Shown: in pieces, positions 1 to 64,000 of the stretch | How positions within the stretch are numbered: the stretch's first letter is position 1 | How the letters are laid out: each line of letters starts with the position of its first letter | NCBI GenBank assembly: GCA_051954235.1 | Contig: JBQCHY010000056.1 | Location: 4,499 to 68,498, forward strand | Origin: Xanthobacteraceae bacterium | Lineage (GTDB): Bacteria; Pseudomonadota; Alphaproteobacteria; Rhizobiales; Xanthobacteraceae | DNA length: 64,000 nt | Direction of reading: 5' to 3' | Made by a program: the position numbers and the translations under genes | The notes under the pieces: generated by a model | The model's database searches: none | Told to the model about the DNA's origin: nothing | Seen by the model: only the letters and a program-made list of their open reading frames with translations

Positions 1-855
1 GGCACTCTTCTGCACTCATACCCAATCACACCCGCATCGAAAGCTCGTAACGAGGCGATTTTAGCAGCTAGCTCCGACTTCAGCCGAATATATCGAGATC
101 ATTGCCACCTTGCTTTTGAGGAAACACGCTCTCTGGATTGCGTGTACGCAAACAAGAATAGTCAACACACCGTCGTGTTGTTCGGCGATAGCCATGCCGC
201 ACAATGGTTCGATGCCATCGAAAAAGCGGCAACAGATACAGGTTGGCGGCTGGTGTCGAGAACCAAAAGTAGTTGCCCTTCGGTTGATGTTGGAATGTGG
301 CTGTCTCCGCTGACGAAGTTCTATGAGGAATGCGACATCTGGCGCAACAACGTTCTTGCCGAACTGAAAGCCGCACCGCCTGACTTGGTCATTATCGCAA
401 ACTCCTCTCACTACCACGGTTTATTGTACGACCGTTCATCTCGAACGATCATTGATTCCGGCAGTGAAAGCAAAAGATGGAGCAGAGGCACGCTATCGAC
501 GATTGAGGCAATTATTTCTCAAGGCTCACGTGTTGTTTTAATCCAAGATAATCCCCGGCTACTCGCCTCATATAAAAATTGCCTCTCGGTCTCCGATCAC
601 TGCGGGAGAATCAAAACCGAAGCATTAGCCGGAATGAAGGTCGAATTCAGAGATATTTCCCAGCAAGGAGTCACGCAAATAGACTTTAACAGTACGATCT
701 GTGACGGGTCGTGGTGTTCCAGCACTCGCGATGGCAACATAATCTATCAAGACTCCCACCATCTTACTGCGTCTTACGCTTCTACATATTGGCACAACTT
801 TAGAGAAATACTAATTCACAATACCCCACCAAATACTGCTGAAAGCAATCAATAA
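1..855 (+). CDS. OafA/YrhL-type O-acyltransferase, C-terminal SGNH-like domain (5' end lies outside the window)
   Basis: Frame 1 has no stop from nt 1 up to the listed Met at 142. It carries VVLFGDSHAAQW (block-I GDS-like) and QDSHHLT (block-V DxxH-like) motifs, typical of the SGNH extension of acyltransferase-3 proteins. Confidence 0.7.
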   Translation, partial: GTLLHSYPITPASKARNEAILAASSDFSRIYRDHCHLAFEETRSLDCVYANKNSQHTVVLFGDSHAAQWFDAIEKAATDTGWRLVSRTKSSCPSVDVGMWLSPLTKFYEECDIWRNNVLAELKAAPPDLVIIANSSHYHGLLYDRSSRTIIDSGSESKRWSRGTLSTIEAIISQGSRVVLIQDNPRLLASYKNCLSVSDHCGRIKTEALAGMKVEFRDISQQGVTQIDFNSTICDGSWCSSTRDGNIIYQDSHHLTASYASTYWHNFREILIHNTPPNTAESNQ

Positions 856-987
856 TTATCAAGCTCCCGTCACGCCGCGCCATCGCTAATTGATTCAACA
901 CTAGGGCCAGAAACGTTGCGCTCGGACGGACCCTCGTGATTCAAGCTCCCAAGCTGGGGGGCGAATCATGCGGTACGAACTCGCCGA

Positions 988-1260
988 CTATGAGACGGGA
1001 TCGTCAAAACCGTGCTTGTCGAGCGTGCGGCGAAGTAGGCCAGATACTTTCGGGTCCCCAAAAAACTCGGTGATGTATGCGAGTGCGGCGGACTTGTTGT
1101 TCGCCACTGCTATTGCGACCGGAAGCTGATGAAAGGCGCCATCGACTAAGCGTGATCCGGGCACTTGCTTGACGTAGGCAGGAAGAGAATCGCGCGCTAA
1201 CGCAAGTGCATTCGCCTTGCCCTCGCGCATGGCCGTGATGGCTTCAGCGACCGAAGTCAC
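988..1260 (-). pseudogene. C-terminal fragment (about 90 aa) of a family-3 periplasmic solute-binding protein
   Basis: Only the C-terminal lobe-like sequence is present (...LPVAIAVANNKSAALAYITEF...). There is no N-terminal part or signal peptide, and it abuts IS110-like debris. Confidence 0.45.
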
Positions 1261-1810
1261 CGGCGAGATCGTCGTGCTCCGTAGCCGAGGGCGTGGCCAC
1301 CGCGAGCGAGCCCAGCCGGTTCCGCTCAGGATGCCAGTTCGCAGCCTAGCTCGCCTTGTCCCCAGACAGAACTCGAGCGGTGACCGTCAAGGTTTCGGCG
1401 GCTTCTCAAAGCAGGGAGACTGTTATGTTCGCTATCTCCTTGTCGTTGGTGGCACAGCCGTGATCCGCCACCGAGGCAAGCGGACGCCAGCAGACCGGTG
1501 ACTGCAATCATTGCTGGAGAAGAAACCGTGAGGCTGGTCTCGGTCGCGCTCGCCAACAAGGTCGCCCGGGACGCCTGGGCTCTTCTTGCCCCGGGAGCAG
1601 CATTTGAACCCTCACCACCTCGGCGCTTGCTGACAGACATCAGTCGCAGCAGGCGAATACACAGGAATTGATGACGGCAGAACGTGGCGAGATGATCGAC
1701 CAACAACGAGAACACCCCGCGTGTTTCAATGCATCTCGAATGCGCCAGCTTGATCGGGGGCCTCGTTCGCGGATTTTCATCACGGCCAACGGACCATGCT
1801 CCGCGTAGAA
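1217..1810 (+). mobile_element. IS110-family transposase C-terminal remnant, frameshifted
   Basis: GGFSKQGDCYVRYLLVVGGTAVIRH appears in one frame and VSVALANKVARDAWALL in another. Both resemble the conserved C-terminal blocks of IS110-family transposases. No intact ORF and no N-terminal DEDD domain are present. Confidence 0.5.
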
Positions 1811-2464
1811 ACAGACCTGGCATATGAAAGCGACCGATCAGAAGCTCACCAAGGCCATAGCCAATCGACGTCGTCCACATAACCTAGCCGCCCAAAACCT
1901 CGACCTGCATCACCTAATGGCCTCAAAGTTAGAAAGGCCAAGCACTTCGCGAATTGCCAAACGCCACGCAGGACGGGGGCTCATCTGATGTGCACTCTGC
2001 GACCATCGAAACGGGCGATCCTACCTTCACCCAGTATATGATCGCACAAAGTTCACCGATCTTCACTACCTCTCAAGCCCGGCGTTGAATCTAAACTACA
2101 TTCTTGGGAACCCGTCATCTCTAAATTCTCCTACAGTCTAAAAGCTGCACCTTATTTCTGACGAACAATTACAGGAACTATGCCCAGACACACTATCTGG
2201 ATGAACTCCCTTTCTGAGAAACGAAAACGGGGCACCGCTATGCTGCTAGCTGACTTCAAGAGACGCTGTTCTCACTATGCGCTTGATCCTGGCATCCTGG
2301 AAATCACCCCTACAAATTAAGCATAGGCCTACTGCTTCCAGCCTTTATCTCGGGCCGAAGGGTTTGCCGATTGACATTCTCGCGCGAGCATCAACGAGCC
2401 CGCCTAAAACCCACCAATCCATCTCTCGCACAGAGTGCCGAGACGCTGGATGCCGAGGCATGTG

Positions 2465-3958
2465 ATGCTATTATCGCGGACTAGCCCACCAAGTCATGCT
2501 CCTGAACGACTCTTTGGACTTTTAATTGGACTAGCGATTGCAGTTTCGCTTCTGGGGCGGTCGCTTGTACTCCCAGGCCAAGCGATCTCGCTGGTCGCCT
2601 TTATTGCGGCTCTAGCAATTCTCCCATTCACATCAATCGCCCCCTCTCGTCTTGGGATCGGCCTCGTCACGACCTTCATATTGGTCTTCTTGTACATTTG
2701 TTTGATTGCTTTTTCAGCCAAGGAATCTCAATGGGTGAATCTATTGAACCTTGGGGATTGGTCCCGTCACGCCGAACACTACGTTGATTCTAAACTCACC
2801 GTCTTCGCGATCACTGGGCTGCCGCCGATTATCCTTGCCGTGCTGCTGACAATATTGAATCATCGTCAGATCGCGACCCGATACGTTCTACTGGGAATCA
2901 TCGCGACATCAGCACTCGGATTTATAATTTTAGCTTCATCCTCAAACGAGCTGATGGGCACGAATTATGGGACTGCAGCAGACTGGCTATCTGGCAAAGG
3001 CCGACCAGCTTTTTCAACCATATCAATGGGGCTACTTCTTATCTTGGGCGCACTTGCTGCGCTTTGTTGGGTTGGAAAAGCGCCTGCACTGGACAAGATA
3101 ATTGCTGCATTTGTTGGCTTTTGCCTGGTGGCAACGATAATGCTTCACCGTCGCATCGACACGATTCTTTTTGTGATCGCTATTGTTGCGATCCTTATAA
3201 CCCACGCTCGAAAAAGTTCTTCCTGGAAGAGTGCGGTAACTTTAATGGCGATAATATTCGCCATTCCAACGGTCTCGTTGCCCTTGGTAGCGAATGATTT
3301 TACGTCATCCTATTGGTACCACATCGCATCTGGAATGAAGTATCGAACCAACGCTGCAACGATAGCAATCGATCTCATCCAAGCCGATGCAGATGAAAGC
3401 ACCGCAGAAAAGTTGGGAACGGCTAAGGATAAAACCGCTTGGCTGACGAACAAGGAAATTACCAGCGAGAATAAGGAGGCGGCGACCGCGAATCATGCAA
3501 GCGTCAGCGACGATGAACGTTTCAACGCCATATTCGATTTCGGTGCAAAGATTCTATTCGGCTATGGACTCGGATTTTATGCGGACAATAGCGCAGACGG
3601 AATGATGTATCCACACAACTTAATTATTGAAACATTCCTTGAAAACGGAGCCATTGCCTCGGGCGCACTTCTTGTCTCAATTTTTCTTCCGCTCATCCCG
3701 CTATTTGCCAAGCTCCGCCGAGGAACAATATCTCGCTACGAGCTTGCGTTTTTTGCGATAGCAATAGTTCTTTTTACCGTCTCGCTGAAGGCCGGTGAGA
3801 TCTCGAGCGTTGGACATCTATTGTTTTTCGTTATTCTCGCTGGAGCTACTCACGAAACCTCGTTAAGAGATTCTAAGAACGTTACGCCTCAGTTGCCAAC
3901 AACCCATGCAGCTTCAACAATAACAAAACACCGCCGGCAATTGCGACCGATCGATTGA
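2465..3958 (+). CDS. O-antigen polymerase/ligase-family membrane protein (Wzy_C-type loop)
   Basis: The protein is multi-TM with a large hydrophilic loop followed by GYGLGFY...YPHNLIIETFLENG, a Wzy_C/O-antigen-ligase-type motif. The start is uncertain (Met codons at 2435, 2450 and 2465). Confidence 0.7.
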   Translation: MLLSRTSPPSHAPERLFGLLIGLAIAVSLLGRSLVLPGQAISLVAFIAALAILPFTSIAPSRLGIGLVTTFILVFLYICLIAFSAKESQWVNLLNLGDWSRHAEHYVDSKLTVFAITGLPPIILAVLLTILNHRQIATRYVLLGIIATSALGFIILASSSNELMGTNYGTAADWLSGKGRPAFSTISMGLLLILGALAALCWVGKAPALDKIIAAFVGFCLVATIMLHRRIDTILFVIAIVAILITHARKSSSWKSAVTLMAIIFAIPTVSLPLVANDFTSSYWYHIASGMKYRTNAATIAIDLIQADADESTAEKLGTAKDKTAWLTNKEITSENKEAATANHASVSDDERFNAIFDFGAKILFGYGLGFYADNSADGMMYPHNLIIETFLENGAIASGALLVSIFLPLIPLFAKLRRGTISRYELAFFAIAIVLFTVSLKAGEISSVGHLLFFVILAGATHETSLRDSKNVTPQLPTTHAASTITKHRRQLRPID

Positions 3959-4838
3959 GCTGCTGCCGGTTTGATGGATACCGAGATTGGGTGTTTCATG
4001 AAGCCGGAGGTTGCCATGCAGAGACGGACGTTCAGCCGGGAATTTATGCTTGAGGCGGTGAAGCTGGTCAGGGAGCGCGGGTTTCGGCAGCTCAGGCTAC
4101 GCGCGATCTGGACGTCCACGAGAACGTGCTACGCAAGTGGATCAAGGAGTTTGACTCCGGCCCGGTGCAGGCCTTTCCCGGTCATGGGCAGACGAATCCC
4201 GAGCAACTGGAGATCGCGCGGCTCAAGCGCGAAGTTGCCAAGCTCAGAGCCGAGAGGGATATCCTAAAAAATGCCGCAGCCTTCTTCGCGAGGGAAGCGA
4301 CATGAAGCTCGTCTTCATTGCGAAGCACCGGGATATCTATCCGGTGGCATGGCTATGCAACGCGTTGGGCGTCTCCCGCTCGGGCTTCCATGCCTGGCTG
4401 AATCGTTCGCTCAGCGCCAGATCCCGGAGCGACGAAGCGACCGGCGACCGTATCAGGGCTAGCTTTATCAGTAATGATCGAACCTACGGGTCCCGCCGGG
4501 TCTGGCGGGACCTGCTTGCCGCGAGCATTGATTGCGATCTTCATCGGGTCGAGCGCCTGATGCGCCTGCGGGCCTTGCGGGCCAGGCCGCAACGACGGCG
4601 TCTTCCGCGGGATGAAGGCGATCGCGGGATCACAACCGTGCCGTCAAATTTGCTGACCCGGCAATTTGCGGCCGAGCGACCGAACCAGAAGTGGATTGCA
4701 GACTTCACCTATATCTGTACAGCGACTGGCAGTATGTCTCGGCGGCGATCGATCTGTTCTCGCGCCGGGTGGTCGGCTGGTCGATGAACGCCGGCATGAC
4801 GGCTCAGTTAGCCGCGGATGCGCTGTTGCATCAGATAA
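3956..4838 (+). mobile_element. IS3-family element remnant (orfA frameshifted, orfB frameshifted and 3'-truncated)
   Basis: orfA reads RRTFSREFMLEAVKLVRERG, then after a frame change DLDVHENVLRKWIKEF...EIARLKREVAKLRAERDILKNAAAFFAREAT. An A6 run at 4266-4271 lies at the usual orfA/orfB -1 slip position. orfB reads MKLVFIAKHRDIYPVAWLCNALGVSRSGFHAW...[11 protein letters not shown], then shifts to ...[15 protein letters not shown]...ADALL and stops matching near 4838. The rest of the catalytic core (the remaining DDE residues) is missing. Confidence 0.8.
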
Positions 4839-4846
4839 AGATAAAC

Positions 4847-5959
4847 TTAAGCTCTTTCGAGCACTTCATCATAAAGCTTCAGAAGCTTCGCTTCCTCCAC
4901 AGTCCAATTATACTTACTTTCGACCGCGTGTCGACCACGCTCCCCCATATGTCGCGCCAGATTGGGATCATCGATCAATCTGTCAATTGCTGAAGCAATC
5001 TGTTCCGGGCTAAGAGGATCCACGCATATTCCACATTCGTTACCTTCGACAATTTTCCGCCAAAGCGGAAAATTCGAAGAAACAACTGGCAAACCCGCAG
5101 CCATGTACTCGAACATCTTGATCGGTAGCGAATCAAGGTAGGCTGGCGTTGGATGAAGCGTGACAAGGCCTGCCATCGAGCGGTCCAGTACAGCCTTGAT
5201 TCCTTCCCGCGAAAGGAAGCCGAGCTCATTGGTTCTAATCCAACCCGGCATTTGCTCCACTTCGGCCTTCACTTGCTTTTCGGAAAAGTCCCCAGCCAGA
5301 TTGAGGCGCGCGCCCGACTTGGATGCTGCTATAGCCTCGACCGCCTGCTTGATGCCCCGAACCGCCGTAATGCTGCCGACGTAGCAGATTTCCTTCTCCT
5401 TGCGCACCCAAGGCGCATCCGGAGCAAGTTCATCAAGCAAAGGGAAGTTACTTATATTCACCGAATGAATGCCTAGATGCTCGAACTTATCACGAATTGT
5501 TGGCGTTGCAGCGATAACTGCATCGAAGCGTCGGCAGGCAAATTTCTCTAGAATGCTTGCTGCTCTGGAGATGGATCGCCTAGCAACAGGATGTAGATAA
5601 GTTTTGGAGAGAATCTGGCGCGGCAAATCCTCATGAGCATCGAAAATAACATGCTTGCCACGACGCTTGAGAGCGAGGCCGATGCCTAACAGTTCGGGAT
5701 CGTGCAAATGATATAGATCAGCATCATGCGCAAATGCGGATTTCAAAACCCGACGAGTCGCACCAAGCATCCGGTCGATTCGACCATCTGAAGCACCCGT
5801 ATCGACAACACGAACACCATCTTTCACTTCGTCGCTCAATCCGTCAGCAACAATCAGCGTGACCTCATGTCCGGCTGCAGCAGTGCTTCGGCACATCTTC
5901 AGAAAGATGCGAACATCATAGCGAGGATGAACAGAAGTCAGATGTACAATGCGAGCCAC
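4847..5959 (-). CDS. GT4-family glycosyltransferase
   Basis: The 370-aa ORF has GT-B/GT4 features: N-terminal (V)[18 protein letters not shown] and a C-terminal EGNECGI...P-type EX7E region. It uses a GTG start at 5957-5959. Confidence 0.85.
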
Positions 5960-6057
5960 TTGAAACCCTACCGCCTGACTAATGTACTCACGTTATCGAA
6001 ATCTACCATGAGACATATCGCTGCCACCTAGAAATCGGGCGTGTAACGGCGCTCCGA

Positions 6058-7320
6058 TCAAGATGAGCATCGGCTATTAAAAGTCGAGTCCTGAAACAAC
6101 AGCTGAAGGTAGTTTTCGGCCAGAACTTTATAATTTCGGTTGCGCAACAGCCAAACTCGCCCAGCATCCCCCATCGCGACGCGAATTTTGGTTGGCATAT
6201 CGACGTAGCGCAGAATTTCTGTGCGCAGCGCCTCTACATCGCCAGTGGGAACGAAACTCCCGCACCCCGCTTCATCGATCATTGAAGGATAACCCGAATA
6301 GGATGCAACTATCGGCTTGCCCGAAAGCATATAATCGATCACTTTATTAAGGGATTGGCCGTATTTCCAGATTTTTGATGTATGCGTCGAAAAATATAGC
6401 AGATCGCTGCGCGTCAACACCGCCTGAACCATAGTCTTTCTGACCGCAGGAGCGAAAGTGATGTTTGGCAAATCGGCGCAGAGTTCCTGATACTTAGTCT
6501 TAAGATCTCCGTTTCCTACAATCAGAAAATGGATGTTCGAATATCCTTGTAGGGCGCGAGCGCAAGCCAATAGAGTATCAAGTGCATTCGTAATGCCGAT
6601 AGACCCAGCATGGCAGACAACGAACTTGTCTCGAGGTATGTATCTGGCTTCATAGTCGGATTCCAGCGGTTCGGCGGCCGCCAGCGACACTTCGTCTACA
6701 CCCATCGGAATACAATGAACCGTTCGTCTTTGACCGAGAACCTCGGCAACATGGCTTCCGAGGTTGGGCATTGTTCCGACGATCACGTCCGCATGACGAT
6801 AACCCAAACGCTCGATCAGTCCTAAGCCAATAACAAAAGGGTTACGCTTGCCGTAACCTCCCTCCTCTGTCATCGTTAAGGGCCAAATGTCGCGAATCTC
6901 AAATACGAGACGACATCCGTGCCGAACGCGTAGAAGAAATCCGTTTACGATGGTCAACAGTGACAGACTCGACACGATCACCACATCGGGACGGCCAAAT
7001 TGCTGCTTTGGAAGGCGCCATAGGCGCCATTCAAAGTCGAGCCAGCTCAGGATCCGACGTAACGATTTGGCGGCTCCATATTTGAGCGTCTTTACCCAGC
7101 AGACTTCGACGCCATCGATGATATCAATGTGATGGCTTCCCTCGAACTGCGGCGCGGTCACCAAATGGTTTGAATCCGACGTCAGGATAACGCCGCGGTG
7201 CCCCATACGCACGAACTCGCGCATGATGAGAAACCCTCGCGCGCCGACCGATCCAGACATCGGCGGCACAGCGTATTTGGAGACGTACCAGATATTCGCG
7301 GGCAAGTCCTTACGCCTCAT
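6058..7320 (-). CDS. GT4-family glycosyltransferase (WbuB-like)
   Basis: IWYVSKYAVPP...GARGFLIMREF is the N-terminus typical of WbuB-type GT4 enzymes. The start is taken at the MRRK Met (7318-7320), which overlaps the upstream gene's stop by 11 nt. Confidence 0.8.
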   Translation of the reverse strand: MRRKDLPANIWYVSKYAVPPMSGSVGARGFLIMREFVRMGHRGVILTSDSNHLVTAPQFEGSHHIDIIDGVEVCWVKTLKYGAAKSLRRILSWLDFEWRLWRLPKQQFGRPDVVIVSSLSLLTIVNGFLLRVRHGCRLVFEIRDIWPLTMTEEGGYGKRNPFVIGLGLIERLGYRHADVIVGTMPNLGSHVAEVLGQRRTVHCIPMGVDEVSLAAAEPLESDYEARYIPRDKFVVCHAGSIGITNALDTLLACARALQGYSNIHFLIVGNGDLKTKYQELCADLPNITFAPAVRKTMVQAVLTRSDLLYFSTHTSKIWKYGQSLNKVIDYMLSGKPIVASYSGYPSMIDEAGCGSFVPTGDVEALRTEILRYVDMPTKIRVAMGDAGRVWLLRNRNYKVLAENYLQLLFQDSTFNSRCSS

Positions 7321-9130
7321 ACATTCGCGGAACAGAATTGACGACGCGGATGACTTCGGAAAAATCCAGACCCACCGCGTCAAGATACCATTTTATATTT
7401 GGGTAACGTGGCCGGTTCTCATCTTGAATTAACGCCATCGCTTCTTGACGGGTCATCTGTCCCTCACGGATCTGATTACTGCGGAACGTATCATGCTCCG
7501 TAAATCCCGCGATCGTGTAATAGATATAGTTATAAAAAGCAGCGGTTCCATCACCGATGCGCCAAGTTGTAGATGTGTCGGGAGCTTTCTCCCAATCGTA
7601 TCTTGCAAGACACTGATCTACGATCCGTTCGTCCCATGTCCAGTAATCGAAGATATGAAAATAGTCAGACTTCTCCGCAAAACTGCGGTAGTACTCGCCC
7701 GAGAAAGTATCCCATAGCGAGCTGTTGAAATAGCTTGGACTTTGTAACATCGCCTTGAGACGTAGGTACTGATAGCGCAATTGTTTCATCCCGCCACTGA
7801 TGTAAACACGCTCTTCCGCAAAATCCGGTGGCACACCGAGAAACCCTGCCTTGAAATGCGTGACTTCGAGCGGATTGACACCCCAGAGATTCAGCGTAAT
7901 TCCCGTCTGGCGCTTGACGGTTTCAACATGGCGGAAAAAATGCTTGTCGCCGGCGGTCAATATGCTGACCATGCCGAGATTGGGTGACTTCAACCAAGCG
8001 CGAAGGTTCATCGCGATGTTCTCGCGCTTCTTGGCAATATCATCGGCGACAATGATATTTTCAACGCCCAGCTCTGCCGACATTCGGCTGATATTTCGCC
8101 GCCCAAGGTCTGTTACCATACCCCAATCATACGTATAGGTCACAGGCTTCATTCGAAGCTCGTTAACGATCAAATGTAGTGCGTAGCAGCTGTCACGACC
8201 TCCTGAAAAAGGAACTACACAATCGTTACCGAACTTACGGCGGAACGGCTCTACCAAGGCAAACAACTGTTCTTTCGGTTTCGGCTTATTGCGCGGCTTA
8301 TAGTGAAGGCAATAATTGCAAACACCCTCTTCGTTGAATCGGATGAAGGGCATGGTTTCCGGTAACACACATCGCGTGCAACGACGCAGTTGTGGCTGAG
8401 GATATACGAGAAGCTTTTCTTCCGACGACGAAAGTGTGAGCGGCGGTATGAGATTGGCACGATGTCCGGCTTTATTGACGATGACATAGTCACCAGTTGA
8501 CACCGGAATATCGAGAACAACTGCATCACGCTTAATCTGCCTAATTTCCTCGCACTTCAATTCGGTCAATGGAAACTCTTCAGAGGAGAAATACGTTGCC
8601 GCTGACTTCTTACCGATATAGAGGCTACCATTATTGGAGAATAGGCAAAGCTTCCCCAACCTCGGCAGCGCAAGCGCGCAAGCGACAACACCGACGCATA
8701 AATCAAGCACTCGAGCAGGAATATCCTCAACACGGCCGCCCTGCGCCAGATGCAGAGCAGCGATCGCGGGAATCACTTCGGTATCGATTTGCAGCTCTGG
8801 GACCTTGCCTATCTTGTTCCAGATTGACTCGTGATTAACAATGATGCCGTTGTGCAAGACGCAGACATCCTCGCGAAGTACCGGCTGATTGTCATTAAGA
8901 CCATTAGTAATCAGCCGGCTGTGGCCCATCACAACGCTAGTCACATAGGGACGCGATTCGCTCAGTAGGCGAGAGATGGGATAGTCAGCTCGGTGCACCT
9001 GATAGATGCCATCCTGCCAGAACAGCAGCCCACTGGAATCTTTGCCGCGCTGCTGGGCGTGCGTAGCCAACCTTACGAGGTCGTCCTTCACCGACGAATC
9101 CGCCGAGATTATCCCAAAAATTCCACACAT
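7310..9130 (-). CDS. Fusion protein: class-II (Ntn) glutamine amidotransferase domain plus N-acetyl-sugar amidotransferase (WbuX/WbpG/PseA-type PP-loop ATPase)
   Basis: The N-terminus is MCGIFGI (catalytic Cys2) plus a GATase-II-like 200 aa. Then come a zinc ribbon CTRCVLPETMPFIRFNEEGVCNYC, a PP-loop VVPFSGGRDSCYAL and RIGDGTAAFYNYIYY, all typical of the WbuX family. Confidence 0.85.
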   Translation of the reverse strand: MCGIFGIISADSSVKDDLVRLATHAQQRGKDSSGLLFWQDGIYQVHRADYPISRLLSESRPYVTSVVMGHSRLITNGLNDNQPVLREDVCVLHNGIIVNHESIWNKIGKVPELQIDTEVIPAIAALHLAQGGRVEDIPARVLDLCVGVVACALALPRLGKLCLFSNNGSLYIGKKSAATYFSSEEFPLTELKCEEIRQIKRDAVVLDIPVSTGDYVIVNKAGHRANLIPPLTLSSSEEKLLVYPQPQLRRCTRCVLPETMPFIRFNEEGVCNYCLHYKPRNKPKPKEQLFALVEPFRRKFGNDCVVPFSGGRDSCYALHLIVNELRMKPVTYTYDWGMVTDLGRRNISRMSAELGVENIIVADDIAKKRENIAMNLRAWLKSPNLGMVSILTAGDKHFFRHVETVKRQTGITLNLWGVNPLEVTHFKAGFLGVPPDFAEERVYISGGMKQLRYQYLRLKAMLQSPSYFNSSLWDTFSGEYYRSFAEKSDYFHIFDYWTWDERIVDQCLARYDWEKAPDTSTTWRIGDGTAAFYNYIYYTIAGFTEHDTFRSNQIREGQMTRQEAMALIQDENRPRYPNIKWYLDAVGLDFSEVIRVVNSVPRMYEA

Positions 9131-9384
9131 CGTTCGGTTCCTACAAAGCAGCTCTGTAATTCAAATCCATCATCTAGGCGTATCCTACGCCGTCTTGCTC
9201 TTGGGTACCCAGGCATTTAACTGCTTATTCATCATGACACTCAACCTCACAGGTAAGACGACCAACCGCTTCCGGCGATCGCACGAATTCTGTCGACAAA
9301 TACTTTGGTTCCGACAACGAATCGCCAGTGCGACCTCGGTTTGGTCAACAAAACCGGCAACGCCAAAAACACCCGAGGAACCGT

Positions 9385-10683
9385 TCACCCTTCGATTCTG
9401 ACGTAAGCACCGTCGGGGGGCGACCGAATGCGATCGCGCGACGTCAAATTTTTAGGGCTACCGTCATTCCCAGTCTGTCGATGATCAATCGAATCGACAC
9501 TCTGAACCCGCCGATTCAAAAGAACCCCCCAACCTAAACCGATCACCGACCAGAAAACCGGGGCGGAAAAAGTAATCAAGAGCAATGAGAATGTGTTCAA
9601 ATAGAGCGCAAAGCGCGCCATGGGTACATCGTGATTAAAGAGCCGAATAATCGACTTACCGAACGCAACTAAGGCCAGTCCGTAGTATAGAACAAACCCG
9701 AAGTATCCATATGTCACCCATGCCGATAGCGCATTGTGAGCATATTCTCCTGCTCCGGTCAGTCGGTCGCCCCCGAATAATCCGGATAGCGGATTTTGGA
9801 CAATTTGCTCCCACGCTATCCCGCTCAGTTCTTGTCGAGCATTCCACGAGGTTGAGTTACCGAGATCGAAGATTTCAAGCTGGCGGGATGCTAAGAGCAT
9901 ATCGAAGCTGAGAAATAGAATCGCCGACGCGCAGCCCCCCAAGAGAACTAAAAACAAAAGATTAGTACTCCTTCTCAGAGAAAGGAGGGCTTCAAGCACG
10001 ACAACGCAGAATATGAAACCAAAAAGCTCAGCGCGGGCAGCTGCAAGAAAGACAATGCAAGCACATGGCAGGATAACAAGAACTCTAAAATATACCGTAC
10101 CGATGAAAGATAGGGCCAGCAAAGCTGTCAATGTTATGGACCTGGAAAATCCTTGATAAGAAGCGGTATTCAAATTGCTAAAATATCGGCTGGGGTCGAA
10201 GCTTAGCCATTGATAATCAGTGAAGTAAGCGGTCAACAGACTCATCAGGGCTAGAAATACCCATATCGCGGCCCTAAACTTACGTGAATTCTCACTCATG
10301 TATGCGCCGATAGACAGAAGCGCAAACAAGGATACGACTAGTACCAAGCTATCGGAAACGGCCGCGATTGCCACATTCGCGGGCTCCGTTTGGGAGCCCA
10401 TCCAAAACGTCCACACAATACAATAGACCAAAAAAATCATTATGAATCCAGCAAACGCCTCGTTCAGCGCCAAGCTGATCCACTTCGACAAGAATACAGT
10501 CGAGAATAGTAGCGAAATAAGTATCGATATCTCGACATTTGACCCGCTATCAACTTCAATTAGTTGAGCAGCTCTGGCCAGATTCCACAAATAAAATCCG
10601 GGGAAAAGCAATATAAATCCGATATTCGCGACTCGGTTTGCCAAAACCCGACTGCTTTCTTTCCACGAGACACTTCGTTTCAT
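9385..10683 (-). CDS. Wzy-like O-antigen/EPS polymerase (polytopic membrane protein)
   Basis: The 432-aa protein has 10 or more hydrophobic segments and a periplasmic-loop motif GAGEYAHNALSAWVTYG (Wzy_C-like). It lies inside the glycan operon. Confidence 0.65.
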   Translation of the reverse strand: MKRSVSWKESSRVLANRVANIGFILLFPGFYLWNLARAAQLIEVDSGSNVEISILISLLFSTVFLSKWISLALNEAFAGFIMIFLVYCIVWTFWMGSQTEPANVAIAAVSDSLVLVVSLFALLSIGAYMSENSRKFRAAIWVFLALMSLLTAYFTDYQWLSFDPSRYFSNLNTASYQGFSRSITLTALLALSFIGTVYFRVLVILPCACIVFLAAARAELFGFIFCVVVLEALLSLRRSTNLLFLVLLGGCASAILFLSFDMLLASRQLEIFDLGNSTSWNARQELSGIAWEQIVQNPLSGLFGGDRLTGAGEYAHNALSAWVTYGYFGFVLYYGLALVAFGKSIIRLFNHDVPMARFALYLNTFSLLLITFSAPVFWSVIGLGWGVLLNRRVQSVDSIDHRQTGNDGSPKNLTSRDRIRSPPDGAYVRIEG

Positions 10684-10734
10684 CGTAGTGCGAAGCCACA
10701 GCGAGACATTCGGAGGTCAGAACTTGTCTTGGAG

Positions 10735-12672
10735 TTATACAGAATCCGCAGCGACAAGCTCTTCGAAGTTCTCCTCACCTATTCCTGTGTCGATATGAGC
10801 GCGATACCATCGAACATAGTTTACCCACCGCCAGATCTGCCAATTGAACGGCGCTCGATTAGTTACGATCCTATTAAACGACTCGAGAAGAGCGTCGGCG
10901 TTAATGAATGGAATGCTGGCGGCGTCCTGCAACCACTGCCGAATTACCGGGGTAATGCTTAGCAGCCAGTCCCGTTCAGGCGTTGCAAAGCCAATCTTAT
11001 CACGTCGATCCAGAACTACATCTGGTACAATGCCTCGCATAGCGGCCCGAAAGACACGCTTCGTTTCTCCGGCCTCTGATATTAGATAGCTCTCTGGGAG
11101 AGAGAACAGCAATTCCGCCATCGGATTGGTAAGAAATGGAACGCGGCTTTCAATCGAGAATGCCATCGAATTCCTGTCGCCGTGCCGGAGCAAATGTGGC
11201 AGACCCCGCCGCTGGAGGCTGTCGGCGAGTTGTTCTACGACGCGCCGTCCTCTGTTGTCGCGCGATAGAGTTGGCCGCTTCTCCTGAAAGATGACCCCGG
11301 CATCACGTAACAGATCGGTTTTGAGCCAGCCTGGTTGAAAATCGCGTCCAAGTACCTTGCGAGCCTGACGATACAGCCGGTCTGGAAAAACAGAGTGCCC
11401 GAGATACATCCACGCCTGACGATAAGAGCGACCGGGCCAGTTACCCCAATCCCGTGCAAAGCGGTGCATAGCGCCATATTGCCCACTTTCCAAGAGACTC
11501 AACAAGCGCTGGCCTGGATAGCCATCATAACCGGCAAGAAGTTCGTCAGCCCCCTGTCCATCAAGGGTAACAGTTATACCATTCTCACGAGCTAGTTTGA
11601 AAACACGATACTGCGCATAAATGCTTGTACTACCGAAAGGCTCACCCTGAGCCTTGATAAGCGCATCCAAATCCCGAATCAATTCACTAGCGTCCGCTTT
11701 GACCTTATGCGGAATCGCGCCTGTTGTTTGGTTGACCAAATCAACCCATTTCTCCTCCGAGACCTTATCATCCTCGGCAATATAGCTAAACGTATGGATT
11801 GGTATTGAGGGATCGACATGGCGCATTGCACACACGACGGCGGAAGAATCGATCCCCCCCGACAACGCTGCTCCAAGTGGCACATCGCTCCTCAGATTCA
11901 GCCGGACGTTATAGAGAAATTGTTCACGGACAGCCTCTACTGCCTGACCAAAGGTAAACTTCGATACCTCTCGCGTCGGCGGGCGCCACCAGATCTCAGG
12001 CTGTGCTGATGTAGTCGAATCGATATCTACTTCAATAAGGGTTCCAGGCAATAGATGCCGCACGCCTTCCACAAAAGTGCGCTCCTGGCTATCATAATCG
12101 CCATGTACCAGATAGTCGTAAGCACGCTGCAAATCTGGTCTCGCCCGTAAACCTCGCAGCTCCAGTAGGGCTGCCTGCTCCGAGGCGAATCGGAAACCGC
12201 TCTTGTCCCGATCATAGAACAAAGGCTTGATACCAAAAGCGTCGCGTACGCATGTCAACTTGTTGCTGCGGCGATTGTGAACAGCAAAGGCAAACATGCC
12301 CTCAAGCCGGGGCAGGCAAGATTTACCCCACTCGGCCCAGGCAGCCAGCAGAACCTCCGTGTCAGATTCCGAATAAAACTGACGCCCCGCAGCCCGCAAC
12401 TCCTCACGTAGTTCGCGATAATTGTAGATCTCACCATTGAATACTATGGCCAACTGCTGATCCGGGCTCAGCATAGGCTGATGCCCTTTCTCGCTGAGAT
12501 CAATGATCGAAAGACGGTTCTGACCGACAGCCACAACGCCTCGCGCACATCTTGCGATCGCGTGCCCGCTATCGTCCGGGCCTCGATGGCGCAAGAGTGC
12601 TAGGGCCGAAAGGATGCGCCCCTTGACGGGAGCTTGGTCGTCACACCATAGCCCGCCAACGATCCCGCACAT
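10735..12672 (-). CDS. Asparagine synthase (glutamine-hydrolysing) paralog, AsnB/WbpS-type amidotransferase
   Basis: It has MCGIVGG Ntn Cys2 (start taken at 12670-12672), an SGGIDSS PP-loop, and full-length AsnB architecture. Confidence 0.9.
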   Translation of the reverse strand: MCGIVGGLWCDDQAPVKGRILSALALLRHRGPDDSGHAIARCARGVVAVGQNRLSIIDLSEKGHQPMLSPDQQLAIVFNGEIYNYRELREELRAAGRQFYSESDTEVLLAAWAEWGKSCLPRLEGMFAFAVHNRRSNKLTCVRDAFGIKPLFYDRDKSGFRFASEQAALLELRGLRARPDLQRAYDYLVHGDYDSQERTFVEGVRHLLPGTLIEVDIDSTTSAQPEIWWRPPTREVSKFTFGQAVEAVREQFLYNVRLNLRSDVPLGAALSGGIDSSAVVCAMRHVDPSIPIHTFSYIAEDDKVSEEKWVDLVNQTTGAIPHKVKADASELIRDLDALIKAQGEPFGSTSIYAQYRVFKLARENGITVTLDGQGADELLAGYDGYPGQRLLSLLESGQYGAMHRFARDWGNWPGRSYRQAWMYLGHSVFPDRLYRQARKVLGRDFQPGWLKTDLLRDAGVIFQEKRPTLSRDNRGRRVVEQLADSLQRRGLPHLLRHGDRNSMAFSIESRVPFLTNPMAELLFSLPESYLISEAGETKRVFRAAMRGIVPDVVLDRRDKIGFATPERDWLLSITPVIRQWLQDAASIPFINADALLESFNRIVTNRAPFNWQIWRWVNYVRWYRAHIDTGIGEENFEELVAADSV

Positions 12673-12813
12673 CGCCACCTCACTTTTTGTGCGACCGGCA
12701 TTTTGGCGACATTCGACAGAATGCACCTGCATGAATGCGGTACCACAGCGGCGGTTGCTAACAGATAATTGAGAAAGTTTGCAAGCGCGAAACTCAAGAG
12801 GTCTGAAGGACCG

Positions 12814-13935
12814 CTAGCTGGGAACGAAAGGGGCTTTAGAGGCTCGAACCCCTCTTACGACAGCCCAAGCAATCCCGAAAAATAGTCCCAACAACAAAGC
12901 TGTTGGCACAACAATCAACATTTTTGGGAATATTTTCTTAGCCCGAGCTTCAGCCAGACTATATGAGACCGATTCAGCTTGGTCAGGCTTGCTTAACACG
13001 GATCGCGCAAGGAGAGCACTCACCTGCGCTCGCGACACATCGTTCTTGAGAACGAATATTTCCTTCTGCATATCGCGCAGATGTGGGATATATGGATCGT
13101 CGTCCTTTCGGTTCTCCAGTATGTTAACTTGCTCTTCCAACGCCAGATATCCGTCGAAGTATTTCGGATAGCTCAAAGCAGGTTGAAGCTGTCGTTCAGG
13201 GGAAGCGGGCTGCTGAACGGTAGGGGCTGGGGCAAAGCGATCGATAGTGAGTGCCTGCGCCCGAAGTTCCAACGGTCGATCTAGACCAACCGAGCGCGCG
13301 ACCAACGCCTCTTTTCTTAATTTCGCGATATCATCGTGTTTCTCCGCCGCAACTTTTTCTCGTTCCGCCGCAATTAACACGTTAGTTCGCTTGATCCCCC
13401 AGGCCATCGCTTCTTCGTCTGCAGCCACGCGGCGCTCAATTTCTTCCCGGATCCCCACCGCGAGATCCCGACTTGCACGCTTCAGCGCATCTGACACAAA
13501 GGTATTTAGCCGTTCTTCGTTGTCGTATGTCGCCGTCATTTGCAAGCTGATGAAAGTTCGCGCTTCTCCTTGCTTTGCAGGATCACCTTCTTTGACCTTG
13601 AAATCAACTCTAGCACCGGCGACACCTGCTTCTTTCTCCGCAAGCGCAAGGCGGTTCCGATCGGTGAGGTATTTGACGAACTCCCCAGCAAGTGCCTCCC
13701 GCGTATATCCAAAACGGCTAGCGGCCACCAAATCGGCATAATCGGCAAACTTTGCGCGCGTTAGGGGGGTGATCTCCACTTCCGCCCGATAGCTGGCAGG
13801 GATTACGAAATAAACCACCAGGCCCATAACCAGAAAGAGTAACGTGACGACGCCGATCAGTCGTCGGCTCTTCCATGTCATATCCATCAGGTCGATAAGA
13901 TCGAATTCTGCCCGTGCGGTCCCCTGCTCGCTCAT
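12814..13935 (-). CDS. Wzz-type chain-length determinant (PCP-1-like)
   Basis: An N-terminal TM (LIGVVTLLFLVMGLVVYFVI) is followed by PASYRAEVEITP (Wzz motif), a long coiled-coil periplasmic region and a C-terminal TM. The start at MSEQG has an AAGAGG RBS. Confidence 0.75.
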   Translation of the reverse strand: MSEQGTARAEFDLIDLMDMTWKSRRLIGVVTLLFLVMGLVVYFVIPASYRAEVEITPLTRAKFADYADLVAASRFGYTREALAGEFVKYLTDRNRLALAEKEAGVAGARVDFKVKEGDPAKQGEARTFISLQMTATYDNEERLNTFVSDALKRASRDLAVGIREEIERRVAADEEAMAWGIKRTNVLIAAEREKVAAEKHDDIAKLRKEALVARSVGLDRPLELRAQALTIDRFAPAPTVQQPASPERQLQPALSYPKYFDGYLALEEQVNILENRKDDDPYIPHLRDMQKEIFVLKNDVSRAQVSALLARSVLSKPDQAESVSYSLAEARAKKIFPKMLIVVPTALLLGLFFGIAWAVVRGVRASKAPFVPS

Positions 13936-14470
13936 AGCATCAAGCCTCTTATCAACGCGCAAAAGTACGAATTAACCAAACTCAGTTTGGTCCAAGTTTC
14001 CTTGACCGACGGTTTCGAGGGTATGACTGGGAAGAAAATGAATGCCAAGCGACAGAAACATAACTATCCCCTTTAAAACCAAAAACGTCTCCATACTGAG
14101 TATCAACTTATCTTCGCCGACTACAGCGATCCAAAAGCGCCCAAAGCAATCGCATTTGCATCCACGTCGCGGCGTTGGCGAAGCTAAACTATTCACTCCG
14201 AGAAAACGCATAGCAGAGTGATTTTGAACTTCCAAGCTCCAAGTAAACCTCTCGAAAACGGCGGGATAATAGGTAACTGGATGCGAGGAGGTCTCTCACA
14301 ATACCGAGGCGCACTCCGAAACATTGATCATACCCAGAATATGACAATGTCTCGATGCTGAAAGGGAACATACAAATATATCGTGCATCGATCTCAATAC
14401 CGATGTCCCTCAAAATCCTCGTCGGCCATGGAGGCGTGCGCAAGGTTCTGACGCCCAAGGATAGAACACC

Positions 14471-14487
14471 CTAGAATTGCATTCTAG
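14471..14487. promoter_or_regulatory. Perfect 17-bp palindrome CTAGAAT-TGC-ATTCTAG in the divergent control region
   Basis: Read directly from the sequence. It sits about 150 bp upstream of the WbpM/PglF-like start, in a 700-bp AT-rich gap between divergent operons. No cognate factor is known. Confidence 0.2.
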
Positions 14488-14632
14488 AATCAATTCTTTA
14501 GTTGCGAAACAAGCCCTATTGGGAATCGGAGCTATCAGCCGTATCACTAATGCTTGCCTAAATCTCGAAACAGCATATTAGCGGGTATGAAAAGCCTATA
14601 GCTGATATCTGGATGGAATCGGAAGCATTCCT

Positions 14633-16555
14633 ATGATCCGTTTTATGAGTCCAAAACTCACAACACGCAATTATTTGATCGCCCTTCATGACACGCTAGC
14701 GACCGCGCTCGCGGTGTTGATCAGTTTTTTTCTTCGCTTTGAAGGCAGCGCCCTCGAAACACGCCTCCCCGTCCTTTTGTGGATACTCATCCCCTTTCTG
14801 GTTCTGAGCATTATCGTCTGCTATTTCTCTGGTTTGACCACCACGAAATGGAGGTTCGTCTCTCTTCCAGACGTATTCAATATTATTCGCACCGCGACCA
14901 TCCTAACGGTGGCTTTATTGGTGCTGGACTATATTTTTGTCGCGCCGGATATGGGCGACCGCTTCTTTCTCGGCAAAACAACGATCATTCTCTACTGGTT
15001 TCTTGAAGTCTTTTTCCTGAGCGCGTCCCGCTTCGCCTATCGTTACTTTCGCTTCACTCGCACCCAAAATAAAGCACGTGTCGGCGACGCCGCGCCAGCC
15101 TTGTTGATCGGCTTGGCCGCTGACGCAGAGATCGTGCTGCGAGCCTCCGAAAGTGGCGCGATCAAGCAACTTCGGCCGATCGGCATTTTGTCGCCGTCAT
15201 CCGCGGATCGCGGGCAGGTGATCCGACGCACGCCTGTCCTTGGCGGAGTCGAAGACCTAACCGAGGTCGTCAATGACTTCACGAAGCGGGGGACGTCGAT
15301 CAAGCGAGTCATCTTGACTCCGTCAGCGTTTGAACCCGGCGTCCCGTCCGATTCAATTTTGCTTGCTGCTCGAAAGCTCGGCCTGATCGCAAGCCGCCTT
15401 CCCTCTCTTGAGGCCGGAGAAGCACCGCAACTAAAGCCGGTTGCCGTTGAGGACCTTCTTCTGCGTCCGAGCCACAAGATCGACTATAGCCGTCTCGAAG
15501 ATCTGGTTCGCAACAAGGCGATCATCGTTACTGGCGGCGGTGGCTCGATCGGATCGGAAATCTGCGATCGTGTCGTTACCTTTGGTGCTGCTCGCCTCTT
15601 GATTATCGAGAATTCGGAGCCGGCACTATATGCAGTTCAGGAAGCGTTGGTCGCCCGGCAGACGAATGCCACAATCGAAGGCCGCGTGGCGGATATTCGT
15701 GACCGCGCGCGAATCCACCGCCTGATGCAGGAGTTCAAGCCGAACATCGTGTTCCATGCCGCCGCCCTCAAACATGTTCCTATTCTGGAGCGAGATTGGA
15801 GTGAGGGCGTCAAAACCAATATTTTTGGGTCAATCATCGTTGCGGATGCCGCAGCAGCCTCAGGCGCCGATGCCATGGTGATGATTTCGACGGACAAGGC
15901 CGTCGAGCCAGTTTCCATGCTCGGCCTGACCAAACGCTTTGCTGAAATGTATTGTCAAGCGCTGGATCGCGAACTCGCGGCACGAACCAGCGGCAAATTG
16001 CCGATGCGCTTGATATCGGTCCGGTTCGGAAATGTGTTGGCGTCGAATGGTTCCGTCGTACCGAAATTCAAGGCTCAGATTGAGGCGGGCGGACCGGTCA
16101 CGGTCACTCATCCTGATATGGTTCGATACTTTATGACAATCCGGGAGGCCTGCGACCTGGTCATTACGGCCGCGACCCATGCCCTTTCGCCCACCCGCTC
16201 GGACGTCTCGGTTTACGTCCTCGATATGGGACAACCGGTCCGGATCGTTGAGCTCGCCGAACGCCTGATTCAACTTTCGGGTCTACAGATCGGGCATGAC
16301 ATCGATATCGTCTTTTCAGGAATTCGCCCTGGCGAACGGCTCAATGAAATCCTGTTTACGGATCAGGAACCGACCATAGACATTGGTATCTCCGGCGTAA
16401 TGGCCGCCAAGCCAAACGAATCATCGATGCTCGAACTGAGAAAATGGATCGCCGTTCTCGAAAAAGCCGTTGCAGACGACGAGCGAGGCGTCGTCAAAGC
16501 AACGTTGACCGAGGCGGTTCCAGAGTTCGGCCACCCGGCTTCGGAGCTCCATTAG
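14633..16555 (+). CDS. Membrane-anchored UDP-GlcNAc 4,6-dehydratase (WbpM/PglF/CapD family)
   Basis: Four N-terminal TMs are followed by an SDR domain with IIVTGGGGSIGSE (Rossmann) and the MISTDKAV motif. The 640-aa length is typical of the family. Confidence 0.9.
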   Translation: MIRFMSPKLTTRNYLIALHDTLATALAVLISFFLRFEGSALETRLPVLLWILIPFLVLSIIVCYFSGLTTTKWRFVSLPDVFNIIRTATILTVALLVLDYIFVAPDMGDRFFLGKTTIILYWFLEVFFLSASRFAYRYFRFTRTQNKARVGDAAPALLIGLAADAEIVLRASESGAIKQLRPIGILSPSSADRGQVIRRTPVLGGVEDLTEVVNDFTKRGTSIKRVILTPSAFEPGVPSDSILLAARKLGLIASRLPSLEAGEAPQLKPVAVEDLLLRPSHKIDYSRLEDLVRNKAIIVTGGGGSIGSEICDRVVTFGAARLLIIENSEPALYAVQEALVARQTNATIEGRVADIRDRARIHRLMQEFKPNIVFHAAALKHVPILERDWSEGVKTNIFGSIIVADAAAASGADAMVMISTDKAVEPVSMLGLTKRFAEMYCQALDRELAARTSGKLPMRLISVRFGNVLASNGSVVPKFKAQIEAGGPVTVTHPDMVRYFMTIREACDLVITAATHALSPTRSDVSVYVLDMGQPVRIVELAERLIQLSGLQIGHDIDIVFSGIRPGERLNEILFTDQEPTIDIGISGVMAAKPNESSMLELRKWIAVLEKAVADDERGVVKATLTEAVPEFGHPASELH

Positions 16556-16887
16556 GTATACCTGAAACGACCAGGTGCGATACAACAGCCTCGCCGCTCC
16601 GGTAATTCTAAAATGCTTTGCCCCGGAAGCGGGACACTCCAATGCGGGAAACGCCCTACCGCGACATATTGTGCGACCTCAGTCAAACTGTTATGGCATC
16701 GCAATAATAGGGTTCGGGCGCTGTTGCGACCAAGCATCCAGAACACGACGGACAGGCGTGCCTCAGGAAGCGTTACCGAATGTAAGCGATTGTTACCAAT
16801 CTAGTTTCTTGATTTTTTCAAGAAGATTCGGCAGAGCATCCAGCGTCTATTTCTCGATTCTGGTTGGGGTCATCAAAGGTTCAATCA

Positions 16888-19217
<2,330 letters not shown>

Positions 19218-19218
19218 C

Positions 19219-19827
19219 ATGACAGATACAAAAGGTCAGATGAGAGAAGATCCCCGCTTCCCGGGCGTATCAATTCATGAATCGGCGTATGTCGATCATG
19301 ATGTCGCCATCGGGCCGGGGTCTCGCGTATGGCACTTCGTTCATATTCTGCCCAAGGTCACCATCGGCAAGGATTGCATCTTCGGCCAGAACGTCATGAT
19401 TGGCCCGGACGTCAAAATCGGCAATGGCTGCAAGGTGCAGAACAACGTTGCTCTCTACGCCGGCGTCGAACTCGCCGACGATGTCTTTTGCGGACCATCC
19501 TGCGTTTTTACCAACGTGAACAATCCGCGCGCCTTTGTCAGTCGTAAGGACGAGTTTCGGCGAACGCCAGTTGGCAGAGGGGCGAGTATCGGCGCCAACG
19601 CAACGATTGTTTGCGGCCATTCACTCGGCGCCTATTGCTTCATCGCGGCCGGTGCTGTCGTCACTACGGATGTCCCCGACTTCGCGCTCATGGCAGGCGT
19701 TCCAGCCCGACGTATCGGTTGGATGAGCCGAGAAGGCGAGAAATTGGGCTCAGATCTTCGATGCCCGCGGACCGGTGAACGCTATCGCGAAACGCCGGAT
19801 GGCCGCTTGGAGGTAATTTCCGAATGA
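19219..19827 (+). CDS. wbpD: UDP-GlcNAc3NA 3-N-acetyltransferase (left-handed beta-helix, WbpD/WlbB-type)
   Basis: It has hexapeptide repeats (IGPGSRV, IGKDCIF, IGPDVKI, IGNGCKV) and a C-terminal MAGVPARRIGWMS. The position between wbpB and wbpE homologs fits. Confidence 0.8.
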   Translation: MTDTKGQMREDPRFPGVSIHESAYVDHDVAIGPGSRVWHFVHILPKVTIGKDCIFGQNVMIGPDVKIGNGCKVQNNVALYAGVELADDVFCGPSCVFTNVNNPRAFVSRKDEFRRTPVGRGASIGANATIVCGHSLGAYCFIAAGAVVTTDVPDFALMAGVPARRIGWMSREGEKLGSDLRCPRTGERYRETPDGRLEVISE

Positions 19828-20942
19828 GCAAGACATCGATTGATTTCATCGATCTCAAATCTCAATATCGTACGCTCAAGACATCGATCGACGATCGCAT
19901 TCAGGCCGTTCTGAATCATGGCCAATACGTTATGGGCCCCGAAGTCGGCGAGCTCGAAGACAAGCTTGCAGCCTTCGTCGGCGGCGGCCAATGCATCACC
20001 GTTGCGTCCGGGACCGAGGCTCTGCTGATTGCGTTGATGGCGCTGGGAGTCAAGGCTGGCGACGAGGTGATCACATCGCCGTTTACATTTGCTGCAACGG
20101 CGGAAGTTATAGCTCTGGTTGGCGCGACGCCGGTTTTTGTCGATATCGAACCCGATACCTGCAACATCGACGTGCGCCGCATCGAAGCTGCCATAACTCC
20201 CAAAACGCGCGCGATCATGCCGGTTTCCCTTTACGGGCAAGCACCGGACATGGACGACATCAATGCGATTGCCGATCGTCACAATCTCACCGTTATCGAC
20301 GACGCGGCGCAAAGTTTTGGCGCAACCTATCGAGATCGTCGAAGCTGCGCCTTATCGACGATCGGCTGCACCAGCTTTTTCCCCAGCAAGCCTTTGGGGT
20401 GCTATGGCGATGGCGGCGCCATATTCACCACGGACGACTCGCTTGCCAAAGCGATGCGGGAGATCCGGGTCCATGGTCAGGAGCGTCGCTATCACCACAC
20501 CCGGATCGGTGTCGGTGGCCGCATGGATACCATTCAATGCGCCGTCGTGCTTTCAAAGCTTGAGCGCTTCGATTGGGAGTTGGAACGGCGCGAGGAAATC
20601 GCGCAGCGCTATATTCGATCGCTGTCCGGCTCCAACGCGGTTACGCCGCCTGTGGTGCGACCCGACCGGACATCCGCCTGGGCGCAATTTACCGTCCAGG
20701 TCGAGCGCCGAGACCACGTCATTAAGTCGCTGAACGACCACGGCGTCCCCACCGCCATTCACTACCCCATTCCGCTTCACCTGCAACCGGCCTACCGGGA
20801 CCTTTGCCGCATATCGGGAAGCCTCTCTAATGCAGAGCACGTGGCCGACCGTGTCTTCAGCCTACCGATGCATCCTTATCTTTCCGAAGCGACACAAGAC
20901 ACAATCGTTGCCCGTCTTCTGGATTCGGCCGCGGCGTCCTGA
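19824..20942 (+). CDS. wbpE: UDP-3-oxo-GlcNAcA aminotransferase (DegT/DnrJ/EryC1 family, WbpE/WlbC-type)
   Basis: It shows the DegT-family pattern (GPEVGELEDKLAAF..., SFFPSKPLGCYGDGGA with the PLP Lys). The ATGA start/stop overlap with wbpD suggests translational coupling. Confidence 0.8.
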   Translation: MSKTSIDFIDLKSQYRTLKTSIDDRIQAVLNHGQYVMGPEVGELEDKLAAFVGGGQCITVASGTEALLIALMALGVKAGDEVITSPFTFAATAEVIALVGATPVFVDIEPDTCNIDVRRIEAAITPKTRAIMPVSLYGQAPDMDDINAIADRHNLTVIDDAAQSFGATYRDRRSCALSTIGCTSFFPSKPLGCYGDGGAIFTTDDSLAKAMREIRVHGQERRYHHTRIGVGGRMDTIQCAVVLSKLERFDWELERREEIAQRYIRSLSGSNAVTPPVVRPDRTSAWAQFTVQVERRDHVIKSLNDHGVPTAIHYPIPLHLQPAYRDLCRISGSLSNAEHVADRVFSLPMHPYLSEATQDTIVARLLDSAAAS

Positions 20943-21167
20943 ACGTCGCGATAAGAGGCTCAATTCTCAATCTCCAGGAAATGGGACGCGAGGCAATAGG
21001 CTTTGTTTCCCACTACAATCGCGCCGCCATTGCGATAGCGGCGCGGTACGGGTATCTCAGGAGTTGTGCTGAAAGCCGGATGCGGCTGCATACAGCCCGT
21101 TCCGTAACACCTCTGCTGTTTTGCGGTCTACGATCGAGACACCACCAAGCAACGCAATGGACCTGTC

Positions 21168-21770
21168 GTGCTCAAGCAAGCGATCGATATCATTGTCGCC
21201 GTCACGGCCTTGCTGCTGCTCTGGCCCGTCATTCTCGCTTTGACGATTGCGGTTCGCCTGTTCCTTGGAACACCGGTTTTCTTCAAGCAAACGCGAATTG
21301 GCCTCAACGAAAAGCCGTTCCAGATCATCAAATTCCGAACGATGACGGATCAGCGAAACGACGCTGGTGAACTTTGCCCGGACAGCGTGCGCCTCACTCG
21401 TTTCGGAAAATTTCTGCGCTCCACCAGCCTCGACGAACTGCCCGAACTCTACAACATCCTGCGAGGCGAGATGAGTCTCGTGGGTCCGCGGCCGCTCCTC
21501 CCCGAATATCTCCCGCTCTACAATGCCCGTCAGGCCAAACGCCATGAGGTTCGGCCGGGATTGACTGGCTGGGCTCAAATTAATGGTCGCAATGCCCTCG
21601 ACTGGAAGGACCGCTTTGATATGGACGTCTGGTATGTCGAGCACCGCTCGCTCCTTCTCGATCTCAAAATCATTGGCAAAACCGTGCTCACCGTTCTTCG
21701 CCGTGAGGGAATCAATTCAGCCGAGAGCGCCACGATGGCGCCGTTCCGAGGAAACGATCCGTGTCAGTAA
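21168..21770 (+). CDS. Small monotopic phosphoglycosyl transferase (PglC/WbaP C-domain family), initiating sugar-1-P transferase
   Basis: The 200-aa protein has a re-entrant helix, then PVFFKQTRIGLNEKPFQIIKFRTM and GEMSLVGPRP motifs. It uses a GTG start. Confidence 0.85.
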   Translation: MLKQAIDIIVAVTALLLLWPVILALTIAVRLFLGTPVFFKQTRIGLNEKPFQIIKFRTMTDQRNDAGELCPDSVRLTRFGKFLRSTSLDELPELYNILRGEMSLVGPRPLLPEYLPLYNARQAKRHEVRPGLTGWAQINGRNALDWKDRFDMDVWYVEHRSLLLDLKIIGKTVLTVLRREGINSAESATMAPFRGNDPCQ

Positions 21771-22420
21771 AGAGGGGCCGCCTTCTCATTATCGGCGCGA
21801 GCGGACATGGGCGCGTGGTCGCGGATTGCGCCCGCGCACTCGATCGGTGGACAGAGATCATCTTCTTCGACGATAGACATCCGAATATCGACCACAATTT
21901 CAAATGGCCCGTGCGTGGCAGCATCGCGTCTATCCAGGAGGCTGCTGGCACGAACGACGAGGTTTTTGTTGCGATTGGCAACTGCGCCACACGCGTGGCA
22001 ATGCTGACTCGTTTGCGGGGGATGAATCTAAAACTCGCCACGCTTGTCCATCCCCACGCAAGTGTCAGTACCGACACAAAAATTGAATATGGCACTATTG
22101 TGGTCGCCGGAGCGGTGGTGAATATCGGTGCCACGATTGGGTTTGGCGGCATCATCAACACGGGTTCATCTGTCGATCACGACTGTGTTCTCAACAGCGG
22201 CGTTCACGTCTGCCCTGGCGCACGATTGGCGGGAGACGTTTGTGTCGGTGATCGAAGCTGGATCGGCATCGGCGCTGTCGTGCGGCAGGGTCTCCGAATC
22301 GGTGCAGATGTTGTCGTCGGCGCGGGCGCGGCAGTCGTAACAGATATATCCGATGGGCTGACGGTCGCTGGGGTACCAGCCCGTCCGCTGGCCGTTCGCC
22401 AAGGCAACAGAGGTTCGTGA
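21761..22420 (+). CDS. PglD/NeuD-family amino-sugar N-acetyltransferase
   Basis: An N-terminal Rossmann-like LLIIGASGHGRVVAD is followed by C-terminal hexapeptide repeats, which is the NeuD/PglD architecture. It overlaps the upstream gene by 10 nt. Confidence 0.8.
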   Translation: MSVKRGRLLIIGASGHGRVVADCARALDRWTEIIFFDDRHPNIDHNFKWPVRGSIASIQEAAGTNDEVFVAIGNCATRVAMLTRLRGMNLKLATLVHPHASVSTDTKIEYGTIVVAGAVVNIGATIGFGGIINTGSSVDHDCVLNSGVHVCPGARLAGDVCVGDRSWIGIGAVVRQGLRIGADVVVGAGAAVVTDISDGLTVAGVPARPLAVRQGNRGS

Positions 22421-22426
22421 TAGATC

Positions 22427-23602
22427 ATGCTGAATTCTCCCTTCGCGCCCTGGCCGAGTTTTTCGCAAGAAGAGGCTGATGCCGTCTCGCGCGTTCTGCT
22501 GTCGAACAAGGTCAACTATTGGACGGGCACCGAGTGCCGAGAGTTTGAGCGGGAGTTTGCGACGTGGGCAGGCTGCGCCAAAGCAATCAGCCTTGCTAAC
22601 GGCACCGTTGCGCTGGACCTTGCTTTGAAGGCGCTGGATATCGAGCCTGGCAGCGAAGTCGTGGTTACTCCCCGCTCCTTCATTGCCTCGGCTTCAACGG
22701 TCGTGAATGCGGGGCTCGTTCCCATCTTTGCCGATATCGACCGAGACTCGCAAAACCTGACCGCAGAAACGATCCGACGTGTTCTGACGGACCGCACGCG
22801 CGCCATCCTGTGCGTCCATCTCGCTGGCTGGCCGTGCGACATGGAATCCATCATGTCGCTGGCCCGTGAACGAGGCCTGCTCGTCATTGAGGATTGCGCC
22901 CAGGCGCATGGCGCAACCTACCGTGGACGCTCAGTGGGCTCCTGGGGCGATATCAATGCGTGGTCGTTCTGCCAGGACAAGATCATCACCACCGGCGGCG
23001 AAGGCGGAATGATCACAACCGATCGCGAAGAGCTTTGGGATAAAGCCTGGGCTTACAAGGACCACGGCAAGTCGTGGGATGCCGTCTATCAACGTCAGCA
23101 TCCACCGGGTTTCCGTTGGCTTCATGAGAGCTTCGGCACCAACTGGCGCATGATCGAAATGCAGGCGGTTATTGGCCGCATCCAACTCGGGCGAATGCCG
23201 GAGTGGCATGCCCACCGCACGCGGAATGCCGAAGCCATCAATGCCGCCGCTCGCGCCTGCCCTGCCCTGCGCGTCCCGGAAGTCCCGAGCGACATCCAGC
23301 ACGCGTGGTATCGTTGCTACGTTTTCGTGCGTCCCGAGCGGCTACGCGCAGACTGGAGCCGAGATCGTATCGTTCAAGAGATCAATGCATCCGGCGTGCC
23401 CTGTCTCCAGGGATCGTGTTCTGAAATGTATCTCGAGAAAGCGTTTGAAAATGCGGGTCTGAAGCCAGCCCAACGGCTTCCCGTCGCCCATGAACTTGGA
23501 GAAACCAGCCTCGCCTTCCTCGTTCATCCCACCCTAACCGCGCAGGAAATCGATAAAACCTGCAATGTCCTCCTCGACGTGATGAGCAGGGCAACATCCT
23601 AG
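22427..23602 (+). CDS. DegT-family sugar aminotransferase (PglE-like, 4-keto-6-deoxy-HexNAc aminotransferase)
   Basis: It shows the DegT pattern (NYWTGTECREFEREFA..., SFCQDKIITTGGEGG with the PLP Lys) and is adjacent to PglC- and PglD-like genes. Confidence 0.8.
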   Translation: MLNSPFAPWPSFSQEEADAVSRVLLSNKVNYWTGTECREFEREFATWAGCAKAISLANGTVALDLALKALDIEPGSEVVVTPRSFIASASTVVNAGLVPIFADIDRDSQNLTAETIRRVLTDRTRAILCVHLAGWPCDMESIMSLARERGLLVIEDCAQAHGATYRGRSVGSWGDINAWSFCQDKIITTGGEGGMITTDREELWDKAWAYKDHGKSWDAVYQRQHPPGFRWLHESFGTNWRMIEMQAVIGRIQLGRMPEWHAHRTRNAEAINAAARACPALRVPEVPSDIQHAWYRCYVFVRPERLRADWSRDRIVQEINASGVPCLQGSCSEMYLEKAFENAGLKPAQRLPVAHELGETSLAFLVHPTLTAQEIDKTCNVLLDVMSRATS

Positions 23603-23630
23603 AGCGGCGATCCCCAATCAAACGTTCCCG

Positions 23631-24782
23631 ATGCGCACAGAGCAGACGCCGATAAACAATCGCTCAGAGATCGTCAGTTTGTTACGAGCTTTGATGATTG
23701 AGCATGCCTTGCCGCTTTGGGCGACGCGAGGTTGGGATCATCAGCGTGGCGGCTTTATCGAAGGACTCGCTGCGGACGGAACAGCGGATTACGACAAGCC
23801 ACGACGGCTTCTCGTGCAGGCTCGTCAGATCTACTGCTTCGCCAAAGCCGCGCAACTGGGTTGGTTTCCGCCAGGCCGCGAGATCGCTTTACGCGGCCTC
23901 GACCATATGTTGTCGACGGCCAAAAGCCCTGACGGCCGTCCGGGCTACGTGCCATTGCTGGCCCCCGACGGCTCCATTCTGTCCACGGCTCGCGATACTT
24001 ACGATCATGCCTTTGTCCTTCTGGCGCTGGCTCATACTTTCCAATTGAGCGGTGATGCCCAGATTCGTACTGAAATCGACGAGGCATTGGCGTTTTTGGA
24101 CCACCATCTCAAGTCGGAGCATGGCGGCTACATCGAAGGGATCCCGGCGTCGCTGCCGCGGCGGCAGAACCCTCATATGCATCTGTTCGAAGCCATGATT
24201 GCGCTGTTTGACGCCACGCATGACATGAGTTTCCAAAATCGGGCCGGCGAGTATTTCAGTTTATTTCTGGCTCACTTCTTTGATCCGAAGGCAGGTGTGC
24301 TCAGGGAATATTTTGAAGAGGATTGGTCGAATATTCAGCCGGTCAGCGTCGAACCCGGTCATCAAGCCGAATGGGTCTGGCTCCTGAAGGAGTTCGAGCG
24401 GATCACCGGGTGTCCGACCGGAAAATATCGCTCCGTCCTCCTCGCATCGGCGCTGCGATATAGCGACCCTGAAACCGGGTGCCTAGTCGACGAAGGGAAT
24501 ATAGACGGGAGGATTATCAAAGGCTCCGGAAGATGTTGGCCTCAAACAGAGCTGGCGAAGGCCTGGATGGCGCAAGCTGAGTCTGGGATCCCCGAGGCCA
24601 CCGACGCCGCAAGAGATGCTCTGATAAGGTTGGATCGATATTATCTTCGGCATCCCGTCAAAGGCGGTTGGTACGATCGCTTCGATCCTGACCAGCAGGC
24701 CTCGACCTCATTCATACCGGCCTCATCCTTTTATCACGTCCTTTGCTCTATCGCCGAGGCCGAACGGGTTCTAGGCGTTTAG
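23631..24782 (+). CDS. AGE-family epimerase/isomerase (N-acylglucosamine 2-epimerase / mannose-6-P isomerase-like, alpha/alpha-6 barrel)
   Basis: The 383-aa protein has the repeated helical-hairpin pattern and W/H-rich motifs of COG2942-type proteins. It lies next to a ManC homolog. Confidence 0.7.
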   Translation: MRTEQTPINNRSEIVSLLRALMIEHALPLWATRGWDHQRGGFIEGLAADGTADYDKPRRLLVQARQIYCFAKAAQLGWFPPGREIALRGLDHMLSTAKSPDGRPGYVPLLAPDGSILSTARDTYDHAFVLLALAHTFQLSGDAQIRTEIDEALAFLDHHLKSEHGGYIEGIPASLPRRQNPHMHLFEAMIALFDATHDMSFQNRAGEYFSLFLAHFFDPKAGVLREYFEEDWSNIQPVSVEPGHQAEWVWLLKEFERITGCPTGKYRSVLLASALRYSDPETGCLVDEGNIDGRIIKGSGRCWPQTELAKAWMAQAESGIPEATDAARDALIRLDRYYLRHPVKGGWYDRFDPDQQASTSFIPASSFYHVLCSIAEAERVLGV

Positions 24783-24820
24783 AACACGCGCCACCCTTGC
24801 GATCGGTTTGTCGCCGTCTC

Positions 24821-25240
24821 TCAGGCTTTTGGAGGCCGTGCCCGGAATACTACCAGATTGCTCATCGTGAAATTGACGGCGAAGCCGACCAGAATCGACA
24901 TAGCCTTGGCCAGCAAGACATGAACGTAGTGCGACAAGAGGACGAGAACGGTCGTCGTCATGACCATGCCCAAGACGCCTGATGCGGCGAATGCAAGGAA
25001 ATCTCGATAGCGAAGCAGCCTCCCGCTTTCGACATGAAATGTAATGTAAGTATTGAGAACGTAGGAACAGGAGACCGCCACCATCCATGCGACCACGTTC
25101 GACGCGACGATCGGCAGCCCGACGACCTTGTACGCGGCCGTGAAAACACCGAAGTCGATCAGCGTGTTTCCGACGCCAATCATCGCAAAGCGCACGATCT
25201 TCCGTCGCATGGCTGAATTTCGCAGAAAGGGAGGAAGCAT
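24821..25240 (-). CDS. GtrA-family membrane protein
   Basis: The 139-aa protein has 4 TMs, and RFAMIGVGNTLIDFGVFTA...SYVLNTYITF is the typical GtrA signature. Confidence 0.8.
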   Translation of the reverse strand: MLPPFLRNSAMRRKIVRFAMIGVGNTLIDFGVFTAAYKVVGLPIVASNVVAWMVAVSCSYVLNTYITFHVESGRLLRYRDFLAFAASGVLGMVMTTTVLVLLSHYVHVLLAKAMSILVGFAVNFTMSNLVVFRARPPKA

Positions 25241-25452
25241 GGGCGGAAAGGATTTTCGTCCGTATCTGACGCGGTGAACTGGAAATGCCCACCCTGTTGG
25301 GTGGACCCGGCCCTGCTCAATATCAGGTCATGACCATCCATTCATCATGTTTCGGCGGTTTCCGGGACCTGTTCGGACTGGATAATCAAGGATAGATTTC
25401 AAACGCACACCATCGCCCCTTCCGACCTCCATCTCATTCCCGTCGCAGGATC

Positions 25453-26547
25453 ATGCCGGATCGTATCATTCCACTCATCATGTGCGGCGGCGCCGGAACG
25501 CGGCTTTGGCCGCTCTCTCGTGACCGATATCCCAAGCAATTCCTGAAACTTTTCGGTCCTCGGTCGATGTTCCAGGATACGATCCTCCGTGTCTCGGATC
25601 CCGATCTATTCGACAAACCTTGCATCATAACCGGCGAGGCTCATCGATTTCTGGTGCTCGAGCAACTTGCGGAGATCGAACGCGACGCGGATATCCTGCT
25701 CGAGCCCTCCCGCCGAGATTCGGGACCCGCTATCATTGCCGGCACCATGTTTGCCGAACGTCGCAGGTCTAACTCTGTAGTATTGGCTCTGGCCTCTGAC
25801 CACGTCGTCACCGACAACGATGCCTTTGTTGCGGCCTGCCAAGCATCGATGGGCGCGGCGGCCAGCGGTCAAATCGTAACTTTCGGCGTCAAACCGACGC
25901 GGCCAGCAACAGAATACGGATACATTTTGCCCGGCGATGCTATCGCCGGGCAACTGCGTATGGTTCGGCAATTCGTCGAGAAGCCAGATGCCGCGACCGC
26001 AACTCGATACATCGAGAACGGATATCTTTGGAACAGCGGCAACTTCATTTTTCGAACCGATATTCTGCTCAGCGAATACAGGGCCGTTGATCCGACAAGC
26101 AGCGATGCAATTGCGCGCGCGGTTCAGAACGCTGTTCTGGACTCTTCTTTCGTTCGCCTCGACAAAGTGTCCTTTGAGAACGCAACGCCGACTTCCATCG
26201 ATTATGCCGTCATGGAAAGAACCACGCGTGCCGCGGTCATGCCAGTGTCATGCGGCTGGTCCGACATAGGTTCATGGCAAGCCGTTTGGGATTTTTCCTC
26301 CAAGAATGAGGACGGCAACGCCACACGCGGGAGTGCAATCTTCGAAAATTCACGCAATTGCATGGTGATCTCGGAGAAACCTATCGTGGCACTTAATGGT
26401 GTCGATGATCTGGCGGTTATTGTAACCGACGATGCAATCCTAGTATCGCGTCGTGCGGATGGAATCGGTCTCAAAAAGCTGGTTTCGACATTGAAGGCGA
26501 CCGCGCCAGAAACAGCCGAACCGCATCCGACGCTTAACGAAAAGTAG
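25453..26547 (+). CDS. manC: Mannose-1-phosphate guanylyltransferase (no C-terminal PMI cupin domain)
   Basis: The nucleotidyltransferase motif IIPLIMCGGAGTRLWPLSR..YPKQF is present. At 364 aa the protein is too short to include the bifunctional PMI domain. Confidence 0.8.
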   Translation: MPDRIIPLIMCGGAGTRLWPLSRDRYPKQFLKLFGPRSMFQDTILRVSDPDLFDKPCIITGEAHRFLVLEQLAEIERDADILLEPSRRDSGPAIIAGTMFAERRRSNSVVLALASDHVVTDNDAFVAACQASMGAAASGQIVTFGVKPTRPATEYGYILPGDAIAGQLRMVRQFVEKPDAATATRYIENGYLWNSGNFIFRTDILLSEYRAVDPTSSDAIARAVQNAVLDSSFVRLDKVSFENATPTSIDYAVMERTTRAAVMPVSCGWSDIGSWQAVWDFSSKNEDGNATRGSAIFENSRNCMVISEKPIVALNGVDDLAVIVTDDAILVSRRADGIGLKKLVSTLKATAPETAEPHPTLNEK

Positions 26548-26866
26548 ACGTGACGCCATCGAAAATGGGACTATTTTCCCATATTCGATTTGAAGCAGTG
26601 TTCGGGTTTTGGCTTCGTGTCGGCTGAACGCTGAAAGGCGAAATGCCGCGGCCAAGCCACCTCGACATGATGATTTTGAGTGCCCCTCGTATTTTGAGAT
26701 GCGCTGCCCTCGCTATCTCAGGTCTCGCAGTTTTCATCTAGCATTTCAGCGTCTGGCCAAGCCAATTGACAAGGCGAGGCGTAGAGGTATCTACAGGGCT
26801 GCGGGACAGCTTGGCACGGCCCAGAGAAGATATTCTGAATAGGGGTTCGGATTGGCTCCCAAACCG

Positions 26867-28111
26867 ATGTGGCAACGTTTTCCTTTCAAGCCTACTACAT
26901 CCCTGTATCCCGCAGATATTCTTATCGTCATGGTCGCGGCCACCCTCCCCTGGTCGACCTCACTGCCAGCCATTTTTCTTGTCTTATGGCTAGTGGCTCT
27001 CGCACCCGCGACGGACTTCGATACATTTCGCGACCTGATGAAACGACCGGTCTGTTTCCTGCCGGTCAGTTTCTTTGTGCTCGCAGTGGTCGGAACTCTG
27101 TGGTCGAGCGTACCATGGGGAACGCGGCTTTATTCGGTGGGGCCAGTAGCCAAATTCCTTGTTGTTCCGCTCCTTATTTACCACTTCCAACGTTCGACTC
27201 GCGGTGGATGGGTTTTCTTGGCATTTTTTGCCTCATGTACATGCCTGATGATTTTTTCTTGGGTTGTGGCAATCGACCCGCGACTGGCTCTGAAACCTGA
27301 TGCCGGCTATGGCGTTCCCCTTAAGAACTATATCGATCAAAGTCAGGAATTCGCTCTCTGCGCGGTCGGCATTCTCTACGTTATCGTTCAAGCATCGCGT
27401 AATCGGCAAACGCAGAAGGCATCTGCCCTCACCGCGATAGCTTTGGCTTTCTTTGCCAACATGGCTTTCGTCGTCGTCTCCAGAACAGCATTAGTCACGA
27501 TCCCATTTTTGATCGCCGCCTTTGCCATCCTTCATCTTTCACGACGAGGACTGGTTGCAGCCGGCGGCGCTCTTGCTGTGCTCATTATCGCCTTTTGGGC
27601 CGCGTCCCCGACACTGCGTACGCGAACCGCGACGATCATTTCCCAGTATCAAGACTATTCAACATCGAACGACCCCACTTCCGTCGGCTTACGGCTGGAG
27701 TTCTGGCGAAAGTCATTGCACTTCTGGAGCGAGGCGCCACTGATCGGACAAGGTACAGGATCCGTCAAATCGCTCTTCACGGAATCGGCTGTGGGGAAAA
27801 CCGGCGCTTCGGCCGAAGTCATTGCTAATCCGCACAATCAAACGCTCTATACCGCGGTCCAATGGGGCACACTGGGTGTTTGCATCCTTTACGGAATGTG
27901 GCTGTCCCATCTGCTTTTATTCCGAGGAACAAGCCTCGCACATTGGGTCGGGCTGCTTGTTGTCGTCCAGAATATCTTAACGTCGACGTTTAACTCTCAC
28001 TTGTTCGACTTTGTTCCAGGATGGATCTACGTACTTGGTGTAGGCGTCGCTGGCGGGATGGTTCTTTCCTCCGAAGTGACACCATCGCGTAATTCACCAC
28101 CGGAGAATTGA
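26867..28111 (+). CDS. O-antigen ligase-family membrane protein (WaaL/Wzy_C-type)
   Basis: It is polytopic, with a large loop and the motif GQGTGS...NPHNQTLYTAVQWG. The ATG at 26867 is preferred over the TTG at 26852. Confidence 0.7.
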   Translation: MWQRFPFKPTTSLYPADILIVMVAATLPWSTSLPAIFLVLWLVALAPATDFDTFRDLMKRPVCFLPVSFFVLAVVGTLWSSVPWGTRLYSVGPVAKFLVVPLLIYHFQRSTRGGWVFLAFFASCTCLMIFSWVVAIDPRLALKPDAGYGVPLKNYIDQSQEFALCAVGILYVIVQASRNRQTQKASALTAIALAFFANMAFVVVSRTALVTIPFLIAAFAILHLSRRGLVAAGGALAVLIIAFWAASPTLRTRTATIISQYQDYSTSNDPTSVGLRLEFWRKSLHFWSEAPLIGQGTGSVKSLFTESAVGKTGASAEVIANPHNQTLYTAVQWGTLGVCILYGMWLSHLLLFRGTSLAHWVGLLVVVQNILTSTFNSHLFDFVPGWIYVLGVGVAGGMVLSSEVTPSRNSPPEN

Positions 28112-28113
28112 TC

Positions 28114-29454
28114 GTGAAAATCGCGATGATCGGCACCGGCTATGTCGGCCTCGTCTCGGGGGCCTGCTTTGCCGATTTCGGCAATCACGTCACCTGCGTT
28201 GATAAGGATGCCGGCAAGATTGCTGCGCTTCTACGTGGGGAGATACCTATCTTCGAGCCCGGACTTGACGACCTGGTTGCCACCAACGTCCGCGCGGGGC
28301 GCTTGAATTTCACAACCGATCTGGTCGAGTCGGTCGGCGAAGCGGATGCTGTCTTTATCGCGGTTGGGACGCCCTCGCGGCGCGGCGATGGCCATGCGGA
28401 TCTCGCTTATGTCTACACGGCCGCCCGTGAAATCGCCGCCGCCGTTCGGAGATTCACGGTCGTCGTCACGAAATCGACAGTCCCTGTCGGCACGGGTGAT
28501 GAAGTCGAGAGATTGATTGGGGAGGCGTCTCCCGCCGCGGAAATTGTCGTCGCATCCAATCCGGAGTTTCTGCGTGAAGGCGCCGCAATCCGGGACTTCA
28601 AGTTTCCCGACCGCATCATCGTGGGCACCGACGACGAACGAGCGCGCAAAATCATCGGCGATATCTATCGGCCGCTATCGCTCAACCAGGGACCGATCAT
28701 GTACACGGCGCGCCGCACCGCCGAAATGATCAAGTATGCCGCGAACGCATTCCTCGCCACCAAGATCACCTTCATCAACGAGATTGCCGACCTGTCGGAA
28801 AAGGTCGGCGTCAATGTGCAGGAAGTCGCGCGCGGCATCGGCCTGGACAACCGGATCGGAACCAAGTTTCTCCATGCCGGACCAGGCTTCGGCGGATCGT
28901 GCTTTCCGAAGGATACACGCGCGCTACTGAAGACCGCGCAGGATCACGACGTCCCACTGCGCATCGTCGACGCGGTTCTCTCCGTCAATGACAATCGCAA
29001 GCGTGCGATGGCACGTAAGGTCGCTAGTGCGGTCGGCGGCCAGTTGCGAGGCAAGAGCATTGCCGTGCTTGGCCTCACATTCAAGCCCGATACCGACGAT
29101 ATGCGTGAGGCTCCCTCGATCCCGTTGATAACCGGGCTACTCGATATGGGCGCCAAGGTACGCGCATTCGATCCTGCGGGCATGGAGCAGGCGCGCCGGG
29201 AATTGCCGGAGATCGACTACTGCAACGATGCTTACACCTGCGCCAAGGATGCCGATGCGCTAGTGATCGTCACCGAATGGGTCCAGTTCCGCGCGCTCGA
29301 TCTCAAGCAGCTTCATAGCGAGATGCGACAACCGATCATCGTCGACCTACGCAATATCTATCGACGCGAGGATGTCGAAGCCGCAGGCTTCATCTACGAA
29401 AGTATTGGCCGACCAAAACCGGATGGCCGAAGTCGAGTTTCCCAACCCGTCTAG
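28114..29454 (+). CDS. ugd: UDP-glucose 6-dehydrogenase
   Basis: It has (V)KIAMIGTGYVGLVSG and GPGFGGSCFPKD (catalytic Cys). The length and domain order match Ugd. The GTG at 28114 overlaps the preceding stop region. Confidence 0.9.
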   Translation: MKIAMIGTGYVGLVSGACFADFGNHVTCVDKDAGKIAALLRGEIPIFEPGLDDLVATNVRAGRLNFTTDLVESVGEADAVFIAVGTPSRRGDGHADLAYVYTAAREIAAAVRRFTVVVTKSTVPVGTGDEVERLIGEASPAAEIVVASNPEFLREGAAIRDFKFPDRIIVGTDDERARKIIGDIYRPLSLNQGPIMYTARRTAEMIKYAANAFLATKITFINEIADLSEKVGVNVQEVARGIGLDNRIGTKFLHAGPGFGGSCFPKDTRALLKTAQDHDVPLRIVDAVLSVNDNRKRAMARKVASAVGGQLRGKSIAVLGLTFKPDTDDMREAPSIPLITGLLDMGAKVRAFDPAGMEQARRELPEIDYCNDAYTCAKDADALVIVTEWVQFRALDLKQLHSEMRQPIIVDLRNIYRREDVEAAGFIYESIGRPKPDGRSRVSQPV

Positions 29455-29673
29455 GATCAGCCGAACATTCCCGGTATCAGCACAATGCAGGCAACATCTT
29501 TGCGCACCGACACGTGAGGACCAACTTCAACACGATCAGGCTGCCCTCGGCTAAGGTGCTCGATACATCGCCTGGCTGCACCGGCAGAACTCTCCGGATC
29601 ACGTTCTTATTCAATGCGACACGACAATTCAAACCCGTAAGTTTCACCTTCCTCTTCTGAGGCGAAATAATTG

Positions 29674-29688
29674 ATTCTATGATAGAAT
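29674..29688. promoter_or_regulatory. Perfect 15-bp palindrome ATTCTAT-G-ATAGAAT upstream of the FemAB-like gene
   Basis: Read directly from the sequence, about 80 bp upstream of the start at 29769. It shares the TAGAAT/ATTCTA half-site with the palindrome at 14471. Confidence 0.2.
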
Positions 29689-29768
29689 ATCGTCACTGAA
29701 GTAAGAAATCGCCTTTTCCACAGCCATGATCCGGATTCTCTCTTTCTTTTTCAAAGGTGACTGCAAGC

Positions 29769-30752
29769 ATGAACGATCCTAAGGTCCGATATGCCTCACT
29801 TTGCGAGCAAGAATCCGATATCAGCATATTTCAACAGCCTTGGTGGCTCGATGCAACGTGCGGCCCCGAGAATTGGAACGTTATACTGGCTGAATCAGGG
29901 AACGGTATTCAAGCATCTCTCGTTTACCGCAGGAGCAAGAAATTTTTGTTCGAGATACTGTCGCAACCCGCCCTGACTCCTTTTCTCGGCCCATGGATTC
30001 GAGAAAGCAATGCTGGGCCCTCCGAGGCCACATCACGAGAGACGGCTCTGTTGACGGCATTAATTGAGCAGTTGCCGCCATATCATTACTATCTTCAAAA
30101 CTGGAACCCACGATACAAGAGTTGGCTCGCGTTCTATTGGAGGGGTTTTACTCAAACAACCCACTATACCTACATCCTGAATGATCTTCATCACACCGAT
30201 AGGCTGTGGTCTCAGCTTCAGGGTAAAGTTCGTACTGAAATCAAGAAAGCAGAAGGACGGTCGGGAATAGTTGTCACTGATGGCACAGTGGACGAAATGT
30301 ATGCTCTTGTACGGCTGACTTTCTCACGTCAAGGCAAAGAACCACCATTCAGCAAGAGCTATCTCGAGAGTATAGATGCCGCTTGCGCTCAGCGAGCGTG
30401 TCGAAAGATCCTAATTGCAAAAGATAAAAGTGGTCGCCCGCATGCGGGGGCCTATATCGTTTGGGATTCGCTTAGCGCATACTATCTCGTCGGTGGAAGC
30501 GACCCCGAGGTGAGAAACAGCGGAGCAGCAACGCTCTGCCTATGGAAGGCGATTCAGTTTGCCTCAACCGTCTCGAAACAGTTTGATTTTGAAGGATCCA
30601 TAATCGAACCCATTGAACGTTTTTTTAGATCCTTTGGTGCAGCGCAAACACCATATTTCATGATCCAGCGAACAGCGTCTCCATTATTGAAGTGCTTGCT
30701 GTTCATTCGTGATCTGAGAAATGACCTGAAGTCAAAATCTTCCTCCAAGTAA
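29769..30752 (+). CDS. FemAB/BioF2-like GNAT-fold acyl(aminoacyl)transferase
   Basis: The size and overall pattern match the two-GNAT-lobe proteins found in EPS loci (FQQPWWLDA..., later YYLVGGSDPE...GAATLCLWKAIQFA). The assignment was made by eye only. Confidence 0.5.
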   Translation: MNDPKVRYASLCEQESDISIFQQPWWLDATCGPENWNVILAESGNGIQASLVYRRSKKFLFEILSQPALTPFLGPWIRESNAGPSEATSRETALLTALIEQLPPYHYYLQNWNPRYKSWLAFYWRGFTQTTHYTYILNDLHHTDRLWSQLQGKVRTEIKKAEGRSGIVVTDGTVDEMYALVRLTFSRQGKEPPFSKSYLESIDAACAQRACRKILIAKDKSGRPHAGAYIVWDSLSAYYLVGGSDPEVRNSGAATLCLWKAIQFASTVSKQFDFEGSIIEPIERFFRSFGAAQTPYFMIQRTASPLLKCLLFIRDLRNDLKSKSSSK

Positions 30753-30979
30753 AGAATAGCTTTTCAGTTCACCTTTGCAAAGTTCAAGACCGGATGCGTA
30801 TCGCGCAAAACCACACGATCGACGAGGTCTGTCGCACCATCGGCAAACTCGTTCACGCGACGGCAGAGTGCCGGAACTACTTCATCAACGCAGGATACGC
30901 TTCTACTTAAATAGAAAAAAGGTCTAAGCCGTATAAACTGAAATCTTTCGCTTCAGTGTCGTCAACAAACGGCGAGCAA

Positions 30980-32476
30980 TCAATTTCTTCGTACGAGCCA
31001 TGCCCCGCCCACAAATGACAGGTATAGACACTCCACAACGACGCCACAGACAATTGCATTTGCCAAATGTACAGCAGCCAGCTTCGTAAACAAAGCAACA
31101 CCGAAGACAAGGCCGACGACCAACAACCACCGGCCAACAACTGCTCGCGTTGAAAAGCCGCAAGATCGAAATGCAAAGACTGTCCATGTCAACGAGTACA
31201 CAGTATGCACTAGAGCGAAGGCCAAGGTCGCAGCCAAAACGTTCACTGTGATCATCGCTGTAAATTGTATCGCAACTAGAACGGTGATGGCCGAGACAAC
31301 ACTCAGAATTAGCGCCAGGAACTGCCGACCCACAACATCATAAATTCGATCGTATCCAGCAGCGAGCGCCATCAGAAAGCACGGCAACACTAGAATTTGC
31401 AAGATATATCCTGCACCAAGCCATTCCTCTCCCAAAAGCGTTGAAATAATTTGCGGGCCAATAATCATCAATATTCCGACAGGCCCTGCCATCAACACAC
31501 CGACAATCAAATAACAGCTACTTAAGGGACGCTCCCAATTCTCCAAATTATCGAGGCTGCGAGAAAGACGGGAGAAAATAACCTGCCCGAATGCCGCGGG
31601 AAGAAGCGAAAGGGGTTGAAAGGAAAGCTTGAATGCCATCGAGAATGCCCCGGCAGCATGCGGAGAAATCACAGATCCAAGAATCACTGCAGGAAAATAA
31701 CTATATGCAGCCGACGAAAACGAGTTTGGCATCTGGAATGCAGGAAATCGAAAGTGACGACGCGCAACACGTCTAAGATTGGGCCAATCAAATCCGCTTC
31801 GAAAAACGGATAACAAGATCTGGCGTCGCGAGATTCTGATCCAAACGACAAGCATACCTGCCGCTTGCCCACCAATAAATCCCCAAACCAGACCGACCGC
31901 TCCGACTGCCCAAATACCAAATAGCGCTTGGATTACCAAGGTAACGATCGAGACCGACACTCCGGCGACAGCAACCGCAGAGAATGCCTCGATACGGATG
32001 CACCACTGCGTAGCCAGCATATATTGTCCAGCACAGAACAATGCTGGAGGTAGCAACCAAATAAGAGGCTTCATTGTGGAGCTCAAGCCGGGGTTGCCTC
32101 CAAACAATACAACAACCACTGCAATGCCCGTCAGCAGCATAGAGCCAATTATAATGAGCCATGTTGTTAAGGCTGCGAGCAGTACAATATTATCTTTCTC
32201 AGGATCCACCACCAGAGCGAGTTCGTACCGCATAGTCACAAGCACGGCACATAACATATGCACAGAGAGAAAGATTGAATACAAACCAAAGTCCGTGGGA
32301 CTAAACAGTCGAGCAATTATTATAGTGCCGACAAAATTGAGAAATTGGGCTGCGCCAGAGCCGCTCGTTAAGATAGACGCCATACGCGCGAGAGAGCGCA
32401 AGGAGGTGACGTTCGGCACAGCTGAAGTCACAGCATCCTTTCGTAATTCGTTTCGAAATTTCTCACAGTCCGTCAT
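30980..32476 (-). CDS. Wzx-type oligosaccharide flippase (MOP superfamily)
   Basis: The 498-aa protein has about 12-14 TMs and an N-terminal GSGAAQFLNFVGTIIIARLFSPTDFG polysaccharide-biosynthesis-protein motif. The ATGA overlap with the upstream gene suggests coupling. Confidence 0.8.
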   Translation of the reverse strand: MTDCEKFRNELRKDAVTSAVPNVTSLRSLARMASILTSGSGAAQFLNFVGTIIIARLFSPTDFGLYSIFLSVHMLCAVLVTMRYELALVVDPEKDNIVLLAALTTWLIIIGSMLLTGIAVVVVLFGGNPGLSSTMKPLIWLLPPALFCAGQYMLATQWCIRIEAFSAVAVAGVSVSIVTLVIQALFGIWAVGAVGLVWGFIGGQAAGMLVVWIRISRRQILLSVFRSGFDWPNLRRVARRHFRFPAFQMPNSFSSAAYSYFPAVILGSVISPHAAGAFSMAFKLSFQPLSLLPAAFGQVIFSRLSRSLDNLENWERPLSSCYLIVGVLMAGPVGILMIIGPQIISTLLGEEWLGAGYILQILVLPCFLMALAAGYDRIYDVVGRQFLALILSVVSAITVLVAIQFTAMITVNVLAATLAFALVHTVYSLTWTVFAFRSCGFSTRAVVGRWLLVVGLVFGVALFTKLAAVHLANAIVCGVVVECLYLSFVGGAWLVRRN

Positions 32477-33768
32477 ACGTCAAATGGTTTCCGCATCTTT
32501 TGAAGGATAGTTTTGAAGGAGCGACTAACCCGGTCATCAACATCCTCGGCAAAGTGGCCGCATAATCCGAACGCTGATTGGAAGCCTTCCACTTCGTATC
32601 CGCCTTCCCTTATTTGCGTGGAAGTCGGAACGTAAAGCGGACGACCAACGCCATATCCCGTCGCGATAGAGGAGCTTGGAAGATTTAAAATCGGAACCCA
32701 TTCGCCTAGGAGCTCCCCGGACGAAATGACAATCGATAGATTCCCGGAAAAGTTGAGTGCCGACATATTCAACGAAATTTGTGCACCGCTGTTATCGAAA
32801 AATACAGCGGGACTTCGCATATTTTCGAAAGCCATCATTGAACAAATCGTTGGCGAAGGCATAAGCTCAAGAGCAGCCATTACACTGCTTGAGACGCCTT
32901 CACAGTAATCGCAAAACCCTTTCATTGTCTGGTAAGGTAGTAGCTGATGAAAGGGCAGAGACTTGGCTACAACCTGCTTGAATGTCAACGGGAGGGCCGG
33001 CGCAAAATTAGGTATTGCCGATCCCGCGAAGCCCGGAAGAAAAAGCACAGGCAAATCAGACCCGTATTGTCTTCGCACTTGTAGACGTACTGCTCCGGGA
33101 AAGTCAGGCGATACTGAATCGATCCGTGGATAGAAGGCCGGATGGGCTGCTATTGACCAAATAATTGCTTCGATACCTTTGGTTGAGAAGAACGCCCAGG
33201 CCTTAAGCATATTATCGGCAAATCCGTTTGGGTTCCGTGCTTGCGCGACTCTTTTGCCGAACTTCGGAAGACGCCCCCTTTTCAAATCCGAGTACGTCAG
33301 TACCCAGCTGGGGCGGCGCCTATTTACCGCATAACCTCCGTAGACCGCGGTCGCGGCGAGTTTCAGTTCCATAAACTGACTGCCCAACTTCGCCTTGATA
33401 GCACCTGATATGCGTTCAATGCAGCTTTCATAATATGCTTCATCGACTGCACCCAAGCTGGGGGTGGATCGAGCTAATGCCGGTGCATTATGAGTATGGC
33501 TGGCAACGAGCAGCAAGCAAGCCGGACTTATTCCAATGGCTTGAGCGAGTGCGGCGTGAAATTCGGCCTCAATAAACAAAGTATCAAGCGTAACAAGAAC
33601 TACAAAAGCGGGGCCTGAGGCGATAAGCAGCACGTTCGCCTCAAGTTTTCCATCTATTCTGCGAAACACGCCCGATCTCGCGCTATAGCCTGCCAAAGGA
33701 ACCGGCTGGCTCGGAGTGATATCAATGGTAACAAACTCGAACAAAGGTGAATCAAGATGCTCTGGCAT
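32473..33768 (-). CDS. Neutral/alkaline-ceramidase-like amidohydrolase domain protein (function unknown)
   Basis: The N-terminal pattern is IDITPSQPVPLAGYSARSG...LEANVLLI...VVLVTLDTLFI...LLVASHTHNAPAL. It mirrors the bacterial ceramidase-N-domain pattern (DITPP.G.PLAGY...ALVL....V..DL......SATHTHSGP). No signal peptide is evident. Confidence 0.45.
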   Translation of the reverse strand: MPEHLDSPLFEFVTIDITPSQPVPLAGYSARSGVFRRIDGKLEANVLLIASGPAFVVLVTLDTLFIEAEFHAALAQAIGISPACLLLVASHTHNAPALARSTPSLGAVDEAYYESCIERISGAIKAKLGSQFMELKLAATAVYGGYAVNRRRPSWVLTYSDLKRGRLPKFGKRVAQARNPNGFADNMLKAWAFFSTKGIEAIIWSIAAHPAFYPRIDSVSPDFPGAVRLQVRRQYGSDLPVLFLPGFAGSAIPNFAPALPLTFKQVVAKSLPFHQLLPYQTMKGFCDYCEGVSSSVMAALELMPSPTICSMMAFENMRSPAVFFDNSGAQISLNMSALNFSGNLSIVISSGELLGEWVPILNLPSSSIATGYGVGRPLYVPTSTQIREGGYEVEGFQSAFGLCGHFAEDVDDRVSRSFKTILQKMRKPFDV

Positions 33769-33950
33769 TATCTCCCCCTTGACCCCTCAATCAAAATGCT
33801 TGGACATTCGCAACAATAAAGGGATCTCAGTTTGAAAGACCGTATGTAGCCTCTCATGATAATGCAGCAATTTCTTTCAAATCGTGTCTCTGCCATCAGA
33901 GTGTCGTAGGCTAACGAAATGGGTGGCGCATGCTTCGCAAACCGACCTGA

Positions 33951-34907
33951 TCATTTTAAGAACGATGCCAGCTTTCGAATAAGAGGCACTACGGATAATT
34001 TCCTCTTCAAACGTATCACTCCATCTCGGCAAGAGACGAAATATCCTTGCTCATCACGGCTCACCGTACCTGGGGAGTCGCGCATACCCTCGCGTTTCTC
34101 AAAATTTAATACCTCCCAGCGTTGCCCCCGATAGAATCCGGTTGGCGGCTCAAGACAATTCAGCCAAGAATCAGTTCCCCGCAACAGATGCCAAATCCGC
34201 TCGATCGGCCAATTTCCCCAATCGATTATCGAACGATGTTCTTCAGGCTTGAGAATGCGGGCTCGGATCGTTGAAGACAACGCGGGTTGAGTCGTGCGCA
34301 CGGCGATACCAGCCTCAATATCATCGAGAGCCTTTAACAGAAGGGGAATGCCCGTGTCCCCAATAAGTTTGTTGACCAAATCTGGTGACTTTATTCCCAA
34401 CGGGACAGATATTCTCGTTTGTTGAATAATGTCGCCGGTATCTTCTTTGGCATCTACATAATGCACCGTAATTCCAGGGGAAAGCTCCTGAAAATAATAC
34501 TGCCAGAACTCAGGGTTCGGACCGCGATATTCAGGAAGATATGACGGATGCAGATTTATCGTTCCATGGGGCGGCAGTTCAAACACGTTCCGAGGCAAAA
34601 GCTGCGACATTGAGAAAACGACAATTATGTCCGGCGCTATTCCTTTGATCCAGGAAGCAGACTTGTCCATGGTATCGCGCGAGAGCCAAAAATATGGAAT
34701 GTGGCGCTGCCGACAAATCTGTTTAAGCGTAGATAGTCGTCTTACGAATAGGCCGAGAACGGCTCGAATTTGTCTCCGAGCCTTGTGCTTGACTGTCGGT
34801 CGATACTCTCGGGGCGCTGCTTCCGCTGCTCCAACGACGATGTGGCGGGACCTTAATAGCGGTTCAACCACCATTGAGTTTCCCTGTGTTATAATTAAGA
34901 CGCGCAT
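33951..34907 (-). CDS. Formyltransferase-family protein (Fmt/ArnA-N/sugar N-formyltransferase-like)
   Basis: It has MRVLIITQG, DIIVVFSMSQLLP and INLHPSYLPEYRGPNP (the HxSLLPxxRG motif). A C-terminal OB-like extension is present. Confidence 0.8.
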   Translation of the reverse strand: MRVLIITQGNSMVVEPLLRSRHIVVGAAEAAPREYRPTVKHKARRQIRAVLGLFVRRLSTLKQICRQRHIPYFWLSRDTMDKSASWIKGIAPDIIVVFSMSQLLPRNVFELPPHGTINLHPSYLPEYRGPNPEFWQYYFQELSPGITVHYVDAKEDTGDIIQQTRISVPLGIKSPDLVNKLIGDTGIPLLLKALDDIEAGIAVRTTQPALSSTIRARILKPEEHRSIIDWGNWPIERIWHLLRGTDSWLNCLEPPTGFYRGQRWEVLNFEKREGMRDSPGTVSRDEQGYFVSCRDGVIRLKRKLSVVPLIRKLASFLK

Positions 34908-35089
34908 TGAATTCCCTGACTTATTCGATCTCACACGACTCGGCTACGAAACCAAGCGGTGAGATCGGAAGCTTACATTTCTCCAGCTATCTTGAATGGT
35001 AAATTACGAAAGTGGTTCGGTCACCACTCGATCCAAAGGACTCAGATCACTCGATTAGCACGTCGGTGATAGATATAGTTATGTCCACA

Positions 35090-35910
35090 AGTATCGTTTG
35101 AGAAATGCAAGGGCTAGCACCGCTGCAACGGCAATTGAATGCCAGCACCGATAAATCGCTTCTACACTGCGCAGGCCGTTAATTGCTTCTGCGAGGGCAT
35201 TGCCGTCGATATCTCCAACGTCTCGAATAGGCGGCCCAAAGCCGACTTTGGTCAGAATTGAGCGTCCTTAATGGTTACATGCCGGCTAACCCTGTCGCTA
35301 TAGTAAGTTTAAAGGCCCACCGCAATAAGGCGTGCCGCCGATCCCGGAGGAGTATTCCGGTCCTTCGAGCATAAAACCGGTATACAGCGATCATCAGCCG
35401 GCAAAGGGAAGTCGGAAAGCCAGAAACGTTTATTGTGGTGTCTTGATTGATCGGTTGACTCGATCCGGAAGATCCTGCGTCGTCCTACCGCCGGCAGCGG
35501 CTTTAACGAGTTCACCGCGGACGCTCGCTTGCTTGCCCATCTCCCATCAGTCGCGACATCTTGCAGCAAACAACATCGAAACTTTCGCACTTGGTTCGTC
35601 ACCAAGGTTTACACACAGGACATGCTCTTCAAACACTCGTCGGATATTGATCTTGACACTGGCGCCCCGACAGCCTGGCGGGATAGGCGATTGGTGACAT
35701 AGACGTGGTAGGTAGACGCGAAGACCGGCAGAACCTTGCAGATCGGCTCGCCTTGTGCTCCCCGTGATGATCGTCGATAAAGACGATCATCAGTTGTTCG
35801 GAGGTCAAGCTCCGCCGTCGCAAAAAGTAAGCGCTCAATTTACGTAAGATCTCATTGATCTGTTGAAGTTCACGGCTAGTCCACTTTGGCGCCTTTTGCT
35901 TTTCCGTCAA
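35090..35910 (-). mobile_element. IS3-family transposase debris (different IS from the one at 3956-4838), multiple frameshifts and internal deletion
   Basis: On the minus strand: ...RELQQINEILRKLSAYF (orfA leucine-zipper end), MIVFIDDHHGEH (orfB start), NKRFWLSDF (catalytic-core region) and DGNALAEAINGLRSVEAIYR (rve C-terminal block). They lie in different frames and no intact ORF remains. Confidence 0.6.
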
Positions 35911-36142
35911 GCCTGCCGGGACATCAACACGCTTGCATGTTGATGTCCGCCTTCTTCACGCAGGTATCGGAGCGTCTCGTTCGTTATCGATCAATATCAC
36001 TCCACCCTCTCAAGAGTTTGGGCGGTCGGCCAACTTCGGCACCGCTCTATCGCAGCTGCTTTGCCGATCCTCATTCAACGGCTAGGCTGAAGATACTTAT
36101 CCGAGTTTCACAACACCTAAAGCATCCGCTGGAGCCCATTCC

Positions 36143-37336
36143 ATGCCGTTTCCGTCTGCCTCCGCGGCGCTCGCCCGCTTCACCGTGCTCGATCTCACCC
36201 GCGTCCGCTCGGGCCCCACGGCCGTCCGGCAGCTTGCGGACTGGGGTGCGAACGTCATCAAGATCGAAGCCTTGACCGAAGGCGCGAGCGGCGAACAGCC
36301 GGGCGGCCCGCGTCATGGCTCGGACTTCCAGAACTTGCATCGCAACAAACGCGCCATCGCGCTCGATCTGAAGAAGCCGGAAGGTCTCGCCGTCTTTCTG
36401 CGTCTCGCGGCAAAGGCGGATGTGGTGGTCGAGAACTTCCGGCCGGACGTCAAGACTAAGCTCGGCATCGATTACGAGAGCCTGCGCCGGATCAATCCGC
36501 GGCTTGTCTACGGCAGCATTTCGGGCTTCGGCCAGGACGGCCCCTATCACAAGCGGCCCGGCTTCGATCAGATCGCGCAAGGCATGGGCGGGCTGATGTC
36601 GATCACCGGCGCGCCTGGACAAGGCCCGATGCGCGTCGGCATTCCGGTCGCCGACCTCACTGCAGGTCTATTCTGCGCCATGGGCATCCTCACCGCGCTA
36701 CTGGAGCGCGACGTCTCCGGCGAAGGCCAGTGGGTGCAGACCTCCCTGCTGCAAGCTCAGATCTTCATGCTGGATTTTCAGGCGGCCCGCTGGCTGATGG
36801 AAAAAGAGATCGCAAAGCAGGCCGGCAACAACCATCCGACCAGCATTCCGACCGGTGTCTTCAAGACCTCGGACGGATTCATCAACATCGCGACGACCGG
36901 GGGCAAGATCTGGGAACGCTGCGCCGAAGCCCTCGGATCGCCGGAGTGGATCACAGACCCCGCTTATGCGACCGCGTCGGCACGTTCGATAAACCGCGAC
37001 ACGCTCAACGCCGCGATCGAAACCCGCACCGCGACGCGAACCACCAGCGAATGGGTGGAGAAGCTGAATGGCGCGGGCGTCCCGTGCGGCCCGATCTACA
37101 GCATCGATCAAACTTTCGCCGATCCGCAAGTGCGGCATCTGCACATGGCGCAGCAGGTGCCGACCGACGATGGGCGCGAATTCGAATTGGTCTCGCAACC
37201 CGTCACCCTGTCACGCACCCCGAGCCGTATCGCCATGCGCCCGCCGGAGTTCAGCGAGCATACTGACGAGGTGTTACGGGAATTCGGTTTCAGCGCCGAC
37301 GAGATCGCGGCCTTGAAACGAAGCGGCGCGGTTTAG
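36143..37336 (+). CDS. Family III CoA-transferase (CaiB/BaiF family)
   Basis: It has FTVLDLTRVRSGPTAVRQLADWGANVIKIE and ...ENFRPDV...YGSISGFGQDGPY, over the full length. Confidence 0.9.
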   Translation: MPFPSASAALARFTVLDLTRVRSGPTAVRQLADWGANVIKIEALTEGASGEQPGGPRHGSDFQNLHRNKRAIALDLKKPEGLAVFLRLAAKADVVVENFRPDVKTKLGIDYESLRRINPRLVYGSISGFGQDGPYHKRPGFDQIAQGMGGLMSITGAPGQGPMRVGIPVADLTAGLFCAMGILTALLERDVSGEGQWVQTSLLQAQIFMLDFQAARWLMEKEIAKQAGNNHPTSIPTGVFKTSDGFINIATTGGKIWERCAEALGSPEWITDPAYATASARSINRDTLNAAIETRTATRTTSEWVEKLNGAGVPCGPIYSIDQTFADPQVRHLHMAQQVPTDDGREFELVSQPVTLSRTPSRIAMRPPEFSEHTDEVLREFGFSADEIAALKRSGAV

Positions 37337-37350
37337 AGCGAGATTTAGTC

Positions 37351-37443
37351 GTCATTGCGAGCGAAGCGAAGCAATCCAGCTCGTTGAAACAGAACTGGAT
37401 TGCTTCGTCGCTAACGCTCCTCGCAATGACGAGTTATTTTTTT
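37351..37443 (+). repeat. REP-type palindromic element (GTCATTGCGAG...CGAAGCAATCCAG / CTGGATTGCTTCG...CTCGCAATGAC) followed by a T7 run; likely intrinsic terminator
   Basis: The arms at 37351-37379 and 37395-37430 pair (11-bp and 13-bp perfect segments), and TTTTTTT follows at 37437-37443. The motif, which translates as ...LDCFVA..PRNDE, is a recurrent intergenic repeat in Bradyrhizobium-group genomes (from memory). Confidence 0.6.
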
Positions 37444-37493
37444 GCCGGACGCAGATATTCCCGCCTCCGGCCTTTTAAACACCAATACCGCAA

Positions 37494-38249
37494 TCAGGCT
37501 TCGACCACGCGCTCATTGAAGACGCGACGGCAATCCATTTCATATTCAAGGTCGACCACCGGTGGCCGGTTGAAATGCCACGTCAGGCCGTTGCGGAAGA
37601 CGCCCCGCTTCGCCAACTCGCCTTCAAGGAACGGGAAGATGTCGTGCACGGTGTAGAGCTGCACGCCGGTCAGCTTGCTCCAGTCGCCGCCGAACGCCGC
37701 CATGCGGCGCTCCATTTCGCCGAGCACCCACTTGGCCTTTTCCACCATCGCGGCCGGGCTGGTGTCACCGAGGCGGATCGCATGTTCGCGATAGTCGCCC
37801 TTGCCCTCCGGCGCCTCGCCGCTGCCGGCAACCACGAAGGAATCTGGCGCGTTGGACGCGGCGACCGTAAAGGAAAACGCATGAAAGCTCGGCACCGCTG
37901 GCGGATTCACCTTCGGGCAGACGTTACTGCGTGCCACCGGATTGGTGCCGCCCTTCATGAGGCCCCACTGATCGAGGAACTGGGTATATTCCCCATTGAA
38001 GCTCTTGAAACCGCTTTCGGTGAACGGCGCCGGCGATCGCAACTCACAAGCAGCAAACGCGGTCAATGGACGCCCGGCCGCCTTGATGATTTCGGCCGCG
38101 CGCGCAAAGCCCTCCTTGAGCGGCACCGGATTGGCAAACCGGACGCGCTCGATGGCAAAGCCCGGCAGGGCGCCAACGCCCGCGGAGTATTGGCTGACGC
38201 CGGGGATGAACCTGTAGCCACCGTCACGCAGTTCAACAGTCTCGGTCAT
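37494..38249 (-). CDS. Conserved hypothetical protein, 251 aa, function unknown
   Basis: It is a clean ORF with coding-like composition between the REP element and the liv-type operon. I recognise no motif. Confidence 0.6.
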   Translation of the reverse strand: MTETVELRDGGYRFIPGVSQYSAGVGALPGFAIERVRFANPVPLKEGFARAAEIIKAAGRPLTAFAACELRSPAPFTESGFKSFNGEYTQFLDQWGLMKGGTNPVARSNVCPKVNPPAVPSFHAFSFTVAASNAPDSFVVAGSGEAPEGKGDYREHAIRLGDTSPAAMVEKAKWVLGEMERRMAAFGGDWSKLTGVQLYTVHDIFPFLEGELAKRGVFRNGLTWHFNRPPVVDLEYEMDCRRVFNERVVEA

Positions 38250-38303
38250 GATGACGCTTTACCTCTTTTGGTCGGGAGAAGAAGGGTGACGGGCGCGCTG
38301 GAA

Positions 38304-39053
38304 CTACTTGAGCACGCCCAGATAGGCTTCGCCGATGATCGGATCGGCGAGGAGATCCTGTCCGGAGCCGGATCGCACGATCCGGCCCATATCCATCACG
38401 AACGCGGTATGGCAGAGGTCCAGCGCGGTGATGACGTCCTGCTCCACCAGCAGGATCGACATGCCCTCGCCGTTCAGCGTCCGCAGTGCGGCGACAAGCT
38501 GTTCGACAAGTAGCGGCGACAGGCCAAGCGACAACTCGTCCACCATCAGCAGCTTCGGCGCACTCATCAGGCCACGACCGATCGCGCACATCTGTTGCTC
38601 GCCGCCTGACAACGTTGCCGATGCCTGGTTGCGGCGTTCGAACAATTTCGGGAATGTCGTGTAGACGCGGTCAAGATCGCGCTTCAATTCGGACGACGAG
38701 ACGTGGCGCGAATAGGCGCCCATCAGCAGGTTATCCTCGACGCTCATGGCGCCGAACAGGCGCCGGCCTTCCGGCACATGCACGATGCCGCGCGACAGGA
38801 TGGTCGCCGCAGTGGCCTTTGAGAGATCCTCGCCCTCGCAGAGATAGGCCCCGGACTGCACCGGAATCAATCCAGAGAGCGCACGCATCAAGGTGGTCTT
38901 GCCGGCGCCGTTGGAGCCGATCAACGCGGTGATTTCACCCGTGCGCACGGCAAGGTCGATGCCCCACAGCACCTGAATCTCGCCGTAACCGGCGCGCAAG
39001 CCCTTCAATTCGATAATCGCAGCATCGGCCGCCAAAGGATCAACCATGGGCAC
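38304..39053 (-). CDS. HAAT-family (branched-chain amino acid type) ABC transporter ATP-binding protein, LivF-like
   Basis: It has Walker A GSNGAGKTT, signature LSGGEQQM and Walker B LLMVDE. Confidence 0.9.
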   Translation of the reverse strand: MPMVDPLAADAAIIELKGLRAGYGEIQVLWGIDLAVRTGEITALIGSNGAGKTTLMRALSGLIPVQSGAYLCEGEDLSKATAATILSRGIVHVPEGRRLFGAMSVEDNLLMGAYSRHVSSSELKRDLDRVYTTFPKLFERRNQASATLSGGEQQMCAIGRGLMSAPKLLMVDELSLGLSPLLVEQLVAALRTLNGEGMSILLVEQDVITALDLCHTAFVMDMGRIVRSGSGQDLLADPIIGEAYLGVLK

Positions 39054-39789
39054 CCATCCTTTGCGCGTATTGCTGACCGAGATAGGCCTCGATCACCGCA
39101 GGATTGGTCATCACATCGCGCGGCTGGCCGTCGGCGATGAGTTGTCCGTTATGCAGCACGACGATACGCGAACAGACGTTGAGCACCACCTTCATCAGGT
39201 GCTCGATCAGGACGATGGTGATGCCGTCCGCCGCAAGCTGGTGGATCAATTCGGTCGCGCGCTCGACCTCGGCGCTGTTGAGGCCGGCATTGACCTCGTC
39301 GAGAAACAACAGCTTGGGCCGCATTGCCAGTGCCTTCGCCAGTTCCAGCCGCTTGCGCATCGCCAGCGTCAGGGTCGCCGCCTGCTGGCCGGATTGCGCT
39401 TCGAGCCCGACGAACGCGAGATGCCGCCGCGCCTCTTCGCGCGCCGCCTTCAGGCCCTCGCCCGGTTGCGAGAACAACGCGGCCGCGGCAACGTTATCGA
39501 GCGCGCTGAATTGGGCGAACGGCTGAACGATCTGGAAGGTCCGCGACAGGCCAAGCCGCGCCGATCGATAGGTTTTCACCCTGGTGATGTCCTGGCCGTC
39601 GAACTTGACCGTGCCGGCGGTGGCGGGAGTCACGCCGGTCACGACGTTGACCAGCGTGGTCTTGCCCGCGCCGTTCGGCCCGATCAGGCCGATCACCTCG
39701 CCCTTGTTCACGGTGAGCGAGACGTCACGCAGCGCTTGAAGCCCGCCGAAGCGGCGCGAGACCGATTGAAGGTGAAGAATCTCAGACAT
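39040..39789 (-). CDS. HAAT-family ABC transporter ATP-binding protein, LivG-like
   Basis: It has Walker A GPNGAGKTT, Walker B LLFLDEVNAGL and the LivG-type C-terminus. It overlaps both neighbouring genes. Confidence 0.9.
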   Translation of the reverse strand: MSEILHLQSVSRRFGGLQALRDVSLTVNKGEVIGLIGPNGAGKTTLVNVVTGVTPATAGTVKFDGQDITRVKTYRSARLGLSRTFQIVQPFAQFSALDNVAAAALFSQPGEGLKAAREEARRHLAFVGLEAQSGQQAATLTLAMRKRLELAKALAMRPKLLFLDEVNAGLNSAEVERATELIHQLAADGITIVLIEHLMKVVLNVCSRIVVLHNGQLIADGQPRDVMTNPAVIEAYLGQQYAQRMGAHG

Positions 39790-40717
39790 TCTTCGCCCTC
39801 CCCCACAACCGCCAGTCGCGCAGCGAGGTCAGCCCATGCGGCAGGAACAGCAACAGAAGAACGATCAGGACGCCGAGCACGCCGCTGTGGATCTGGATGT
39901 AGTTGCGCCAGACCACTTCCTCGAGGCCGAGATAGACAAACGCGCCGATGGTGACGCCCAGCGGCGATCCCAATCCGCCGATCAACGCCATCACGATCGG
40001 CTTGACCGAATAAAGAATGTCGAACACGTCCGACGGATCGATGTAGTGCACCCACGCCGCATAGACGCCGCCGGCCGCGCCGACGAAGCAGGCGGACAGA
40101 CCGAAGGCGATGCTCTTGTAAAGCGTAGTATTGAGCCCGACCATGTTGGCGGCGGTCTCGTTCTGCATGATGCAGGACAGACCGAAACCCAGCTTGGACA
40201 TCGAGACGGCGATCACCATCACGGCGGTAACGAGAAGCACGCCCCACATCAGATAGAAGAAGAACGTCGCGTCAGCCATCACGCCGGCGCTGGCCGCGAG
40301 CGGAATGTTCAGGCCCATGCCACCGCCGGTGAGATCGGTGGCGTTGTTGACGAGTTCACGGAACACCTCGATCAGCGACAGACTGGCAATGGCGAAGTAA
40401 TGGCCACGCAGACGCAGCAGAGCCGCACCGAGCAGCGCCGCGACCAGGAACGAGCCGATCCCAGCGATCGGAATCGCCGCCGTCAGCGGCATGCCACGGG
40501 CCAGCAGGACGCCGCCGATATAGGCACCCAACCCGAAAAAGGCGGCGGTCGCGAACGACGGATAGCCGGCGAAACCTCCGACCACGTTCCATGACAGCGC
40601 CATGATCGCATACATGCATGCGATAGTTCCGAGGCGCAGCGTATACGCGCCGCCGAACAGCGGCAGCGCGGCGATGCAGGCGATCAGCGCCAGCAGGATC
40701 AGGTTTGCGCGGGTCAT
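39782..40717 (-). CDS. HAAT-family ABC transporter permease, LivM-like
   Basis: This 311-aa polytopic permease has 4- and 8-nt overlaps with its neighbours. Confidence 0.9.
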   Translation of the reverse strand: MTRANLILLALIACIAALPLFGGAYTLRLGTIACMYAIMALSWNVVGGFAGYPSFATAAFFGLGAYIGGVLLARGMPLTAAIPIAGIGSFLVAALLGAALLRLRGHYFAIASLSLIEVFRELVNNATDLTGGGMGLNIPLAASAGVMADATFFFYLMWGVLLVTAVMVIAVSMSKLGFGLSCIMQNETAANMVGLNTTLYKSIAFGLSACFVGAAGGVYAAWVHYIDPSDVFDILYSVKPIVMALIGGLGSPLGVTIGAFVYLGLEEVVWRNYIQIHSGVLGVLIVLLLLFLPHGLTSLRDWRLWGRAKNV

Positions 40718-41580
40718 TCAAAACCCTTCCGGCCGAGCAAGCCCTGGGGCCTCAGAATCAGGAATACGATCAGCAGCACGAACGACAGCGTCGTCGCATG
40801 CGCCGGCCCGATCATGGCCGAACCGACGCCTTCGATCAGGGCCAGCAGGATGCCACCGGCCAACGCTCCCGACACGCTGCCAAGGCCGCCGAGCACGCAA
40901 ACCACGAAGGCCTTGCCGAGATAGGCAGTCGACGTCAGCGGCGAGATCGGAAAGATCAGCGCCATCAGCACGCCGGCGCATCCCGCCAGCGCCGCGCCCA
41001 ATCCGAACGCGATCGCATAGATCGAATTGACGTTGACCCCCATCAGCACTGCGGCATCGCGATCAAGCCGGACCGCGACAATGGCCCGCCCCACACGCAG
41101 ACGGCGCAGGATCAGATAGAGCACGAAGGTCAGCGCCAGCGCCGCGACGGTCGCGATCAGCCGATCCACCGGCACCACGACATCAAAGATTGACACCGAT
41201 CCCATCGGCGGGGTCAGCGTCAACTTTCGATAGTCGGCCTTGAAGTAATAGATCATCGCGTTGTTCAGGATCAGGTCGAGCCCGAACGTCAGCGTCAGCG
41301 TCACCAGCACCGGCGCGGTAATCACCCGGTTCAGGATGAGGCGCTGGATCACGTAGCCGAACACGAAGAACAGCGGCGCAGCCACCGCCAGCGAGTACCA
41401 AGGCGAGATATGCAGACCCTGGTACAGGCTCCATGCGAGGTAAGCGCCGAGCACGATGAAGGAGCCGTGGATCAGGTTGATGACGTTAAGAACGCCCCAG
41501 ACCAACGAGAACCCGATGGCGATGCACGCATAGAGGCAGCCCAGCACCAAGGCATTGATCAAAATCTGGGCTGCAAGCAT
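40714..41580 (-). CDS. HAAT-family ABC transporter permease, LivH-like
   Basis: The 288-aa protein has the MLAAQILINALVLGCLYACIAIGFSLVWG N-terminus typical of LivH. Confidence 0.9.
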   Translation of the reverse strand: MLAAQILINALVLGCLYACIAIGFSLVWGVLNVINLIHGSFIVLGAYLAWSLYQGLHISPWYSLAVAAPLFFVFGYVIQRLILNRVITAPVLVTLTLTFGLDLILNNAMIYYFKADYRKLTLTPPMGSVSIFDVVVPVDRLIATVAALALTFVLYLILRRLRVGRAIVAVRLDRDAAVLMGVNVNSIYAIAFGLGAALAGCAGVLMALIFPISPLTSTAYLGKAFVVCVLGGLGSVSGALAGGILLALIEGVGSAMIGPAHATTLSFVLLIVFLILRPQGLLGRKGFE

Positions 41581-41613
41581 GTCGGGTTCTCGCGCTCGAT
41601 CCGTTCGCTGACG

Positions 41614-42831
41614 TCAGTTGACGCCGAGCTTGAATTCGCCCTGTTTGATGATGTCCGGCGACAACACCACGGCCTTGCCGCCCTGCAACTGGAACACCGG
41701 CGGTTCGAGCGAATTGATCTGGCCGGTCGTACCGAACTTGACCGGACCCCAGAAGGTCATCACGTCAGTCGCGGCGAGCGCGTCACGCACCTTCTCCTTG
41801 TCGAGCGAGCCTGCCTTTTCAATCGCCATCTGGAACAGCGCGCCCGACACTGAGGCCGACGCCTGCGCGTAATCCGGATCCGACTTGAACTTCTCGCGGA
41901 ACAGTTTCACGTAATTCGCCGTCGTGCCGAAAATATCCTTGCCGTTGTACTGTGCGGCGGGGTGCCACCACGCGGCGCTGGTGATGTTCTCACCGCCCGG
42001 TCCGGCCGCATCGATGAATTCCTGATAGGCGGGACCCGCGATCATCGACACCACATCGGCCTTGATCTGCTGGTCGGTCATCTGCTTGCGCACCAGCAAC
42101 AGGTCGTTGATGTAACCGGTGACGAATATCCACTGCGGCGCCTGGGTCTTGATCTGCGACAGCGTCGCGGAATGGTCCAGCGTACCGATGGCGTACTTCT
42201 CGAAGTAGACCACTTCGAATCCATTGGCCTTCGCCGACTTCTCCATTTCCTGCGCGATCGCCAGCGGGAACAGATCGTTGCGCGCGAGGATCGCGACCTT
42301 CTTCACGTTGGGCGCTTTCGCCTTGACGATCTTGGTCAGCGGCGTGGTCAGCGTGTCGTTGGGCGTGAAGGTGCCGAACAGATACTTATAGCCTTGGTCG
42401 TAAACCTGTGCCGACGATGCGGTCGATGCAATGGTCGGCATCTTGTAGCGCTCGGAGACGCTGCTCGCCGCCTTGGCAGCGCCGGAGCCGAACGGGCTGA
42501 ACATGAAGTTCACACCGCCCTGGCTGATCATCTGTTCCGTCGTCTGCACGGCGCGCGGCGTGTTGGACTGATAGTCCGAATAGACGATCTCGACTTTGTA
42601 TTTCTTGCCGCCGACCGCGATGCCGCCCGCCTTGTTGACCTGCTCGGCCCACAAATCGTAGCCCTGCTGTTGCTTGATGGCTTCCGGCGCCAGTGGCCCC
42701 GTCAGCGGCAATGGGGCGCCGAACTTGATGACGTCCTGCGCGAGCGCGGCGGATGCAGACAGCGCCAAGCCCGCCGCCACAAGAAGCGAACTTGGCAGTC
42801 GCGCATAGCGGAGCAGAAAACCAGCCATCAT
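41614..42831 (-). CDS. Periplasmic ligand-binding protein of the Liv/HAAT family (type 1 PBP)
   Basis: The start is taken at MMAGFLL (AGGA RBS). It has a signal peptide ending ASAALA-QD and an IKFGAPLPLTGPLA motif. Confidence 0.85.
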   Translation of the reverse strand: MMAGFLLRYARLPSSLLVAAGLALSASAALAQDVIKFGAPLPLTGPLAPEAIKQQQGYDLWAEQVNKAGGIAVGGKKYKVEIVYSDYQSNTPRAVQTTEQMISQGGVNFMFSPFGSGAAKAASSVSERYKMPTIASTASSAQVYDQGYKYLFGTFTPNDTLTTPLTKIVKAKAPNVKKVAILARNDLFPLAIAQEMEKSAKANGFEVVYFEKYAIGTLDHSATLSQIKTQAPQWIFVTGYINDLLLVRKQMTDQQIKADVVSMIAGPAYQEFIDAAGPGGENITSAAWWHPAAQYNGKDIFGTTANYVKLFREKFKSDPDYAQASASVSGALFQMAIEKAGSLDKEKVRDALAATDVMTFWGPVKFGTTGQINSLEPPVFQLQGGKAVVLSPDIIKQGEFKLGVN

Positions 42832-42887
42832 CGGGATCCTCCATGGGTCGAACGCATTGCTTTGCGCGAAGCATGGCAAATCCAAAT

Positions 42888-42913
42888 TTCGAATAAAAGC
42901 ATTGAAATTCGAA
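42888..42913. promoter_or_regulatory. Candidate LysR-type operator: TTCGAAT-N12-ATTCGAA inverted repeat
   Basis: These perfect 7-bp arms lie in the 168-bp divergent region between the LysR gene and the liv-type operon. No experimental support. Confidence 0.25.
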
Positions 42914-42999
42914 GCGATCGATCTGAAAATTAGAACGTTGTGCAACGCAGCGATCACTTTTTGATCTTACCTGAAAATACCGTCAAAGGACTGAAACGC

Positions 43000-43902
43000 A
43001 TGATTGAATCGACGTCGATCCGATATTTCCGGGAGGTCACCGAACGCGGCTCGATCAAGCAGGCGGCTGAATCGCTTCGCATTGCGCCAAGCGCCATCAG
43101 TCGGCAGATTCAGGGACTCGAGGGCGAACTGTCGGCCAAGCTGTTCGAGCGCGGCGCCCGCGGCATGAGCCTGACGGATGCCGGAAACCTGCTCTATCGC
43201 TACGCGATCGAAAACCAGACCCGGCTGGAGCGCATCCGCGCACAGGTCGAAGAATTCGATTCGCTTCAGCGCGGCCACGTCAAGATCGCGACGGTCGAGG
43301 GTTTGCTCGCCAGCTTTCTATCGGAGTTCATCGCCAACCTGGATCGCGACCACCCCGGCATTTCGACCTCTCTCACGACAGTCGGATCGCGCGCCGTCGC
43401 CGACATGATCAGCCGGCACGAGGTCGATCTCGGCTTCGTCTTCGGCCGCGCTCCGCGCCGCGACCTGATCGAACTGGCGCATATGCGGCAATCGCTGTGC
43501 GTGATGGTGGCGCCGGATCACAGCCTAGCGAGCAAACGATCCTGCACGATCAAGGATTGCGCCGGATTGCGCGTGGTGCTGCCGGACCCGTCGTTCGGTA
43601 TTCGACAGGAGATCGATCGCGCCTGCGCGCAGGCGAACGTCCAGCTCGAACTCTGCAACGAAACCAACTCGCTGGCCTTCGCCCGCGCTGCCGTCGCTCA
43701 AACCGGGCTCGCGACATTCCTGCCGCGCGAAGCCGCGATGCCTGAATTGATGGCCGGCACATTAATCGCCGTTCCACTCCGCGATAAGCGACTCGAGGCA
43801 ACGCAGGTCACACTCGTTCAACTGGCCTCGCGCAGCGTCTCGCCATCCGCGGCGTACATCGCTCAACGGCTCGTCGTCTGCATGAAGGACCGCAGCAATT
43901 GA
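43000..43902 (+). CDS. LysR-family transcriptional regulator
   Basis: It has the N-terminal HTH IRYFREVTERGSIKQAAESLRIAPSAISRQIQGLE. The start is taken at MIESTS. Confidence 0.9.
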   Translation: MIESTSIRYFREVTERGSIKQAAESLRIAPSAISRQIQGLEGELSAKLFERGARGMSLTDAGNLLYRYAIENQTRLERIRAQVEEFDSLQRGHVKIATVEGLLASFLSEFIANLDRDHPGISTSLTTVGSRAVADMISRHEVDLGFVFGRAPRRDLIELAHMRQSLCVMVAPDHSLASKRSCTIKDCAGLRVVLPDPSFGIRQEIDRACAQANVQLELCNETNSLAFARAAVAQTGLATFLPREAAMPELMAGTLIAVPLRDKRLEATQVTLVQLASRSVSPSAAYIAQRLVVCMKDRSN

Positions 43903-43915
43903 CGCTGCCGCTCGA

Positions 43916-44710
43916 TCATTCGCCCTTCCACACCGGCTTGCGTTTGGTGAGGAATGCCTCCATGCCCTCGCGGAAGTCAGCACTCATATAGGCTTTGAGG
44001 ATCAAGTCCTCACCTTCATCACGCGAAAGGTTCGGGCGCAACCGGCGCACCGCTTCCTTGGTGACTTCCAGCGTCAGTGGCGCGTGGCCCGCCAGCAGTT
44101 GCGCTAACTCGCCAGCACGACGCTGCAACGCATCGACATCCGGCACCACTTCATTGAGCAGGCCGAGCGCCAGCGCTTCCGGCGCTTCGATCAGCCGCGC
44201 CGTGAAGATGATATCCTTGGTGCGCGCGGAACCGAGTAGTGCGACCAGACGGCTGATATTTGACATCGACAGGCAATTGCCGAGCGTTCGCGCGATGGGG
44301 AAACCGATCCGCGCCGATGCGGTGCCGATCCGCATATCGCAGCAGGCGGCAAGACCCGCGCCGCCCCCGGTGCAGGCGCCGGCGATGGCCGCGATGGTCG
44401 GCACCCGGCAGGATTCCAGTGCGCCGAACACCCGGTCGATCCGTGCTTCGTAGTCCAGGGAATCTTGCGGCGATTTGAAGGCGCGAAATTGCGAGATATC
44501 GGTGCCGGAGGCGAACGCCTTATCCCCGGCCCCGGTCAGGATCAGCACCTTGATCGAGGGGTCGGTGTTGGCCGTCTGGCAGATTTCGGCCAGCCGCTCG
44601 TACATCGCGAACGTCATGGCGTTGCGCGCCTGCGGCCGGTTGAAGGTGATACGGCCTATGCCGTCGGTCACGGTGTAGAGCAGATCGTCGTTGGAGTCGG
44701 TTGCAGTCAT
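43916..44710 (-). CDS. Enoyl-CoA hydratase/isomerase (crotonase) family protein
   Basis: It has GRITFNRPQARNAMT, LTGAGDKAFASGTDI and GACTGGGAGLAACCD motifs. The start is taken at MTATDS. Confidence 0.9.
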   Translation of the reverse strand: MTATDSNDDLLYTVTDGIGRITFNRPQARNAMTFAMYERLAEICQTANTDPSIKVLILTGAGDKAFASGTDISQFRAFKSPQDSLDYEARIDRVFGALESCRVPTIAAIAGACTGGGAGLAACCDMRIGTASARIGFPIARTLGNCLSMSNISRLVALLGSARTKDIIFTARLIEAPEALALGLLNEVVPDVDALQRRAGELAQLLAGHAPLTLEVTKEAVRRLRPNLSRDEGEDLILKAYMSADFREGMEAFLTKRKPVWKGE

Positions 44711-44832
44711 AAGGTTTTGCTTGGAATGCCGCGGTGAAATGTCCTCCGCTGGTAGCACACATCGCCACCGCTGTCCCCTCGACAACGCATCCGCCAATTC
44801 GTAAATCACGGGGTTGGAAGGGGAATCACATC

Positions 44833-45264
44833 ATGACCGATCTCACGCTCGAAGCCGCCCGCAAGATTGTCGACGTCGCGCTCGCCAAGGGCCTTGAGAA
44901 AAAGCTCAACCCGCTGGCCGTCGCGGTGCTGGACGCGCGGGGTAGCCTGAAGGCTTTCGCGGCGCAGGACGGCACCAGCCTGAAGCGCGGCGAAGTCGCG
45001 CATGGCAAGGCCTACGGCGCGCTGTCGCTGGGCATGGGCTCGCGCGCGCTGTTCAAGCGGGCGCAGGAACAGGCCTACTTCATCGGCGCGGTAAACACGA
45101 TGCTTCAAGGCGCGTTGGTGCCGGTTCCCGGCGGCGTGCTGATCCTTGATGCCAACGGCAGCCTGCTCGGCGCTGTGGGCATCAGCGGCGACACCTCCGA
45201 TAACGACGAGGCCTGCGCCATTGCTGGCATCGAGGCGACGGGTTTCACGGCTAACGCGGGATAA
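44833..45264 (+). CDS. GlcG/HbpS-like (DUF336) protein
   Basis: It has LTLEAARKIVD...AVAVLDARG...GGVLI...GAVGISGDTSDNDEACA. The start is taken at MTDLT. Confidence 0.8.
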   Translation: MTDLTLEAARKIVDVALAKGLEKKLNPLAVAVLDARGSLKAFAAQDGTSLKRGEVAHGKAYGALSLGMGSRALFKRAQEQAYFIGAVNTMLQGALVPVPGGVLILDANGSLLGAVGISGDTSDNDEACAIAGIEATGFTANAG

Positions 45265-45386
45265 CGGAACTACGCGTTGAGCAGATTTCATGATCTGAGT
45301 TCATCGTTATCAACGAACTCAGGTGTAAAGCTCATCGTCCCATTGAGATAAACGAATATCGTTCAACGCGTGGCGTCATAGTTATC

Positions 45387-45413
45387 CCCACGCCGGCGGC
45401 TGGCCGGCGTGGG
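45387..45413. terminator. GC-rich hairpin between convergent genes (CCCACGCCGGC-GGCTG-GCCGGCGTGGG)
   Basis: An 11-bp perfect stem was read from the sequence. No adjacent T/A run is present, so terminator function is uncertain. Confidence 0.3.
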
Positions 45414-45433
45414 AAGCTGGGCACTCAGATGCG

Positions 45434-46762
45434 TTAGCTGCGATAGGCGCTGGCCAGCAGCGACTCGTTCAGCCAACTCGAGGCATGAGGCGCGGTCGTA
45501 GCGATCTGACCGGAATCGGCACGCCCTTGATATCCGCCCGCAAGAGACTGACTCAGGAGGGCGAAGCTCTGGCTATGGTTATGGCCTCCGTATGGCGAAG
45601 ACCAGCCACCCGAGGCCGGAGGATCCGTCACAGTGATGGTCTGCGTTCCCGAAGTCGCAGTAGCACCGCTCACGGGATCCCGTCCGGTCGCGCTTACCGA
45701 GAGCGTCGCGGTCGGGCTGCCCGAGCCGCGATAGGCTGAGTTCAGCACCAGCCCACCCTCGACTTGCGCGGCGGTAAAGGTGATGTTCTTGCCCGAGAAC
45801 GTCTGGCCATCGAGATTAGACGTGATTGACTCGTAACTCGGCAACCCGCGAATATTGACGCTGACGATATCATTTTTGTCGGTCGTCGAAACACCGAGCC
45901 CGAGGTCGACATGGCCACCAGGCTGAACCGAGAGCGTGTTGTCCGCCACGTAGACAGACGGTTTCGTCGCGACCGAGGTCGCCGGCGGCGTCGTGACCTC
46001 AGGCGGTGTGACTGGCGTGGTCGTGACTGGAGGAGTGGTTACCACCGGCGCAGTTGGATCCTCCGTCACGGACGTCAGGCCGGGCGGCGGATCGGCCTGC
46101 AAGCTCGCGGGACTCATCGAACTGAAATAAAGGGTTTTGTAGTCGGTCGTCAATTTCACCCAATCGCTCATTCCGGGCGACGGATTGTTGGCGAATCCAT
46201 CGACGTAGGGAGCGGTGGAGCTGCGCCACCAATCGGCGCCGATATTGGCCACGAGGTTAGCGTTCGGATCGTTGGTCTTCATCTGCGCTTCGACGAAAAC
46301 ACCATCGATGGTCCCGGCCCCGTACGTCCCGCGCGCGCCCGGCCAGAAATGGTCGTTATATCCGCTTCTCGGCGCATCCATCGTCATGCTGCCGTCCGCC
46401 AGCGTCGCCTCGTTCCACGCGACGTTGGCGACACCGGAAAAATCGGCGGTGTAATGCGCGCCGTCGATCGGGTTTGTCGACTGATCCTGCACCAAAACCC
46501 AACCACCATTCGTGAGATGCACGTAGGTTTTGAAGTTGGCTACCTGAACATTGGCACTTGTATTGGTCGTAGCTGCCGCGCCGGCCTCTGGATAAACCTG
46601 TCCCCAACCGGTGACAGACGTGAAATCGGACGGAGGCTTGTCTCCCACGATGGTATTGGTTCCGCTGTACCAATCGTAGCCTTGCGGAACGCCTAACGGG
46701 AAACCCTCGCTATTACCAATGGTGTTTTGATAGATTGCATCAGTCAACGGGCTTGTTGCCAT
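45434..46762 (-). CDS. Unknown-fold protein, paralog 1: N-terminal domain shared with 49810-50727, a Thr/Pro linker and an adhesin-type Ig-like module; no N-terminal signal peptide
   Basis: The start at MATSPL has an AAGGAG RBS. A TTPPVTTTPVTPPEVTTPP linker lies at 45965-46090. The C-terminal VSVNIRGLPSYESI...ITFTAAQVEGGLVL...ATLSVSATG resembles repeat modules of alphaproteobacterial secreted adhesins. Confidence 0.65.
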   Translation of the reverse strand: MATSPLTDAIYQNTIGNSEGFPLGVPQGYDWYSGTNTIVGDKPPSDFTSVTGWGQVYPEAGAAATTNTSANVQVANFKTYVHLTNGGWVLVQDQSTNPIDGAHYTADFSGVANVAWNEATLADGSMTMDAPRSGYNDHFWPGARGTYGAGTIDGVFVEAQMKTNDPNANLVANIGADWWRSSTAPYVDGFANNPSPGMSDWVKLTTDYKTLYFSSMSPASLQADPPPGLTSVTEDPTAPVVTTPPVTTTPVTPPEVTTPPATSVATKPSVYVADNTLSVQPGGHVDLGLGVSTTDKNDIVSVNIRGLPSYESITSNLDGQTFSGKNITFTAAQVEGGLVLNSAYRGSGSPTATLSVSATGRDPVSGATATSGTQTITVTDPPASGGWSSPYGGHNHSQSFALLSQSLAGGYQGRADSGQIATTAPHASSWLNESLLASAYRS

Positions 46763-47068
46763 CCATACTGCTCCTTTGCAGGTCAAAGTTGAAGATGCGA
46801 AATTCCACATGCAAGTCGAAGATGTGAGATCCCGCCTCCACGCGAATGCGTACATCGCGTTGCTTACTCACAACCCCCGTTGTGAGCAGGCTTCAAGCAG
46901 TGGGTTTGGAATGAGAATCACCGCCCCCCAACTGCCATCATGGCTTGGTATTTAGGGAGTGTGGCGAAAAAATCTTCAAAGTGGGATTTATCTACGTGTA
47001 AGTAACAGCCGGGCGCGAAGTAATAGCGCCTTCTTACATTGCGGTGCTTCTCGACGATCTAAAACTCG

Positions 47069-48322
47069 CTAGGATCGCGTGTTTGTTTGACTTCCACCGC
47101 CCGCGGACAATTTCCAGTTGTCTGTTAACAACTCAGAAGAGTGCTGCACCGCGACATGCTTCGTCCACATGTGTTTGATCCACATGCGGACAGCGTCGGT
47201 ATGCCGCTCGAAGAGAAAGTAGAATGCAACCGCAAGTAACAAGCACGGCACGGTGAATGTCAGGTCGAGCCCGATCGATCCAATGGTGAAATCATGCGGA
47301 TTGTCGCTCATGACATTGAGAAACACGAGCATCGGATAATGTATCGCGTAGAGCGAGAAACTCCACTTCGCCGTCTCTTTTCCGAAACGCAAAAATGACG
47401 GTAGTTCGACGTTCCTAAATTCCATCCCGACGATTGCGGCTGCGGTGACCAAGCCGATGATGAGATCCTTCGCGGCCCATGGCGCGAGTAATCCCGCATG
47501 GGCAACGATGGCGGTGCCCACCACGCCGGCGACAAAGAGCACCGACCACAGCAGAATCGGCACTGAAATGGCGTAAATAACAGTCCCGAGCGACCATATC
47601 AGAAAATAGAAAAAGAACTTCAGTCCCGTATGATATCCAAGCTTATCGGAGTGCTCCGCGAAGGCGAACAGGAAGAAAATCACCACGATCAGAAGACCCC
47701 ACAAGGACGATCTGCGAACCGACAGGAATGCGAAGATCAGCAGGTAGTACCAGAACTCGTTGGACAAGCTCCACAAAGCCATATTGCCCGCAAACATCGA
47801 GCAACTGATTGTCTGCAGGAATAGCATATTGCACGAGGCGGTCGCGGGGCCGTAGCTGGCTGTAAAGATCATGAAGCCTTGCTCGAGGTGCCGGTGAGCG
47901 TTCACGAACACCTGCCATCCACTCGCATACCGGGCAGAGACGAAGAAAAGCAAGGACAGCACCAGCGCGGGTATCAGCACCACATACAACCGTGCTGCGC
48001 GCGCAGACAAATAGTCGACGCCGTTGAGTCTTCCCATACTGGCGCGAACCAGCGCTGGCCCGCCCACCAGATAGCCGCTGAGGACAAAGAACACGATGAC
48101 GGCGGACGGCCCTTGCGCGCTGAGGCTCCACAAAACAGAGTACGCATACACGATCGCCGAACCGTAGCTTTCGGCGGGAAGTTGCTCCTGGAAAAGCAAT
48201 TGATACGAATGGAAGAGCACGACCTCAATGGCAGCCAGCCCGCGCACCAGATCCAGCCAATCGGAAAGGGCAGAAGACACTCCCGTCTTTGACCGGAGAT
48301 GGATCATGTCTCTTCTCGCCAT
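47069..48322 (-). CDS. Acyltransferase-3 family membrane O-acyltransferase (ExoZ/OafA/NodX-like, no SGNH domain)
   Basis: It has WLDLVRGLAAIEVVLFH (catalytic His region) and about 10 TMs. The start may be the second Met at 48307, which has a purine-rich RBS. Confidence 0.8.
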   Translation of the reverse strand: MARRDMIHLRSKTGVSSALSDWLDLVRGLAAIEVVLFHSYQLLFQEQLPAESYGSAIVYAYSVLWSLSAQGPSAVIVFFVLSGYLVGGPALVRASMGRLNGVDYLSARAARLYVVLIPALVLSLLFFVSARYASGWQVFVNAHRHLEQGFMIFTASYGPATASCNMLFLQTISCSMFAGNMALWSLSNEFWYYLLIFAFLSVRRSSLWGLLIVVIFFLFAFAEHSDKLGYHTGLKFFFYFLIWSLGTVIYAISVPILLWSVLFVAGVVGTAIVAHAGLLAPWAAKDLIIGLVTAAAIVGMEFRNVELPSFLRFGKETAKWSFSLYAIHYPMLVFLNVMSDNPHDFTIGSIGLDLTFTVPCLLLAVAFYFLFERHTDAVRMWIKHMWTKHVAVQHSSELLTDNWKLSAGGGSQTNTRS

Positions 48323-48405
48323 CGAACTCGACAGGCCTGCGCGTCAAACGCGCAAATCGCCATTCCAGAATGGCCCTAAATAGATACGTGCCAGATACTT
48401 GGAAG

Positions 48406-48419
48406 TTGACGACCATCAA
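48406..48419. promoter_or_regulatory. FNR/FixK-type box TTGACGACCATCAA
   Basis: It matches TTGAT-N4-ATCAA at 9/10 positions and TTGA-N6-TCAA perfectly. It lies in the divergent region 84-99 bp upstream of the acyltransferase start. A TATTTA -10-like hexamer on the minus strand (48377-48382) sits at class-II spacing. Confidence 0.45.
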
Positions 48420-48689
48420 AACGGCGGTCGGTTTTTATCTTCTAGATATTGCAATGAAAGCGAGTGTCCTGGCCGTTCTGCGTGCTCGCCAACTCCAGAC
48501 AACAACGTTCGCGCGTCGAGATGCCAGCGATAACGATGCAAATGGTCACGGTTCGTCATCCGGCGAGAGCGTGGAAGTCTTTCGGTTACAGCGAGGCACC
48601 CCGAAGTCAAAGGACTGAACAGCAATAGTTTCCATTCTGCAAATCACGCGAGCGATTTCCATCAAAGCAAATTTCGAGGCTAGTCGCAG

Positions 48690-49763
48690 ATGACCTTTCA
48701 TGCTGGAGATATGGTTCAAATTCGCAGCAAGCAGGAAATCCTTGCCACGCTCGACAAGAGCGGCCGCCTGGAAGGGCTTCCGTTCATGCCGCAGATGTTC
48801 AAGTACTGCGGCAAGTCGTTCAAGATTTTCAAGGTCGCGCACAAGACCTGTGACACCGTCAACGGCACGGGCGGACGTCGGCTTCCCGGCGGTATCCATC
48901 TCGATCTTCGCTGCGACGGCCAGGCCTACGGCGGTTGCCAGGCCGCGTGTCTGATCTTCTGGAAGGAGGCGTGGCTGAAGCCGGTCTCCGACGCCTCCAT
49001 TGCGGCCGAGCCAGTGCCGGTGCCGCAATCTCCGACAGTCACGCCGATGAACGGCTGTTTGGAAAGCGACGTGTTGCGCGCGACCTCGGTAACAAGCGAT
49101 GGCGAGGAAGCGTATCAGTGCCAAGCCGTGCGCCTGCCCTACTTCACGCGCCTGCTTCCCTGGTGGCGACCGGACCAGTACATCGCCGATTATCTCTCCG
49201 GCAACGTGAACCTTCGCAAGATCTTCAAGGGTCTGATCTACACCGTGTACACCAAGGGAACCAGAGCCTACCATCCGTTCCTCGGGCGACCCGGCCGCTG
49301 GTTCTACAATTGGGTTCAAGCACGGCGCGGCGGCACGCCCTACCCCCGGCAGCGCGGCCGACTTCCGGCGGGCGAAGCCGCCCCTATCGTCGAGCTCAAC
49401 TTGCAACCCGGCGAGCTTGTTCGCACAAAATCCTATGAAGAGATTCTCACGACGGTGAATTTCCAGAACATGAATCGAGGCCTCTTTTTCGATGGAGAGA
49501 TGGTCCCCTATTGCGGCGGCACCTACCGCGTCAAAGCGCGCGTCTCGAAGTTCATCGATGAGAAAACCGGAAAAATGAGATACATGAAGACACCCGGCGT
49601 AATTCTCGAAGACGTCTGGTGCGGGTCATGCTTCAGCACCCGGCGAATGTTTTGCCCACGCGCAATCTATTCGTGGTGGCGTGAGGCCTGGCTGGAACGC
49701 GTTGAAGAAGCACCAGAGATGCTTCACACTCCCACCGTGGCGAAGAGCAACGCGAACGCATGA
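48690..49763 (+). CDS. Cys-rich protein with an internal tandem duplication, function unknown
   Basis: Residues 3-98 and 238-337 align: GD.V.I.S..EIL.TL......GL.F...M..YCG....V........ then a Cys cluster and FWKEAWLKPV / WWREAWLERV. I recognise no family. Confidence 0.65.
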   Translation: MTFHAGDMVQIRSKQEILATLDKSGRLEGLPFMPQMFKYCGKSFKIFKVAHKTCDTVNGTGGRRLPGGIHLDLRCDGQAYGGCQAACLIFWKEAWLKPVSDASIAAEPVPVPQSPTVTPMNGCLESDVLRATSVTSDGEEAYQCQAVRLPYFTRLLPWWRPDQYIADYLSGNVNLRKIFKGLIYTVYTKGTRAYHPFLGRPGRWFYNWVQARRGGTPYPRQRGRLPAGEAAPIVELNLQPGELVRTKSYEEILTTVNFQNMNRGLFFDGEMVPYCGGTYRVKARVSKFIDEKTGKMRYMKTPGVILEDVWCGSCFSTRRMFCPRAIYSWWREAWLERVEEAPEMLHTPTVAKSNANA

Positions 49764-49809
49764 CGCACGTCCGTCAATCAATCCGAAGCCGCATCGGTAA
49801 CGCCGGCCT

Positions 49810-50727
49810 TTATGGCCGGGCGAAGCAAGGCGCCGGCCCGTTTGCGTGGTGGCGAACGATGGCTGAAGCGGCCTTATGCATAGGGCCTGCAAGCTGTGGC
49901 GGCGGGGACGTCTGAAAGTCCGCGGCGCTCCCGGAATAAAAGCGCAAGGTCGACCACTCCGTCGAGAGCTCGATCCAGTTGCTCATGCCGGCCCCCGGAT
50001 TGTTGGCGAAGCCGCTCACGTAGACCGCAGTTGGGTTTCGCCACCAGTCGGCGCCGACATTGGCAACGAGCTTTTTATTCGGGGTATCGGTCTTCATGTC
50101 CATCTGAACGTAGACGCCATCGATGCTTCCAGCCTCGTATGCTCCTCGCCTCGTCAGCCAGAAGTGCGTATTGAAGCCGGCAGTGGGCCCTGGAAGAACC
50201 GCGGTGCCGTTCGGCAGTTCCCGCACCGTGATCTGCCTGGTTTCCCTTGCACCGAAGTCGGCAGCATAGTGCCCGCCGGCAACGTCGTCGGTAGTCTGAT
50301 CCTGCACCAACAGCCATTCATGGGTGGCGCGACGGCGAACGTAGGTCTTTGCATTGGCAACCATGATGTTTGCGTCCGGATTTGGCTCTTGTGGCGAGCC
50401 GACCTCCGGATAGACCTGCGCCCATCCTGTCACCGCCGAGAAATCGGAAGGCGGCGCTCCGTTTCCCGGCGGCGCGTACGAACCACCGCACCACGCAAAA
50501 TGCCCGGGCACTCCGACGGCATAACCCTCGCTTTCACCGCGCGTGTTCTGGTCGATTGCGTCGAGGACCGGCGAGGTTATCGTCTTGTCGACGGACGACG
50601 CCGTCGCTTGGCTTGCCGATGCCGACCAATCTGGCACAGCATGGACGAGCAAAGCCGCGACGATCGCCACTGCCGGCGCAGCGGATTTAGCGGCGAAGAG
50701 CCGTAAAGGGCGGTAGCACTGATGCAT
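49810..50727 (-). CDS. Unknown-fold secreted protein, paralog 2 (signal peptide plus the shared domain only)
   Basis: The start is taken at MHQCYRPLRLFAAKSAAPAVAIVAALLVHA...SASA (Sec-type signal). The mature part aligns with 45434-46762 along about 220 aa (DAI.QNT.G.SEG, PPSDF..VTGW.QVYPE, W.LVQDQ, GADWWR, GFANNP..GMS.W). Confidence 0.65.
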   Translation of the reverse strand: MHQCYRPLRLFAAKSAAPAVAIVAALLVHAVPDWSASASQATASSVDKTITSPVLDAIDQNTRGESEGYAVGVPGHFAWCGGSYAPPGNGAPPSDFSAVTGWAQVYPEVGSPQEPNPDANIMVANAKTYVRRRATHEWLLVQDQTTDDVAGGHYAADFGARETRQITVRELPNGTAVLPGPTAGFNTHFWLTRRGAYEAGSIDGVYVQMDMKTDTPNKKLVANVGADWWRNPTAVYVSGFANNPGAGMSNWIELSTEWSTLRFYSGSAADFQTSPPPQLAGPMHKAASAIVRHHANGPAPCFARP

Positions 50728-50808
50728 CCTGCGCCGCCTCTGCCATTGGATATCGCGAACCTGATGCCGATACAGGAATGCGCGCACGTTCGCGCTGAAA
50801 AGCTCCTG

Positions 50809-52290
50809 TTACTCCGCTGCCTGGATTTCCCTGAGATGATTGCGCACCGATCGCTTGACCACTTCCTCGAGCGCAGTTTCGACTTCGACTTCGTCCTCCT
50901 GCCGGCGTGCTCGCATGAATTCCAGCAACACCGCAAATCCCGAACCCAACGCGATGCCGCCCAGCACGACAATCAGGATCAAGTGCGGCGTTCGAGGAAA
51001 CATCGGCAAAGCCGGACGCTCCGCGCGTTGCACCACCCGAACGCTCGAGAGCTGTGTCTTCTTGGCGATGTCCTGATTGATCTGCTCCTCGATCACCCGA
51101 CTGCCATAATGATCGGCGGCGGTCGACGCCCGAGTGAGTACGCGCTTCAGCCTGTCATACTCGGCCTGCTTCGAGGACAAGGATCCTAACTCATCATTCA
51201 CCTTGCCGATCTCACCTACCAATGCCTTCTCGACGTTGAGGGCGCCATTGAGCTCCGTGTTGACCTTGAGCAGGCCCGCCATGGCATCCTGGTATACCTT
51301 GATCAGCAATAGCGGCGGCGCATCATCGCTAGGGACCGTCCCGACCGAACTGCTGCCTGCTTTGTAATCGCGCCCGCGGAGATCGCTCACGATCGCGGTG
51401 ACGGTCCGCGATTGGTGGACGGGTCGCAGGGTCACGAGTTGATCGAGGATAGCCTGCTTCTGACCTTTCCAGTCTTCAATGGAACTGCGCGTTGTGGACA
51501 GCTTCGCATCGAGCGCATCGACGCGCTGCAGGAGCAATTTCCGCTGATCGTCGACAGAATAAATTCCGGCCTCGACCGAAAAATTCCGAAGATCCGTGCC
51601 CGCCTTCTCGGCCTCCTGCTCCAGGCGCTTGGTCTGCTGCTGATAGAAAACCTCGGCGCCCGGAATTTGGACGAGGTCGGCCTGCATAGCGATCAGTGCG
51701 TTCGCGAGTTTGTTCAGAAATTCTGCCGCGACAGCCCGATCCGGATGGCGGAATGACACCCGCAGAATATCGGTGCGTCCCTCGCCCCTCGCTGAAATCA
51801 GCTCGCGCAGCTTAGCAATCAGCTTCTGGTGATCGTCCTTCGTTTCGTCTGCGCTGCCGCCAGCGCTGTTCGCCTCAGCGCGAGGTTTGAGAAAATCGAA
51901 CTGCGGAGGCAGTGCCTGAAGGCTCGATGTCAGCCACGACCCCGCCACGAACATGGGGCTCGATTTGTCCTTCTTGAACAAACGGCCGTAGCCGATCTCC
52001 GAAGCCGCCAGACCGATGACCTGATCGGTCGTTGCGATTCGCGCCAGCGACTCGATGCGGCTTGTCAGATCAGGGCCTTCGCCGAGGATACTCCCTGCCG
52101 ACCGATCCTTGATGCCCTGCCCAACCCGCAACAACGTATACGACTCGTAGCGGTCGCCGACGGCGCTGTGGAAGAGAAATCCTGCAGCCGATGCGAGGAT
52201 GAGAGCAACATATATCACCCGCCGCCGTCGCCAGAGGATCGGCAATATTTCGTTGAGCCGCGGAGTGTGATTGTTCGCACCGTGTTGCAC
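50809..52290 (-). CDS. GumC/ExoP-N-type polysaccharide co-polymerase (PCP-2 without kinase domain)
   Basis: It has a Wzz-type N-terminus (TM plus YESYTLLRV), a long coiled coil, and a C-terminal TM followed by only about 35 aa with no Walker motif. The ORF opens with a GTG at 52320. The internal GTG at 52288-52290 has a GGAG RBS 8 nt upstream. Confidence 0.75.
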   Translation of the reverse strand: MQHGANNHTPRLNEILPILWRRRRVIYVALILASAAGFLFHSAVGDRYESYTLLRVGQGIKDRSAGSILGEGPDLTSRIESLARIATTDQVIGLAASEIGYGRLFKKDKSSPMFVAGSWLTSSLQALPPQFDFLKPRAEANSAGGSADETKDDHQKLIAKLRELISARGEGRTDILRVSFRHPDRAVAAEFLNKLANALIAMQADLVQIPGAEVFYQQQTKRLEQEAEKAGTDLRNFSVEAGIYSVDDQRKLLLQRVDALDAKLSTTRSSIEDWKGQKQAILDQLVTLRPVHQSRTVTAIVSDLRGRDYKAGSSSVGTVPSDDAPPLLLIKVYQDAMAGLLKVNTELNGALNVEKALVGEIGKVNDELGSLSSKQAEYDRLKRVLTRASTAADHYGSRVIEEQINQDIAKKTQLSSVRVVQRAERPALPMFPRTPHLILIVVLGGIALGSGFAVLLEFMRARRQEDEVEVETALEEVVKRSVRNHLREIQAAE

Positions 52291-52367
52291 AGCCAATGCT
52301 CCAGATTGGAAACAAACCACGCGTCGGGTTGTACGAGCGAATGATGCGCCCTGATGGCCTGCCCAAG

Positions 52368-52381
52368 TTGACGATCATCAA
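52368..52381. promoter_or_regulatory. FNR/FixK-type box TTGACGATCATCAA
   Basis: It matches the FNR consensus at 9/10 positions and is identical at 13/14 positions to the box at 48406. It lies in the divergent region between the PCP gene and the Crp/Fnr regulator gene. Confidence 0.45.
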
Positions 52382-52624
52382 GTCGCGGGTTTTGTCGGCG
52401 TTGTGACGATCTGCAGGCGACGGTCAGCGGCTCGATCATGGCAATCCTCGATGTCAGATATCGCTCGGTCACGCCCGACTTTGGCCCACGCAAGCCTGTG
52501 CGGAAGGACTAACCCCAACGGCGAATAGTACTCCCGAAGAGTGCGCGGAGCGCGCCGACCCCTCGTGTATCAAAGAACCCGCAGAACCCGAGCAGCGTGC
52601 GAACAGCGTAACGGAGGGTCGAGT

Positions 52625-53284
52625 ATGGGTATGCCGCAAATTGGAACTTGTGGGGCCGAACCGCTGGCTTACGGGGCGCTCCGCAAAGAAATCCCCGAAA
52701 GGCGCCCCCAATCGGCACCATTGCTGCTCGTCCCGCGCGGGCGCGTGCTGTTCTGGGAAGGCGAGCATCAGGCCCAAAAAATCCAGATCGTGAAGGGCGT
52801 GGTGCGGGCCGTCCAACTGCTCGAAAACGGAAACCGTCAAATCCTGACGTTCTTCTGGCCCGGCCACGTCATCATGCCGACCCGCTCGTCATGTCAGCGG
52901 ATAACGGCCGAGGCGGTCACCAATTGCTGGGTGCAACGCTCCACAGCGACCGGCACCTGCCAGGAAGAGGACCCCTGCGGCGCCCGTCAGATTCTGATCG
53001 ATACGCTGGCACTGGTTGCGACACGAAATCACAAGAACAGCGTCGCCCGGATCGCAGACTTTCTACTTCGCATCAGAAAGCACCTTCCCAGCGATCCGAA
53101 ACGGCCGCTGGCGCTCTCGCTGCTGCTGCCACGGGCGGATATCGCGGATCACCTGGGGACGTCCATCGAAACCGTTTGCCGCATCCTTGCGGAGTTCAAG
53201 ATGAAAGGGCTGATCGACCTGCCGAACCGAAAGACCATTCGATATCTCGATCTGCCCGGCCTTGCACAAGTCGCCGGCGAATAG
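52625..53284 (+). CDS. Crp/Fnr-family transcriptional regulator (FixK-like, no N-terminal Cys cluster)
   Basis: It has a cNMP-like beta-roll (VLFWEGEHQAQKIQIVKGVVRAVQLLENGNRQILTFFWPG) and an HTH LGTSIETVCRILAEF. The E..CR resembles the E..SR recognition motif of the FNR/FixK class. The start is at MGMPQ with a GGAGGG RBS. Confidence 0.85.
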   Translation: MGMPQIGTCGAEPLAYGALRKEIPERRPQSAPLLLVPRGRVLFWEGEHQAQKIQIVKGVVRAVQLLENGNRQILTFFWPGHVIMPTRSSCQRITAEAVTNCWVQRSTATGTCQEEDPCGARQILIDTLALVATRNHKNSVARIADFLLRIRKHLPSDPKRPLALSLLLPRADIADHLGTSIETVCRILAEFKMKGLIDLPNRKTIRYLDLPGLAQVAGE

Positions 53285-53329
53285 CTCATTGCAACAGCAT
53301 TTCAACGCTCGCGATCAAAGAGGCGTCGA

Positions 53330-54796
53330 ATGTCTCTCGTCCATGACACCAACCTCATAACCGGCCTGGTTCATTCGAATTCCCGCAGCCAGCCTGTTGC
53401 CCCGATCTCGCTCAACGTCATGTCGCCGCTGATTGCGATATTCGATCTCGTCTGGATCGTCGCACTGGGAATTACCGTAGGTCTTCTCTATGACCACCTG
53501 GCTCTTGGTGGGCACAGCACGGCGCAAAATCACCTCGGCGCGGGAATCGCCGTGGCCGCGCTCTACTTAGGGTTCGCTCATGCGGCCGAGCTTTATCGCG
53601 GACCGAACCTCCTCCAGGTCAAATGGCAAGTCGAACATGCCACGCTTGCCTGGCTGCTGGCGTTCGTGTGCCTTGCATCCATTGCGTTCTTACTGAAAAC
53701 GGGAGCGGCATTCTCGCGCGGCGAGATGCTGCTATTCTTTAGCAGCGGCATCATTGCCAGTGCGGCAATGCGATTGATCGTTGCGCGGGTTTGCCGCTTC
53801 GTTCTCGCGTCCGGCGCGTTGAAATCCACCCGGGTCGTGTTGGTCGGATTGGCGGACGAACTCGCCGCCAATGGCGCATTGTCCGCGCTGGAAAAATACG
53901 GTTATGCCGTAGTCAGCGTCTTCCCGTTACCCACAGACGAAAATCCGGCCTCCGCCCGCGACACGCTGAAAGCCTATTTGCGGCAGGTGACCCGTTACGT
54001 CAGGGACATGAATATCGACGAGATCATCGTCGCGATTCCCTGGCGTTCGACGGAACTCCTACGCGAGGTCGAAGACGAGTTACGCGTGCTGCCGATACAG
54101 GTCACGCTGGTGCCTGACACCATTGCAGGTCAGGTATTGGATCACCCGTTGGCTGAACTCGGTCCGACAAAGGCAGTGCAACTCCAGCGGCCACCCCTGA
54201 ATGCCTTCCAGCGCAATCTGAAGCAAGGCATCGACCGCATACTGGCCGCGACGTCCCTGTTCCTTTTGATACCCTTCCTGGCCGTGATCATCGCGGCGAT
54301 ACGGATGGAATCGCCGGGGCCGGCGCTCTTTCTCCAAACGAGGGTCGGCTTCAATGGACGGCCATTCAAAATTTTCAAGTTCAGAACGATGTCCACGCTT
54401 GATGACGGGCCGGTCATCGTTCAAGCTACCAAGAACGACAGCCGCATCACACACCTCGGCGCACTGTTGCGCAAGCTTAGCATCGACGAACTGCCGCAAC
54501 TGATCAACGTGCTACGCGGCGACATGTCGCTGGTCGGCCCGCGTCCGCACGCGCTTGCACACGACAACGAATACGATCGGCTGATCGCGACCTACGCCAT
54601 ACGGCACAAGATGAAACCCGGCATCACCGGTTGGGCCCAGATCAACGGATTCCGTGGCGAAACACCTGAAATCGGCATGATGATGCGCCGGGTGGAGAGC
54701 GACCTGTGGTACATCGAGTCATGGTCGCCATGGCTCGACATCCGCATCATGCTGCTCACCGTGGTCCGGGTCCTGCAATCGGAAAACGCCCGTTGA
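53330..54796 (+). CDS. Polyprenyl-phosphate hexose-1-phosphate transferase (WbaP/ExoY family, full-length polytopic form)
   Basis: The 488-aa protein has N-terminal TMs, a central Rossmann-like domain and a C-terminal PALFLQTRVGFNGRPFKIFKFRTM...GDMSLVGPRP. Confidence 0.9.
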   Translation: MSLVHDTNLITGLVHSNSRSQPVAPISLNVMSPLIAIFDLVWIVALGITVGLLYDHLALGGHSTAQNHLGAGIAVAALYLGFAHAAELYRGPNLLQVKWQVEHATLAWLLAFVCLASIAFLLKTGAAFSRGEMLLFFSSGIIASAAMRLIVARVCRFVLASGALKSTRVVLVGLADELAANGALSALEKYGYAVVSVFPLPTDENPASARDTLKAYLRQVTRYVRDMNIDEIIVAIPWRSTELLREVEDELRVLPIQVTLVPDTIAGQVLDHPLAELGPTKAVQLQRPPLNAFQRNLKQGIDRILAATSLFLLIPFLAVIIAAIRMESPGPALFLQTRVGFNGRPFKIFKFRTMSTLDDGPVIVQATKNDSRITHLGALLRKLSIDELPQLINVLRGDMSLVGPRPHALAHDNEYDRLIATYAIRHKMKPGITGWAQINGFRGETPEIGMMMRRVESDLWYIESWSPWLDIRIMLLTVVRVLQSENAR

Positions 54797-55224
54797 TCTA
54801 AACGGCCTACCTCTTGGCCCGGCATAAGCCCAGCTTTGCTCAAGCCGTCGTGATCAGGATCGCCGGCGCGATTGTCAAATTTCGGTATCGTTATTGAGAA
54901 CGCTCATATCGATGCGTCCGCGGTGCGTATGCTGCGTACTCTCCTCTCTTCCGAGAAGGAAGGCAGATGCCGCAGACAGACAATCCGAATTCCTTACGCT
55001 CGCATCGAGACACCGCCCCTGTTTCGCAAGATCACCATAAGGGACGTCTTGATTGGGCAGTCCTCGTCGTCCTGTTCGCATTGAGCTGCACCTTGGGATG
55101 GATTTCTCTCTTGTTGTGGGGCGCCATGCGCGCCTTTCAAATCGCCCTTCTCTGAACGCGAGGCTCGATGTCGCGCCGCCCAAGGAAATATCATCAGCGA
55201 CGTTTGATACCGATGTACCGCTTA

Positions 55225-55238
55225 TTGACGGATAGCAA
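55225..55238. promoter_or_regulatory. FNR/FixK-type box variant TTGACGGATAGCAA
   Basis: It matches the FNR consensus at 8/10 positions and fits the TTG(A/C)-N6-(T/G)CAA form. It lies 115 bp upstream of the rfbF-like start, with a CTAAAT -10-like hexamer at 55259-55264 at class-II spacing. Confidence 0.3.
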
Positions 55239-55352
55239 CTTCGCTTTGCCCCCTTGGTCTAAATTTTCAACCACACGTACGCACTTTCTCAATTCTCACC
55301 GCTCGTCGTCAGACAATGCGTCATTCACGCACACATTGCAAAGGTCGCTGAG

Positions 55353-56168
55353 ATGAAGACAGTTCTGTTCTGCGGCGGTCTCGGCACGCGTATCCGGGAC
55401 GTAGCTGAAAATATCCCGAAACCGATGGTTCCGGTCGGCGACAAGCCGATCCTCTGGCATCTGATGCACTATTACAGTCAGTTCGGGCACAAGGATTTCG
55501 TCCTTTGCCTCGGCTACAAAGCGAACGTAATCAAGGAATACTTTCTGAATTACAAACCGCAGGCTTACGCCGACTGCGTCGTCTCGGGCTTCGGCAACGA
55601 GGTCGAGATTCTCGGAAATCCGCAGCAGGACTGGCGCATTGCGATGATCGATACCGGCATCTGGCGCAATATCGGCCAGCGGCTATGGGCCGTGCGTGAT
55701 CACGTCGTGGGCGAGGAGATGTTTCTCGCCAACTACAGCGACGGTCTCTCTGACGTCAATCTCACCGAAATGATCGAAACCTTCCGCATCAGCGGAAAGG
55801 TCGCCTGCTTCACGGCGGTGCGGCCATCATTCAGTCTGCATCTGGTCGATATGCATCCGGATGGAAAAGTCGAACGGATCCGCGCCAGCCAGGAAGCCGA
55901 TCTTTGGATCAATGGCGGCTTCTTCATCTTCCGAAAGGAGATATTCGACTATATGCGCGACGGCGACGAACTCGTCGAAGCGCCATTCCAACGCTTGATC
56001 GAGGCGGATCAACTCATGGCGTTCCGGCATGAGGGATTCTGGCGTCCGATGGATACGTTGAAGGACAAGCAGATCCTCGAGGATCTCGTCGACAAGGGCA
56101 CGATGCCCTGGCTTCTCAATTTGAATCCCGGCATGGCCCCGGCCCGGACCGAGAGGAAAATGGGATGA
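55353..56168 (+). CDS. rfbF: Glucose-1-phosphate cytidylyltransferase
   Basis: It has MKTVLFCGGLGTRIRDVAENIPKPMVPVGDKPILWHLM...LCLGYK, and the 271-aa length is typical of RfbF/DdhA. Confidence 0.9.
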   Translation: MKTVLFCGGLGTRIRDVAENIPKPMVPVGDKPILWHLMHYYSQFGHKDFVLCLGYKANVIKEYFLNYKPQAYADCVVSGFGNEVEILGNPQQDWRIAMIDTGIWRNIGQRLWAVRDHVVGEEMFLANYSDGLSDVNLTEMIETFRISGKVACFTAVRPSFSLHLVDMHPDGKVERIRASQEADLWINGGFFIFRKEIFDYMRDGDELVEAPFQRLIEADQLMAFRHEGFWRPMDTLKDKQILEDLVDKGTMPWLLNLNPGMAPARTERKMG

Positions 56169-56818
56169 AGCGCTTCAAGCTCGCCGATGCAAATGAGCGA
56201 TTGTCCGTGCTTTGCATCGGCGCGCATTCCGACGACATCGAGATCGGCGCCGGCGCAACGATCCTCGGTTGGATCGATCGCGGTGTGCGCCTCGACGTCC
56301 ATTGGGTGGTTCTGAGTGCGCAAGGGCCGCGCGGCGACGAGGCGCGCTCGTCCGCCGAGGCATTTCTCGCTGGCTCGGAACGCGCGGTGATCGAGTTGGC
56401 GGAATTCAAGGACGGCTTTTTCCCGCATCAGGGGGCCGAGATCAAGATCTGGTTCGAGGCTCTGAAACGACGTGCATCGCCCGACGTGATCCTGTGCCAC
56501 ACGCGCCACGACGCGCATCAAGACCATCGCGAAGTCTGCGCATTGACGTGGAACACCTTTCGCGACCACGCGATCCTCGAATACGAAATTCCGAAATGGG
56601 ATGGCGACCTGAGCCAGCCGAATGTCTTCATTCCAGCTACCCGAACGCTGATGGAGCGCAAGGCCAAACTCCTGCGCCAGCATTTCGGCACGCAGCGCTC
56701 AAAGGACTGGTTTGACGCGGAAACATTCATGGGTCTGGCACGGCTGCGCGGCATGGAATGCCGCGCGCCGGACGGATTCGCCGAAGCCTTTCACGGACGG
56801 AAACTAACGGTGCAGTAA
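56165..56818 (+). CDS. PIG-L/LmbE-family deacetylase
   Basis: It has [16 protein letters not shown] and [13 protein letters not shown] metal-binding motifs, and a 4-nt overlap with rfbF. Confidence 0.85.
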
Positions 56819-56834
56819 AGCTAAGGAAACCGCC

Positions 56835-57908
56835 ATGCGTGTGATGGTCACAGGACACTTGGGTTATATTGGAACCGTGATGGTGCCGATGCTGCTGGCA
56901 TCTGGTCACGACGTGGTGGGCTTCGACAGCAATCTCTATGAGCGATGCACCTTCGAGGCCGGAGGCCGCATCCAGCCTGTGCCGCAGATCCGCAAGGATA
57001 TTCGCGACGTCACGCGCGAGGACCTCAGGGGGCTCGACGCCATCATTCATCTCTGCGCCTTGTCGAACGATCCGCTCGGGAATTTTCGTCCTCAACTGAC
57101 CTACGACATCAACCACGCGGGCAGCGTGCGGCTGGCGACGCTGGCGAAGGAAGCGGGCGTCAAACGCTTCCTGTTGGCCTCCTCCTGCAGCAACTACGGA
57201 CAGGCCGGCGAGGCCATGCTTGATGAGACCGGGGCGCTCAATCCGGTGACGGCCTATGGCGAATCCAAGGTCCGGTCCGAGCGCGATATCTCTACACTGG
57301 CCGGTGATGGCTTCTGCCCGACCTATATGCGCCCGGCCACCGCCTATGGCGTCTCGCCGCGAATCCGTTTCGATATCGTGCTCAACAATCTGGTCGCCTG
57401 GGCGGTGACCAACGGGCTGATCTATCTGAAGTCGGACGGATCGCCATGGCGGCCGATCGTCCACATCGAAGACATTTCGCGCGCCTTCATCGCGGCGCTC
57501 GAAGCGCCGGTGGATGTGGTCTTCAATCAGGCCTTCAACGTCGGCCAGACTGAGCACAACTATCGCATCAGCGATATCGCCAAGATCGTCGCCGATGTCG
57601 TGCCGGGCTGCCGGCTCGAATACGCCCCTGATGCAAGCCCCGATACGCGGTCCTACCGGGTCAATTTCGACAAGATCGCGCGCATGCTGCCGGCCTTCAA
57701 GCCACAATGGGATGCACGGCGCGGCGCCGAACAACTCTATAGCGCCTATCTCCGTACGAAGTTGACACTCGAGGAGTTCGAAGGTCCGCGCTACCAGCGC
57801 ATCGGTCACATCCAGAAGCTGATTGCCGACGGCATCCTTGGCGACGATCTGAAACACCGCTCGGCCGTTCATTCCGAATCCATCCGCCAGTTCGCTGTCG
57901 GTGGCTAG
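56835..57908 (+). CDS. Extended-SDR NAD-dependent epimerase/dehydratase (role in the pathway unresolved)
   Basis: It has [12 protein letters not shown] (Rossmann) and a SSCSNYG...YGESK catalytic triad region. It is not the typical RfbG (TGHTGFKG) signature. Confidence 0.8.
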
Positions 57909-57922
57909 ACCAGACACAAGCC

Positions 57923-58501
57923 ATGATCTTTACCGAAACAAAGCTCAAGGGTGCGTTCATCATCGATCTCGACCGCAAGACGGACGAGCGAGGTTTCTTC
58001 GCGCGCACCTTCTGCCAGCACGAATTCCGCGAGCATGGGCTTCGGTCCATGACCGCCCAAACCAATGTCGCCCTGAACACCAGGAAAGGCACGCTACGCG
58101 GCATGCACTTCCAGTATCCGCCGGCCGCCGAAACCAAGCTGGTGCGCTGCACGCGCGGCGCCCTGATCGATATTATCGTCGACCTGCGTCCCGAGAGCCC
58201 GACCTATCTCGATCACATCCGCGTCGAGCTCAACGAAGACAACATGAGAGCACTGTACGTGCCGGAACGCTTCGCCCACGGATTTCAGGCGCTCCGCGAC
58301 AATACCGTGACGAGCTACCAGATGGGCGAATTCTATAAGCCGGACGCGGAAAGCGGATTTCGCTACGACGATCCACTGCTGGGACTGGCATGGCCGCTGC
58401 CGGTGTCCGTGATGTCGCCGAAAGACCTGGCTTTGCGCTCGTTACGTGACATCGAAGACGACGTGAAATGCAGAATGTCGCGCGCATCGACGGCAGCATG
58501 A
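57923..58501 (+). CDS. RmlC-family NDP-4-keto-6-deoxyhexose 3,5-(or 3-/5-)epimerase (cupin)
   Basis: It has DERGFFARTF, LRGMHFQ, KLVRCTRGALIDIIVDLR, LYVPERFAHGFQAL and YDDPLLGLAWP. Confidence 0.85.
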   Translation: MIFTETKLKGAFIIDLDRKTDERGFFARTFCQHEFREHGLRSMTAQTNVALNTRKGTLRGMHFQYPPAAETKLVRCTRGALIDIIVDLRPESPTYLDHIRVELNEDNMRALYVPERFAHGFQALRDNTVTSYQMGEFYKPDAESGFRYDDPLLGLAWPLPVSVMSPKDLALRSLRDIEDDVKCRMSRASTAA

Positions 58502-58555
58502 CCAACATCATGGTCAGCCGGTGCCGGAAGATGCCGAACTGATCAGGGAGCAGCC

Positions 58556-59818
58556 ATGATTCTGAATTCGTTGCCGGTCCTCGCGGCTGCCTCCAAGTGC
58601 CGCCATTGCCGATCCGAACTGACGCTGACGCTGGTGGATCTCGGGCTGTCCCCGGTCGCCAATGACTATGTCGATCCGGAAAATGCCGGGAAAGCCGAAC
58701 CGTTCTATCCGCTGAAGGCCTTGGTCTGCCGCAATTGCCGTCTGGTCCAGACCTCCGACATGCTGGCGGCCGACGATATCTTCCGCGCCGACTACGCTTA
58801 CTTTTCCTCGCATTCGACGTCCTGGCTGACTCATGCCCGCACCTATGTCGAGGACATGATCACACGCTTCGGTCTCACCGAAGCATCACGCCATGTCGAA
58901 ATCGCCTCGAACGACGGCTACCTGCTGCAGTATTCGATGGCCAAAGGCATCCAGTGCCTGGGTATCGAACCCTGCAAAAGCGTCGCGCTCGCCGGCAAGG
59001 CGAAAGGCATCGACACCCGCATGCGGTTCTTCGGCGTGCAGTATGCGCACGAACTGGCCCGCGAGGGCTGGACTGCCGATCTGATCACGGCCAATAACGT
59101 GTTGGCACACGTGCCGGATATCAACGATTTCGTCGGCGGCGTAAAAATATTGCTCGCCCCGGAAGGCGTCGCGACCTTCGAGGTGCAGCATCTTCTCAAG
59201 CTGATGCAACTCCACCAATTCGACACTATCTATCACGAGCATTTTTCCTACCTGTCGCTGATCGCCGGACAGCGCATCTTCGCCAGCGCCGGCTTGCGCG
59301 TGTTCGATGTCGAATTGCCCAAGTCGCATGGTGGGTCCATCCGCTTTTTTGTCTGTCACGAACAGGCCAGTCACCCGCAAACCGCCCGGGTGGCGGAGCC
59401 GCTGGCGGCCGAGCGAGCCTATGGCCTTGATGGCGACGCCGCCTATGTCGCGTGGAATGAATCGGTGAAGGCGACCAAGCGCGATCTGCTTGATCTCCTG
59501 ATCGGCCTGAAGCGTAACGGCAAGAAGATCGTCGGCTACGGCGCGCCGGCCAAAGCCGCGACGCTCCTCAATTATTGCGGCATCGGGACTGACTTCATCG
59601 AGTTCACCGTGGATCGCGCGCCGTCAAAACAGGGACGCTATGTGCCCGGCGTACGGCTTCCCATCTTCCCTCCCGAAGCCATCCTCGAGGCGAAGCCCGA
59701 TTTCGTGCTGATCTTCCCATGGAATCTGAAGAACGAAATCAAAGCGCAGATGAGCGAAATCAAGTCATGGGGCGGCCGGTTCATTGTGCCGGTGCCGAAG
59801 GCAACCATTGAAGATTAG
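58556..59818 (+). CDS. NDP-hexose C-methyltransferase (Zn-ribbon plus class I SAM MTase plus C-methyltransferase C-terminal domain; TylC3/NovU-like)
   Basis: It has CRHCRSEL...LSPVANDY...LVCRNCRLVQ (a 4-Cys zinc site), HVEIASNDGYLL (SAM motif I-like) and ANNVLAHVPD. The 420-aa length is typical. Confidence 0.75.
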   Translation: MILNSLPVLAAASKCRHCRSELTLTLVDLGLSPVANDYVDPENAGKAEPFYPLKALVCRNCRLVQTSDMLAADDIFRADYAYFSSHSTSWLTHARTYVEDMITRFGLTEASRHVEIASNDGYLLQYSMAKGIQCLGIEPCKSVALAGKAKGIDTRMRFFGVQYAHELAREGWTADLITANNVLAHVPDINDFVGGVKILLAPEGVATFEVQHLLKLMQLHQFDTIYHEHFSYLSLIAGQRIFASAGLRVFDVELPKSHGGSIRFFVCHEQASHPQTARVAEPLAAERAYGLDGDAAYVAWNESVKATKRDLLDLLIGLKRNGKKIVGYGAPAKAATLLNYCGIGTDFIEFTVDRAPSKQGRYVPGVRLPIFPPEAILEAKPDFVLIFPWNLKNEIKAQMSEIKSWGGRFIVPVPKATIED

Positions 59819-59933
59819 CCATTGTAGATAGAAACTCAGCCATCTGGGTTGCGAGCAATGCATTGAAAGGGCAGTCTCTTTAGACCGGACGTTTTAAGGT
59901 CCGGAATGTTGAAGGCAGGTTTTGTCGATTTTA

Positions 59934-60662
59934 ATGTCGAGATTCTTGGAGAACACAACAGCGCTGGTTACGGGTGCGAGTTCCGGCATCGGGCGCGCGA
60001 CCGCGAAACTTCTCGCTCACTCCAAGGTAAAGGTCGCCTTGGTCGGGCGGCGCCAGTCCTTGCTTGAAGACCTCGCAGCGGAATGCGGCCCGCGCGTATC
60101 CGCTTATCCTTGCGATATGACGGATGACGCACAACTCAAAGAGCTTGCGGATCGGATACGCGTCGATCTTTCCAGGATCGATATCCTGGTCCATTCGTCG
60201 GGAATCATCAAACTGGGAACGACAGAGACATCGCCTGTCTCCGATTTCGACAGCCAGTATGCAGCCAACGTTCGGGCCCCCTACACCCTGACGCAGTTGC
60301 TGCTACCGCTTCTGCGCGAGGCATCCGGGCAAATTATTGTCGTGAATTCCTCGATCACCCGCGCGCACAATACGGCCGGCCGCGGCACCTACGCCGCGAC
60401 CCAACACGCCGTCCACGCAATGACGAACGCTCTGCGCGATGAAGTCAATGAGTTCGGCGTGAGAGTGACGAGCATTTTTCCCGGCACCACCGCAACCCAA
60501 CGACAGATGGATCTTCACGCGATATCCGGCAGACGATACGATCCCGATCGTATGTTACAGCCGGAAGACGTCGCCGAAGCGGTGTTGTTCGCACTCACCA
60601 TGGGCAGGACAGCAGAAGTTACCGATCTCTACCTACGTCCCATGCTCAAACCTCTACCCTGA
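59934..60662 (+). CDS. Classical short-chain dehydrogenase/reductase (candidate ketoreductase)
   Basis: It has ALVTGASSGIGRA (TGxxxGxG), NSSITR and YAATQHAV (YxxxK-like, with Q in place of K). The ATG at 59934 is preferred over the TTG at 59922. Confidence 0.8.
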   Translation: MSRFLENTTALVTGASSGIGRATAKLLAHSKVKVALVGRRQSLLEDLAAECGPRVSAYPCDMTDDAQLKELADRIRVDLSRIDILVHSSGIIKLGTTETSPVSDFDSQYAANVRAPYTLTQLLLPLLREASGQIIVVNSSITRAHNTAGRGTYAATQHAVHAMTNALRDEVNEFGVRVTSIFPGTTATQRQMDLHAISGRRYDPDRMLQPEDVAEAVLFALTMGRTAEVTDLYLRPMLKPLP

Positions 60663-60719
60663 AGGGCCGCCACCGGTCGCGATCGATCGATCGGAACGAT
60701 CCGAAAAGGAAGGCATCCA

Positions 60720-62036
60720 GTGTCGAACAGGAAGCACCATGCCGACGCGGGCGAGGTTCCTCCAATTGACCTGCATGGGTTGGTGCAGGAGCTTTTCCCG
60801 ATCAATCGAAGCCTCACCGGCGCCGGCGTTCGCGAGACACTAGCGATCCTGGCGCGATACGTCGCGCTGAACATCAGGGAGATTCCGAGCGGTACAGCGG
60901 TGCTCGATTGGCACGTTCCACTGGAATGGAACATTCGCGGCGCAACCATCAAGACACTGGACGGCCGACGCATGGTCGATTTCGCGGACAACAATCTGCA
61001 TGTCGTCGGCTACAGCAAGCCGTTTCATGGCGAGGTGAGCCACGCGGAACTAGCGCGGCATGTCCACACCCTGCCCGATCAGCCCGACCTCATTCCCTAT
61101 CGCACCGGCTACTATGCCGACGACTGGGGGTTCTGCATGGCCGACAATCTCTGGCAAACCATGCAAGACGAAAGCTATGTCGTTGATATCGACAGCGACC
61201 TTTCGCCGGGGGCGCTCGCCTATGGGGAGTTTTGTCACCCAGGCGAAACATCCGATGAGATACTGATCACGGCCCACATCTGCCATCCGAGTCTTGCGAA
61301 TGACAACCTTTCCGGAATCGCCGTAGCCCTTGCATTGGCTATGCGGCAAACGCAGCTCAAGACACGATTGGGTTTACGCGTTCTGTTTCTGCCTGCGACG
61401 ATCGGCGCGATCTCGTGGCTCGCCCGCAACGAGGATCATCTCGGCAAAATTCGCCATGGATTGGTTCTGACCTGCATCGGCGATAACGGAGGCTTCCACT
61501 ACAAACAAAGCCGAAGCGGCGCACCCATCGACCATGCCGTCGCGCACGTACTGCGCCATTCCGGCCATCCGCACGAGATCATGGCCTTCGATCCCTACGG
61601 CTACGACGAAAGACAATTCTGTTCGCCGGCGTTTGACTTGCCGGTGGGCTGCCTGATGCGCAGCGTTCACGGGACTTTCCCCGAATACCACACGTCGGCG
61701 GACAATCTCGATTTCGTGAAACCCGAAGCACTCGATCAATCCTATGCGGTAACGGCAAGCTTGCTCGACCTGCTGGACGCGAACCGCACCTACATCCGGA
61801 TCGATGGAAGGGGCGAACCCCAACTGGGGCGACGTGGTCTGTATCGCGCGATCGCCGGGCAGAAGGAAGCTGGCGGCGCTAGTCAGATGGACCTGTTGTG
61901 GGTCCTGAACCTGGCTGACGGCAAGCATAGCCTGCTGAAGATGGCGGATCGCGCCGGCGTCCCCTTTTTCCGCATCCAAAAGGCCGCGCGGCTCGCGCTG
62001 GATGCCGACCTTATCAAAGAGATCGCTGGCAATTGA
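60720..62036 (+). CDS. Aminopeptidase-like (M28-fold, DUF4910/COG4310-type) protein with a C-terminal winged-helix region
   Basis: It has ELFPINRSLTGAGVRETL and HICHPSLANDNLSGIAV motifs, which I associate with the polysaccharide-locus aminopeptidase-like family. It uses a GTG start. Confidence 0.7.
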   Translation: MSNRKHHADAGEVPPIDLHGLVQELFPINRSLTGAGVRETLAILARYVALNIREIPSGTAVLDWHVPLEWNIRGATIKTLDGRRMVDFADNNLHVVGYSKPFHGEVSHAELARHVHTLPDQPDLIPYRTGYYADDWGFCMADNLWQTMQDESYVVDIDSDLSPGALAYGEFCHPGETSDEILITAHICHPSLANDNLSGIAVALALAMRQTQLKTRLGLRVLFLPATIGAISWLARNEDHLGKIRHGLVLTCIGDNGGFHYKQSRSGAPIDHAVAHVLRHSGHPHEIMAFDPYGYDERQFCSPAFDLPVGCLMRSVHGTFPEYHTSADNLDFVKPEALDQSYAVTASLLDLLDANRTYIRIDGRGEPQLGRRGLYRAIAGQKEAGGASQMDLLWVLNLADGKHSLLKMADRAGVPFFRIQKAARLALDADLIKEIAGN

Positions 62037-62090
62037 CAAGCCTGCTCCGGACAAAACTCCTGCAGCTGGAAACCAACGTCAACATTGGCC

Positions 62091-63380
62091 CTATCGCCTG
62101 CCTCTCGTGATATGCGTGCTCGCACTGCGAACGGGCTGAAACACAGCCGCATGCGGCACCGCTTTGGGAACGTTGTCGCGCGCGGTCTGCACGCCTCTTT
62201 GGAGCGTGTAGGCTAGAAACAGAAACACCGCTGCCTCGCTGGCGAGAACGCCAAACGCGGCCACATTCGGGCGCATGGTGGCATACGCGGCAGCGACGAC
62301 CAGCAGATTTCCGAACGCGGCAATTGAAGCCAGTTTCAGCGCAAACCCATCGTGATGGCGATGGTGCAGATAGGCATTTCCCAATGCAAAATTAGTCGCC
62401 AACAGCGGAAAGCCGAGCAGCATCCATCGCAGCGGCTCCGCCGCGCCGACATAGTTGGCCGAGAATACCAGCGTCAGAAAGAAGGGCGCGGTGATCGCGA
62501 AGAAGAGCGAGACAACCGACGAAGCGGCAAAACAGATGGCTCCCAACACGTACCAGCGCACGTGTTGGAAATGGCCGGCCGTTGCCAACCGGACCAGTTC
62601 TTGAGACAGAAACGCAAACGATCCAACGCCAGCATAGAACAACTTGTCGGCTTGCAGATAGAGGCCGACATGCGCCTGCGTGAACAGCACAACGACAAAA
62701 AGTCCGTTGGACCAATGCGAACCCAGCATGATCAATCTGATACTCAATGAGTCGAGCGACTCGCGAAAAATATCCCTATCGAGGTGAAATAGGGTTTTCA
62801 ACGACACGTAACGGAACAGGCGCTCGCTGACGAGAAGGACCGACCCCAGCCGTGATGCAACGAGAATACTCAGAATCACTACGAGCGTCGGCTGATACTT
62901 GAGAAAAATGATCGCAATGTAGATCGCAACCGCAAGCGACGAAAAGATTATCTCCGATATCGAGTACAGACGAAAGATGCTGGTGTTGGCCGCGACCAAC
63001 CACGGAGATCGCAATGAAAAGCCGACGATCAGAAGTATCCCGAGGATTGCCGGCAACGGCTGCCCGGAGGTCGGCATATACACGTATGCAACCGGAAGAC
63101 AAAGCAGCATGATCAGAAAGCGTTGAGCATTGACTTTGTAGTAATAGGCCGCCTGATCCGCAGCTTTCGGTCTTTGAGCCAGATTGCGATAAGCCGGTCG
63201 CGAGTACCCGAGATCCGCCACCTGCGAAGCGAACATGCACACGGCGTGAATGCTGAGCAGAAGCACATTCTGACTATGATTGAGCGTTAGAGCCGCGGCC
63301 TTGAAGGCGACGAACAGCGACGCTGTGTTGGCGACGTAGAGCGCAAGCATTAAGAACAACCGGCTTGAAATGCTTGGCAT
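62091..63380 (-). CDS. Polytopic membrane protein, Wzx/MOP-flippase-like
   Basis: It has about 12 TMs, is convergent with the CDP-sugar operon, and starts at MPSISS with a GAAGGAAG RBS. The family assignment rests on topology and context only. Confidence 0.6.
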   Translation of the reverse strand: MPSISSRLFLMLALYVANTASLFVAFKAAALTLNHSQNVLLLSIHAVCMFASQVADLGYSRPAYRNLAQRPKAADQAAYYYKVNAQRFLIMLLCLPVAYVYMPTSGQPLPAILGILLIVGFSLRSPWLVAANTSIFRLYSISEIIFSSLAVAIYIAIIFLKYQPTLVVILSILVASRLGSVLLVSERLFRYVSLKTLFHLDRDIFRESLDSLSIRLIMLGSHWSNGLFVVVLFTQAHVGLYLQADKLFYAGVGSFAFLSQELVRLATAGHFQHVRWYVLGAICFAASSVVSLFFAITAPFFLTLVFSANYVGAAEPLRWMLLGFPLLATNFALGNAYLHHRHHDGFALKLASIAAFGNLLVVAAAYATMRPNVAAFGVLASEAAVFLFLAYTLQRGVQTARDNVPKAVPHAAVFQPVRSASTHITRGRR

Positions 63381-63707
63381 CTTCAAACTTCCTTCGCCGA
63401 TATCTGCCGTCAAGTTAGCGCGCGGCGCGCCTAACATGCAGCCTTACCGTTTTGCATAGGGACGCCTGCCAGGCCCGTCATCGAACGCCGGTTTTGCGCC
63501 TCGGTGGCGAAAGCAAATGACATCGCGTGGAACATCTGCTGATTGGGGCGATTGTGGACGATTTCGCCCATGCTGATCTCATGAGCGAGCTAACGCTTGG
63601 ATTGAATGCCGGAACGGCGTCTGCCACGGTTCAGGGCTCGAAAATCTCGAGCCCGTTCGACCTCTAACCTGCTCGCCGTCCCGGCTACGCCAAACTTGCG
63701 GCCAGTT

Positions 63708-64000
63708 CTACGCCGAGCCATCGGCCCGGTATTGACGAGGGTCAAGTTCGAACTGCGGATCCGGGAATGTCCAACTTGCAGTCGAACAGCGGTCATCATC
63801 TGGAATCGCATCCGTAAAATCGACCGGTTCATGGGCGCCTGTCCTGGCAATCCACTGACCGCCGACGACTTGACACTCATCAATATTCCATGGTGTTCCG
63901 GCCTTACCCTCCGACAATCCCCACGCCTTTGCGACCGACATCGGATTTCGACGGTCGCAAGCAGGAGGAAAAGTTGATCGGATCGTGACGTCAGCAAGAC
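63708..64000 (-). CDS. 3' end of an unidentified gene whose start lies beyond the window
   Basis: The minus-strand frame containing MSVAKAWGLSEGKAGTPWNIDECQVVGG... has no stop between 64000 and 63708. I recognise no motif, so it may be non-coding. Confidence 0.2.
   Translation of the reverse strand, partial: LADVTIRSTFPPACDRRNPMSVAKAWGLSEGKAGTPWNIDECQVVGGQWIARTGAHEPVDFTDAIPDDDRCSTASWTFPDPQFELDPRQYRADGSA

Follow-up and report, generated by a model that had tools for sequence, protein, structure and literature searches.

Wzx/Wzy-dependent loci that make O-antigen, exopolysaccharide (EPS) or capsule with a Wzz-type co-polymerase can combine an initiating polyprenyl-phosphate sugar transferase, an NDP-sugar operon and glycosyltransferases of families GT2 and GT4 with a Wzy_C-like and a multi-pass membrane protein, a co-polymerase with two transmembrane segments and an AT3 O-acyltransferase. 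The succinoglycan exo system of Sinorhizobium meliloti (ExoY, ExoP, ExoZ, ExoK and ExsH) follows the same logic of initiating transferase, co-polymerase and AT3, and includes a homologous extracytoplasmic pair, the GH16 enzymes ExoK and ExsH, only one of which carries an N-terminal signal. ExoK is Sec-secreted, and ExsH is type I-secreted. For the FixK/FNR regulons of Bradyrhizobium and its relatives, the published FixK box is TTGA-N6-TCAA, and the FixK targets discussed are respiratory and denitrification genes (PMC5582078). Modified-sugar operons with DUF4910 (CA_C2195-like) genes contain nucleotidyltransferase, epimerase/dehydratase and methyltransferase genes (PMC4000134), and photosynthetic Bradyrhizobium have an 11-gene 'gdh' O-antigen cluster (PMC4743980).

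The window analyzed here is a stretch of 64,000 nucleotides from a Xanthobacteraceae bacterium. Judged by annotation and synteny, its region 45434-54796 is the left third of one otherwise ordinary surface-polysaccharide gene cluster of ~27 kb, and it probably represents that end of a Wzx/Wzy-type heteropolysaccharide locus which carries genes for regulation, assembly and modification. Notable features of the cluster are a conserved DNA box of the oxygen-regulator type before its operons and two widespread, uncharacterised protein families. The first-pass annotation had described the region as a candidate self-contained EPS cassette; the positions and family assignments it gave for seven open reading frames were reproduced, and glycosyltransferase and polymerase genes are indeed absent within 45434-54796. 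However, the implied boundary at 54796 is absent from the sequence, as the region continues directly into a nucleotide-sugar operon and a membrane protein gene (Pfam and NCBIfam annotation), and the locus, which begins at 45.4 kb, extends about 7.7 kb past the window end. The sugar-nucleotide genes and the candidate flippase and polymerase lie at 55353-63380 and beyond the window. A contig with 100% identity to window positions 54515-64000 (L163) encodes, past the window end, a methyltransferase, a Wzy_C-like protein (a weak match, E 3e-4) and three glycosyltransferases (GT4, GT2 and GT4). The left flank is occupied by unrelated metabolic genes for a CoA-transferase, a Liv ABC transporter, a LysR regulator and an enoyl-CoA hydratase.

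The locus shares with Wzx/Wzy loci all of the component types listed above, but its flippase and polymerase are weakly or not assignable, and it adds the P1/P2 pair and the Cys-rich protein CysR, both from families with no Pfam model, as well as FixK-type boxes. No OPX (outer-membrane export)/Wza gene was seen in the locus, and therefore its product could be O-antigen, capsular polysaccharide or EPS.

Among the assembly genes, the large phosphoglycosyl transferase (PGT; 53330-54796, plus strand) starts 45 bp downstream of a Crp/Fnr regulator gene and contains the Bac_transf and CoA_binding_3 domains. It passes the WcaJ-type equivalog model TIGR03023 (439 bits, cut-off 410.75) and is predicted to be the initiating polyprenyl-phosphate hexose-1-phosphate transferase, large and of the WcaJ type; its 488 aa distinguish it from ExoY, a small phosphoglycosyl transferase. 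The WbaP model was rejected (235.9 vs. 403). The co-polymerase-like protein (PCP; 50809-52290, minus strand; a gene call of 493 aa in the ORF 50809-52320) has sub-threshold Pfam matches to Wzz (24.1 bits vs. the gathering cut-off of 25.5) and GNVR (19.8 vs. 27.7), also matches TIGR03007/TIGR03017, and possesses the canonical two hydrophobic segments (residues 25-43 and 440-458). No kinase domain was found in it, in agreement with its initial description as kinase-less and unlike ExoP, which has one. Since its gene precedes P2 by 81 bp, a single PCP-P2 operon is probable. The acyltransferase-3 gene (AT3; 47069-48307, minus strand; a gene call of 412 aa in the ORF 47069-48322) encodes a putative polysaccharide O-acyltransferase that matches PF01757 (E 1.6e-18) and is of the AT3-only type, without an SGNH domain.

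The nucleotide-sugar operon (55353-62036, plus strand), to the right of the initially annotated region, was assigned by Pfam and NCBIfam annotation and comprises genes for a G1P-cytidylyltransferase-like NTP transferase, a PIG-L protein, an SDR epimerase/dehydratase, an RmlC-type 3,5-epimerase, a sugar 3-C-methyltransferase (TylC3/TcaB9-like, E 5e-79), an SDR protein and a DUF4910 protein. The combination of DUF4910 with nucleotidyltransferase, epimerase/dehydratase and methyltransferase genes resembles the modified-sugar operons mentioned above. It is followed by a gene for a multi-pass membrane protein (62091-63380, minus strand) with about 10 hydrophobic segments and no match in a Pfam search, whose homologues occur in two loci with P-family genes (L003 and L086); flippase and polymerase roles for this candidate and for the Wzy_C-like protein are guesses. 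From these family functions, we infer that the WcaJ-type transferase would begin repeat-unit assembly on undecaprenyl phosphate, an NDP-6-deoxy-3-C-methyl-type sugar would come from the operon 55353-62036, and the GT4, GT2, GT4 and methyltransferase enzymes encoded past the window would finish the unit. The multi-pass membrane protein and the Wzy_C-like protein may then account for flipping and polymerisation, the kinase-less PCP for chain length and the AT3 enzyme for O-acylation of the polymer.

The Crp/Fnr regulator (52625-53284, plus strand; a gene call of 219 aa in the ORF 52541-53284) contains HTH_Crp_2 (E 1.2e-15) with the recognition helix ETVCR, that is, E--CR compared to E--SR in FNR and FixK. 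It is distant from FixK (68.8 bits vs. the 300-bit FixK cut-off), and its sequence has no N-terminal FNR-type Cys cluster. We searched for exact matches to TTGAYN4RTCAA (TTGAY-N4-RTCAA), a consensus that agrees with the published FixK box. The window contains four such boxes vs. 0.31 expected, a number reached in 0 of 100 shuffles, and all four are located in promoter regions of the polysaccharide locus. The box TTGACGACCATCAA (48406-48419) lies in the divergent AT3/CysR intergenic region, some 100 bp before the start of AT3, and TTGACGATCATCAA (52368-52381) in the divergent PCP/Crp intergenic region, some 85 bp before the start of PCP. The other two, TTGACGAGGGTCAA (63732-63745) and TTGACACTCATCAA (63870-63883), share the region between the membrane-protein gene and a divergent operon of methyltransferase, Wzy-like, GT4 and GT2 genes that lies past the window end. 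In an alignment of six orthologous loci, TTGACGACCATCAA stands out as conserved while the rest of the intergenic region has diverged, and boxes occur at matching places in seven loci (L001, L002, L081, L082, L084, L122 and L161); in distant loci they precede PCP, NTP-transferase and P genes. Across loci with P-family genes there are 96 boxes in 643 kb, an about 80-fold enrichment over the 1.2 expected from shuffles, vs. 10 boxes in 1,428 kb of CysR-only loci. A total of 62 of 84 boxes fall outside conserved genes, with a median distance of about 100 bp to the next gene start, and a conserved -10-like element lies about 30 bp from the box center. Together with the box position, ~85-105 bp before the start codons, this element fits class II activation, as in the Bradyrhizobium FixK/FNR regulons, although the targets discussed there are unlike a polysaccharide locus. 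No paper describing a polysaccharide locus decorated with FixK boxes was found in the literature.

The shared regulation suggested in the first-pass annotation thus gains support, at the level of common cis-regulatory sites of the type bound by Crp/Fnr proteins. The boxes before the AT3(-P1) and PCP-P2 operons and the two at the right end would coordinate transcription, presumably through the FixK-like regulator encoded in the locus or a global FixK/FNR protein. Since only 10 of 40 P loci have a local regulator, the boxes may instead belong to a global FixK/FNR regulon.

The P1 and P2 proteins belong to an uncharacterised beta-sandwich family, which comprises 740 clusters at 50% identity. Their designation as paralogs holds (49% identity over 241 aa, E 1e-75). 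P1 (45434-46762, minus strand, within an ORF extending to 46855; 442 aa according to a metagenome gene call from M32) is a leaderless 'long' member without any hydrophobic segment, built of a P domain, a Pro/Thr linker, an Ig-like region and a tail. P2 (49810-50727, minus strand) is a 'short' member in which an N-terminal signal/anchor segment (residues 10-28) is combined with the beta-sandwich domain. Such pairing of a short anchored and a long leaderless copy is usual in the family and recurs in other loci. The two proteins would act as a conserved extracytoplasmic pair, one membrane-anchored or periplasmic and the other leaderless with an Ig-like extension, and most likely bind or cleave the polymer of their own locus; cleavage in particular is a tentative proposal, somewhat below even chances. 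Among 26 P loci of at least 10 kb, the neighbors of P genes include PCP (16 loci), AT3 (8), Crp (8) and PGT (7), in agreement with de novo clustering of the neighbors. Several metagenome loci are near-duplicates of one another, so the locus counts in this analysis are inflated.

By analogy with Sinorhizobium, where acetylation through ExoZ modulates polymer cleavage by ExoK and ExsH, one model views the region as a self-contained EPS cassette in which acylation by AT3 gates cleavage by dedicated glycanases, which would be P1 and P2. AT3 adjoins a P gene in every AT3-bearing P locus, in two arrangements (co-directional in the clade of the window, divergent in L139 and L141), the P pair with and without a signal segment mirrors ExoK and ExsH, and both phage tail proteins and large extracellular proteins with fn3 and Ig domains contain P domains. 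On the other hand, the presence of AT3 in only 8 of the 26 long P loci implies that P proteins mostly work without it, the locus is not self-contained, and CysR falls outside the set. Moreover, P1 and P2 gave no GH16 or other catalytic-family signal and no Pfam, NCBIfam or PDB sequence match, and the fold match of the P domain to GH16 is insignificant (1ajo, E 0.013, TM 0.22). We regard this scenario as improbable, and acylation gating of depolymerisation survives as an analogy only.

According to another view, P1 and P2 are non-catalytic lectins, adhesins or matrix proteins that organise the surface polysaccharide, similar to the Rap lectins of Rhizobium leguminosarum, and their phage-tail relatives are receptor-binding modules. 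A comparison of the P domain with PDB structures gave nothing significant (best E 4.8e-3, TM below 0.25), and the weak top matches are staphylococcal adhesins, fimbrial subunits and ConA-like lectins. Among 90 diverse P members, six Trp residues and the polar residues Y106, Q142, H188, R194, D227 and N243 are conserved. The Trp residues on a beta-sandwich suit a binding protein, as do the fusions of P domains to fn3, Ig, Laminin_G_3 and DUF642 modules, and D227, as the single universally conserved acidic residue, argues against a classical two-carboxylate glycosidase. P domains are also fused to PG_binding and phage Tail_P2_I domains. However, the polar set exceeds the needs of most pure binding sites and would suit a lyase-type active site, and in multidomain relatives (e.g., P0309) all modules but P have a known binding-type assignment. 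We regard a purely non-catalytic role as less likely than not. The predicted structure of P2 matches a model of a Siphoviridae tail protein (Foldseek against BFVD; E 5e-10, 253 columns) and predicted structures of two other phage proteins, and a P relative of 1170 aa combines three P domains with Tail_P2_I, a similarity compatible with either binding or cleavage. Unlike phage tail fibre, tailspike and receptor-binding proteins, P1 and P2 are chromosomal and lie in a biosynthetic locus without phage context, and no close relative was found by an IMG/VR pattern scan and no match in PHROG.

Regarding the seven genes as a unit, their complete order recurs only in close relatives (L002, L081, L082 and L161, with P2 at least 73% identical; the short contig L001 keeps part of it), whereas P-family genes are found beside PCP, AT3, Crp and PGT genes in other genomes as well. 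This narrow distribution would be expected if CysR, AT3-P1 and PCP-P2 had recently been rearranged into a mosaic without functional unity next to an ordinary locus of the O-antigen type, with the boxes as part of a global FixK/FNR regulon, a scenario with which the lack of a local regulator in most P loci also agrees. In addition, CysR here has no adjoining Wzx-like flippase or GT2 gene, the GT2 relative being about 19 kb away. We nevertheless consider such a mosaic improbable, given that PCP next to P, AT3 next to P and Crp next to PGT are found again among proteins of 47-60% identity, the box enrichment is specific to P-family loci and not shared by the CysR-only polysaccharide loci in these taxa, and CysR with 77-93% identity also resides within four P-type loci (L003, L084, L122 and L123). 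The single heteropolysaccharide locus remains our preferred explanation.

The three proteins of uncharacterised function, initially treated as one functional set, split into two separate stories, P1/P2 and CysR. CysR (48690-49763, plus strand, divergent from AT3) is a Cys-rich duplicated protein, as originally described, with N- and C-terminal modules of ~105 aa that are 30% identical (E 2e-14). Two SH3-like barrel modules flank a helical middle domain, and 10 of its 11 Cys residues are invariant across the family, which has more than 7,690 homologues in several phyla; the protein is cytoplasmic and probably metal-binding. The family is unmentioned in PMC4000134 and PMC4743980, and in loci of photosynthetic Bradyrhizobium (L041 and others) a member is embedded in the gene order DUF4910, RmlC, C-methyltransferase, SDR, CysR, PIG-L, NTP transferase, PGT. 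Among 80 loci, the genes within 10 kb of CysR include NTP transferase in 56 and PIG-L in 52, compared to P genes in three and AT3 in two, and CysR is found beside P1, P2 or AT3 only within a narrow clade. This co-occurrence across phyla shows that CysR is functionally part of a module of sugar-nucleotide, Wzx and GT2 genes rather than of P1/P2/AT3. A Wzx-like flippase gene directly adjoins CysR in 38 loci and a GT2 gene in 21, and in the case of a plasmid of Mesorhizobium ciceri, the genes for CysR and Wzx share 4 bp.

The seven genes at 45434-54796 belong to a gene cluster that, as a whole, is probably a normal Wzx/Wzy-type surface-polysaccharide locus. On the left they are bordered by genes of unrelated metabolism, namely a CoA-transferase, a Liv ABC transporter, a LysR protein and an enoyl-CoA hydratase. 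On the right lies a nucleotide-sugar operon (55353-62036) encoding a glucose-1-phosphate-cytidylyltransferase-like protein, a PIG-L protein, an SDR epimerase/dehydratase, an RmlC-type epimerase, a sugar 3-C-methyltransferase (E 5e-79 to the TylC3/TcaB9 structures), a second SDR protein and a DUF4910 protein (60720-62036, E 4.5e-104). The operon matches the context described for DUF4910-linked modified-sugar operons, where a DUF4910, DUF2172 and HTH_47 protein occurs among nucleotidyltransferase, epimerase and methyltransferase genes (PMC4000134). The next gene (62091-63380) codes for a multi-pass membrane protein that matched no family. It was rejected as a member of the Wzx-like flippase cluster linked to the Cys-rich protein CysR (see below), as the HMM of that cluster gave E = 2. 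The Logan contig L163 matches window positions 54515-64000 with 100% identity and supplies the next 7.7 kb past 64000 (L163:1-7711), which contain genes for a methyltransferase, a Wzy_C-like protein (417 aa, Wzy_C E 3e-4, below the cut-off), GT4, GT2 and GT4. Given the operon and this continuation, the seven genes make up about one third of a probable Wzx/Wzy-type locus of ~27 kb, and the first-pass annotation was wrong to regard them as a self-contained cassette. Its observation is confirmed and its interpretation is supported in part; what stands out is a regulatory box signature and two large unannotated families, not the cassette concept.

The ORFs and families initially proposed for the seven genes were borne out by an ORF check and by Pfam and NCBIfam searches. 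The acyltransferase-3 gene (AT3, 47069-48307, minus strand) matches PF01757 with E 1.6e-18 and 67.3 bits against a 31-bit cut-off; the match spans profile positions 2-325 of 326, so that the membrane domain is full length. No NCBIfam equivalog matched AT3, which the first-pass annotation had called ExoZ-like. The phosphoglycosyl transferase (PGT, 53330-54796, plus strand) has a Bac_transf plus CoA_binding_3 architecture (Pfam E-values 2.4e-63 and 4.9e-20). It had been described as a WbaP/ExoY-type transferase; its role as an initiating transferase stands, whereas a WbaP-like Gal-1-P transferase was rejected (TIGR03022, 235.9 bits against a cut-off of 403) and the WcaJ-type equivalog TIGR03023 was passed with 439 bits against 410.75.

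The polysaccharide co-polymerase-like protein (PCP, 50809-52290, minus strand) owes its identity to sub-threshold matches to Wzz (24.1 bits, cut-off 25.5) and GNVR (19.8 bits, cut-off 27.7) together with a canonical two-TM topology, in which two hydrophobic segments, residues 25-43 and 440-458 of 493, enclose a long periplasmic region. TIGR03007 scored 71.6 bits against a cut-off of 278.85. Neither Pfam nor NCBIfam gave a kinase or P-loop family match, and the protein ends ~35 residues past TM2; its assignment to the PCP-2a (Wzc/ExoP) type was thus rejected, the C-terminal BY-kinase (P-loop) domain being absent. The divergent regulator (52625-53284, plus strand) carries HTH_Crp_2 (Pfam, E 1.2e-15) and a recognition helix, IETVCRIL, whose ETVCR core follows the FNR/FixK-like E--(S)R pattern. 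Only one Cys is found among the first 60 of its 219 residues and the N-terminal Cys cluster of the FNR [4Fe-4S] site is absent; the regulator is therefore FixK-like, not FNR-like.

The two remaining minus-strand genes, P1 (45434-46762) and P2 (49810-50727), are true paralogues, sharing 49% identity over 241 aa (E 1e-75). On a metagenome contig of identical sequence, the genes are called with 442 aa for P1, 305 aa for P2, 493 aa for PCP and 219 aa for the regulator. The 442-aa call places the P1 start at MATSPL, and P1 therefore lacks a signal peptide. An NCBI protein from a Xanthobacteraceae bacterium MAG shares 100% identity with P2. A megablast search of the PLSDB plasmids gave no match to the cassette.

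Shared regulation, which had been suggested for these genes, turned out to be the best-supported part of the earlier interpretation, because FixK/FNR-type boxes are present, conserved in position, enriched and in agreement with the known consensus. Four copies of the box TTGAYNNNNRTCAA are present in the 64 kb window compared with 0.31 expected, and at least four occurrences were seen in 0 of 100 shuffles. All four sites fall in promoter regions of the locus: one is ~100 bp upstream of AT3 (48406), one ~85 bp upstream of PCP (52368), and two are in the right-hand divergent region (63732 and 63870). A fifth FixK-type box precedes the last GT4 gene (L163:1885). The box positions are kept in all relatives, and in distant P loci boxes again precede PCP, NTP-transferase and P genes. 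Across the P loci, 96 boxes were counted in 643 kb against 1.2 expected from shuffles; loci with CysR only had 10 in 1,428 kb. Most boxes (62 of 84) are located outside conserved genes, their median distance to the next start being ~100 bp, and the box sequence agrees with the FixK consensus of PMC5582078.

In an alignment of the AT3/CysR intergenic region, the box forms a conserved island. A second conserved island, the -10-like AAATAGATACG (48370-48385), is found on the AT3 side of the 48406 box, ahead of the AT3 start and ~30 bp away from the centre of the box; a class II FixK/FNR promoter would be expected to have its -10 element there. Scans for sigma-70 promoters and terminators across 45000-55500 returned sites no more numerous than in shuffles. 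Judging from these sequence patterns, the locus is most likely coordinated via the FixK boxes, the putative binder being either the local or a global regulator. Literature searches found nothing specific on FixK-regulated polysaccharide loci. It should be noted that two degenerate FixK-like boxes, TTGATACCGATGTA and TTGACGGATAGCAA (55204-55238), with two mismatches each, are present in the 556 bp that separate the PGT gene from the sugar-nucleotide operon. On L163, a gene for an AMP-dependent ligase follows the last GT4 gene and its upstream FixK-type box.

The Cys-rich protein CysR (48690-49763, plus strand) contains an internal duplication of ~105 aa (30% identity, E 2e-14) and has 10 invariant Cys. 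More than 7,690 homologues were found, with about 52-60% identity to the protein of the window across phyla that include Proteobacteria, Nitrospirota and Verrucomicrobiota, among others. Among GTDB species representatives there were 206 matches, including Bradyrhizobium, Afipia, Mesorhizobium and Nitrospira as well as MAGs labelled Verrucomicrobiia, Syntrophaceae and Bryobacteraceae. CysR matched nothing in Pfam, NCBIfam, PHROGs or the PDB sequences, the last searched with both phmmer and profiles. Its predicted structure (pLDDT 80) has two SH3-like barrels around a helical domain; the only Foldseek matches in PDB were SH3-like barrels (nitrile hydratase beta, a Mind-bomb repeat and L21e; TM 0.18-0.28), and such matches to a model are generic and uninformative on function. 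The Cys/His pattern of the N-terminal module suggests a metal site.

Within 10 kb of CysR in 80 loci, NTP transferase (56), PIG-L (52), SDR epimerase/dehydratase (47), RmlC-type epimerase (47), C-methyltransferase (30) and DUF4910 (23) genes were found, together with P1/P2 in three loci, AT3 in two and PCP in one. In de novo clustering, the commonest immediate neighbours were a Wzx-like flippase gene, found in 52 loci and next to CysR in 38, and a GT2 gene, found in 44 loci and next to CysR in 21, the typical order being NTP transferase, PIG-L, Wzx-like flippase, CysR and GT2 (loci including L004-L080). On the Mesorhizobium ciceri plasmid NZ_CP088148 (L164), where PGAP names CysR a "hypothetical protein", there is a 4-bp overlap between the CysR gene and the flippase gene. 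From these counts, adjacencies and the overlap we conclude that CysR belongs with the sugar-nucleotide/flippase/GT2 module. A relative of the CysR-associated GT2 (44% identical) is encoded in this genome beyond the window end. CysR also lies within clusters resembling the right-hand operon in photosynthetic-clade Bradyrhizobium (L041, L042, L046, L047, L054, L060, L065, L067, L069 and L071). All of them have the conserved order DUF4910, RmlC-like, 3-C-methyltransferase, SDR, CysR, PIG-L, NTP transferase and PGT, with C-methyltransferase and DUF4910 proteins that share 72-80% identity with those of the window. These loci (L041 is from B. oligotrophicum) may correspond to the O-antigen (bradyrhizose) cluster "gdh", comprising 11 genes, that Busset et al. 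2016 described (PMC4743980). The tight link to the nucleotidyltransferase/PIG-L/3-C-methyl-sugar module, Wzx and GT2 makes CysR a well-defined target for work on branched or unusual O-antigen sugars.

Neighbours of the P family were counted in 26 metagenome loci with a length of 10 kb or more. P genes were found near PCP in 16, a different NTP-transferase/epimerase pair in 14, AT3 in eight, the regulator in eight, PGT in seven and CysR in four; clustering added a GT2, a Wzy_C-like protein and a LuxR-type response regulator. The full order of the seven genes is restricted to close relatives (L002, L081, L082 and L161); it is in part present in L001 (a short contig), L084, L122 and L123. The combination of multiple FixK/FNR boxes, a P pair and PCP is the signature of a polysaccharide-locus sub-type in soil Xanthobacteraceae and Bradyrhizobium-like bacteria, which suggests that surface-polymer synthesis is wired to a Crp/Fnr-type signal in them. 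Cultured relatives with this type of locus include Bradyrhizobium lablabi SZCCT0422 and Pseudorhodoplanes sinuspersici.

The P family comprises about 740 clusters at 50% identity in a full HMM search and has no Pfam model. P1 and P2 matched nothing in Pfam, NCBIfam or PHROGs, a pattern scan of IMG/VR with the P alignment revealed no relative, and searches of PDB sequences with P2 (phmmer, and a profile at E up to 10) were empty. The AlphaFold2 model of P2 is a beta-sandwich (pLDDT 75, pTM 0.76). Foldseek against PDB gave insignificant beta-sandwich matches, none below 1e-3, whereas predicted phage tail proteins matched at E 5e-10, 4e-9 and 2e-7. P0273, P0258 and P0309 are P1/P2 relatives from the representative library. 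These large proteins include a 1170-aa protein with three P domains that ends in phage Tail_P2_I, and proteins of 1,262-1,826 aa with fn3, Ig, SH3_3, Laminin_G_3 and PG_binding_1 modules. P loci typically pair a short copy bearing an N-terminal hydrophobic segment with a long leaderless copy that has a 100-577 aa extension. Taken with the model, these features point to an extracytoplasmic carbohydrate-binding or carbohydrate-cleaving module; the P domain links biosynthetic loci to phage tail proteins and is a candidate new fold for these activities. 

With respect to catalysis, membership of GH16 (ExoK/ExsH) or another CAZy catalytic family was rejected for P1/P2, with no sequence or fold match (GH16 1ajo, E 0.013). 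Six Trp are conserved among 90 diverse members of the family, as are Y106, Q142, H188, R194, D227 and N243. A classical two-carboxylate glycosidase was set aside because D227 is the sole universally conserved carboxylate. A rather speculative proposal, which we consider improbable as it stands, is that the P domain represents a new polysaccharide depolymerase family, plausibly lyase-like through its conserved Y, Q, H, R, D and N and common to phage tail proteins and bacterial loci; an anchored and a secreted copy would act as a pair, FixK-type control would tune polymer length or release to low oxygen or a related signal, and O-acylation would modulate the process in the subset of loci with AT3. 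In Bradyrhizobium sp. JYMT SZCCT0428 (L160), two P genes lie near a C39-peptidase ABC exporter, its HlyD-like partner and a radical-SAM/SPASM gene. This exporter may offer a route out for leaderless P1-type proteins, or may serve unrelated peptide export.

The most likely reading of the whole locus is a FixK-box-coordinated Wzx/Wzy polysaccharide locus, whose cassette end would hold the regulator, an initiating transferase, a chain-length determinant, an O-acyltransferase and two paired proteins that interact with the polymer. It resembles the succinoglycan system (ExoY, ExoP, ExoZ, ExoK and ExsH) in its logic but is not a member of it: ExoP has a kinase, whereas PCP has none, and ExoK and ExsH belong to GH16, for which P1 and P2 failed every test.

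A second, separate surface-polysaccharide locus occupies positions 1-35000 of the window, with a lower GC content (about 50-55% vs about 60%). Its genes code for an SGNH protein, two GT4, two Asn-synthase-like proteins, Wzz, a WbpM-like dehydratase, WbpA/B/D/E-like proteins, a small PGT, PglD-like, DegT, GlcNAc 2-epimerase and ManC proteins, a Wzy_C ligase-like protein, a UDP-Glc dehydrogenase, a GNAT/FemAB protein, Wzx and a formyltransferase.

Follow-up and report, generated by a model that had tools for sequence, protein, structure and literature searches.

Genes of the polysaccharide and deoxysugar cluster

The locus is a 19-kb polysaccharide and deoxysugar cluster within a 64-kb window (the whole stretch of DNA that was analyzed), and it encodes a Crp/Fnr-family regulator and five palindromic boxes (Table 1). 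Leftward of box 1 are genes for an acyltransferase_3 protein and for a paralogue of the 325-amino-acid protein without assigned function that follows a Wzz/GumC-like chain-length protein (PCP) in the box 2 operon. On the other side of box 1 is a gene for a Cys-rich protein of no known family, homologues of which adjoin boxes in one other locus (L033) and also occur in two more (L028 and L045). The PCP gene probably starts at a GTG codon at 52290, which comes after a GGAG sequence, and the corresponding genes in L002 and L003 are called at 493 amino acids, equivalent to this start.

The gene for a priming sugar-phosphate transferase (Bac_transf) begins 46 bp downstream of the regulator gene without a box in front of it. 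This gene order is kept in most loci, and the two genes are probably in the same operon. A conserved small ORF with one predicted membrane helix comes next, and L002 has a gene call at the matching position. The deoxysugar operon encodes a nucleotidyltransferase, a PIG-L deacetylase, a 4,6-dehydratase/epimerase, a 3,5-epimerase-like protein, a C-methyltransferase, an SDR protein, and a DUF4910 protein. The methyltransferase gene faced by box 5 starts just past the end of the window and was identified in L039 as a 217-amino-acid frame. A 231-amino-acid ORF was also considered as the right-hand neighbor in L039, and it was rejected for its implausible Arg-rich translation and lack of a Pfam match.

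An Rfam scan of the region from 47 to 64 kb yielded nothing above threshold. Likewise, no structure was found for the 5′ leader of the regulator gene by consensus folding of a poor alignment. In single-sequence folds of this leader, the Shine-Dalgarno sequence pairs with an upstream CCCUC, with weak z-scores.

Table 1. Genes, boxes, and putative promoter elements of the cluster (coordinates are those of the window)
Feature	Position	Strand	Remarks
473-aa paralogue of the 325-aa protein	45434-46855	-	Leftward of box 1
acyltransferase_3 gene	47069-48322	-	Leftward of box 1; within 45434-48322
-10-like TCTATT/CTATTT	48378-48384	-	Towards the acyltransferase gene; from box-anchored comparison; conserved in L001
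Box 1, TTGACGACCATCAA	48406-48419		Perfect TTGA-N6-TCAA; divergent spacer, acyltransferase gene (-)/Cys-rich protein gene (+); PWM score 22.3
-10-like CTAGAT	48442-48447	+	Towards the Cys-rich protein gene; read from the sequence
Cys-rich protein, 357 aa	48690-49763	+	Rightward of box 1
325-aa protein	within 49810-52320	-	Follows PCP in the box 2 operon
PCP	50809-52320	-	Downstream of box 2; operon 49810-52320
-10-like CATCAT	52341-52346	-	21 nt after box 2, PCP direction
Box 2, TTGACGATCATCAA	52368-52381		Perfect TTGA-N6-TCAA; putative promoter element of the PCP operon (leftward); PWM score 27.6, best in the window
Crp/Fnr-family regulator, 219 aa	52625-53284	+	ATG start preceded by GGAGG; recognition helix GTSIETVCRIL
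Priming sugar-phosphate transferase (Bac_transf)	53330-54796	+	Downstream of the regulator gene
Conserved small ORF, 62 aa	54967-55155	+	One predicted membrane helix
Box 3, TTGACGGATAGCAA	55225-55238		Imperfect; putative promoter element of the deoxysugar (CDP-sugar) operon
-10 element CTAAAT(T)	55259-55265	+	20 nt after box 3, at the conserved T36 A37 ... T41 position
Deoxysugar operon	55353-62036	+	Downstream of box 3
448-aa protein without assigned function	62091-63437	-	Downstream of box 4
TAGAAC element	63705-63710		Canonical spacing from box 4
Box 4, TTGACGAGGGTCAA	63732-63745		Perfect; faces the 448-aa protein gene (-)
Box 5, TTGACACTCATCAA	63870-63883		Perfect; faces the methyltransferase gene just past the window end
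TACCCT (TAnnnT) element	63905-63910		Canonical spacing from box 5

Five boxes lie in intergenic DNA

All five boxes of the cluster are intergenic. Boxes 1 to 3 were listed in the original prediction, with coordinates and sequences that agree with the DNA, but boxes 4 and 5 had been overlooked. Boxes 1 and 2 are indeed perfect TTGA-N6-TCAA sites that match each other at 13 of 14 positions. Their predicted location in noncoding DNA also holds, as codon-position GC gives no signal for the ORFs that overlap them, and these places have no gene call in orthologous contigs. Box 3 has a single mismatch and is located downstream of the small ORF with which it shares a spacer. The published FixK2 consensus TTGA/C-N6-T/GCAA (PMC9104804, PMC6710368) accommodates all five boxes.

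Four perfect sites are present in the window (boxes 1, 2, 4, and 5) versus 0.99 expected, which agrees with the earlier estimate of about one chance match in 64 kb, and a count of four was reached in only 1 of 100 shuffles. By the same pattern count, the second polysaccharide cluster of the window (1 to 35 kb) has no perfect box. Sites with one mismatch are at chance level (32 versus 24.9 expected). Therefore, relaxed pattern counts were dropped as evidence, and box 3 is not significant by count alone. Box 3 is supported instead by its conservation in L001 and by a -10 element, CTAAAT, whose spacing is typical of the family. Furthermore, a position weight matrix (PWM) that was trained on boxes of distant genomes only and then run over the window ranked boxes 2, 1, 5, and 4, in this order, as the top four sites, with box 3 in sixth place. 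Four sites score at least 16, compared with 0.05 expected.

Boxes are conserved and co-occur with the regulator

The combination of regulator and boxes is conserved in Bradyrhizobium and its relatives, with the boxes at fixed distances upstream of the cluster operons. In close relatives (L001, L006, L039, and L040), orthologous boxes keep their half-sites while the spacers have changed. Box 1 reads TTGACGGGTATCAA in L001, with the same half-sites and a different spacer. The box 2 orthologues are TTGACGGTGATCAA in L001 and L006 and TTGACGGTTATCAA in L009, and box 3 is found at the same place in L001 as TTGACGAACGGCAA. Box 4 is conserved in L039 (TTGACTCTCGTCAA, on the strand of the gene) and in L040 (TTGACTGTCGTCAA), and box 5 is conserved in L039 (TTGATGAGCGTCAA). 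The idea of a repeat or a mobile element at the boxes was rejected, as the sole similarity, between boxes 1 and 2, is 26 nt long. A megablast search of the cluster against plasmids gave one weak match, which was later used as a control locus.

Loci from 33 genomes that encode the regulator (Bradyrhizobium, Rhodopseudomonas, Tardiphaga, and metagenome-assembled Hyphomicrobiales) hold 96 perfect boxes in 414 kb, although these loci are phylogenetically related and such counts and p-values overstate independence. With crude gene calls, box density is 0.595 per kb in intergenic DNA and 0.104 per kb in coding DNA. In this set, box centers precede the nucleotidyltransferase and C-methyltransferase starts by 100 to 118 bp and the PCP ORF start by approximately 54 bp. 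All loci of sufficient length for a judgment contain both the boxes and the local regulator. In seven homologous sugar clusters that lack the regulator, 0 boxes occur in 152 kb, versus 86 in 348 kb of loci that have it, although these controls come from other bacterial families (Rhizobiaceae, Mesorhizobium, Methylocystis, and Cupriavidus), so regulator presence is confounded with taxonomy.

The family consensus is A-n-TTGAC(G/A)-N2-(C/T)GTCAA-n-T. A purine occupies half-site position 6 in 66 of 76 cases here versus 11 of 40 in FixK2-dependent boxes (Fisher p = 2e-10, to be read with the same caution), the latter being taken from Table 2 of PMC9104804 and themselves predicted with a FixK2 motif. 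Judged by sequence, the cluster boxes are a subclass distinct from FixK2-dependent boxes, with a purine rather than C at this position.

Putative promoters have class II geometry

When 57 promoters were anchored on their boxes, T36, A37, and T41 proved to be 80-88% conserved. These nucleotides define a TAnnnT -10 element (box positions 36 to 41) about 21 nt after the box, and A(-1) and T(16) extend the box palindrome. Transcription starts predicted from such -10-like elements place the box center at about -40.5 to -41.5, in line with the class II arrangement (center near -41.5) proposed earlier. The predicted promoters thus have the geometry of class II CRP/FNR-dependent promoters, in which the site is centered near -41.5 in place of the -35 element.

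In the window, boxes 2, 3, 4, and 5 follow the family -10 pattern, and the leftward element of box 1 departs from the typical position by about 2 nt. The CATCAT(T) sequence after box 2 is identical and identically spaced in the window, L001, L006, and L036. For the box 3 promoter, transcription is predicted to start near 55272. The CTAGAT element on the rightward side, where the block TTTTATCTTCTAGATATT is conserved in L001, suggests that box 1 may serve both directions. A single FixK2-type box can serve divergent genes in this way, as at nnrR/nnrS (PMC6710368).

Box 2 had also been proposed as a promoter site of the regulator gene itself, which the comparison does not support. It lies 54.5 bp from the PCP ORF start in three loci (the window, L001, and L006) and 53.5 bp from it in L009, whereas indels make its distance to the regulator start range from 250 to 437 bp. 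This constancy on one side only ties box 2 to the PCP promoter. Autoregulation was rejected, since 30 of 33 loci lack a FixK-type box in the 900 bp that precede the regulator.

The regulator is a distant relative of FixK2

By its fold, the regulator is a member of the CRP/FNR superfamily. Pfam matches include HTH_Crp_2 (1.2e-15) and Crp (6e-7), and the cNMP_binding match (25.3 bits) is just under the cut-off of 27.5. An AF2 model (pLDDT 78.8) has beta strands at residues 33 to 107, a helix at residues 119 to 136, and then the helix-turn-helix. The top 50 Foldseek matches are all CRP/FNR proteins. FixK2 of Bradyrhizobium diazoefficiens (PDB 4I2O) is the best match by both sequence (phmmer E = 2e-11) and structure (TM 0.67-0.73).

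Residues E182, C185, and R186 are invariant across 116 family members. Of the TTGA-reading E-x-x-S-R motif, Glu and Arg are intact and Ser is replaced by Cys in 116 of 116 members, and no Arg occupies the position equivalent to CRP Arg180. The predicted FNR/FixK-like recognition helix is borne out by these findings. The original prediction was also right that the protein lacks the Fe-S cysteine cluster, but it made no mention of the family's own invariant cysteines (Cys101, Cys112, Cys118, and Cys185). An FNR-type N-terminal C-X2-C-X5-C cluster was not found in any of the 116 members. The N-terminal 30 residues are variable, with residues 1 to 29 predicted to be disordered, and contain at most one nonconserved Cys (position 9, in 44 of 116 members).

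Like FixK2, the regulator has no N-terminal Fe-S cysteine cluster, carries an L/I-E-T-V-x-R recognition helix, and is associated with a 14-bp palindrome of the FixK2 type at a predicted class II position. Unlike FixK2, to which it is 24% identical, it has the Ser-to-Cys replacement and the invariant Cys101, Cys112, and Cys118, whereas the redox-sensitive Cys183 of FixK2 aligns with Pro, as read from the alignment. FixK orthology was rejected based on this identity and on an NCBIfam TransRegFixKCaul score of 69.4 bits against a cut-off of 300; the FnrL score is 48 against 300. The regulator is a distant FixK2 relative in an uncharacterized subfamily, in what would be a classical activator-type circuit.

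In FNR, the N-terminal C-X2-C-X5-C cysteines and a fourth Cys ligate a [4Fe-4S] cluster. The regulator lacks this N-terminal cluster and is 20-22% identical to FNR (Escherichia coli/Aliivibrio fischeri, PDB 5E44), but it shares the CRP/FNR fold and a putative TTGA-reading helix that retains E and R and has no Arg at the CRP Arg180 position. The predicted box centers, too, are as in class II FNR promoters.

A literature search on this regulator type, the ETVCR helix, and Crp/Fnr control of Bradyrhizobium exopolysaccharide found nothing relevant. A functional analogue is Bcam1349 (BerA) of Burkholderia cenocepacia, a CRP/FNR-family activator of the Bcam1330-1341 (Bep) exopolysaccharide cluster and a c-di-GMP effector (PMC3584217). 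The likeness is one of function, a CRP/FNR-family protein as the proposed positive regulator of a polysaccharide cluster. Our regulator is from a different lineage, and its cyclic nucleotide domain match is below the Pfam cut-off.

A candidate local regulon and its alternatives

The comparative evidence supports the view, already part of the original prediction, that the boxes are promoter elements of a small local regulon. We consider it probable that the Crp/Fnr protein is a dedicated activator of the surrounding polysaccharide and deoxysugar cluster. A regulator dimer would bind the palindromic boxes. With each box center some 41 bp ahead of a predicted transcription start, the bound dimer would replace the -35 element and recruit RNA polymerase, as FNR and FixK2 do at class II promoters. 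Five boxes would serve four or five promoters in the window. Box 1 would control the acyltransferase and Cys-rich protein genes, possibly in both directions, box 2 the PCP operon, and box 3 the CDP-sugar operon. Boxes 4 and 5 would control the 448-amino-acid protein gene and the methyltransferase gene, respectively. The regulator itself would be cotranscribed with the priming glycosyltransferase from a promoter without a box, which leaves it outside its own regulon. We infer that the local protein rather than a paralogue reads the boxes and that its effect is activation, not repression.

Class II activation by a CRP/FNR dimer is a textbook mechanism. The proposed circuit is nevertheless a testable regulon, with one dedicated regulator, for a widespread and unstudied surface-polysaccharide/deoxysugar cluster found in Bradyrhizobium, Rhodopseudomonas, Tardiphaga, and soil Hyphomicrobiales. 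It also implies that TTGA-N6-TCAA boxes in these bacteria cannot all be assigned to the FixK2/low-oxygen regulon, which is relevant to regulon prediction in organisms with many CRP/FNR paralogues.

Two alternatives, both unlikely, involve such paralogues. In the first, a global FixK/FNR-type regulator of the host (FixK2-like, responding to low oxygen via FixLJ) reads the boxes and places the cluster in the microoxic regulon, while the local protein does something else or only modulates. All five boxes fit the FixK2 consensus, the class II geometry is that of FixK2 targets, and several Bradyrhizobium CRP/FNR paralogues have overlapping box specificity, with NnrR thought to use FixK2-like boxes (PMC6710368). 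However, half-site positions 6 and 7 set the cluster boxes systematically apart from FixK2-dependent boxes (purine versus C/T), and the cluster boxes occur together with the local regulator. The homologous clusters of Rhizobiaceae and Mesorhizobium that lack this regulator carry no boxes. Rhizobiaceae and Mesorhizobium also have FixK/FnrN. Moreover, the 30 of 33 loci without a FixK-type box upstream of the regulator gene give no sign of a FixK cascade into that gene. The proposed link to low oxygen or symbiosis is speculative and was not supported by the analysis. The hosts include nonsymbiotic genera and soil metagenome assemblies.

The second alternative, which we regard as equally improbable, is dual control, in which the local regulator and a FixK/FNR-type paralogue share the boxes by competition or as heterologous activators and thereby integrate a cluster signal with oxygen status. 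The TTGA/TCAA core half-sites are common to both, and the FixK2 and NnrR regulons overlap in B. diazoefficiens (PMC6710368), but the base preference at the inner positions speaks for boxes that are tuned to one reader. Some cross-recognition by paralogues may occur, because every host genus has FixK/FNR-type readers of TTGA-N6-TCAA and none of the five boxes departs from the FixK2 consensus. In contrast to the global FixK2 regulon, the candidate regulon here appears to be local to one polysaccharide cluster, and the cluster-embedded paralogue, with its own box flavor and a gene without a FixK-type box, is a better candidate reader than FixK2.

That the boxes are chance matches, sigma-70 -35 hexamers, or repeat remnants is highly improbable: although TTGAC is the -35 core of alphaproteobacteria and E. 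coli (resembling TTGACA) and about one perfect site per 64 kb is expected, this reading is already contradicted by the conservation of both palindromic half-sites across genera with variable spacers, by the excess of high-scoring PWM sites, by a sole repeat of 26 nt around boxes 1 and 2, and by a conserved -10 element that follows the TTGAC(G/A) hexamer (box positions 1 to 6) at 29 bp, too far for a -35/-10 pair.

Possible signals sensed by the regulator

Within the favored reading, in which the local protein activates the cluster, the invariant cysteines suggest redox or metal control of the regulator rather than control by a cyclic nucleotide. Cys101, Cys112, and Cys118 are placed at the end of the beta roll and in the loop before the dimerization helix, and Cys185 is within the DNA-recognition helix at the position of the FNR/FixK serine. 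A more specific and rather doubtful proposal is that proteins of this FixK-like subfamily sense through thiols or metals, with cysteines that directly gate dimerization or DNA contact in response to redox state or to a metal or cluster that is bound. Oxidative or metal stress, and not oxygen through FixLJ, would in that case control the synthesis of a surface polysaccharide with methylated deoxysugars, and the Ser-to-Cys change would explain the box subclass. The presence of invariant cysteines, including one in the recognition helix, hints at a possible new sensory mode within the family.

Boxes of the FNR/FixK type in the window

Direct reading of the window bore out the coordinates and sequences of the three boxes (boxes 1 to 3) named in the original prediction, including the description of boxes 1 and 2 as perfect TTGA-N6-TCAA sites that differ at a single spacer position. 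Although these three sites are real, the tally had missed two further perfect boxes, box 4 at 63732 and box 5 at 63870. In an exhaustive scan of the 64-kb window, four perfect boxes were observed versus 0.99 expected, a number reached in 1 of 100 shuffles. All five boxes are intergenic. Matches with one mismatch numbered 32 versus 24.9 expected, and therefore counting alone is insufficient to defend box 3.

We also scored the 64 kb with a weight matrix trained on boxes from distant loci only, leaving out the window and the homologous loci L001 and L006. The best four sites were boxes 2, 1, 5, and 4, in that order (scores of 27.6, 22.3, 17.0, and 16.3), where 0.05 sites scoring at least 16 were expected. 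Box 3 ranked sixth, and its G at position 11 was impossible in the training set. The observation of the boxes is solid, and the original interpretation of them is right in part.

Features of the window, with genes mapped by Pfam and NCBIfam scans
Feature	Position	Strand	Sequence	Remarks
Separate polysaccharide cluster	1-35000			GC 0.49-0.55
473-aa uncharacterised protein	45434-46855	-
Acyltransferase_3	47069-48322	-
Box 1	48406		TTGACGACCATCAA	Perfect TTGA-N6-TCAA; -10-like CTATTT leftward and CTAGAT rightward, both ~2 nt further out
Cys-rich protein, family unassigned	48690-49763	+
325-aa protein, paralogue of 473-aa protein	49810-50787	-
PCP (Wzz-like chain-length protein)	50809-52320	-
Box 2	52368		TTGACGATCATCAA	Perfect; -10-like CATCAT leftward after 21 nt, identical in homologous loci L001, L006, and L036
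Conserved block upstream of regulator	52503-52550		GGAAGGACTAACCCCAACGGCGAATAGTACTCCCGAAGAGTGCGC
Regulator 5' leader	52556-52624
Crp/Fnr regulator	52625-53284	+		ATG preceded by GGAGG
Priming sugar transferase (Bac_transf)	53330-54796	+
62-aa membrane ORF, conserved	54967-55155	+
Box 3	55225		TTGACGGATAGCAA	G instead of T at position 11; -10-like CTAAAT(T) after 20 nt
Deoxysugar operon, seven genes	55353-62036	+
448-aa uncharacterised protein	62091-63437	-
Box 4	63732		TTGACGAGGGTCAA	Perfect; -10-like TAGAAC after box
Box 5	63870		TTGACACTCATCAA	Perfect; -10-like TACCCT after box

The closest homologue of the regulator (92% identical) lies in L001, a metagenomic contig with full synteny. There, boxes 1 and 2 (TTGACGGGTATCAA and TTGACGGTGATCAA, respectively) have altered spacers and retained half-sites, and the counterpart of box 3 reads TTGACGAACGGCAA. 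Boxes 4 and 5 are retained in the contig L039, whose orthologue of the 448-aa protein is 93% identical, and the more distant contig L040 retains box 4, again with an altered spacer. The gene facing box 5 was identified from the orthologous L039 as encoding a 217-aa class I methyltransferase; its start falls ~20 nt past the end of the window (tail, 63986-64000), and box 5 is the likely promoter element of this gene.

Boxes accompany the regulator rather than the pathway

One scan of species-representative genomes yielded 33 loci that encode the regulator (48-94% identity), from Bradyrhizobium, Rhodopseudomonas, Tardiphaga, and Hyphomicrobiales MAGs. Cultivable carriers include Bradyrhizobium sp. 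PUT101, B. lablabi SZCCT0422, and R. palustris JSC-3b. Together with L001 and the half of the window that holds the cluster, these loci contain 96 perfect boxes in 414 kb, or ~15 times the density expected by chance. The intergenic enrichment proposed as a check on the original prediction is evident in this set, at 0.595 boxes per kb in intergenic versus 0.104 per kb in coding DNA, as delimited by crude gene calls. When the proteins of the window were mapped onto the loci, box centers kept to fixed positions: 100-118 bp before the start codon of a nucleotidyltransferase gene and that of the C-methyltransferase gene, ~54 bp ahead of the PCP ORF start, and ~90 bp ahead of the acyltransferase start.

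As controls, we used seven homologous sugar clusters without the regulator, carried on plasmids of Agrobacterium, Sinorhizobium, Shinella, Mesorhizobium, Methylocystis, Cupriavidus, and 'Roseateles'. All seven possess the C-methyltransferase and 3,5-epimerase-like genes, and five also have those for the 4,6-dehydratase/epimerase, DUF4910, and PIG-L proteins. No Crp/Fnr gene was found within 10 kb of these clusters, which are devoid of perfect boxes over 152 kb, versus 86 in 348 kb at regulator-bearing loci. Therefore, the boxes go with the regulator rather than the pathway, which is the chief argument for the local regulator as the candidate reader of the boxes; the confounding of regulator presence with taxonomy weakens it. 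One pathway is wired to different regulators across lineages.

In four plasmid loci, from 'Roseateles' (L042), Agrobacterium (L044), Mesorhizobium (L045), and Shinella (L048), response-regulator genes adjoin box-free deoxysugar clusters of methyltransferase, nucleotidyltransferase, PIG-L, DUF4910, and epimerase genes. The separate polysaccharide cluster in the first 35 kb of the window, which is of lower GC content, had no TTGA-N6-TCAA box in a pattern scan and was therefore used as an internal control. It encodes a Wzx-like flippase, Wzy, a UDP-sugar dehydrogenase, a DegT aminotransferase, Polysacc_synt_2, and two asparagine-synthase-like amidotransferases.

The boxes can also be compared with those dependent on FixK2 of B. 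diazoefficiens (PMC9104804, Table 2). Among cluster half-sites, 66 of 76 have a purine at position 6, versus 11 of 40 FixK2-dependent half-sites (Fisher p = 2e-10; p = 7e-8 once thinned). By this measure, the cluster boxes constitute a subclass distinct from FixK2-dependent boxes. The proposed link to low oxygen or symbiosis found no support: free-living phototrophs and soil MAGs are among the carriers of the regulator, and no FixLJ/FixK connection to the system was found.

Promoter architecture

With the box as the anchor point, we oriented 57 distinct promoters toward the downstream gene and repeated the analysis on the 40 that remained after thinning. Positions 36, 37, and 41 relative to the box carry T, A, and T, respectively, in 80-88% of the 57 promoters, and this holds for the thinned 40. 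They define a conserved TAnnnT -10 hexamer 21 nt past the box. If transcription starts 7 nt beyond this hexamer, the predicted start sites would place the box center at about -40.5 to -41.5. This is where FNR and FixK2 sites sit in class II promoters, and it agrees with the class II spacing originally suggested. The corresponding starts in the window would be at about 52334 (-), 55272 (+), 63698 (-), and 63917 (+), and at about 48370 (-). An A at -1 and a T at +16 are also conserved and extend the palindrome to A-n-TTGAC-N4-GTCAA-n-T. The TTGAC half-site as a simple -35 hexamer was ruled out because the conserved -10 lies 29 bp away.

Since box 1 is flanked by -10-like elements on both sides, it may fire in both directions. 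An autoregulatory role for box 2 was not supported: its distance to PCP is fixed, whereas on the regulator side the window and L001 differ by a gain or loss of ~190 bp. For this reason, we assign box 2 as a predicted promoter element of PCP and not of the regulator. The PCP start is likelier to be the GTG at 52290 (GGAG, 8 nt, then GTG) than the first in-frame GTG at 52320, in agreement with 493-aa gene calls in the homologous loci L002 and L003; the PCP leader would be ~44 nt with a start at 52290.

In 30 of the 33 regulator loci, the 900 bp preceding the regulator gene contained no FixK-type box. Expression of the regulator and priming transferase thus seems to come from a promoter that lacks a box, with the remaining pathway being box dependent. 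The conserved block upstream of the regulator, which is strongly conserved in L001 and the homologous locus L007 and whose CTA motifs are retained in Bradyrhizobium loci, probably represents the box-free promoter or the leader of the regulator gene itself. In the 5' leader, pairing is possible between the Shine-Dalgarno sequence GGAGGG and a CCCCUC upstream of it, and equivalent stems (AACCCUC...GAGGGUU) are present in the homologous loci L008, L009, and L011. With weak folding z-scores of -2.3 to +1.6, translational control of the regulator through this stem is only a possibility.

The regulator protein

The regulator adopts a CRP/FNR fold (AF2 model; pLDDT of 78.8), and its top match by both sequence and structure is FixK2 (PDB 4I2O; E = 2e-11, TM 0.67-0.73, 24% identity). 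Within the CRP/FNR superfamily, to which it belongs, its nearest group is FixK, yet it failed membership tests for both FixK and FNR; orthology to FixK was rejected with 69 bits against an NCBIfam cut-off of 300. As originally noted, the recognition helix, G-T-S-(I/L)-E-T-V-C-R, is FNR/FixK-like, with Glu182 and Arg186 invariant among 116 members. Unlike CRP, it has no Arg ahead of the Glu, as in FNR and FixK2, and the regulator is therefore predicted to read TTGA. The mechanism envisaged for the cluster would be class II activation of the classical CRP/FNR kind. The role of the regulator would resemble that of pathway-specific CRP/FNR proteins that control exopolysaccharide clusters, Bcam1349 among them (PMC3584217). 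Our literature search found no description of the regulator subfamily or the deoxysugar cluster.

The Ser of the FNR/FixK E..SR motif is replaced in this family by an invariant Cys185. Cys112, Cys118, and Cys185 occur in 116 of 116 members, Cys101 in 115, and Cys90 in 109. In the AF2 model, the last beta strand begins at Cys101, with Cys112 and Cys118 in the loop directly before the dimerisation helix. The match to the cNMP domain is below the Pfam threshold, and in a sequence alignment the nucleotide-binding-loop region resembles that of FixK2, which is not known to have a small-molecule ligand. FixK2 is inactivated when Cys183, beside the DNA-binding surface, is oxidised (PMC9104804). This residue aligns with a Pro in the regulator, whose family instead has a Cys within the recognition helix. 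The conserved cysteines, including Cys185, make redox or metal control a reasonable hypothesis.

Other genes of the cluster

The deoxysugar operon encodes a nucleotidyltransferase, a PIG-L deacetylase, a dehydratase/epimerase, a 3,5-epimerase-like protein, a C-methyltransferase, an SDR, and a DUF4910 protein. The 62-aa ORF, flanked by the priming transferase gene and box 3, has one hydrophobic helix (…WAVLVVLFALSCTLGWISLLLWGAM…), is highly conserved in L001, and coincides with a gene call at the same place in L002. The 473- and 325-aa proteins, for which Pfam and NCBIfam scans gave no hit, are encoded one in each leftward operon. They share ~50% identity across ~250 residues, and this paralogy accounts for the DNA repeats D1-D3.

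Follow-up and report, generated by a model that had tools for sequence, protein, structure and literature searches.

A seven-gene operon on the + strand (positions 55353-62036 of the window, the 64,000-nucleotide stretch of DNA analysed here) probably directs the synthesis of a CDP-linked hexose with a methyl branch at C3, which may be a hexosamine; the sugar would serve the polysaccharide locus around the operon and would not be 6-deoxygenated. An extended SDR of 357 residues (SDR357; 56835-57908) seems to stand in for a 4,6-dehydratase, as a predicted C4-only oxidising enzyme. A CDP-sugar route via C4 oxidation without dehydration has so far not been demonstrated experimentally. We infer the functions of all the operon's enzymes from sequence and context.

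The operon and its CDP-sugar genes

The host is a soil bacterium, and the operon is embedded in a larger polysaccharide locus. All the genes named in a first-pass annotation were confirmed, on the + strand, closely spaced and with unchanged coordinates, and its view of the set as a CDP-type nucleotide-sugar operon is supported. Two genes absent from that annotation complete the operon: a PIG-L/LmbE-family de-N-acetylase gene (56165-56818), which separates the cytidylyltransferase gene from SDR357, and a final gene for a DUF4910/DUF2172/HTH_47 metallopeptidase-like protein (60720-62036).

The first gene (55353-56168) codes for an RfbF-like sugar-1-phosphate cytidylyltransferase, here called NTP*, which matched S. 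typhi RfbF (1tzf) over its full length (E=1.8e-55) and scored 231.1 bits on the RfbF profile TIGR02623, under the cut-off of 300.25. In a tree, it fell in a clade (support 100/100) apart from bona fide RfbF; PIG-L accompanied 32 of the 33 rows of this clade and none of the 49 in the RfbF clade. The two genes overlap by 4 nt at the PIG-L start and are adjacent in 31 of 80 related loci. PIG-L itself (PF02585, E=2e-13) has intact metal and catalytic motifs, AHSDD at residue 20 and HQDH at residue 118. The almost invariable pairing suggests that the pathway may start from an N-acetylhexosamine, and it is thus uncertain that the transferase commits glucose-1-phosphate, as first proposed.

Two enzymes encoded downstream of SDR357 are expected to need a 4-keto substrate, a point of the first-pass annotation that our searches support. 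One is an RmlC-type NDP-4-keto-sugar 3,5-epimerase (57923-58501; PF00908, E=8e-59), which scored 159.5 on TIGR01221, over the cut-off of 155.75. The other is a sugar C3-methyltransferase of the TylC3/TcaB9/MtmC type (58556-59818) with the Pfam domains Methyltransf_13, _23 and _14. Its top PDB match was MtmC (4rv9, E=4.9e-79), with KijD1 (5t64) and TcaB9 (3ndi) also matched, and it has Cys15, Cys18, Cys58 and Cys61, in an N-terminal Zn ribbon, and YHEH at residue 226.

SDR357 resembles a C4-oxidising enzyme

SDR357 scored only 24 bits on the RfbG profile TIGR02622 (cut-off, 278), in agreement with the earlier remark that the operon has no canonical CDP-glucose 4,6-dehydratase. Nor did a genome-wide search uncover a separate rfbG: profiles for RfbG, RmlB and GMD gave no match over cut-off in the whole genome, which is 99.6% complete, and the T-[DS]-[EK] motif was found in none of its five extended SDRs. 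That the operon has no dehydratase yet has two 4-keto-dependent enzymes was counted in favour of SDR357 as a C4-dehydrogenase.

The best PDB sequence match of SDR357 was Cj1427 (6vo6/6vo8; E=3e-29, with the runner-up at 1.5e-17), at an identity of only about 27%. When an AlphaFold model of SDR357 (pLDDT 90.9) was used as the Foldseek query, ranks 1-6 were all Cj1427 chains (TM 0.86-0.89 on the target), 4-epimerases came next, and no 4,6-dehydratase was among the top 50 matches. Cj1427, from C. jejuni, acts on GDP-heptose, which it oxidises at C4 without loss of the 6-OH, and converts 2-oxoglutarate into L-2-hydroxyglutarate (PMC10680097).

SDR357 carries TGHLGYIG at residue 6, keeps Y141xxxK145 and has the SPRxRxD motif in common with Cj1427. 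S117-C118-S119 replaces the T-D-E or T-D-K of dehydratases; at this site the SDR357 family has S-C-x, Cj1427 has T-N-S, and canonical RfbG, as seen in genome G018 and in the characterised HS41.20, has T-D-K. The reading of SDR357 as a cryptic 4,6-dehydratase is not supported, as the acid/base pair is missing and its nearest relative oxidises C4 without dehydrating. Since SDR357 appears Cj1427-like and not a dehydratase, the predicted product is a CDP-3-C-methyl-hexose with the 6-OH kept. The first-pass annotation had instead favoured a vinelose-like 6-deoxy sugar with SDR357 as the dehydratase, a proposal that these results, and the oxidase genes of relatives described below, speak against.

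Non-canonical 4,6-dehydration of the CDP-hexose by SDR357, using for example Cys118 or Asp79 and leading to a vinelose-like CDP-6-deoxy-3-C-methyl-hexose, is unlikely. Near the usual catalytic segments, Cys118, Ser77-Asn78-Asp79 and Lys199 are polar, invariant in the SDR357 family and missing from Cj1427, and they could provide unconventional acid/base catalysis, whether for dehydration or for epimerisation; moreover, most characterised C3-methyltransferases and RmlC enzymes act on 6-deoxy-4-keto sugars. However, SDR357 has neither a carboxylate nor a Lys at the T-D-E/K position, the dehydratase-Glu position varies within the family (S/I/V/A/L), and the neighbours in sequence and fold are Cj1427 and 4-epimerases, not dehydratases.

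SDR357-family loci in other genomes

Of 80 loci, drawn from about ten phyla, 72 have an RfbF-type cytidylyltransferase gene adjoining the SDR357-family gene. Among relatives this neighbour can be a bona fide RfbF, with scores of 309-455 bits. A single one of 96 SDR357-family loci has canonical RfbG, and only one of 16 genomes that carry the family was found to have RfbG, at a different locus. SDR357 occupies RfbG's place beside RfbF-type genes, a position that would also suit a dehydratase. In L106, RfbG lies directly upstream of the SDR357-family gene, so that the family may take a 6-deoxy substrate in some settings; a second dehydratase would be redundant there.

Four loci (L072, L075, L086 and L106) hold a bona fide L-2-hydroxyglutarate oxidase (533-588 bits; profile cut-off, 299) on the same strand, adjoining the SDR357-family gene or its methyltransferases, and four further loci hold related FAD enzymes. 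Because L-2-hydroxyglutarate is the by-product of Cj1427, a nearby oxidase was counted for a Cj1427-like activity of SDR357. Dehydratases are redox-neutral within the molecule, and the recurrent oxidase would be left without a reason if SDR357 were one. In addition, the family gene is fused to a C-methyltransferase gene in L051 (one 788-aa ORF) and to a DegT aminotransferase gene in L032 (one 733-aa ORF). Both partners use keto-sugars, which argues for SDR357 as a keto-sugar producer.

The fusions count likewise against a highly improbable alternative, in which SDR357 is a 4-epimerase or 4-ketoreductase only and an enzyme encoded outside the operon, such as a WbpM/PglF-like UDP-GlcNAc 4,6-dehydratase candidate at about position 15509 of the window, supplies the 4-keto substrate, the acetyl group being removed by PIG-L. 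The same large locus holds a 649-aa Polysacc_synt_2-like SDR, PIG-L implies an N-acetyl sugar, and the best NCBIfam match of SDR357 is GalE (88.7 bits). Yet the cassette keeps its own nucleotidyltransferase across phyla, no WbpM-like gene is among the recurrent neighbours, and in loci with only one SDR nothing else could supply the keto group.

A mechanistic variant of our preferred reading, with an identical 6-OH product, is a redox-neutral transient oxidation: SDR357 would oxidise C4, pass its keto product on to the epimerase and the methyltransferase, and re-reduce it with the same hydride, making an external oxidant and a separate reductase unnecessary. We consider this improbable as well, although many loci read RfbF-SDR357-CMT-MT2-GT and have no further oxidoreductase, so that one redox enzyme suffices, as also in the SDR::C-MT fusion proteins; the lack of further oxidoreductases in these loci was counted for our preferred reading too. 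The 4-epimerases, second-best among the fold neighbours, have the same mode of action, and the host genome has no clear L-2-hydroxyglutarate oxidase (best match 27% identical, on another contig), which weighs against our preferred reading. The in-operon oxidase of the four relatives, however, suggests a net export of hydride, in those loci at any rate, and an extra SDR or DRL-type oxidoreductase is found in the host operon and several others.

The last two genes

The classical SDR (PF00106, E=1.3e-42) is encoded at 59922-60662 or, more likely, from the ATG at 59934, which fits the 242-aa B. ivorense gene call. The Lys replacement reported for its YxxxK motif is real: YAATQ spans residues 157-161, with Tyr157 and, at the catalytic Lys position, Gln161 (codon CAA, 60402-60404). 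Gln161 is common to the two closest orthologues (L006 and L024), whereas Lys occupies this position in remoter orthologues from the same cassette (L042, L044, L063 and L116). Only about 9 of 96 related loci carry this SDR; it is an accessory gene, yet under purifying selection (dN/dS 0.09-0.12, similar to neighbouring genes). Such a distribution does not fit a general final reductase, the role first suggested, but within this operon the protein is the only dedicated candidate for a 4-ketoreductase at that step, even without the catalytic Lys.

The DUF4910 protein (PF16254, E=4.5e-104, plus PF09940 and PF16221) is kept in 18 to about 21 related loci, in each case with RmlC. Its family, described as CA_C2195 (PDB 3k9t), has been predicted to act in sugar modification, not peptide cleavage (PMC4000134).

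Proposed pathway

We propose five steps, each predicted from the encoded proteins. The cytidylyltransferase, an RfbF paralogue, would join CTP and a hexose-1-phosphate into a CDP-hexose; the strict pairing with PIG-L suggests N-acetylhexosamine-1-phosphate as the substrate, de-N-acetylated later. SDR357, with tightly bound NAD+, would oxidise C4 and release a CDP-4-keto-hexose that still has its 6-OH, by analogy with Cj1427 and its GDP-heptose substrate, and the NADH could be re-oxidised via 2-oxoglutarate, giving L-2-hydroxyglutarate, or via reduction of the tailored keto-sugar. The RmlC-like enzyme would then epimerise C3 and/or C5, and the C-methyltransferase would methylate C3 via an enolate. 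For the final reduction of C4, the candidates are the YxxxQ SDR, SDR357 and the MtmC-like methyltransferase.

Comparison with known systems

The closest known system is Cj1427/Cj1430/Cj1428 of C. jejuni HS:2, which acts on GDP-D-glycero-L-gluco-heptose (PMC10680097; PDB 6vo6, 6vo8) and supplies the top sequence and fold match of SDR357. Both SDRs are extended, with a Ser/Thr-Tyr-Lys triad, an SPRxRxD..N motif and no dehydratase acid/base pair, and SDR357 is predicted likewise to form a 4-keto NDP-sugar with a 6-OH; an RmlC-like C3/C5 epimerase comes next in both pathways, and the by-product L-2-hydroxyglutarate fits the oxidase of SDR357-related loci. In contrast, the substrate of the Cj1427 pathway is GDP-heptose instead of a CDP-hexose. 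That pathway includes neither a C-methyltransferase nor PIG-L or DUF4910, and its reductase, Cj1428, is a dedicated extended SDR. At the position of the invariant Cys118, Cj1427 carries Asn, and it is without the SNDP motif.

Canonical CDP-hexose pathways with RfbF and RfbG (TIGR02622), such as HS41.21/20/19/18 of C. jejuni HS:41, share activation by an RfbF-type enzyme and, before C4 reduction, an RmlC-like 3,5-epimerase whose substrate is a CDP-4-keto sugar (PMC12369002). Their T-D-K 4,6-dehydratase leads to 6-deoxy sugars, whereas the operon has no RfbG, and canonical RfbF and the operon's transferase belong to different clades. The product of the operon's last gene shares its three-domain architecture with CA_C2195 (PDB 3k9t), whose published neighbourhood of epimerase/dehydratase, nucleotidyltransferase and sugar methylase fits this cassette; that paper neither identifies the SDR as Cj1427-like nor mentions the pairing of PIG-L and transferase (PMC4000134).

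The actinomycete antibiotic enzymes TylC3, TcaB9, KijD1 and MtmC share with the operon's C-methyltransferase a three-domain architecture, a Zn Cys4 site and YHEH. Their substrates are dTDP-4-keto-2,6-dideoxy or 6-deoxy sugars of secondary metabolism, whereas the predicted substrate here is a CDP-4-keto-hexose destined for a surface polysaccharide, and some relatives of the operon's enzyme are fused to the SDR. CDP-vinelose of Azotobacter is a nucleotide-linked 3-C-methyl-branched 6-deoxy sugar; our literature search found no paper on vinelose genes. GDP-virenose has been proposed in Coxiella burnetii (PMC3539893, PMC3204966). Both are, like the predicted product, 3-C-methyl-branched sugars of Gram-negative bacteria, surface or nucleotide-linked, but both are of the 6-deoxy type, with a 4,6-dehydratase in their actual or proposed synthesis (GMD for virenose), unlike the sugar predicted here.

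Gene content of the operon and its surroundings

Seven + strand genes, separated by intergenic gaps of -4 to about 100 nt, form an operon at 55353-62036. The first, NTP* (55353-56168), codes for an RfbF-like nucleotidyltransferase, and is followed by genes for a PIG-L deacetylase (56165-56818; PF02585, E=2e-13), a 357-residue extended SDR that we call SDR357 (56835-57908), an RmlC-type epimerase (57923-58501; PF00908, E=8e-59), a Zn-ribbon C-methyltransferase (58556-59818), a classical SDR (59922/59934-60662) and a protein with Pfam matches to DUF4910, DUF2172 and HTH_47 (60720-62036). Genes for a priming transferase of the WcaJ type and for a regulator resembling FixK lie 5' of the operon. 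All seven genes are found, in identical order and at 74-86% identity, in Bradyrhizobium ivorense. When the region 54700-63600 was scanned for promoters and terminators, the sites detected were fewer, or no more numerous, than in shuffled sequences.

Downstream of the operon, and convergent with it, the - strand codes for a 448-residue protein (62091-63437) that has no Pfam or NCBIfam match. In a congeneric genome (L024) it is conserved next to the cassette, at 80% identity. The protein is hydrophobic, which suggests that it spans the membrane several times; it may be a flippase or a polymerase.

The operon and the genome lack a canonical 4,6-dehydratase

The first-pass annotation had seen here a CDP-type branched-sugar pathway without a canonical 4,6-dehydratase, and both the gene content of the operon and searches of the genome support this view. 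Scored with the RfbG model TIGR02622, SDR357 reached 24.1 bits, over residues 2-118 only, against a cut-off of 278.45. Family profile searches for RfbG, RmlB and GMD found nothing above cut-off in the 99.6%-complete genome, and the top match to TIGR02622 genome-wide, at 58.9 bits, was also below that cut-off. Moreover, a scan of all the ORFs of the genome found five extended SDRs, none of which has a T-[DS]-[EK] motif. These searches thus revealed no separate rfbG gene elsewhere in the genome, a finding that would have spoken against the first-pass reading. The sole 4,6-dehydratase candidate of the genome is a 649-residue WbpM/PglF-like protein, encoded in the window from about 15509.

SDR357 resembles the C4-dehydrogenase Cj1427

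The best phmmer matches of SDR357 were the structures 6vo6 and 6vo8 (E=3e-29; 1.5e-17 for the second-ranked match) of Cj1427, the GDP-heptose C4-dehydrogenase of Campylobacter jejuni; 6vo6 was identified as Cj1427 through the Foldseek entry titles. A model of SDR357, built from a 38-sequence alignment (pLDDT 90.9, pTM 0.90), was also compared with known structures using Foldseek. Ranks 1-6 were all Cj1427 chains, with 4-epimerases, MoeE5 and TunA coming after, and no 4,6-dehydratase was found among the top 50 matches. Cj1427 oxidizes C4 of GDP-D-glycero-D-manno-heptose and leaves C6 untouched; its NADH is tightly bound, the enzyme is recycled by 2-oxoglutarate with formation of L-2-hydroxyglutarate, and its product is the substrate for the RmlC-like Cj1430 (PMC10680097). 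Both Cj1427 and SDR357 have an unusual G-x-S-P-R-x-R-x-D-x-x-x-N segment.

The acid/base residues of the dehydratases lie after strand 5, in the sequence T-D-E in RmlB and T-S-E in GMD. The canonical RfbG of a relative (G018) has T-D-K ('TTDKVY'), as does the characterized CDP-glucose 4,6-dehydratase HS41.20 of C. jejuni, for which a product 18 Da lighter than CDP-glucose is reported (PMC12369002). SDR357 has none of these; it reads S117-C118-S119, as against T-N-S in Cj1427, and the third position is variable across the family. The Ser/Thr-Tyr-Lys triad is present in SDR357 (S117, Y141, K145) and the dehydratase acid/base pair is absent. We also considered whether HS41.20 could itself belong to the SDR357 family, in which case our model would be overturned; it was rejected, being a canonical T-D-K RfbG.

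It is possible that SDR357 is an unconventional dehydratase, acting through the invariant Cys118 or through Asp79. With S-C-S at the site, however, and Cj1427 as the nearest relative by both sequence and fold, the earlier view of SDR357 as a hidden 4,6-dehydratase is probably wrong. Sequence, fold and context together indicate that SDR357 is most likely a Cj1427-like C4-dehydrogenase acting on a CDP-hexose. By analogy with Cj1427, the NADH of this dehydrogenase may be re-oxidized by 2-oxoglutarate in a ping-pong reaction.

The SDR357 family occupies the genomic place of RfbG

A member of the SDR357 family was found in 16 of the 121 genomes searched, that is, the genome of the window and 120 relatives. 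The members with 38-49% identity adjoin a bona fide RfbF (309-455 bits, above the cut-off); RmlC is usually there as well, and a C-methyltransferase and another extended SDR often are. A canonical RfbG was found in just one of the 16 carrier genomes, at a separate locus and beside a second RfbF. A motif scan of species genomes gave at least 600 matches, of which the best 80 loci (57-86% identity) were analyzed, neighbors being called by tblastn anchoring and clustering. The hosts of these best 80 of at least 600 matches belong to the Alphaproteobacteria, Cyanobacteria, Chloroflexota, Acidobacteriota, Bacteroidota, Planctomycetota, Myxococcota and Fibrobacterota, and include two archaeal MAGs. 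In the same best 80, the flanks contain an RfbF-type gene at 72 loci, a C-methyltransferase at about 60, RmlC at 33, PIG-L at 31 and DUF4910 at 18. A canonical RfbG was detected at one of the 96 loci examined, L106. By comparative genomics, the SDR357 family occupies the genomic place of RfbG in these loci. The exception (L106:8609-9745; 433.7 bits) is a canonical CDP-glucose 4,6-dehydratase whose gene directly precedes those of an SDR357 member and an L-2-hydroxyglutarate oxidase.

In Psychromarinibacter halotolerans, SDR357 and a complete Zn-ribbon C-methyltransferase form a single ORF of 788 residues (L051:9956-12322). Candidate ORFs spanning the two proteins also occur in L052, L061, L062 and L076, three of these four being from other Rhodobacteraceae. 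A further ORF, of 733 residues (L032:9566-11764, in G094:C1), joins an SDR357-family domain to a DegT/DnrJ/EryC1 sugar aminotransferase and adjoins a bona fide RfbF.

Four loci code for a bona fide L-2-hydroxyglutarate oxidase (NF008726, 533-588 bits against a cut-off of 299): L072:6351-7544, L075:5264-6454, L086:14803-16017 and L106:11097-12443. All four genes are on the strand of the cassette, after the SDR and methyltransferase genes, and related FAD enzymes below the threshold (211-222 bits) are present in L073, L097, L099 and L103. By a rough estimate, chance would place fewer than one such oxidase neighbor in 80 loci. No L-2-hydroxyglutarate oxidase was found in the window, and the top match in its genome is only 27% identical. 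The substrate of the oxidase is the by-product of a Cj1427-type reaction, whereas the redox-neutral reaction of a 4,6-dehydratase would not call for such an enzyme; the oxidase neighbors thus favor a dehydrogenase. In many loci with the order RfbF, SDR357, C-methyltransferase, second methyltransferase and glycosyltransferase, SDR357 is the sole oxidoreductase. Together, the fusions and the oxidase neighbors point to SDR357 as the producer of the keto-sugar, with net export of hydride.

A cytidylyltransferase clade linked to PIG-L

The product of NTP* had been annotated as RfbF. The likeness is real, in that it matches the RfbF structure 1tzf over its full length (residues 2-253 against 4-255; E=1.8e-55), but with TIGR02623 it scored 231.1 bits, below the cut-off of 300.25. 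In a maximum-likelihood tree, the cytidylyltransferases encoded beside SDR357 fell into two clades, with 100/100 support. PIG-L accompanies none of the 49 rows of the clade that includes S. typhi RfbF, and is adjacent in 32 of the 33 rows of the clade that includes NTP*. NTP* is therefore not an orthologue of RfbF.

The PIG-L protein of the operon has both metal-binding motifs of the PIG-L/LmbE family, AHxDD (AHSDD, residue 20) and HxDH (HQDH, residue 118). That NTP* and PIG-L are co-inherited suggests that NTP* may take an N-acetylated hexose-1-phosphate from which PIG-L would later strip the acetyl group. To our knowledge, CDP activation of an N-acetylhexosamine has not been described.

Predicted epimerization, methylation and reduction

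The RmlC-type epimerase scored above the TIGR01221 cut-off (159.5 against 155.75 bits). The C-methyltransferase has the architecture of TylC3 and TcaB9, with a Zn ribbon (C15, C18, C58 and C61 are all present), a class I methyltransferase domain and Methyltransf_14, and has YHEH at residue 226; its top PDB match is MtmC (4rv9, E=5e-79), followed by KijD1 and TcaB9. Second and third methyltransferase paralogues, with the Methyltransf_14 C-terminal domain but without the Zn ribbon, follow the C-methyltransferase at L114:12339-13532, at L079:12387-13625 and at many RfbF-linked loci, a hint that some of the sugars are methylated more than once. DUF4910 was never found without RmlC in the SDR357 loci examined. 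It corresponds to the CA_C2195 family, in which the fold is that of a metallopeptidase but the peptidase site is missing; genes for a nucleotidyltransferase, a sugar methylase and an epimerase/dehydratase had already been noted in its neighborhood (PMC4000134).

The classical SDR had been noted to read YAATQ, with the catalytic Lys replaced, and this was confirmed: Tyr-x-x-x-Lys is represented by Y157-A-A-T-Q161, with a CAA codon for Gln at 60402-60404. The protein keeps TGxxxGIG and the Ser of NSS. The Gln of the window's protein is shared by its two nearest orthologues (L006 and L024), and Lys is retained in the more distant cassette orthologues of L042, L044, L063 and L116; the L059 orthologue reads FSATQ and looks broken. 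We considered that the gene could be a decaying pseudogene, but its dN/dS of 0.09-0.12 (0.05-0.14 for its neighbors) indicates purifying selection and rules this out.

A role for the classical SDR as the final ketoreductase, as first proposed, cannot be general, because only about 9 of the 96 loci have one. SDR357 itself, in a redox-neutral cycle, and the C-methyltransferase are other candidates for the reduction of C4; MtmC is a bifunctional methyltransferase/ketoreductase. RmlC loci with no C-methyltransferase have a DRL/GFO-type oxidoreductase in its stead. The cassette variants with this oxidoreductase are for the most part without the C-methyltransferase and DUF4910, and it is probably their C4 reductase. 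This DRL_cat/GFO_IDH_MocA/SAF protein is encoded 3' of RmlC in L039, L040, L073, L083, L097, L103, L105, L106, L110 and L111, and is also seen at L006:15475-16314.

A proposed route that retains the 6-hydroxyl

In the route that we propose, a CDP-hexose, possibly a hexosamine, would be oxidized at C4 by the Cj1427-like dehydrogenase, and the resulting 4-keto CDP-sugar would be epimerized, methylated at C3 and finally reduced. On the basis of sequence, fold and context, the product is most likely a 3-C-methyl sugar that retains the 6-hydroxyl. The 6-deoxy sugar predicted in the first-pass annotation is probably wrong, given that SDR357 is Cj1427-like and without the dehydratase acid/base pair.

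A more detailed reading, rather unlikely to be right in all its parts at once, is that the operon represents the PIG-L-linked branch of a widespread route in which a nicotinoprotein C4-dehydrogenase of the Cj1427 type replaces the 4,6-dehydratase; that NTP* and PIG-L activate an N-acetylhexosamine with CDP and deacetylate it, leading to a CDP-2-amino-3-C-methyl-hexose with its 6-hydroxyl; and that DUF4910 is a new sugar-tailoring enzyme and the classical SDR a Lys-less ketoreductase. If the proposed route holds, DUF4910, the SDR without Lys and the transferase clade that pairs with PIG-L would each become a defined target for testing.

At L070:7168-9878, in Brucella haematophila, the SDR357 gene is immediately preceded by genes for a class III aminotransferase and for a glycoside hydrolase resembling apiosidase (PF13204), and Phyllobacterium, Shinella, Rhizobium, Agrobacterium and Sulfitobacter loci have a similar arrangement. 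Apiose is a 3-C-branched sugar. Literature searches found no paper on vinelose, only a general NMR review for 3-C-methyl sugars in the Bradyrhizobium O-antigen, and none that pairs a C-methyltransferase with a glucose-1-phosphate cytidylyltransferase.

If correct, the proposed route would explain loci with RfbF, RmlC and a C-methyltransferase that seem to lack a dehydratase, would correct the routine annotation of SDR357-type proteins as UDP-glucose 4-epimerases, and would offer glyco-engineers a new enzyme for the production of NDP-4-keto-hexoses. Nearly all the bacterial branched or L-configured NDP-hexoses that we know of are made via a 4,6-dehydratase, and so are 6-deoxy. CDP-hexose C4-dehydrogenases, in hundreds of species and about ten phyla, would then provide a parallel way of making sugars with an intact C6 hydroxyl, of which the 3-C-methyl-mannose-type residues are an example.
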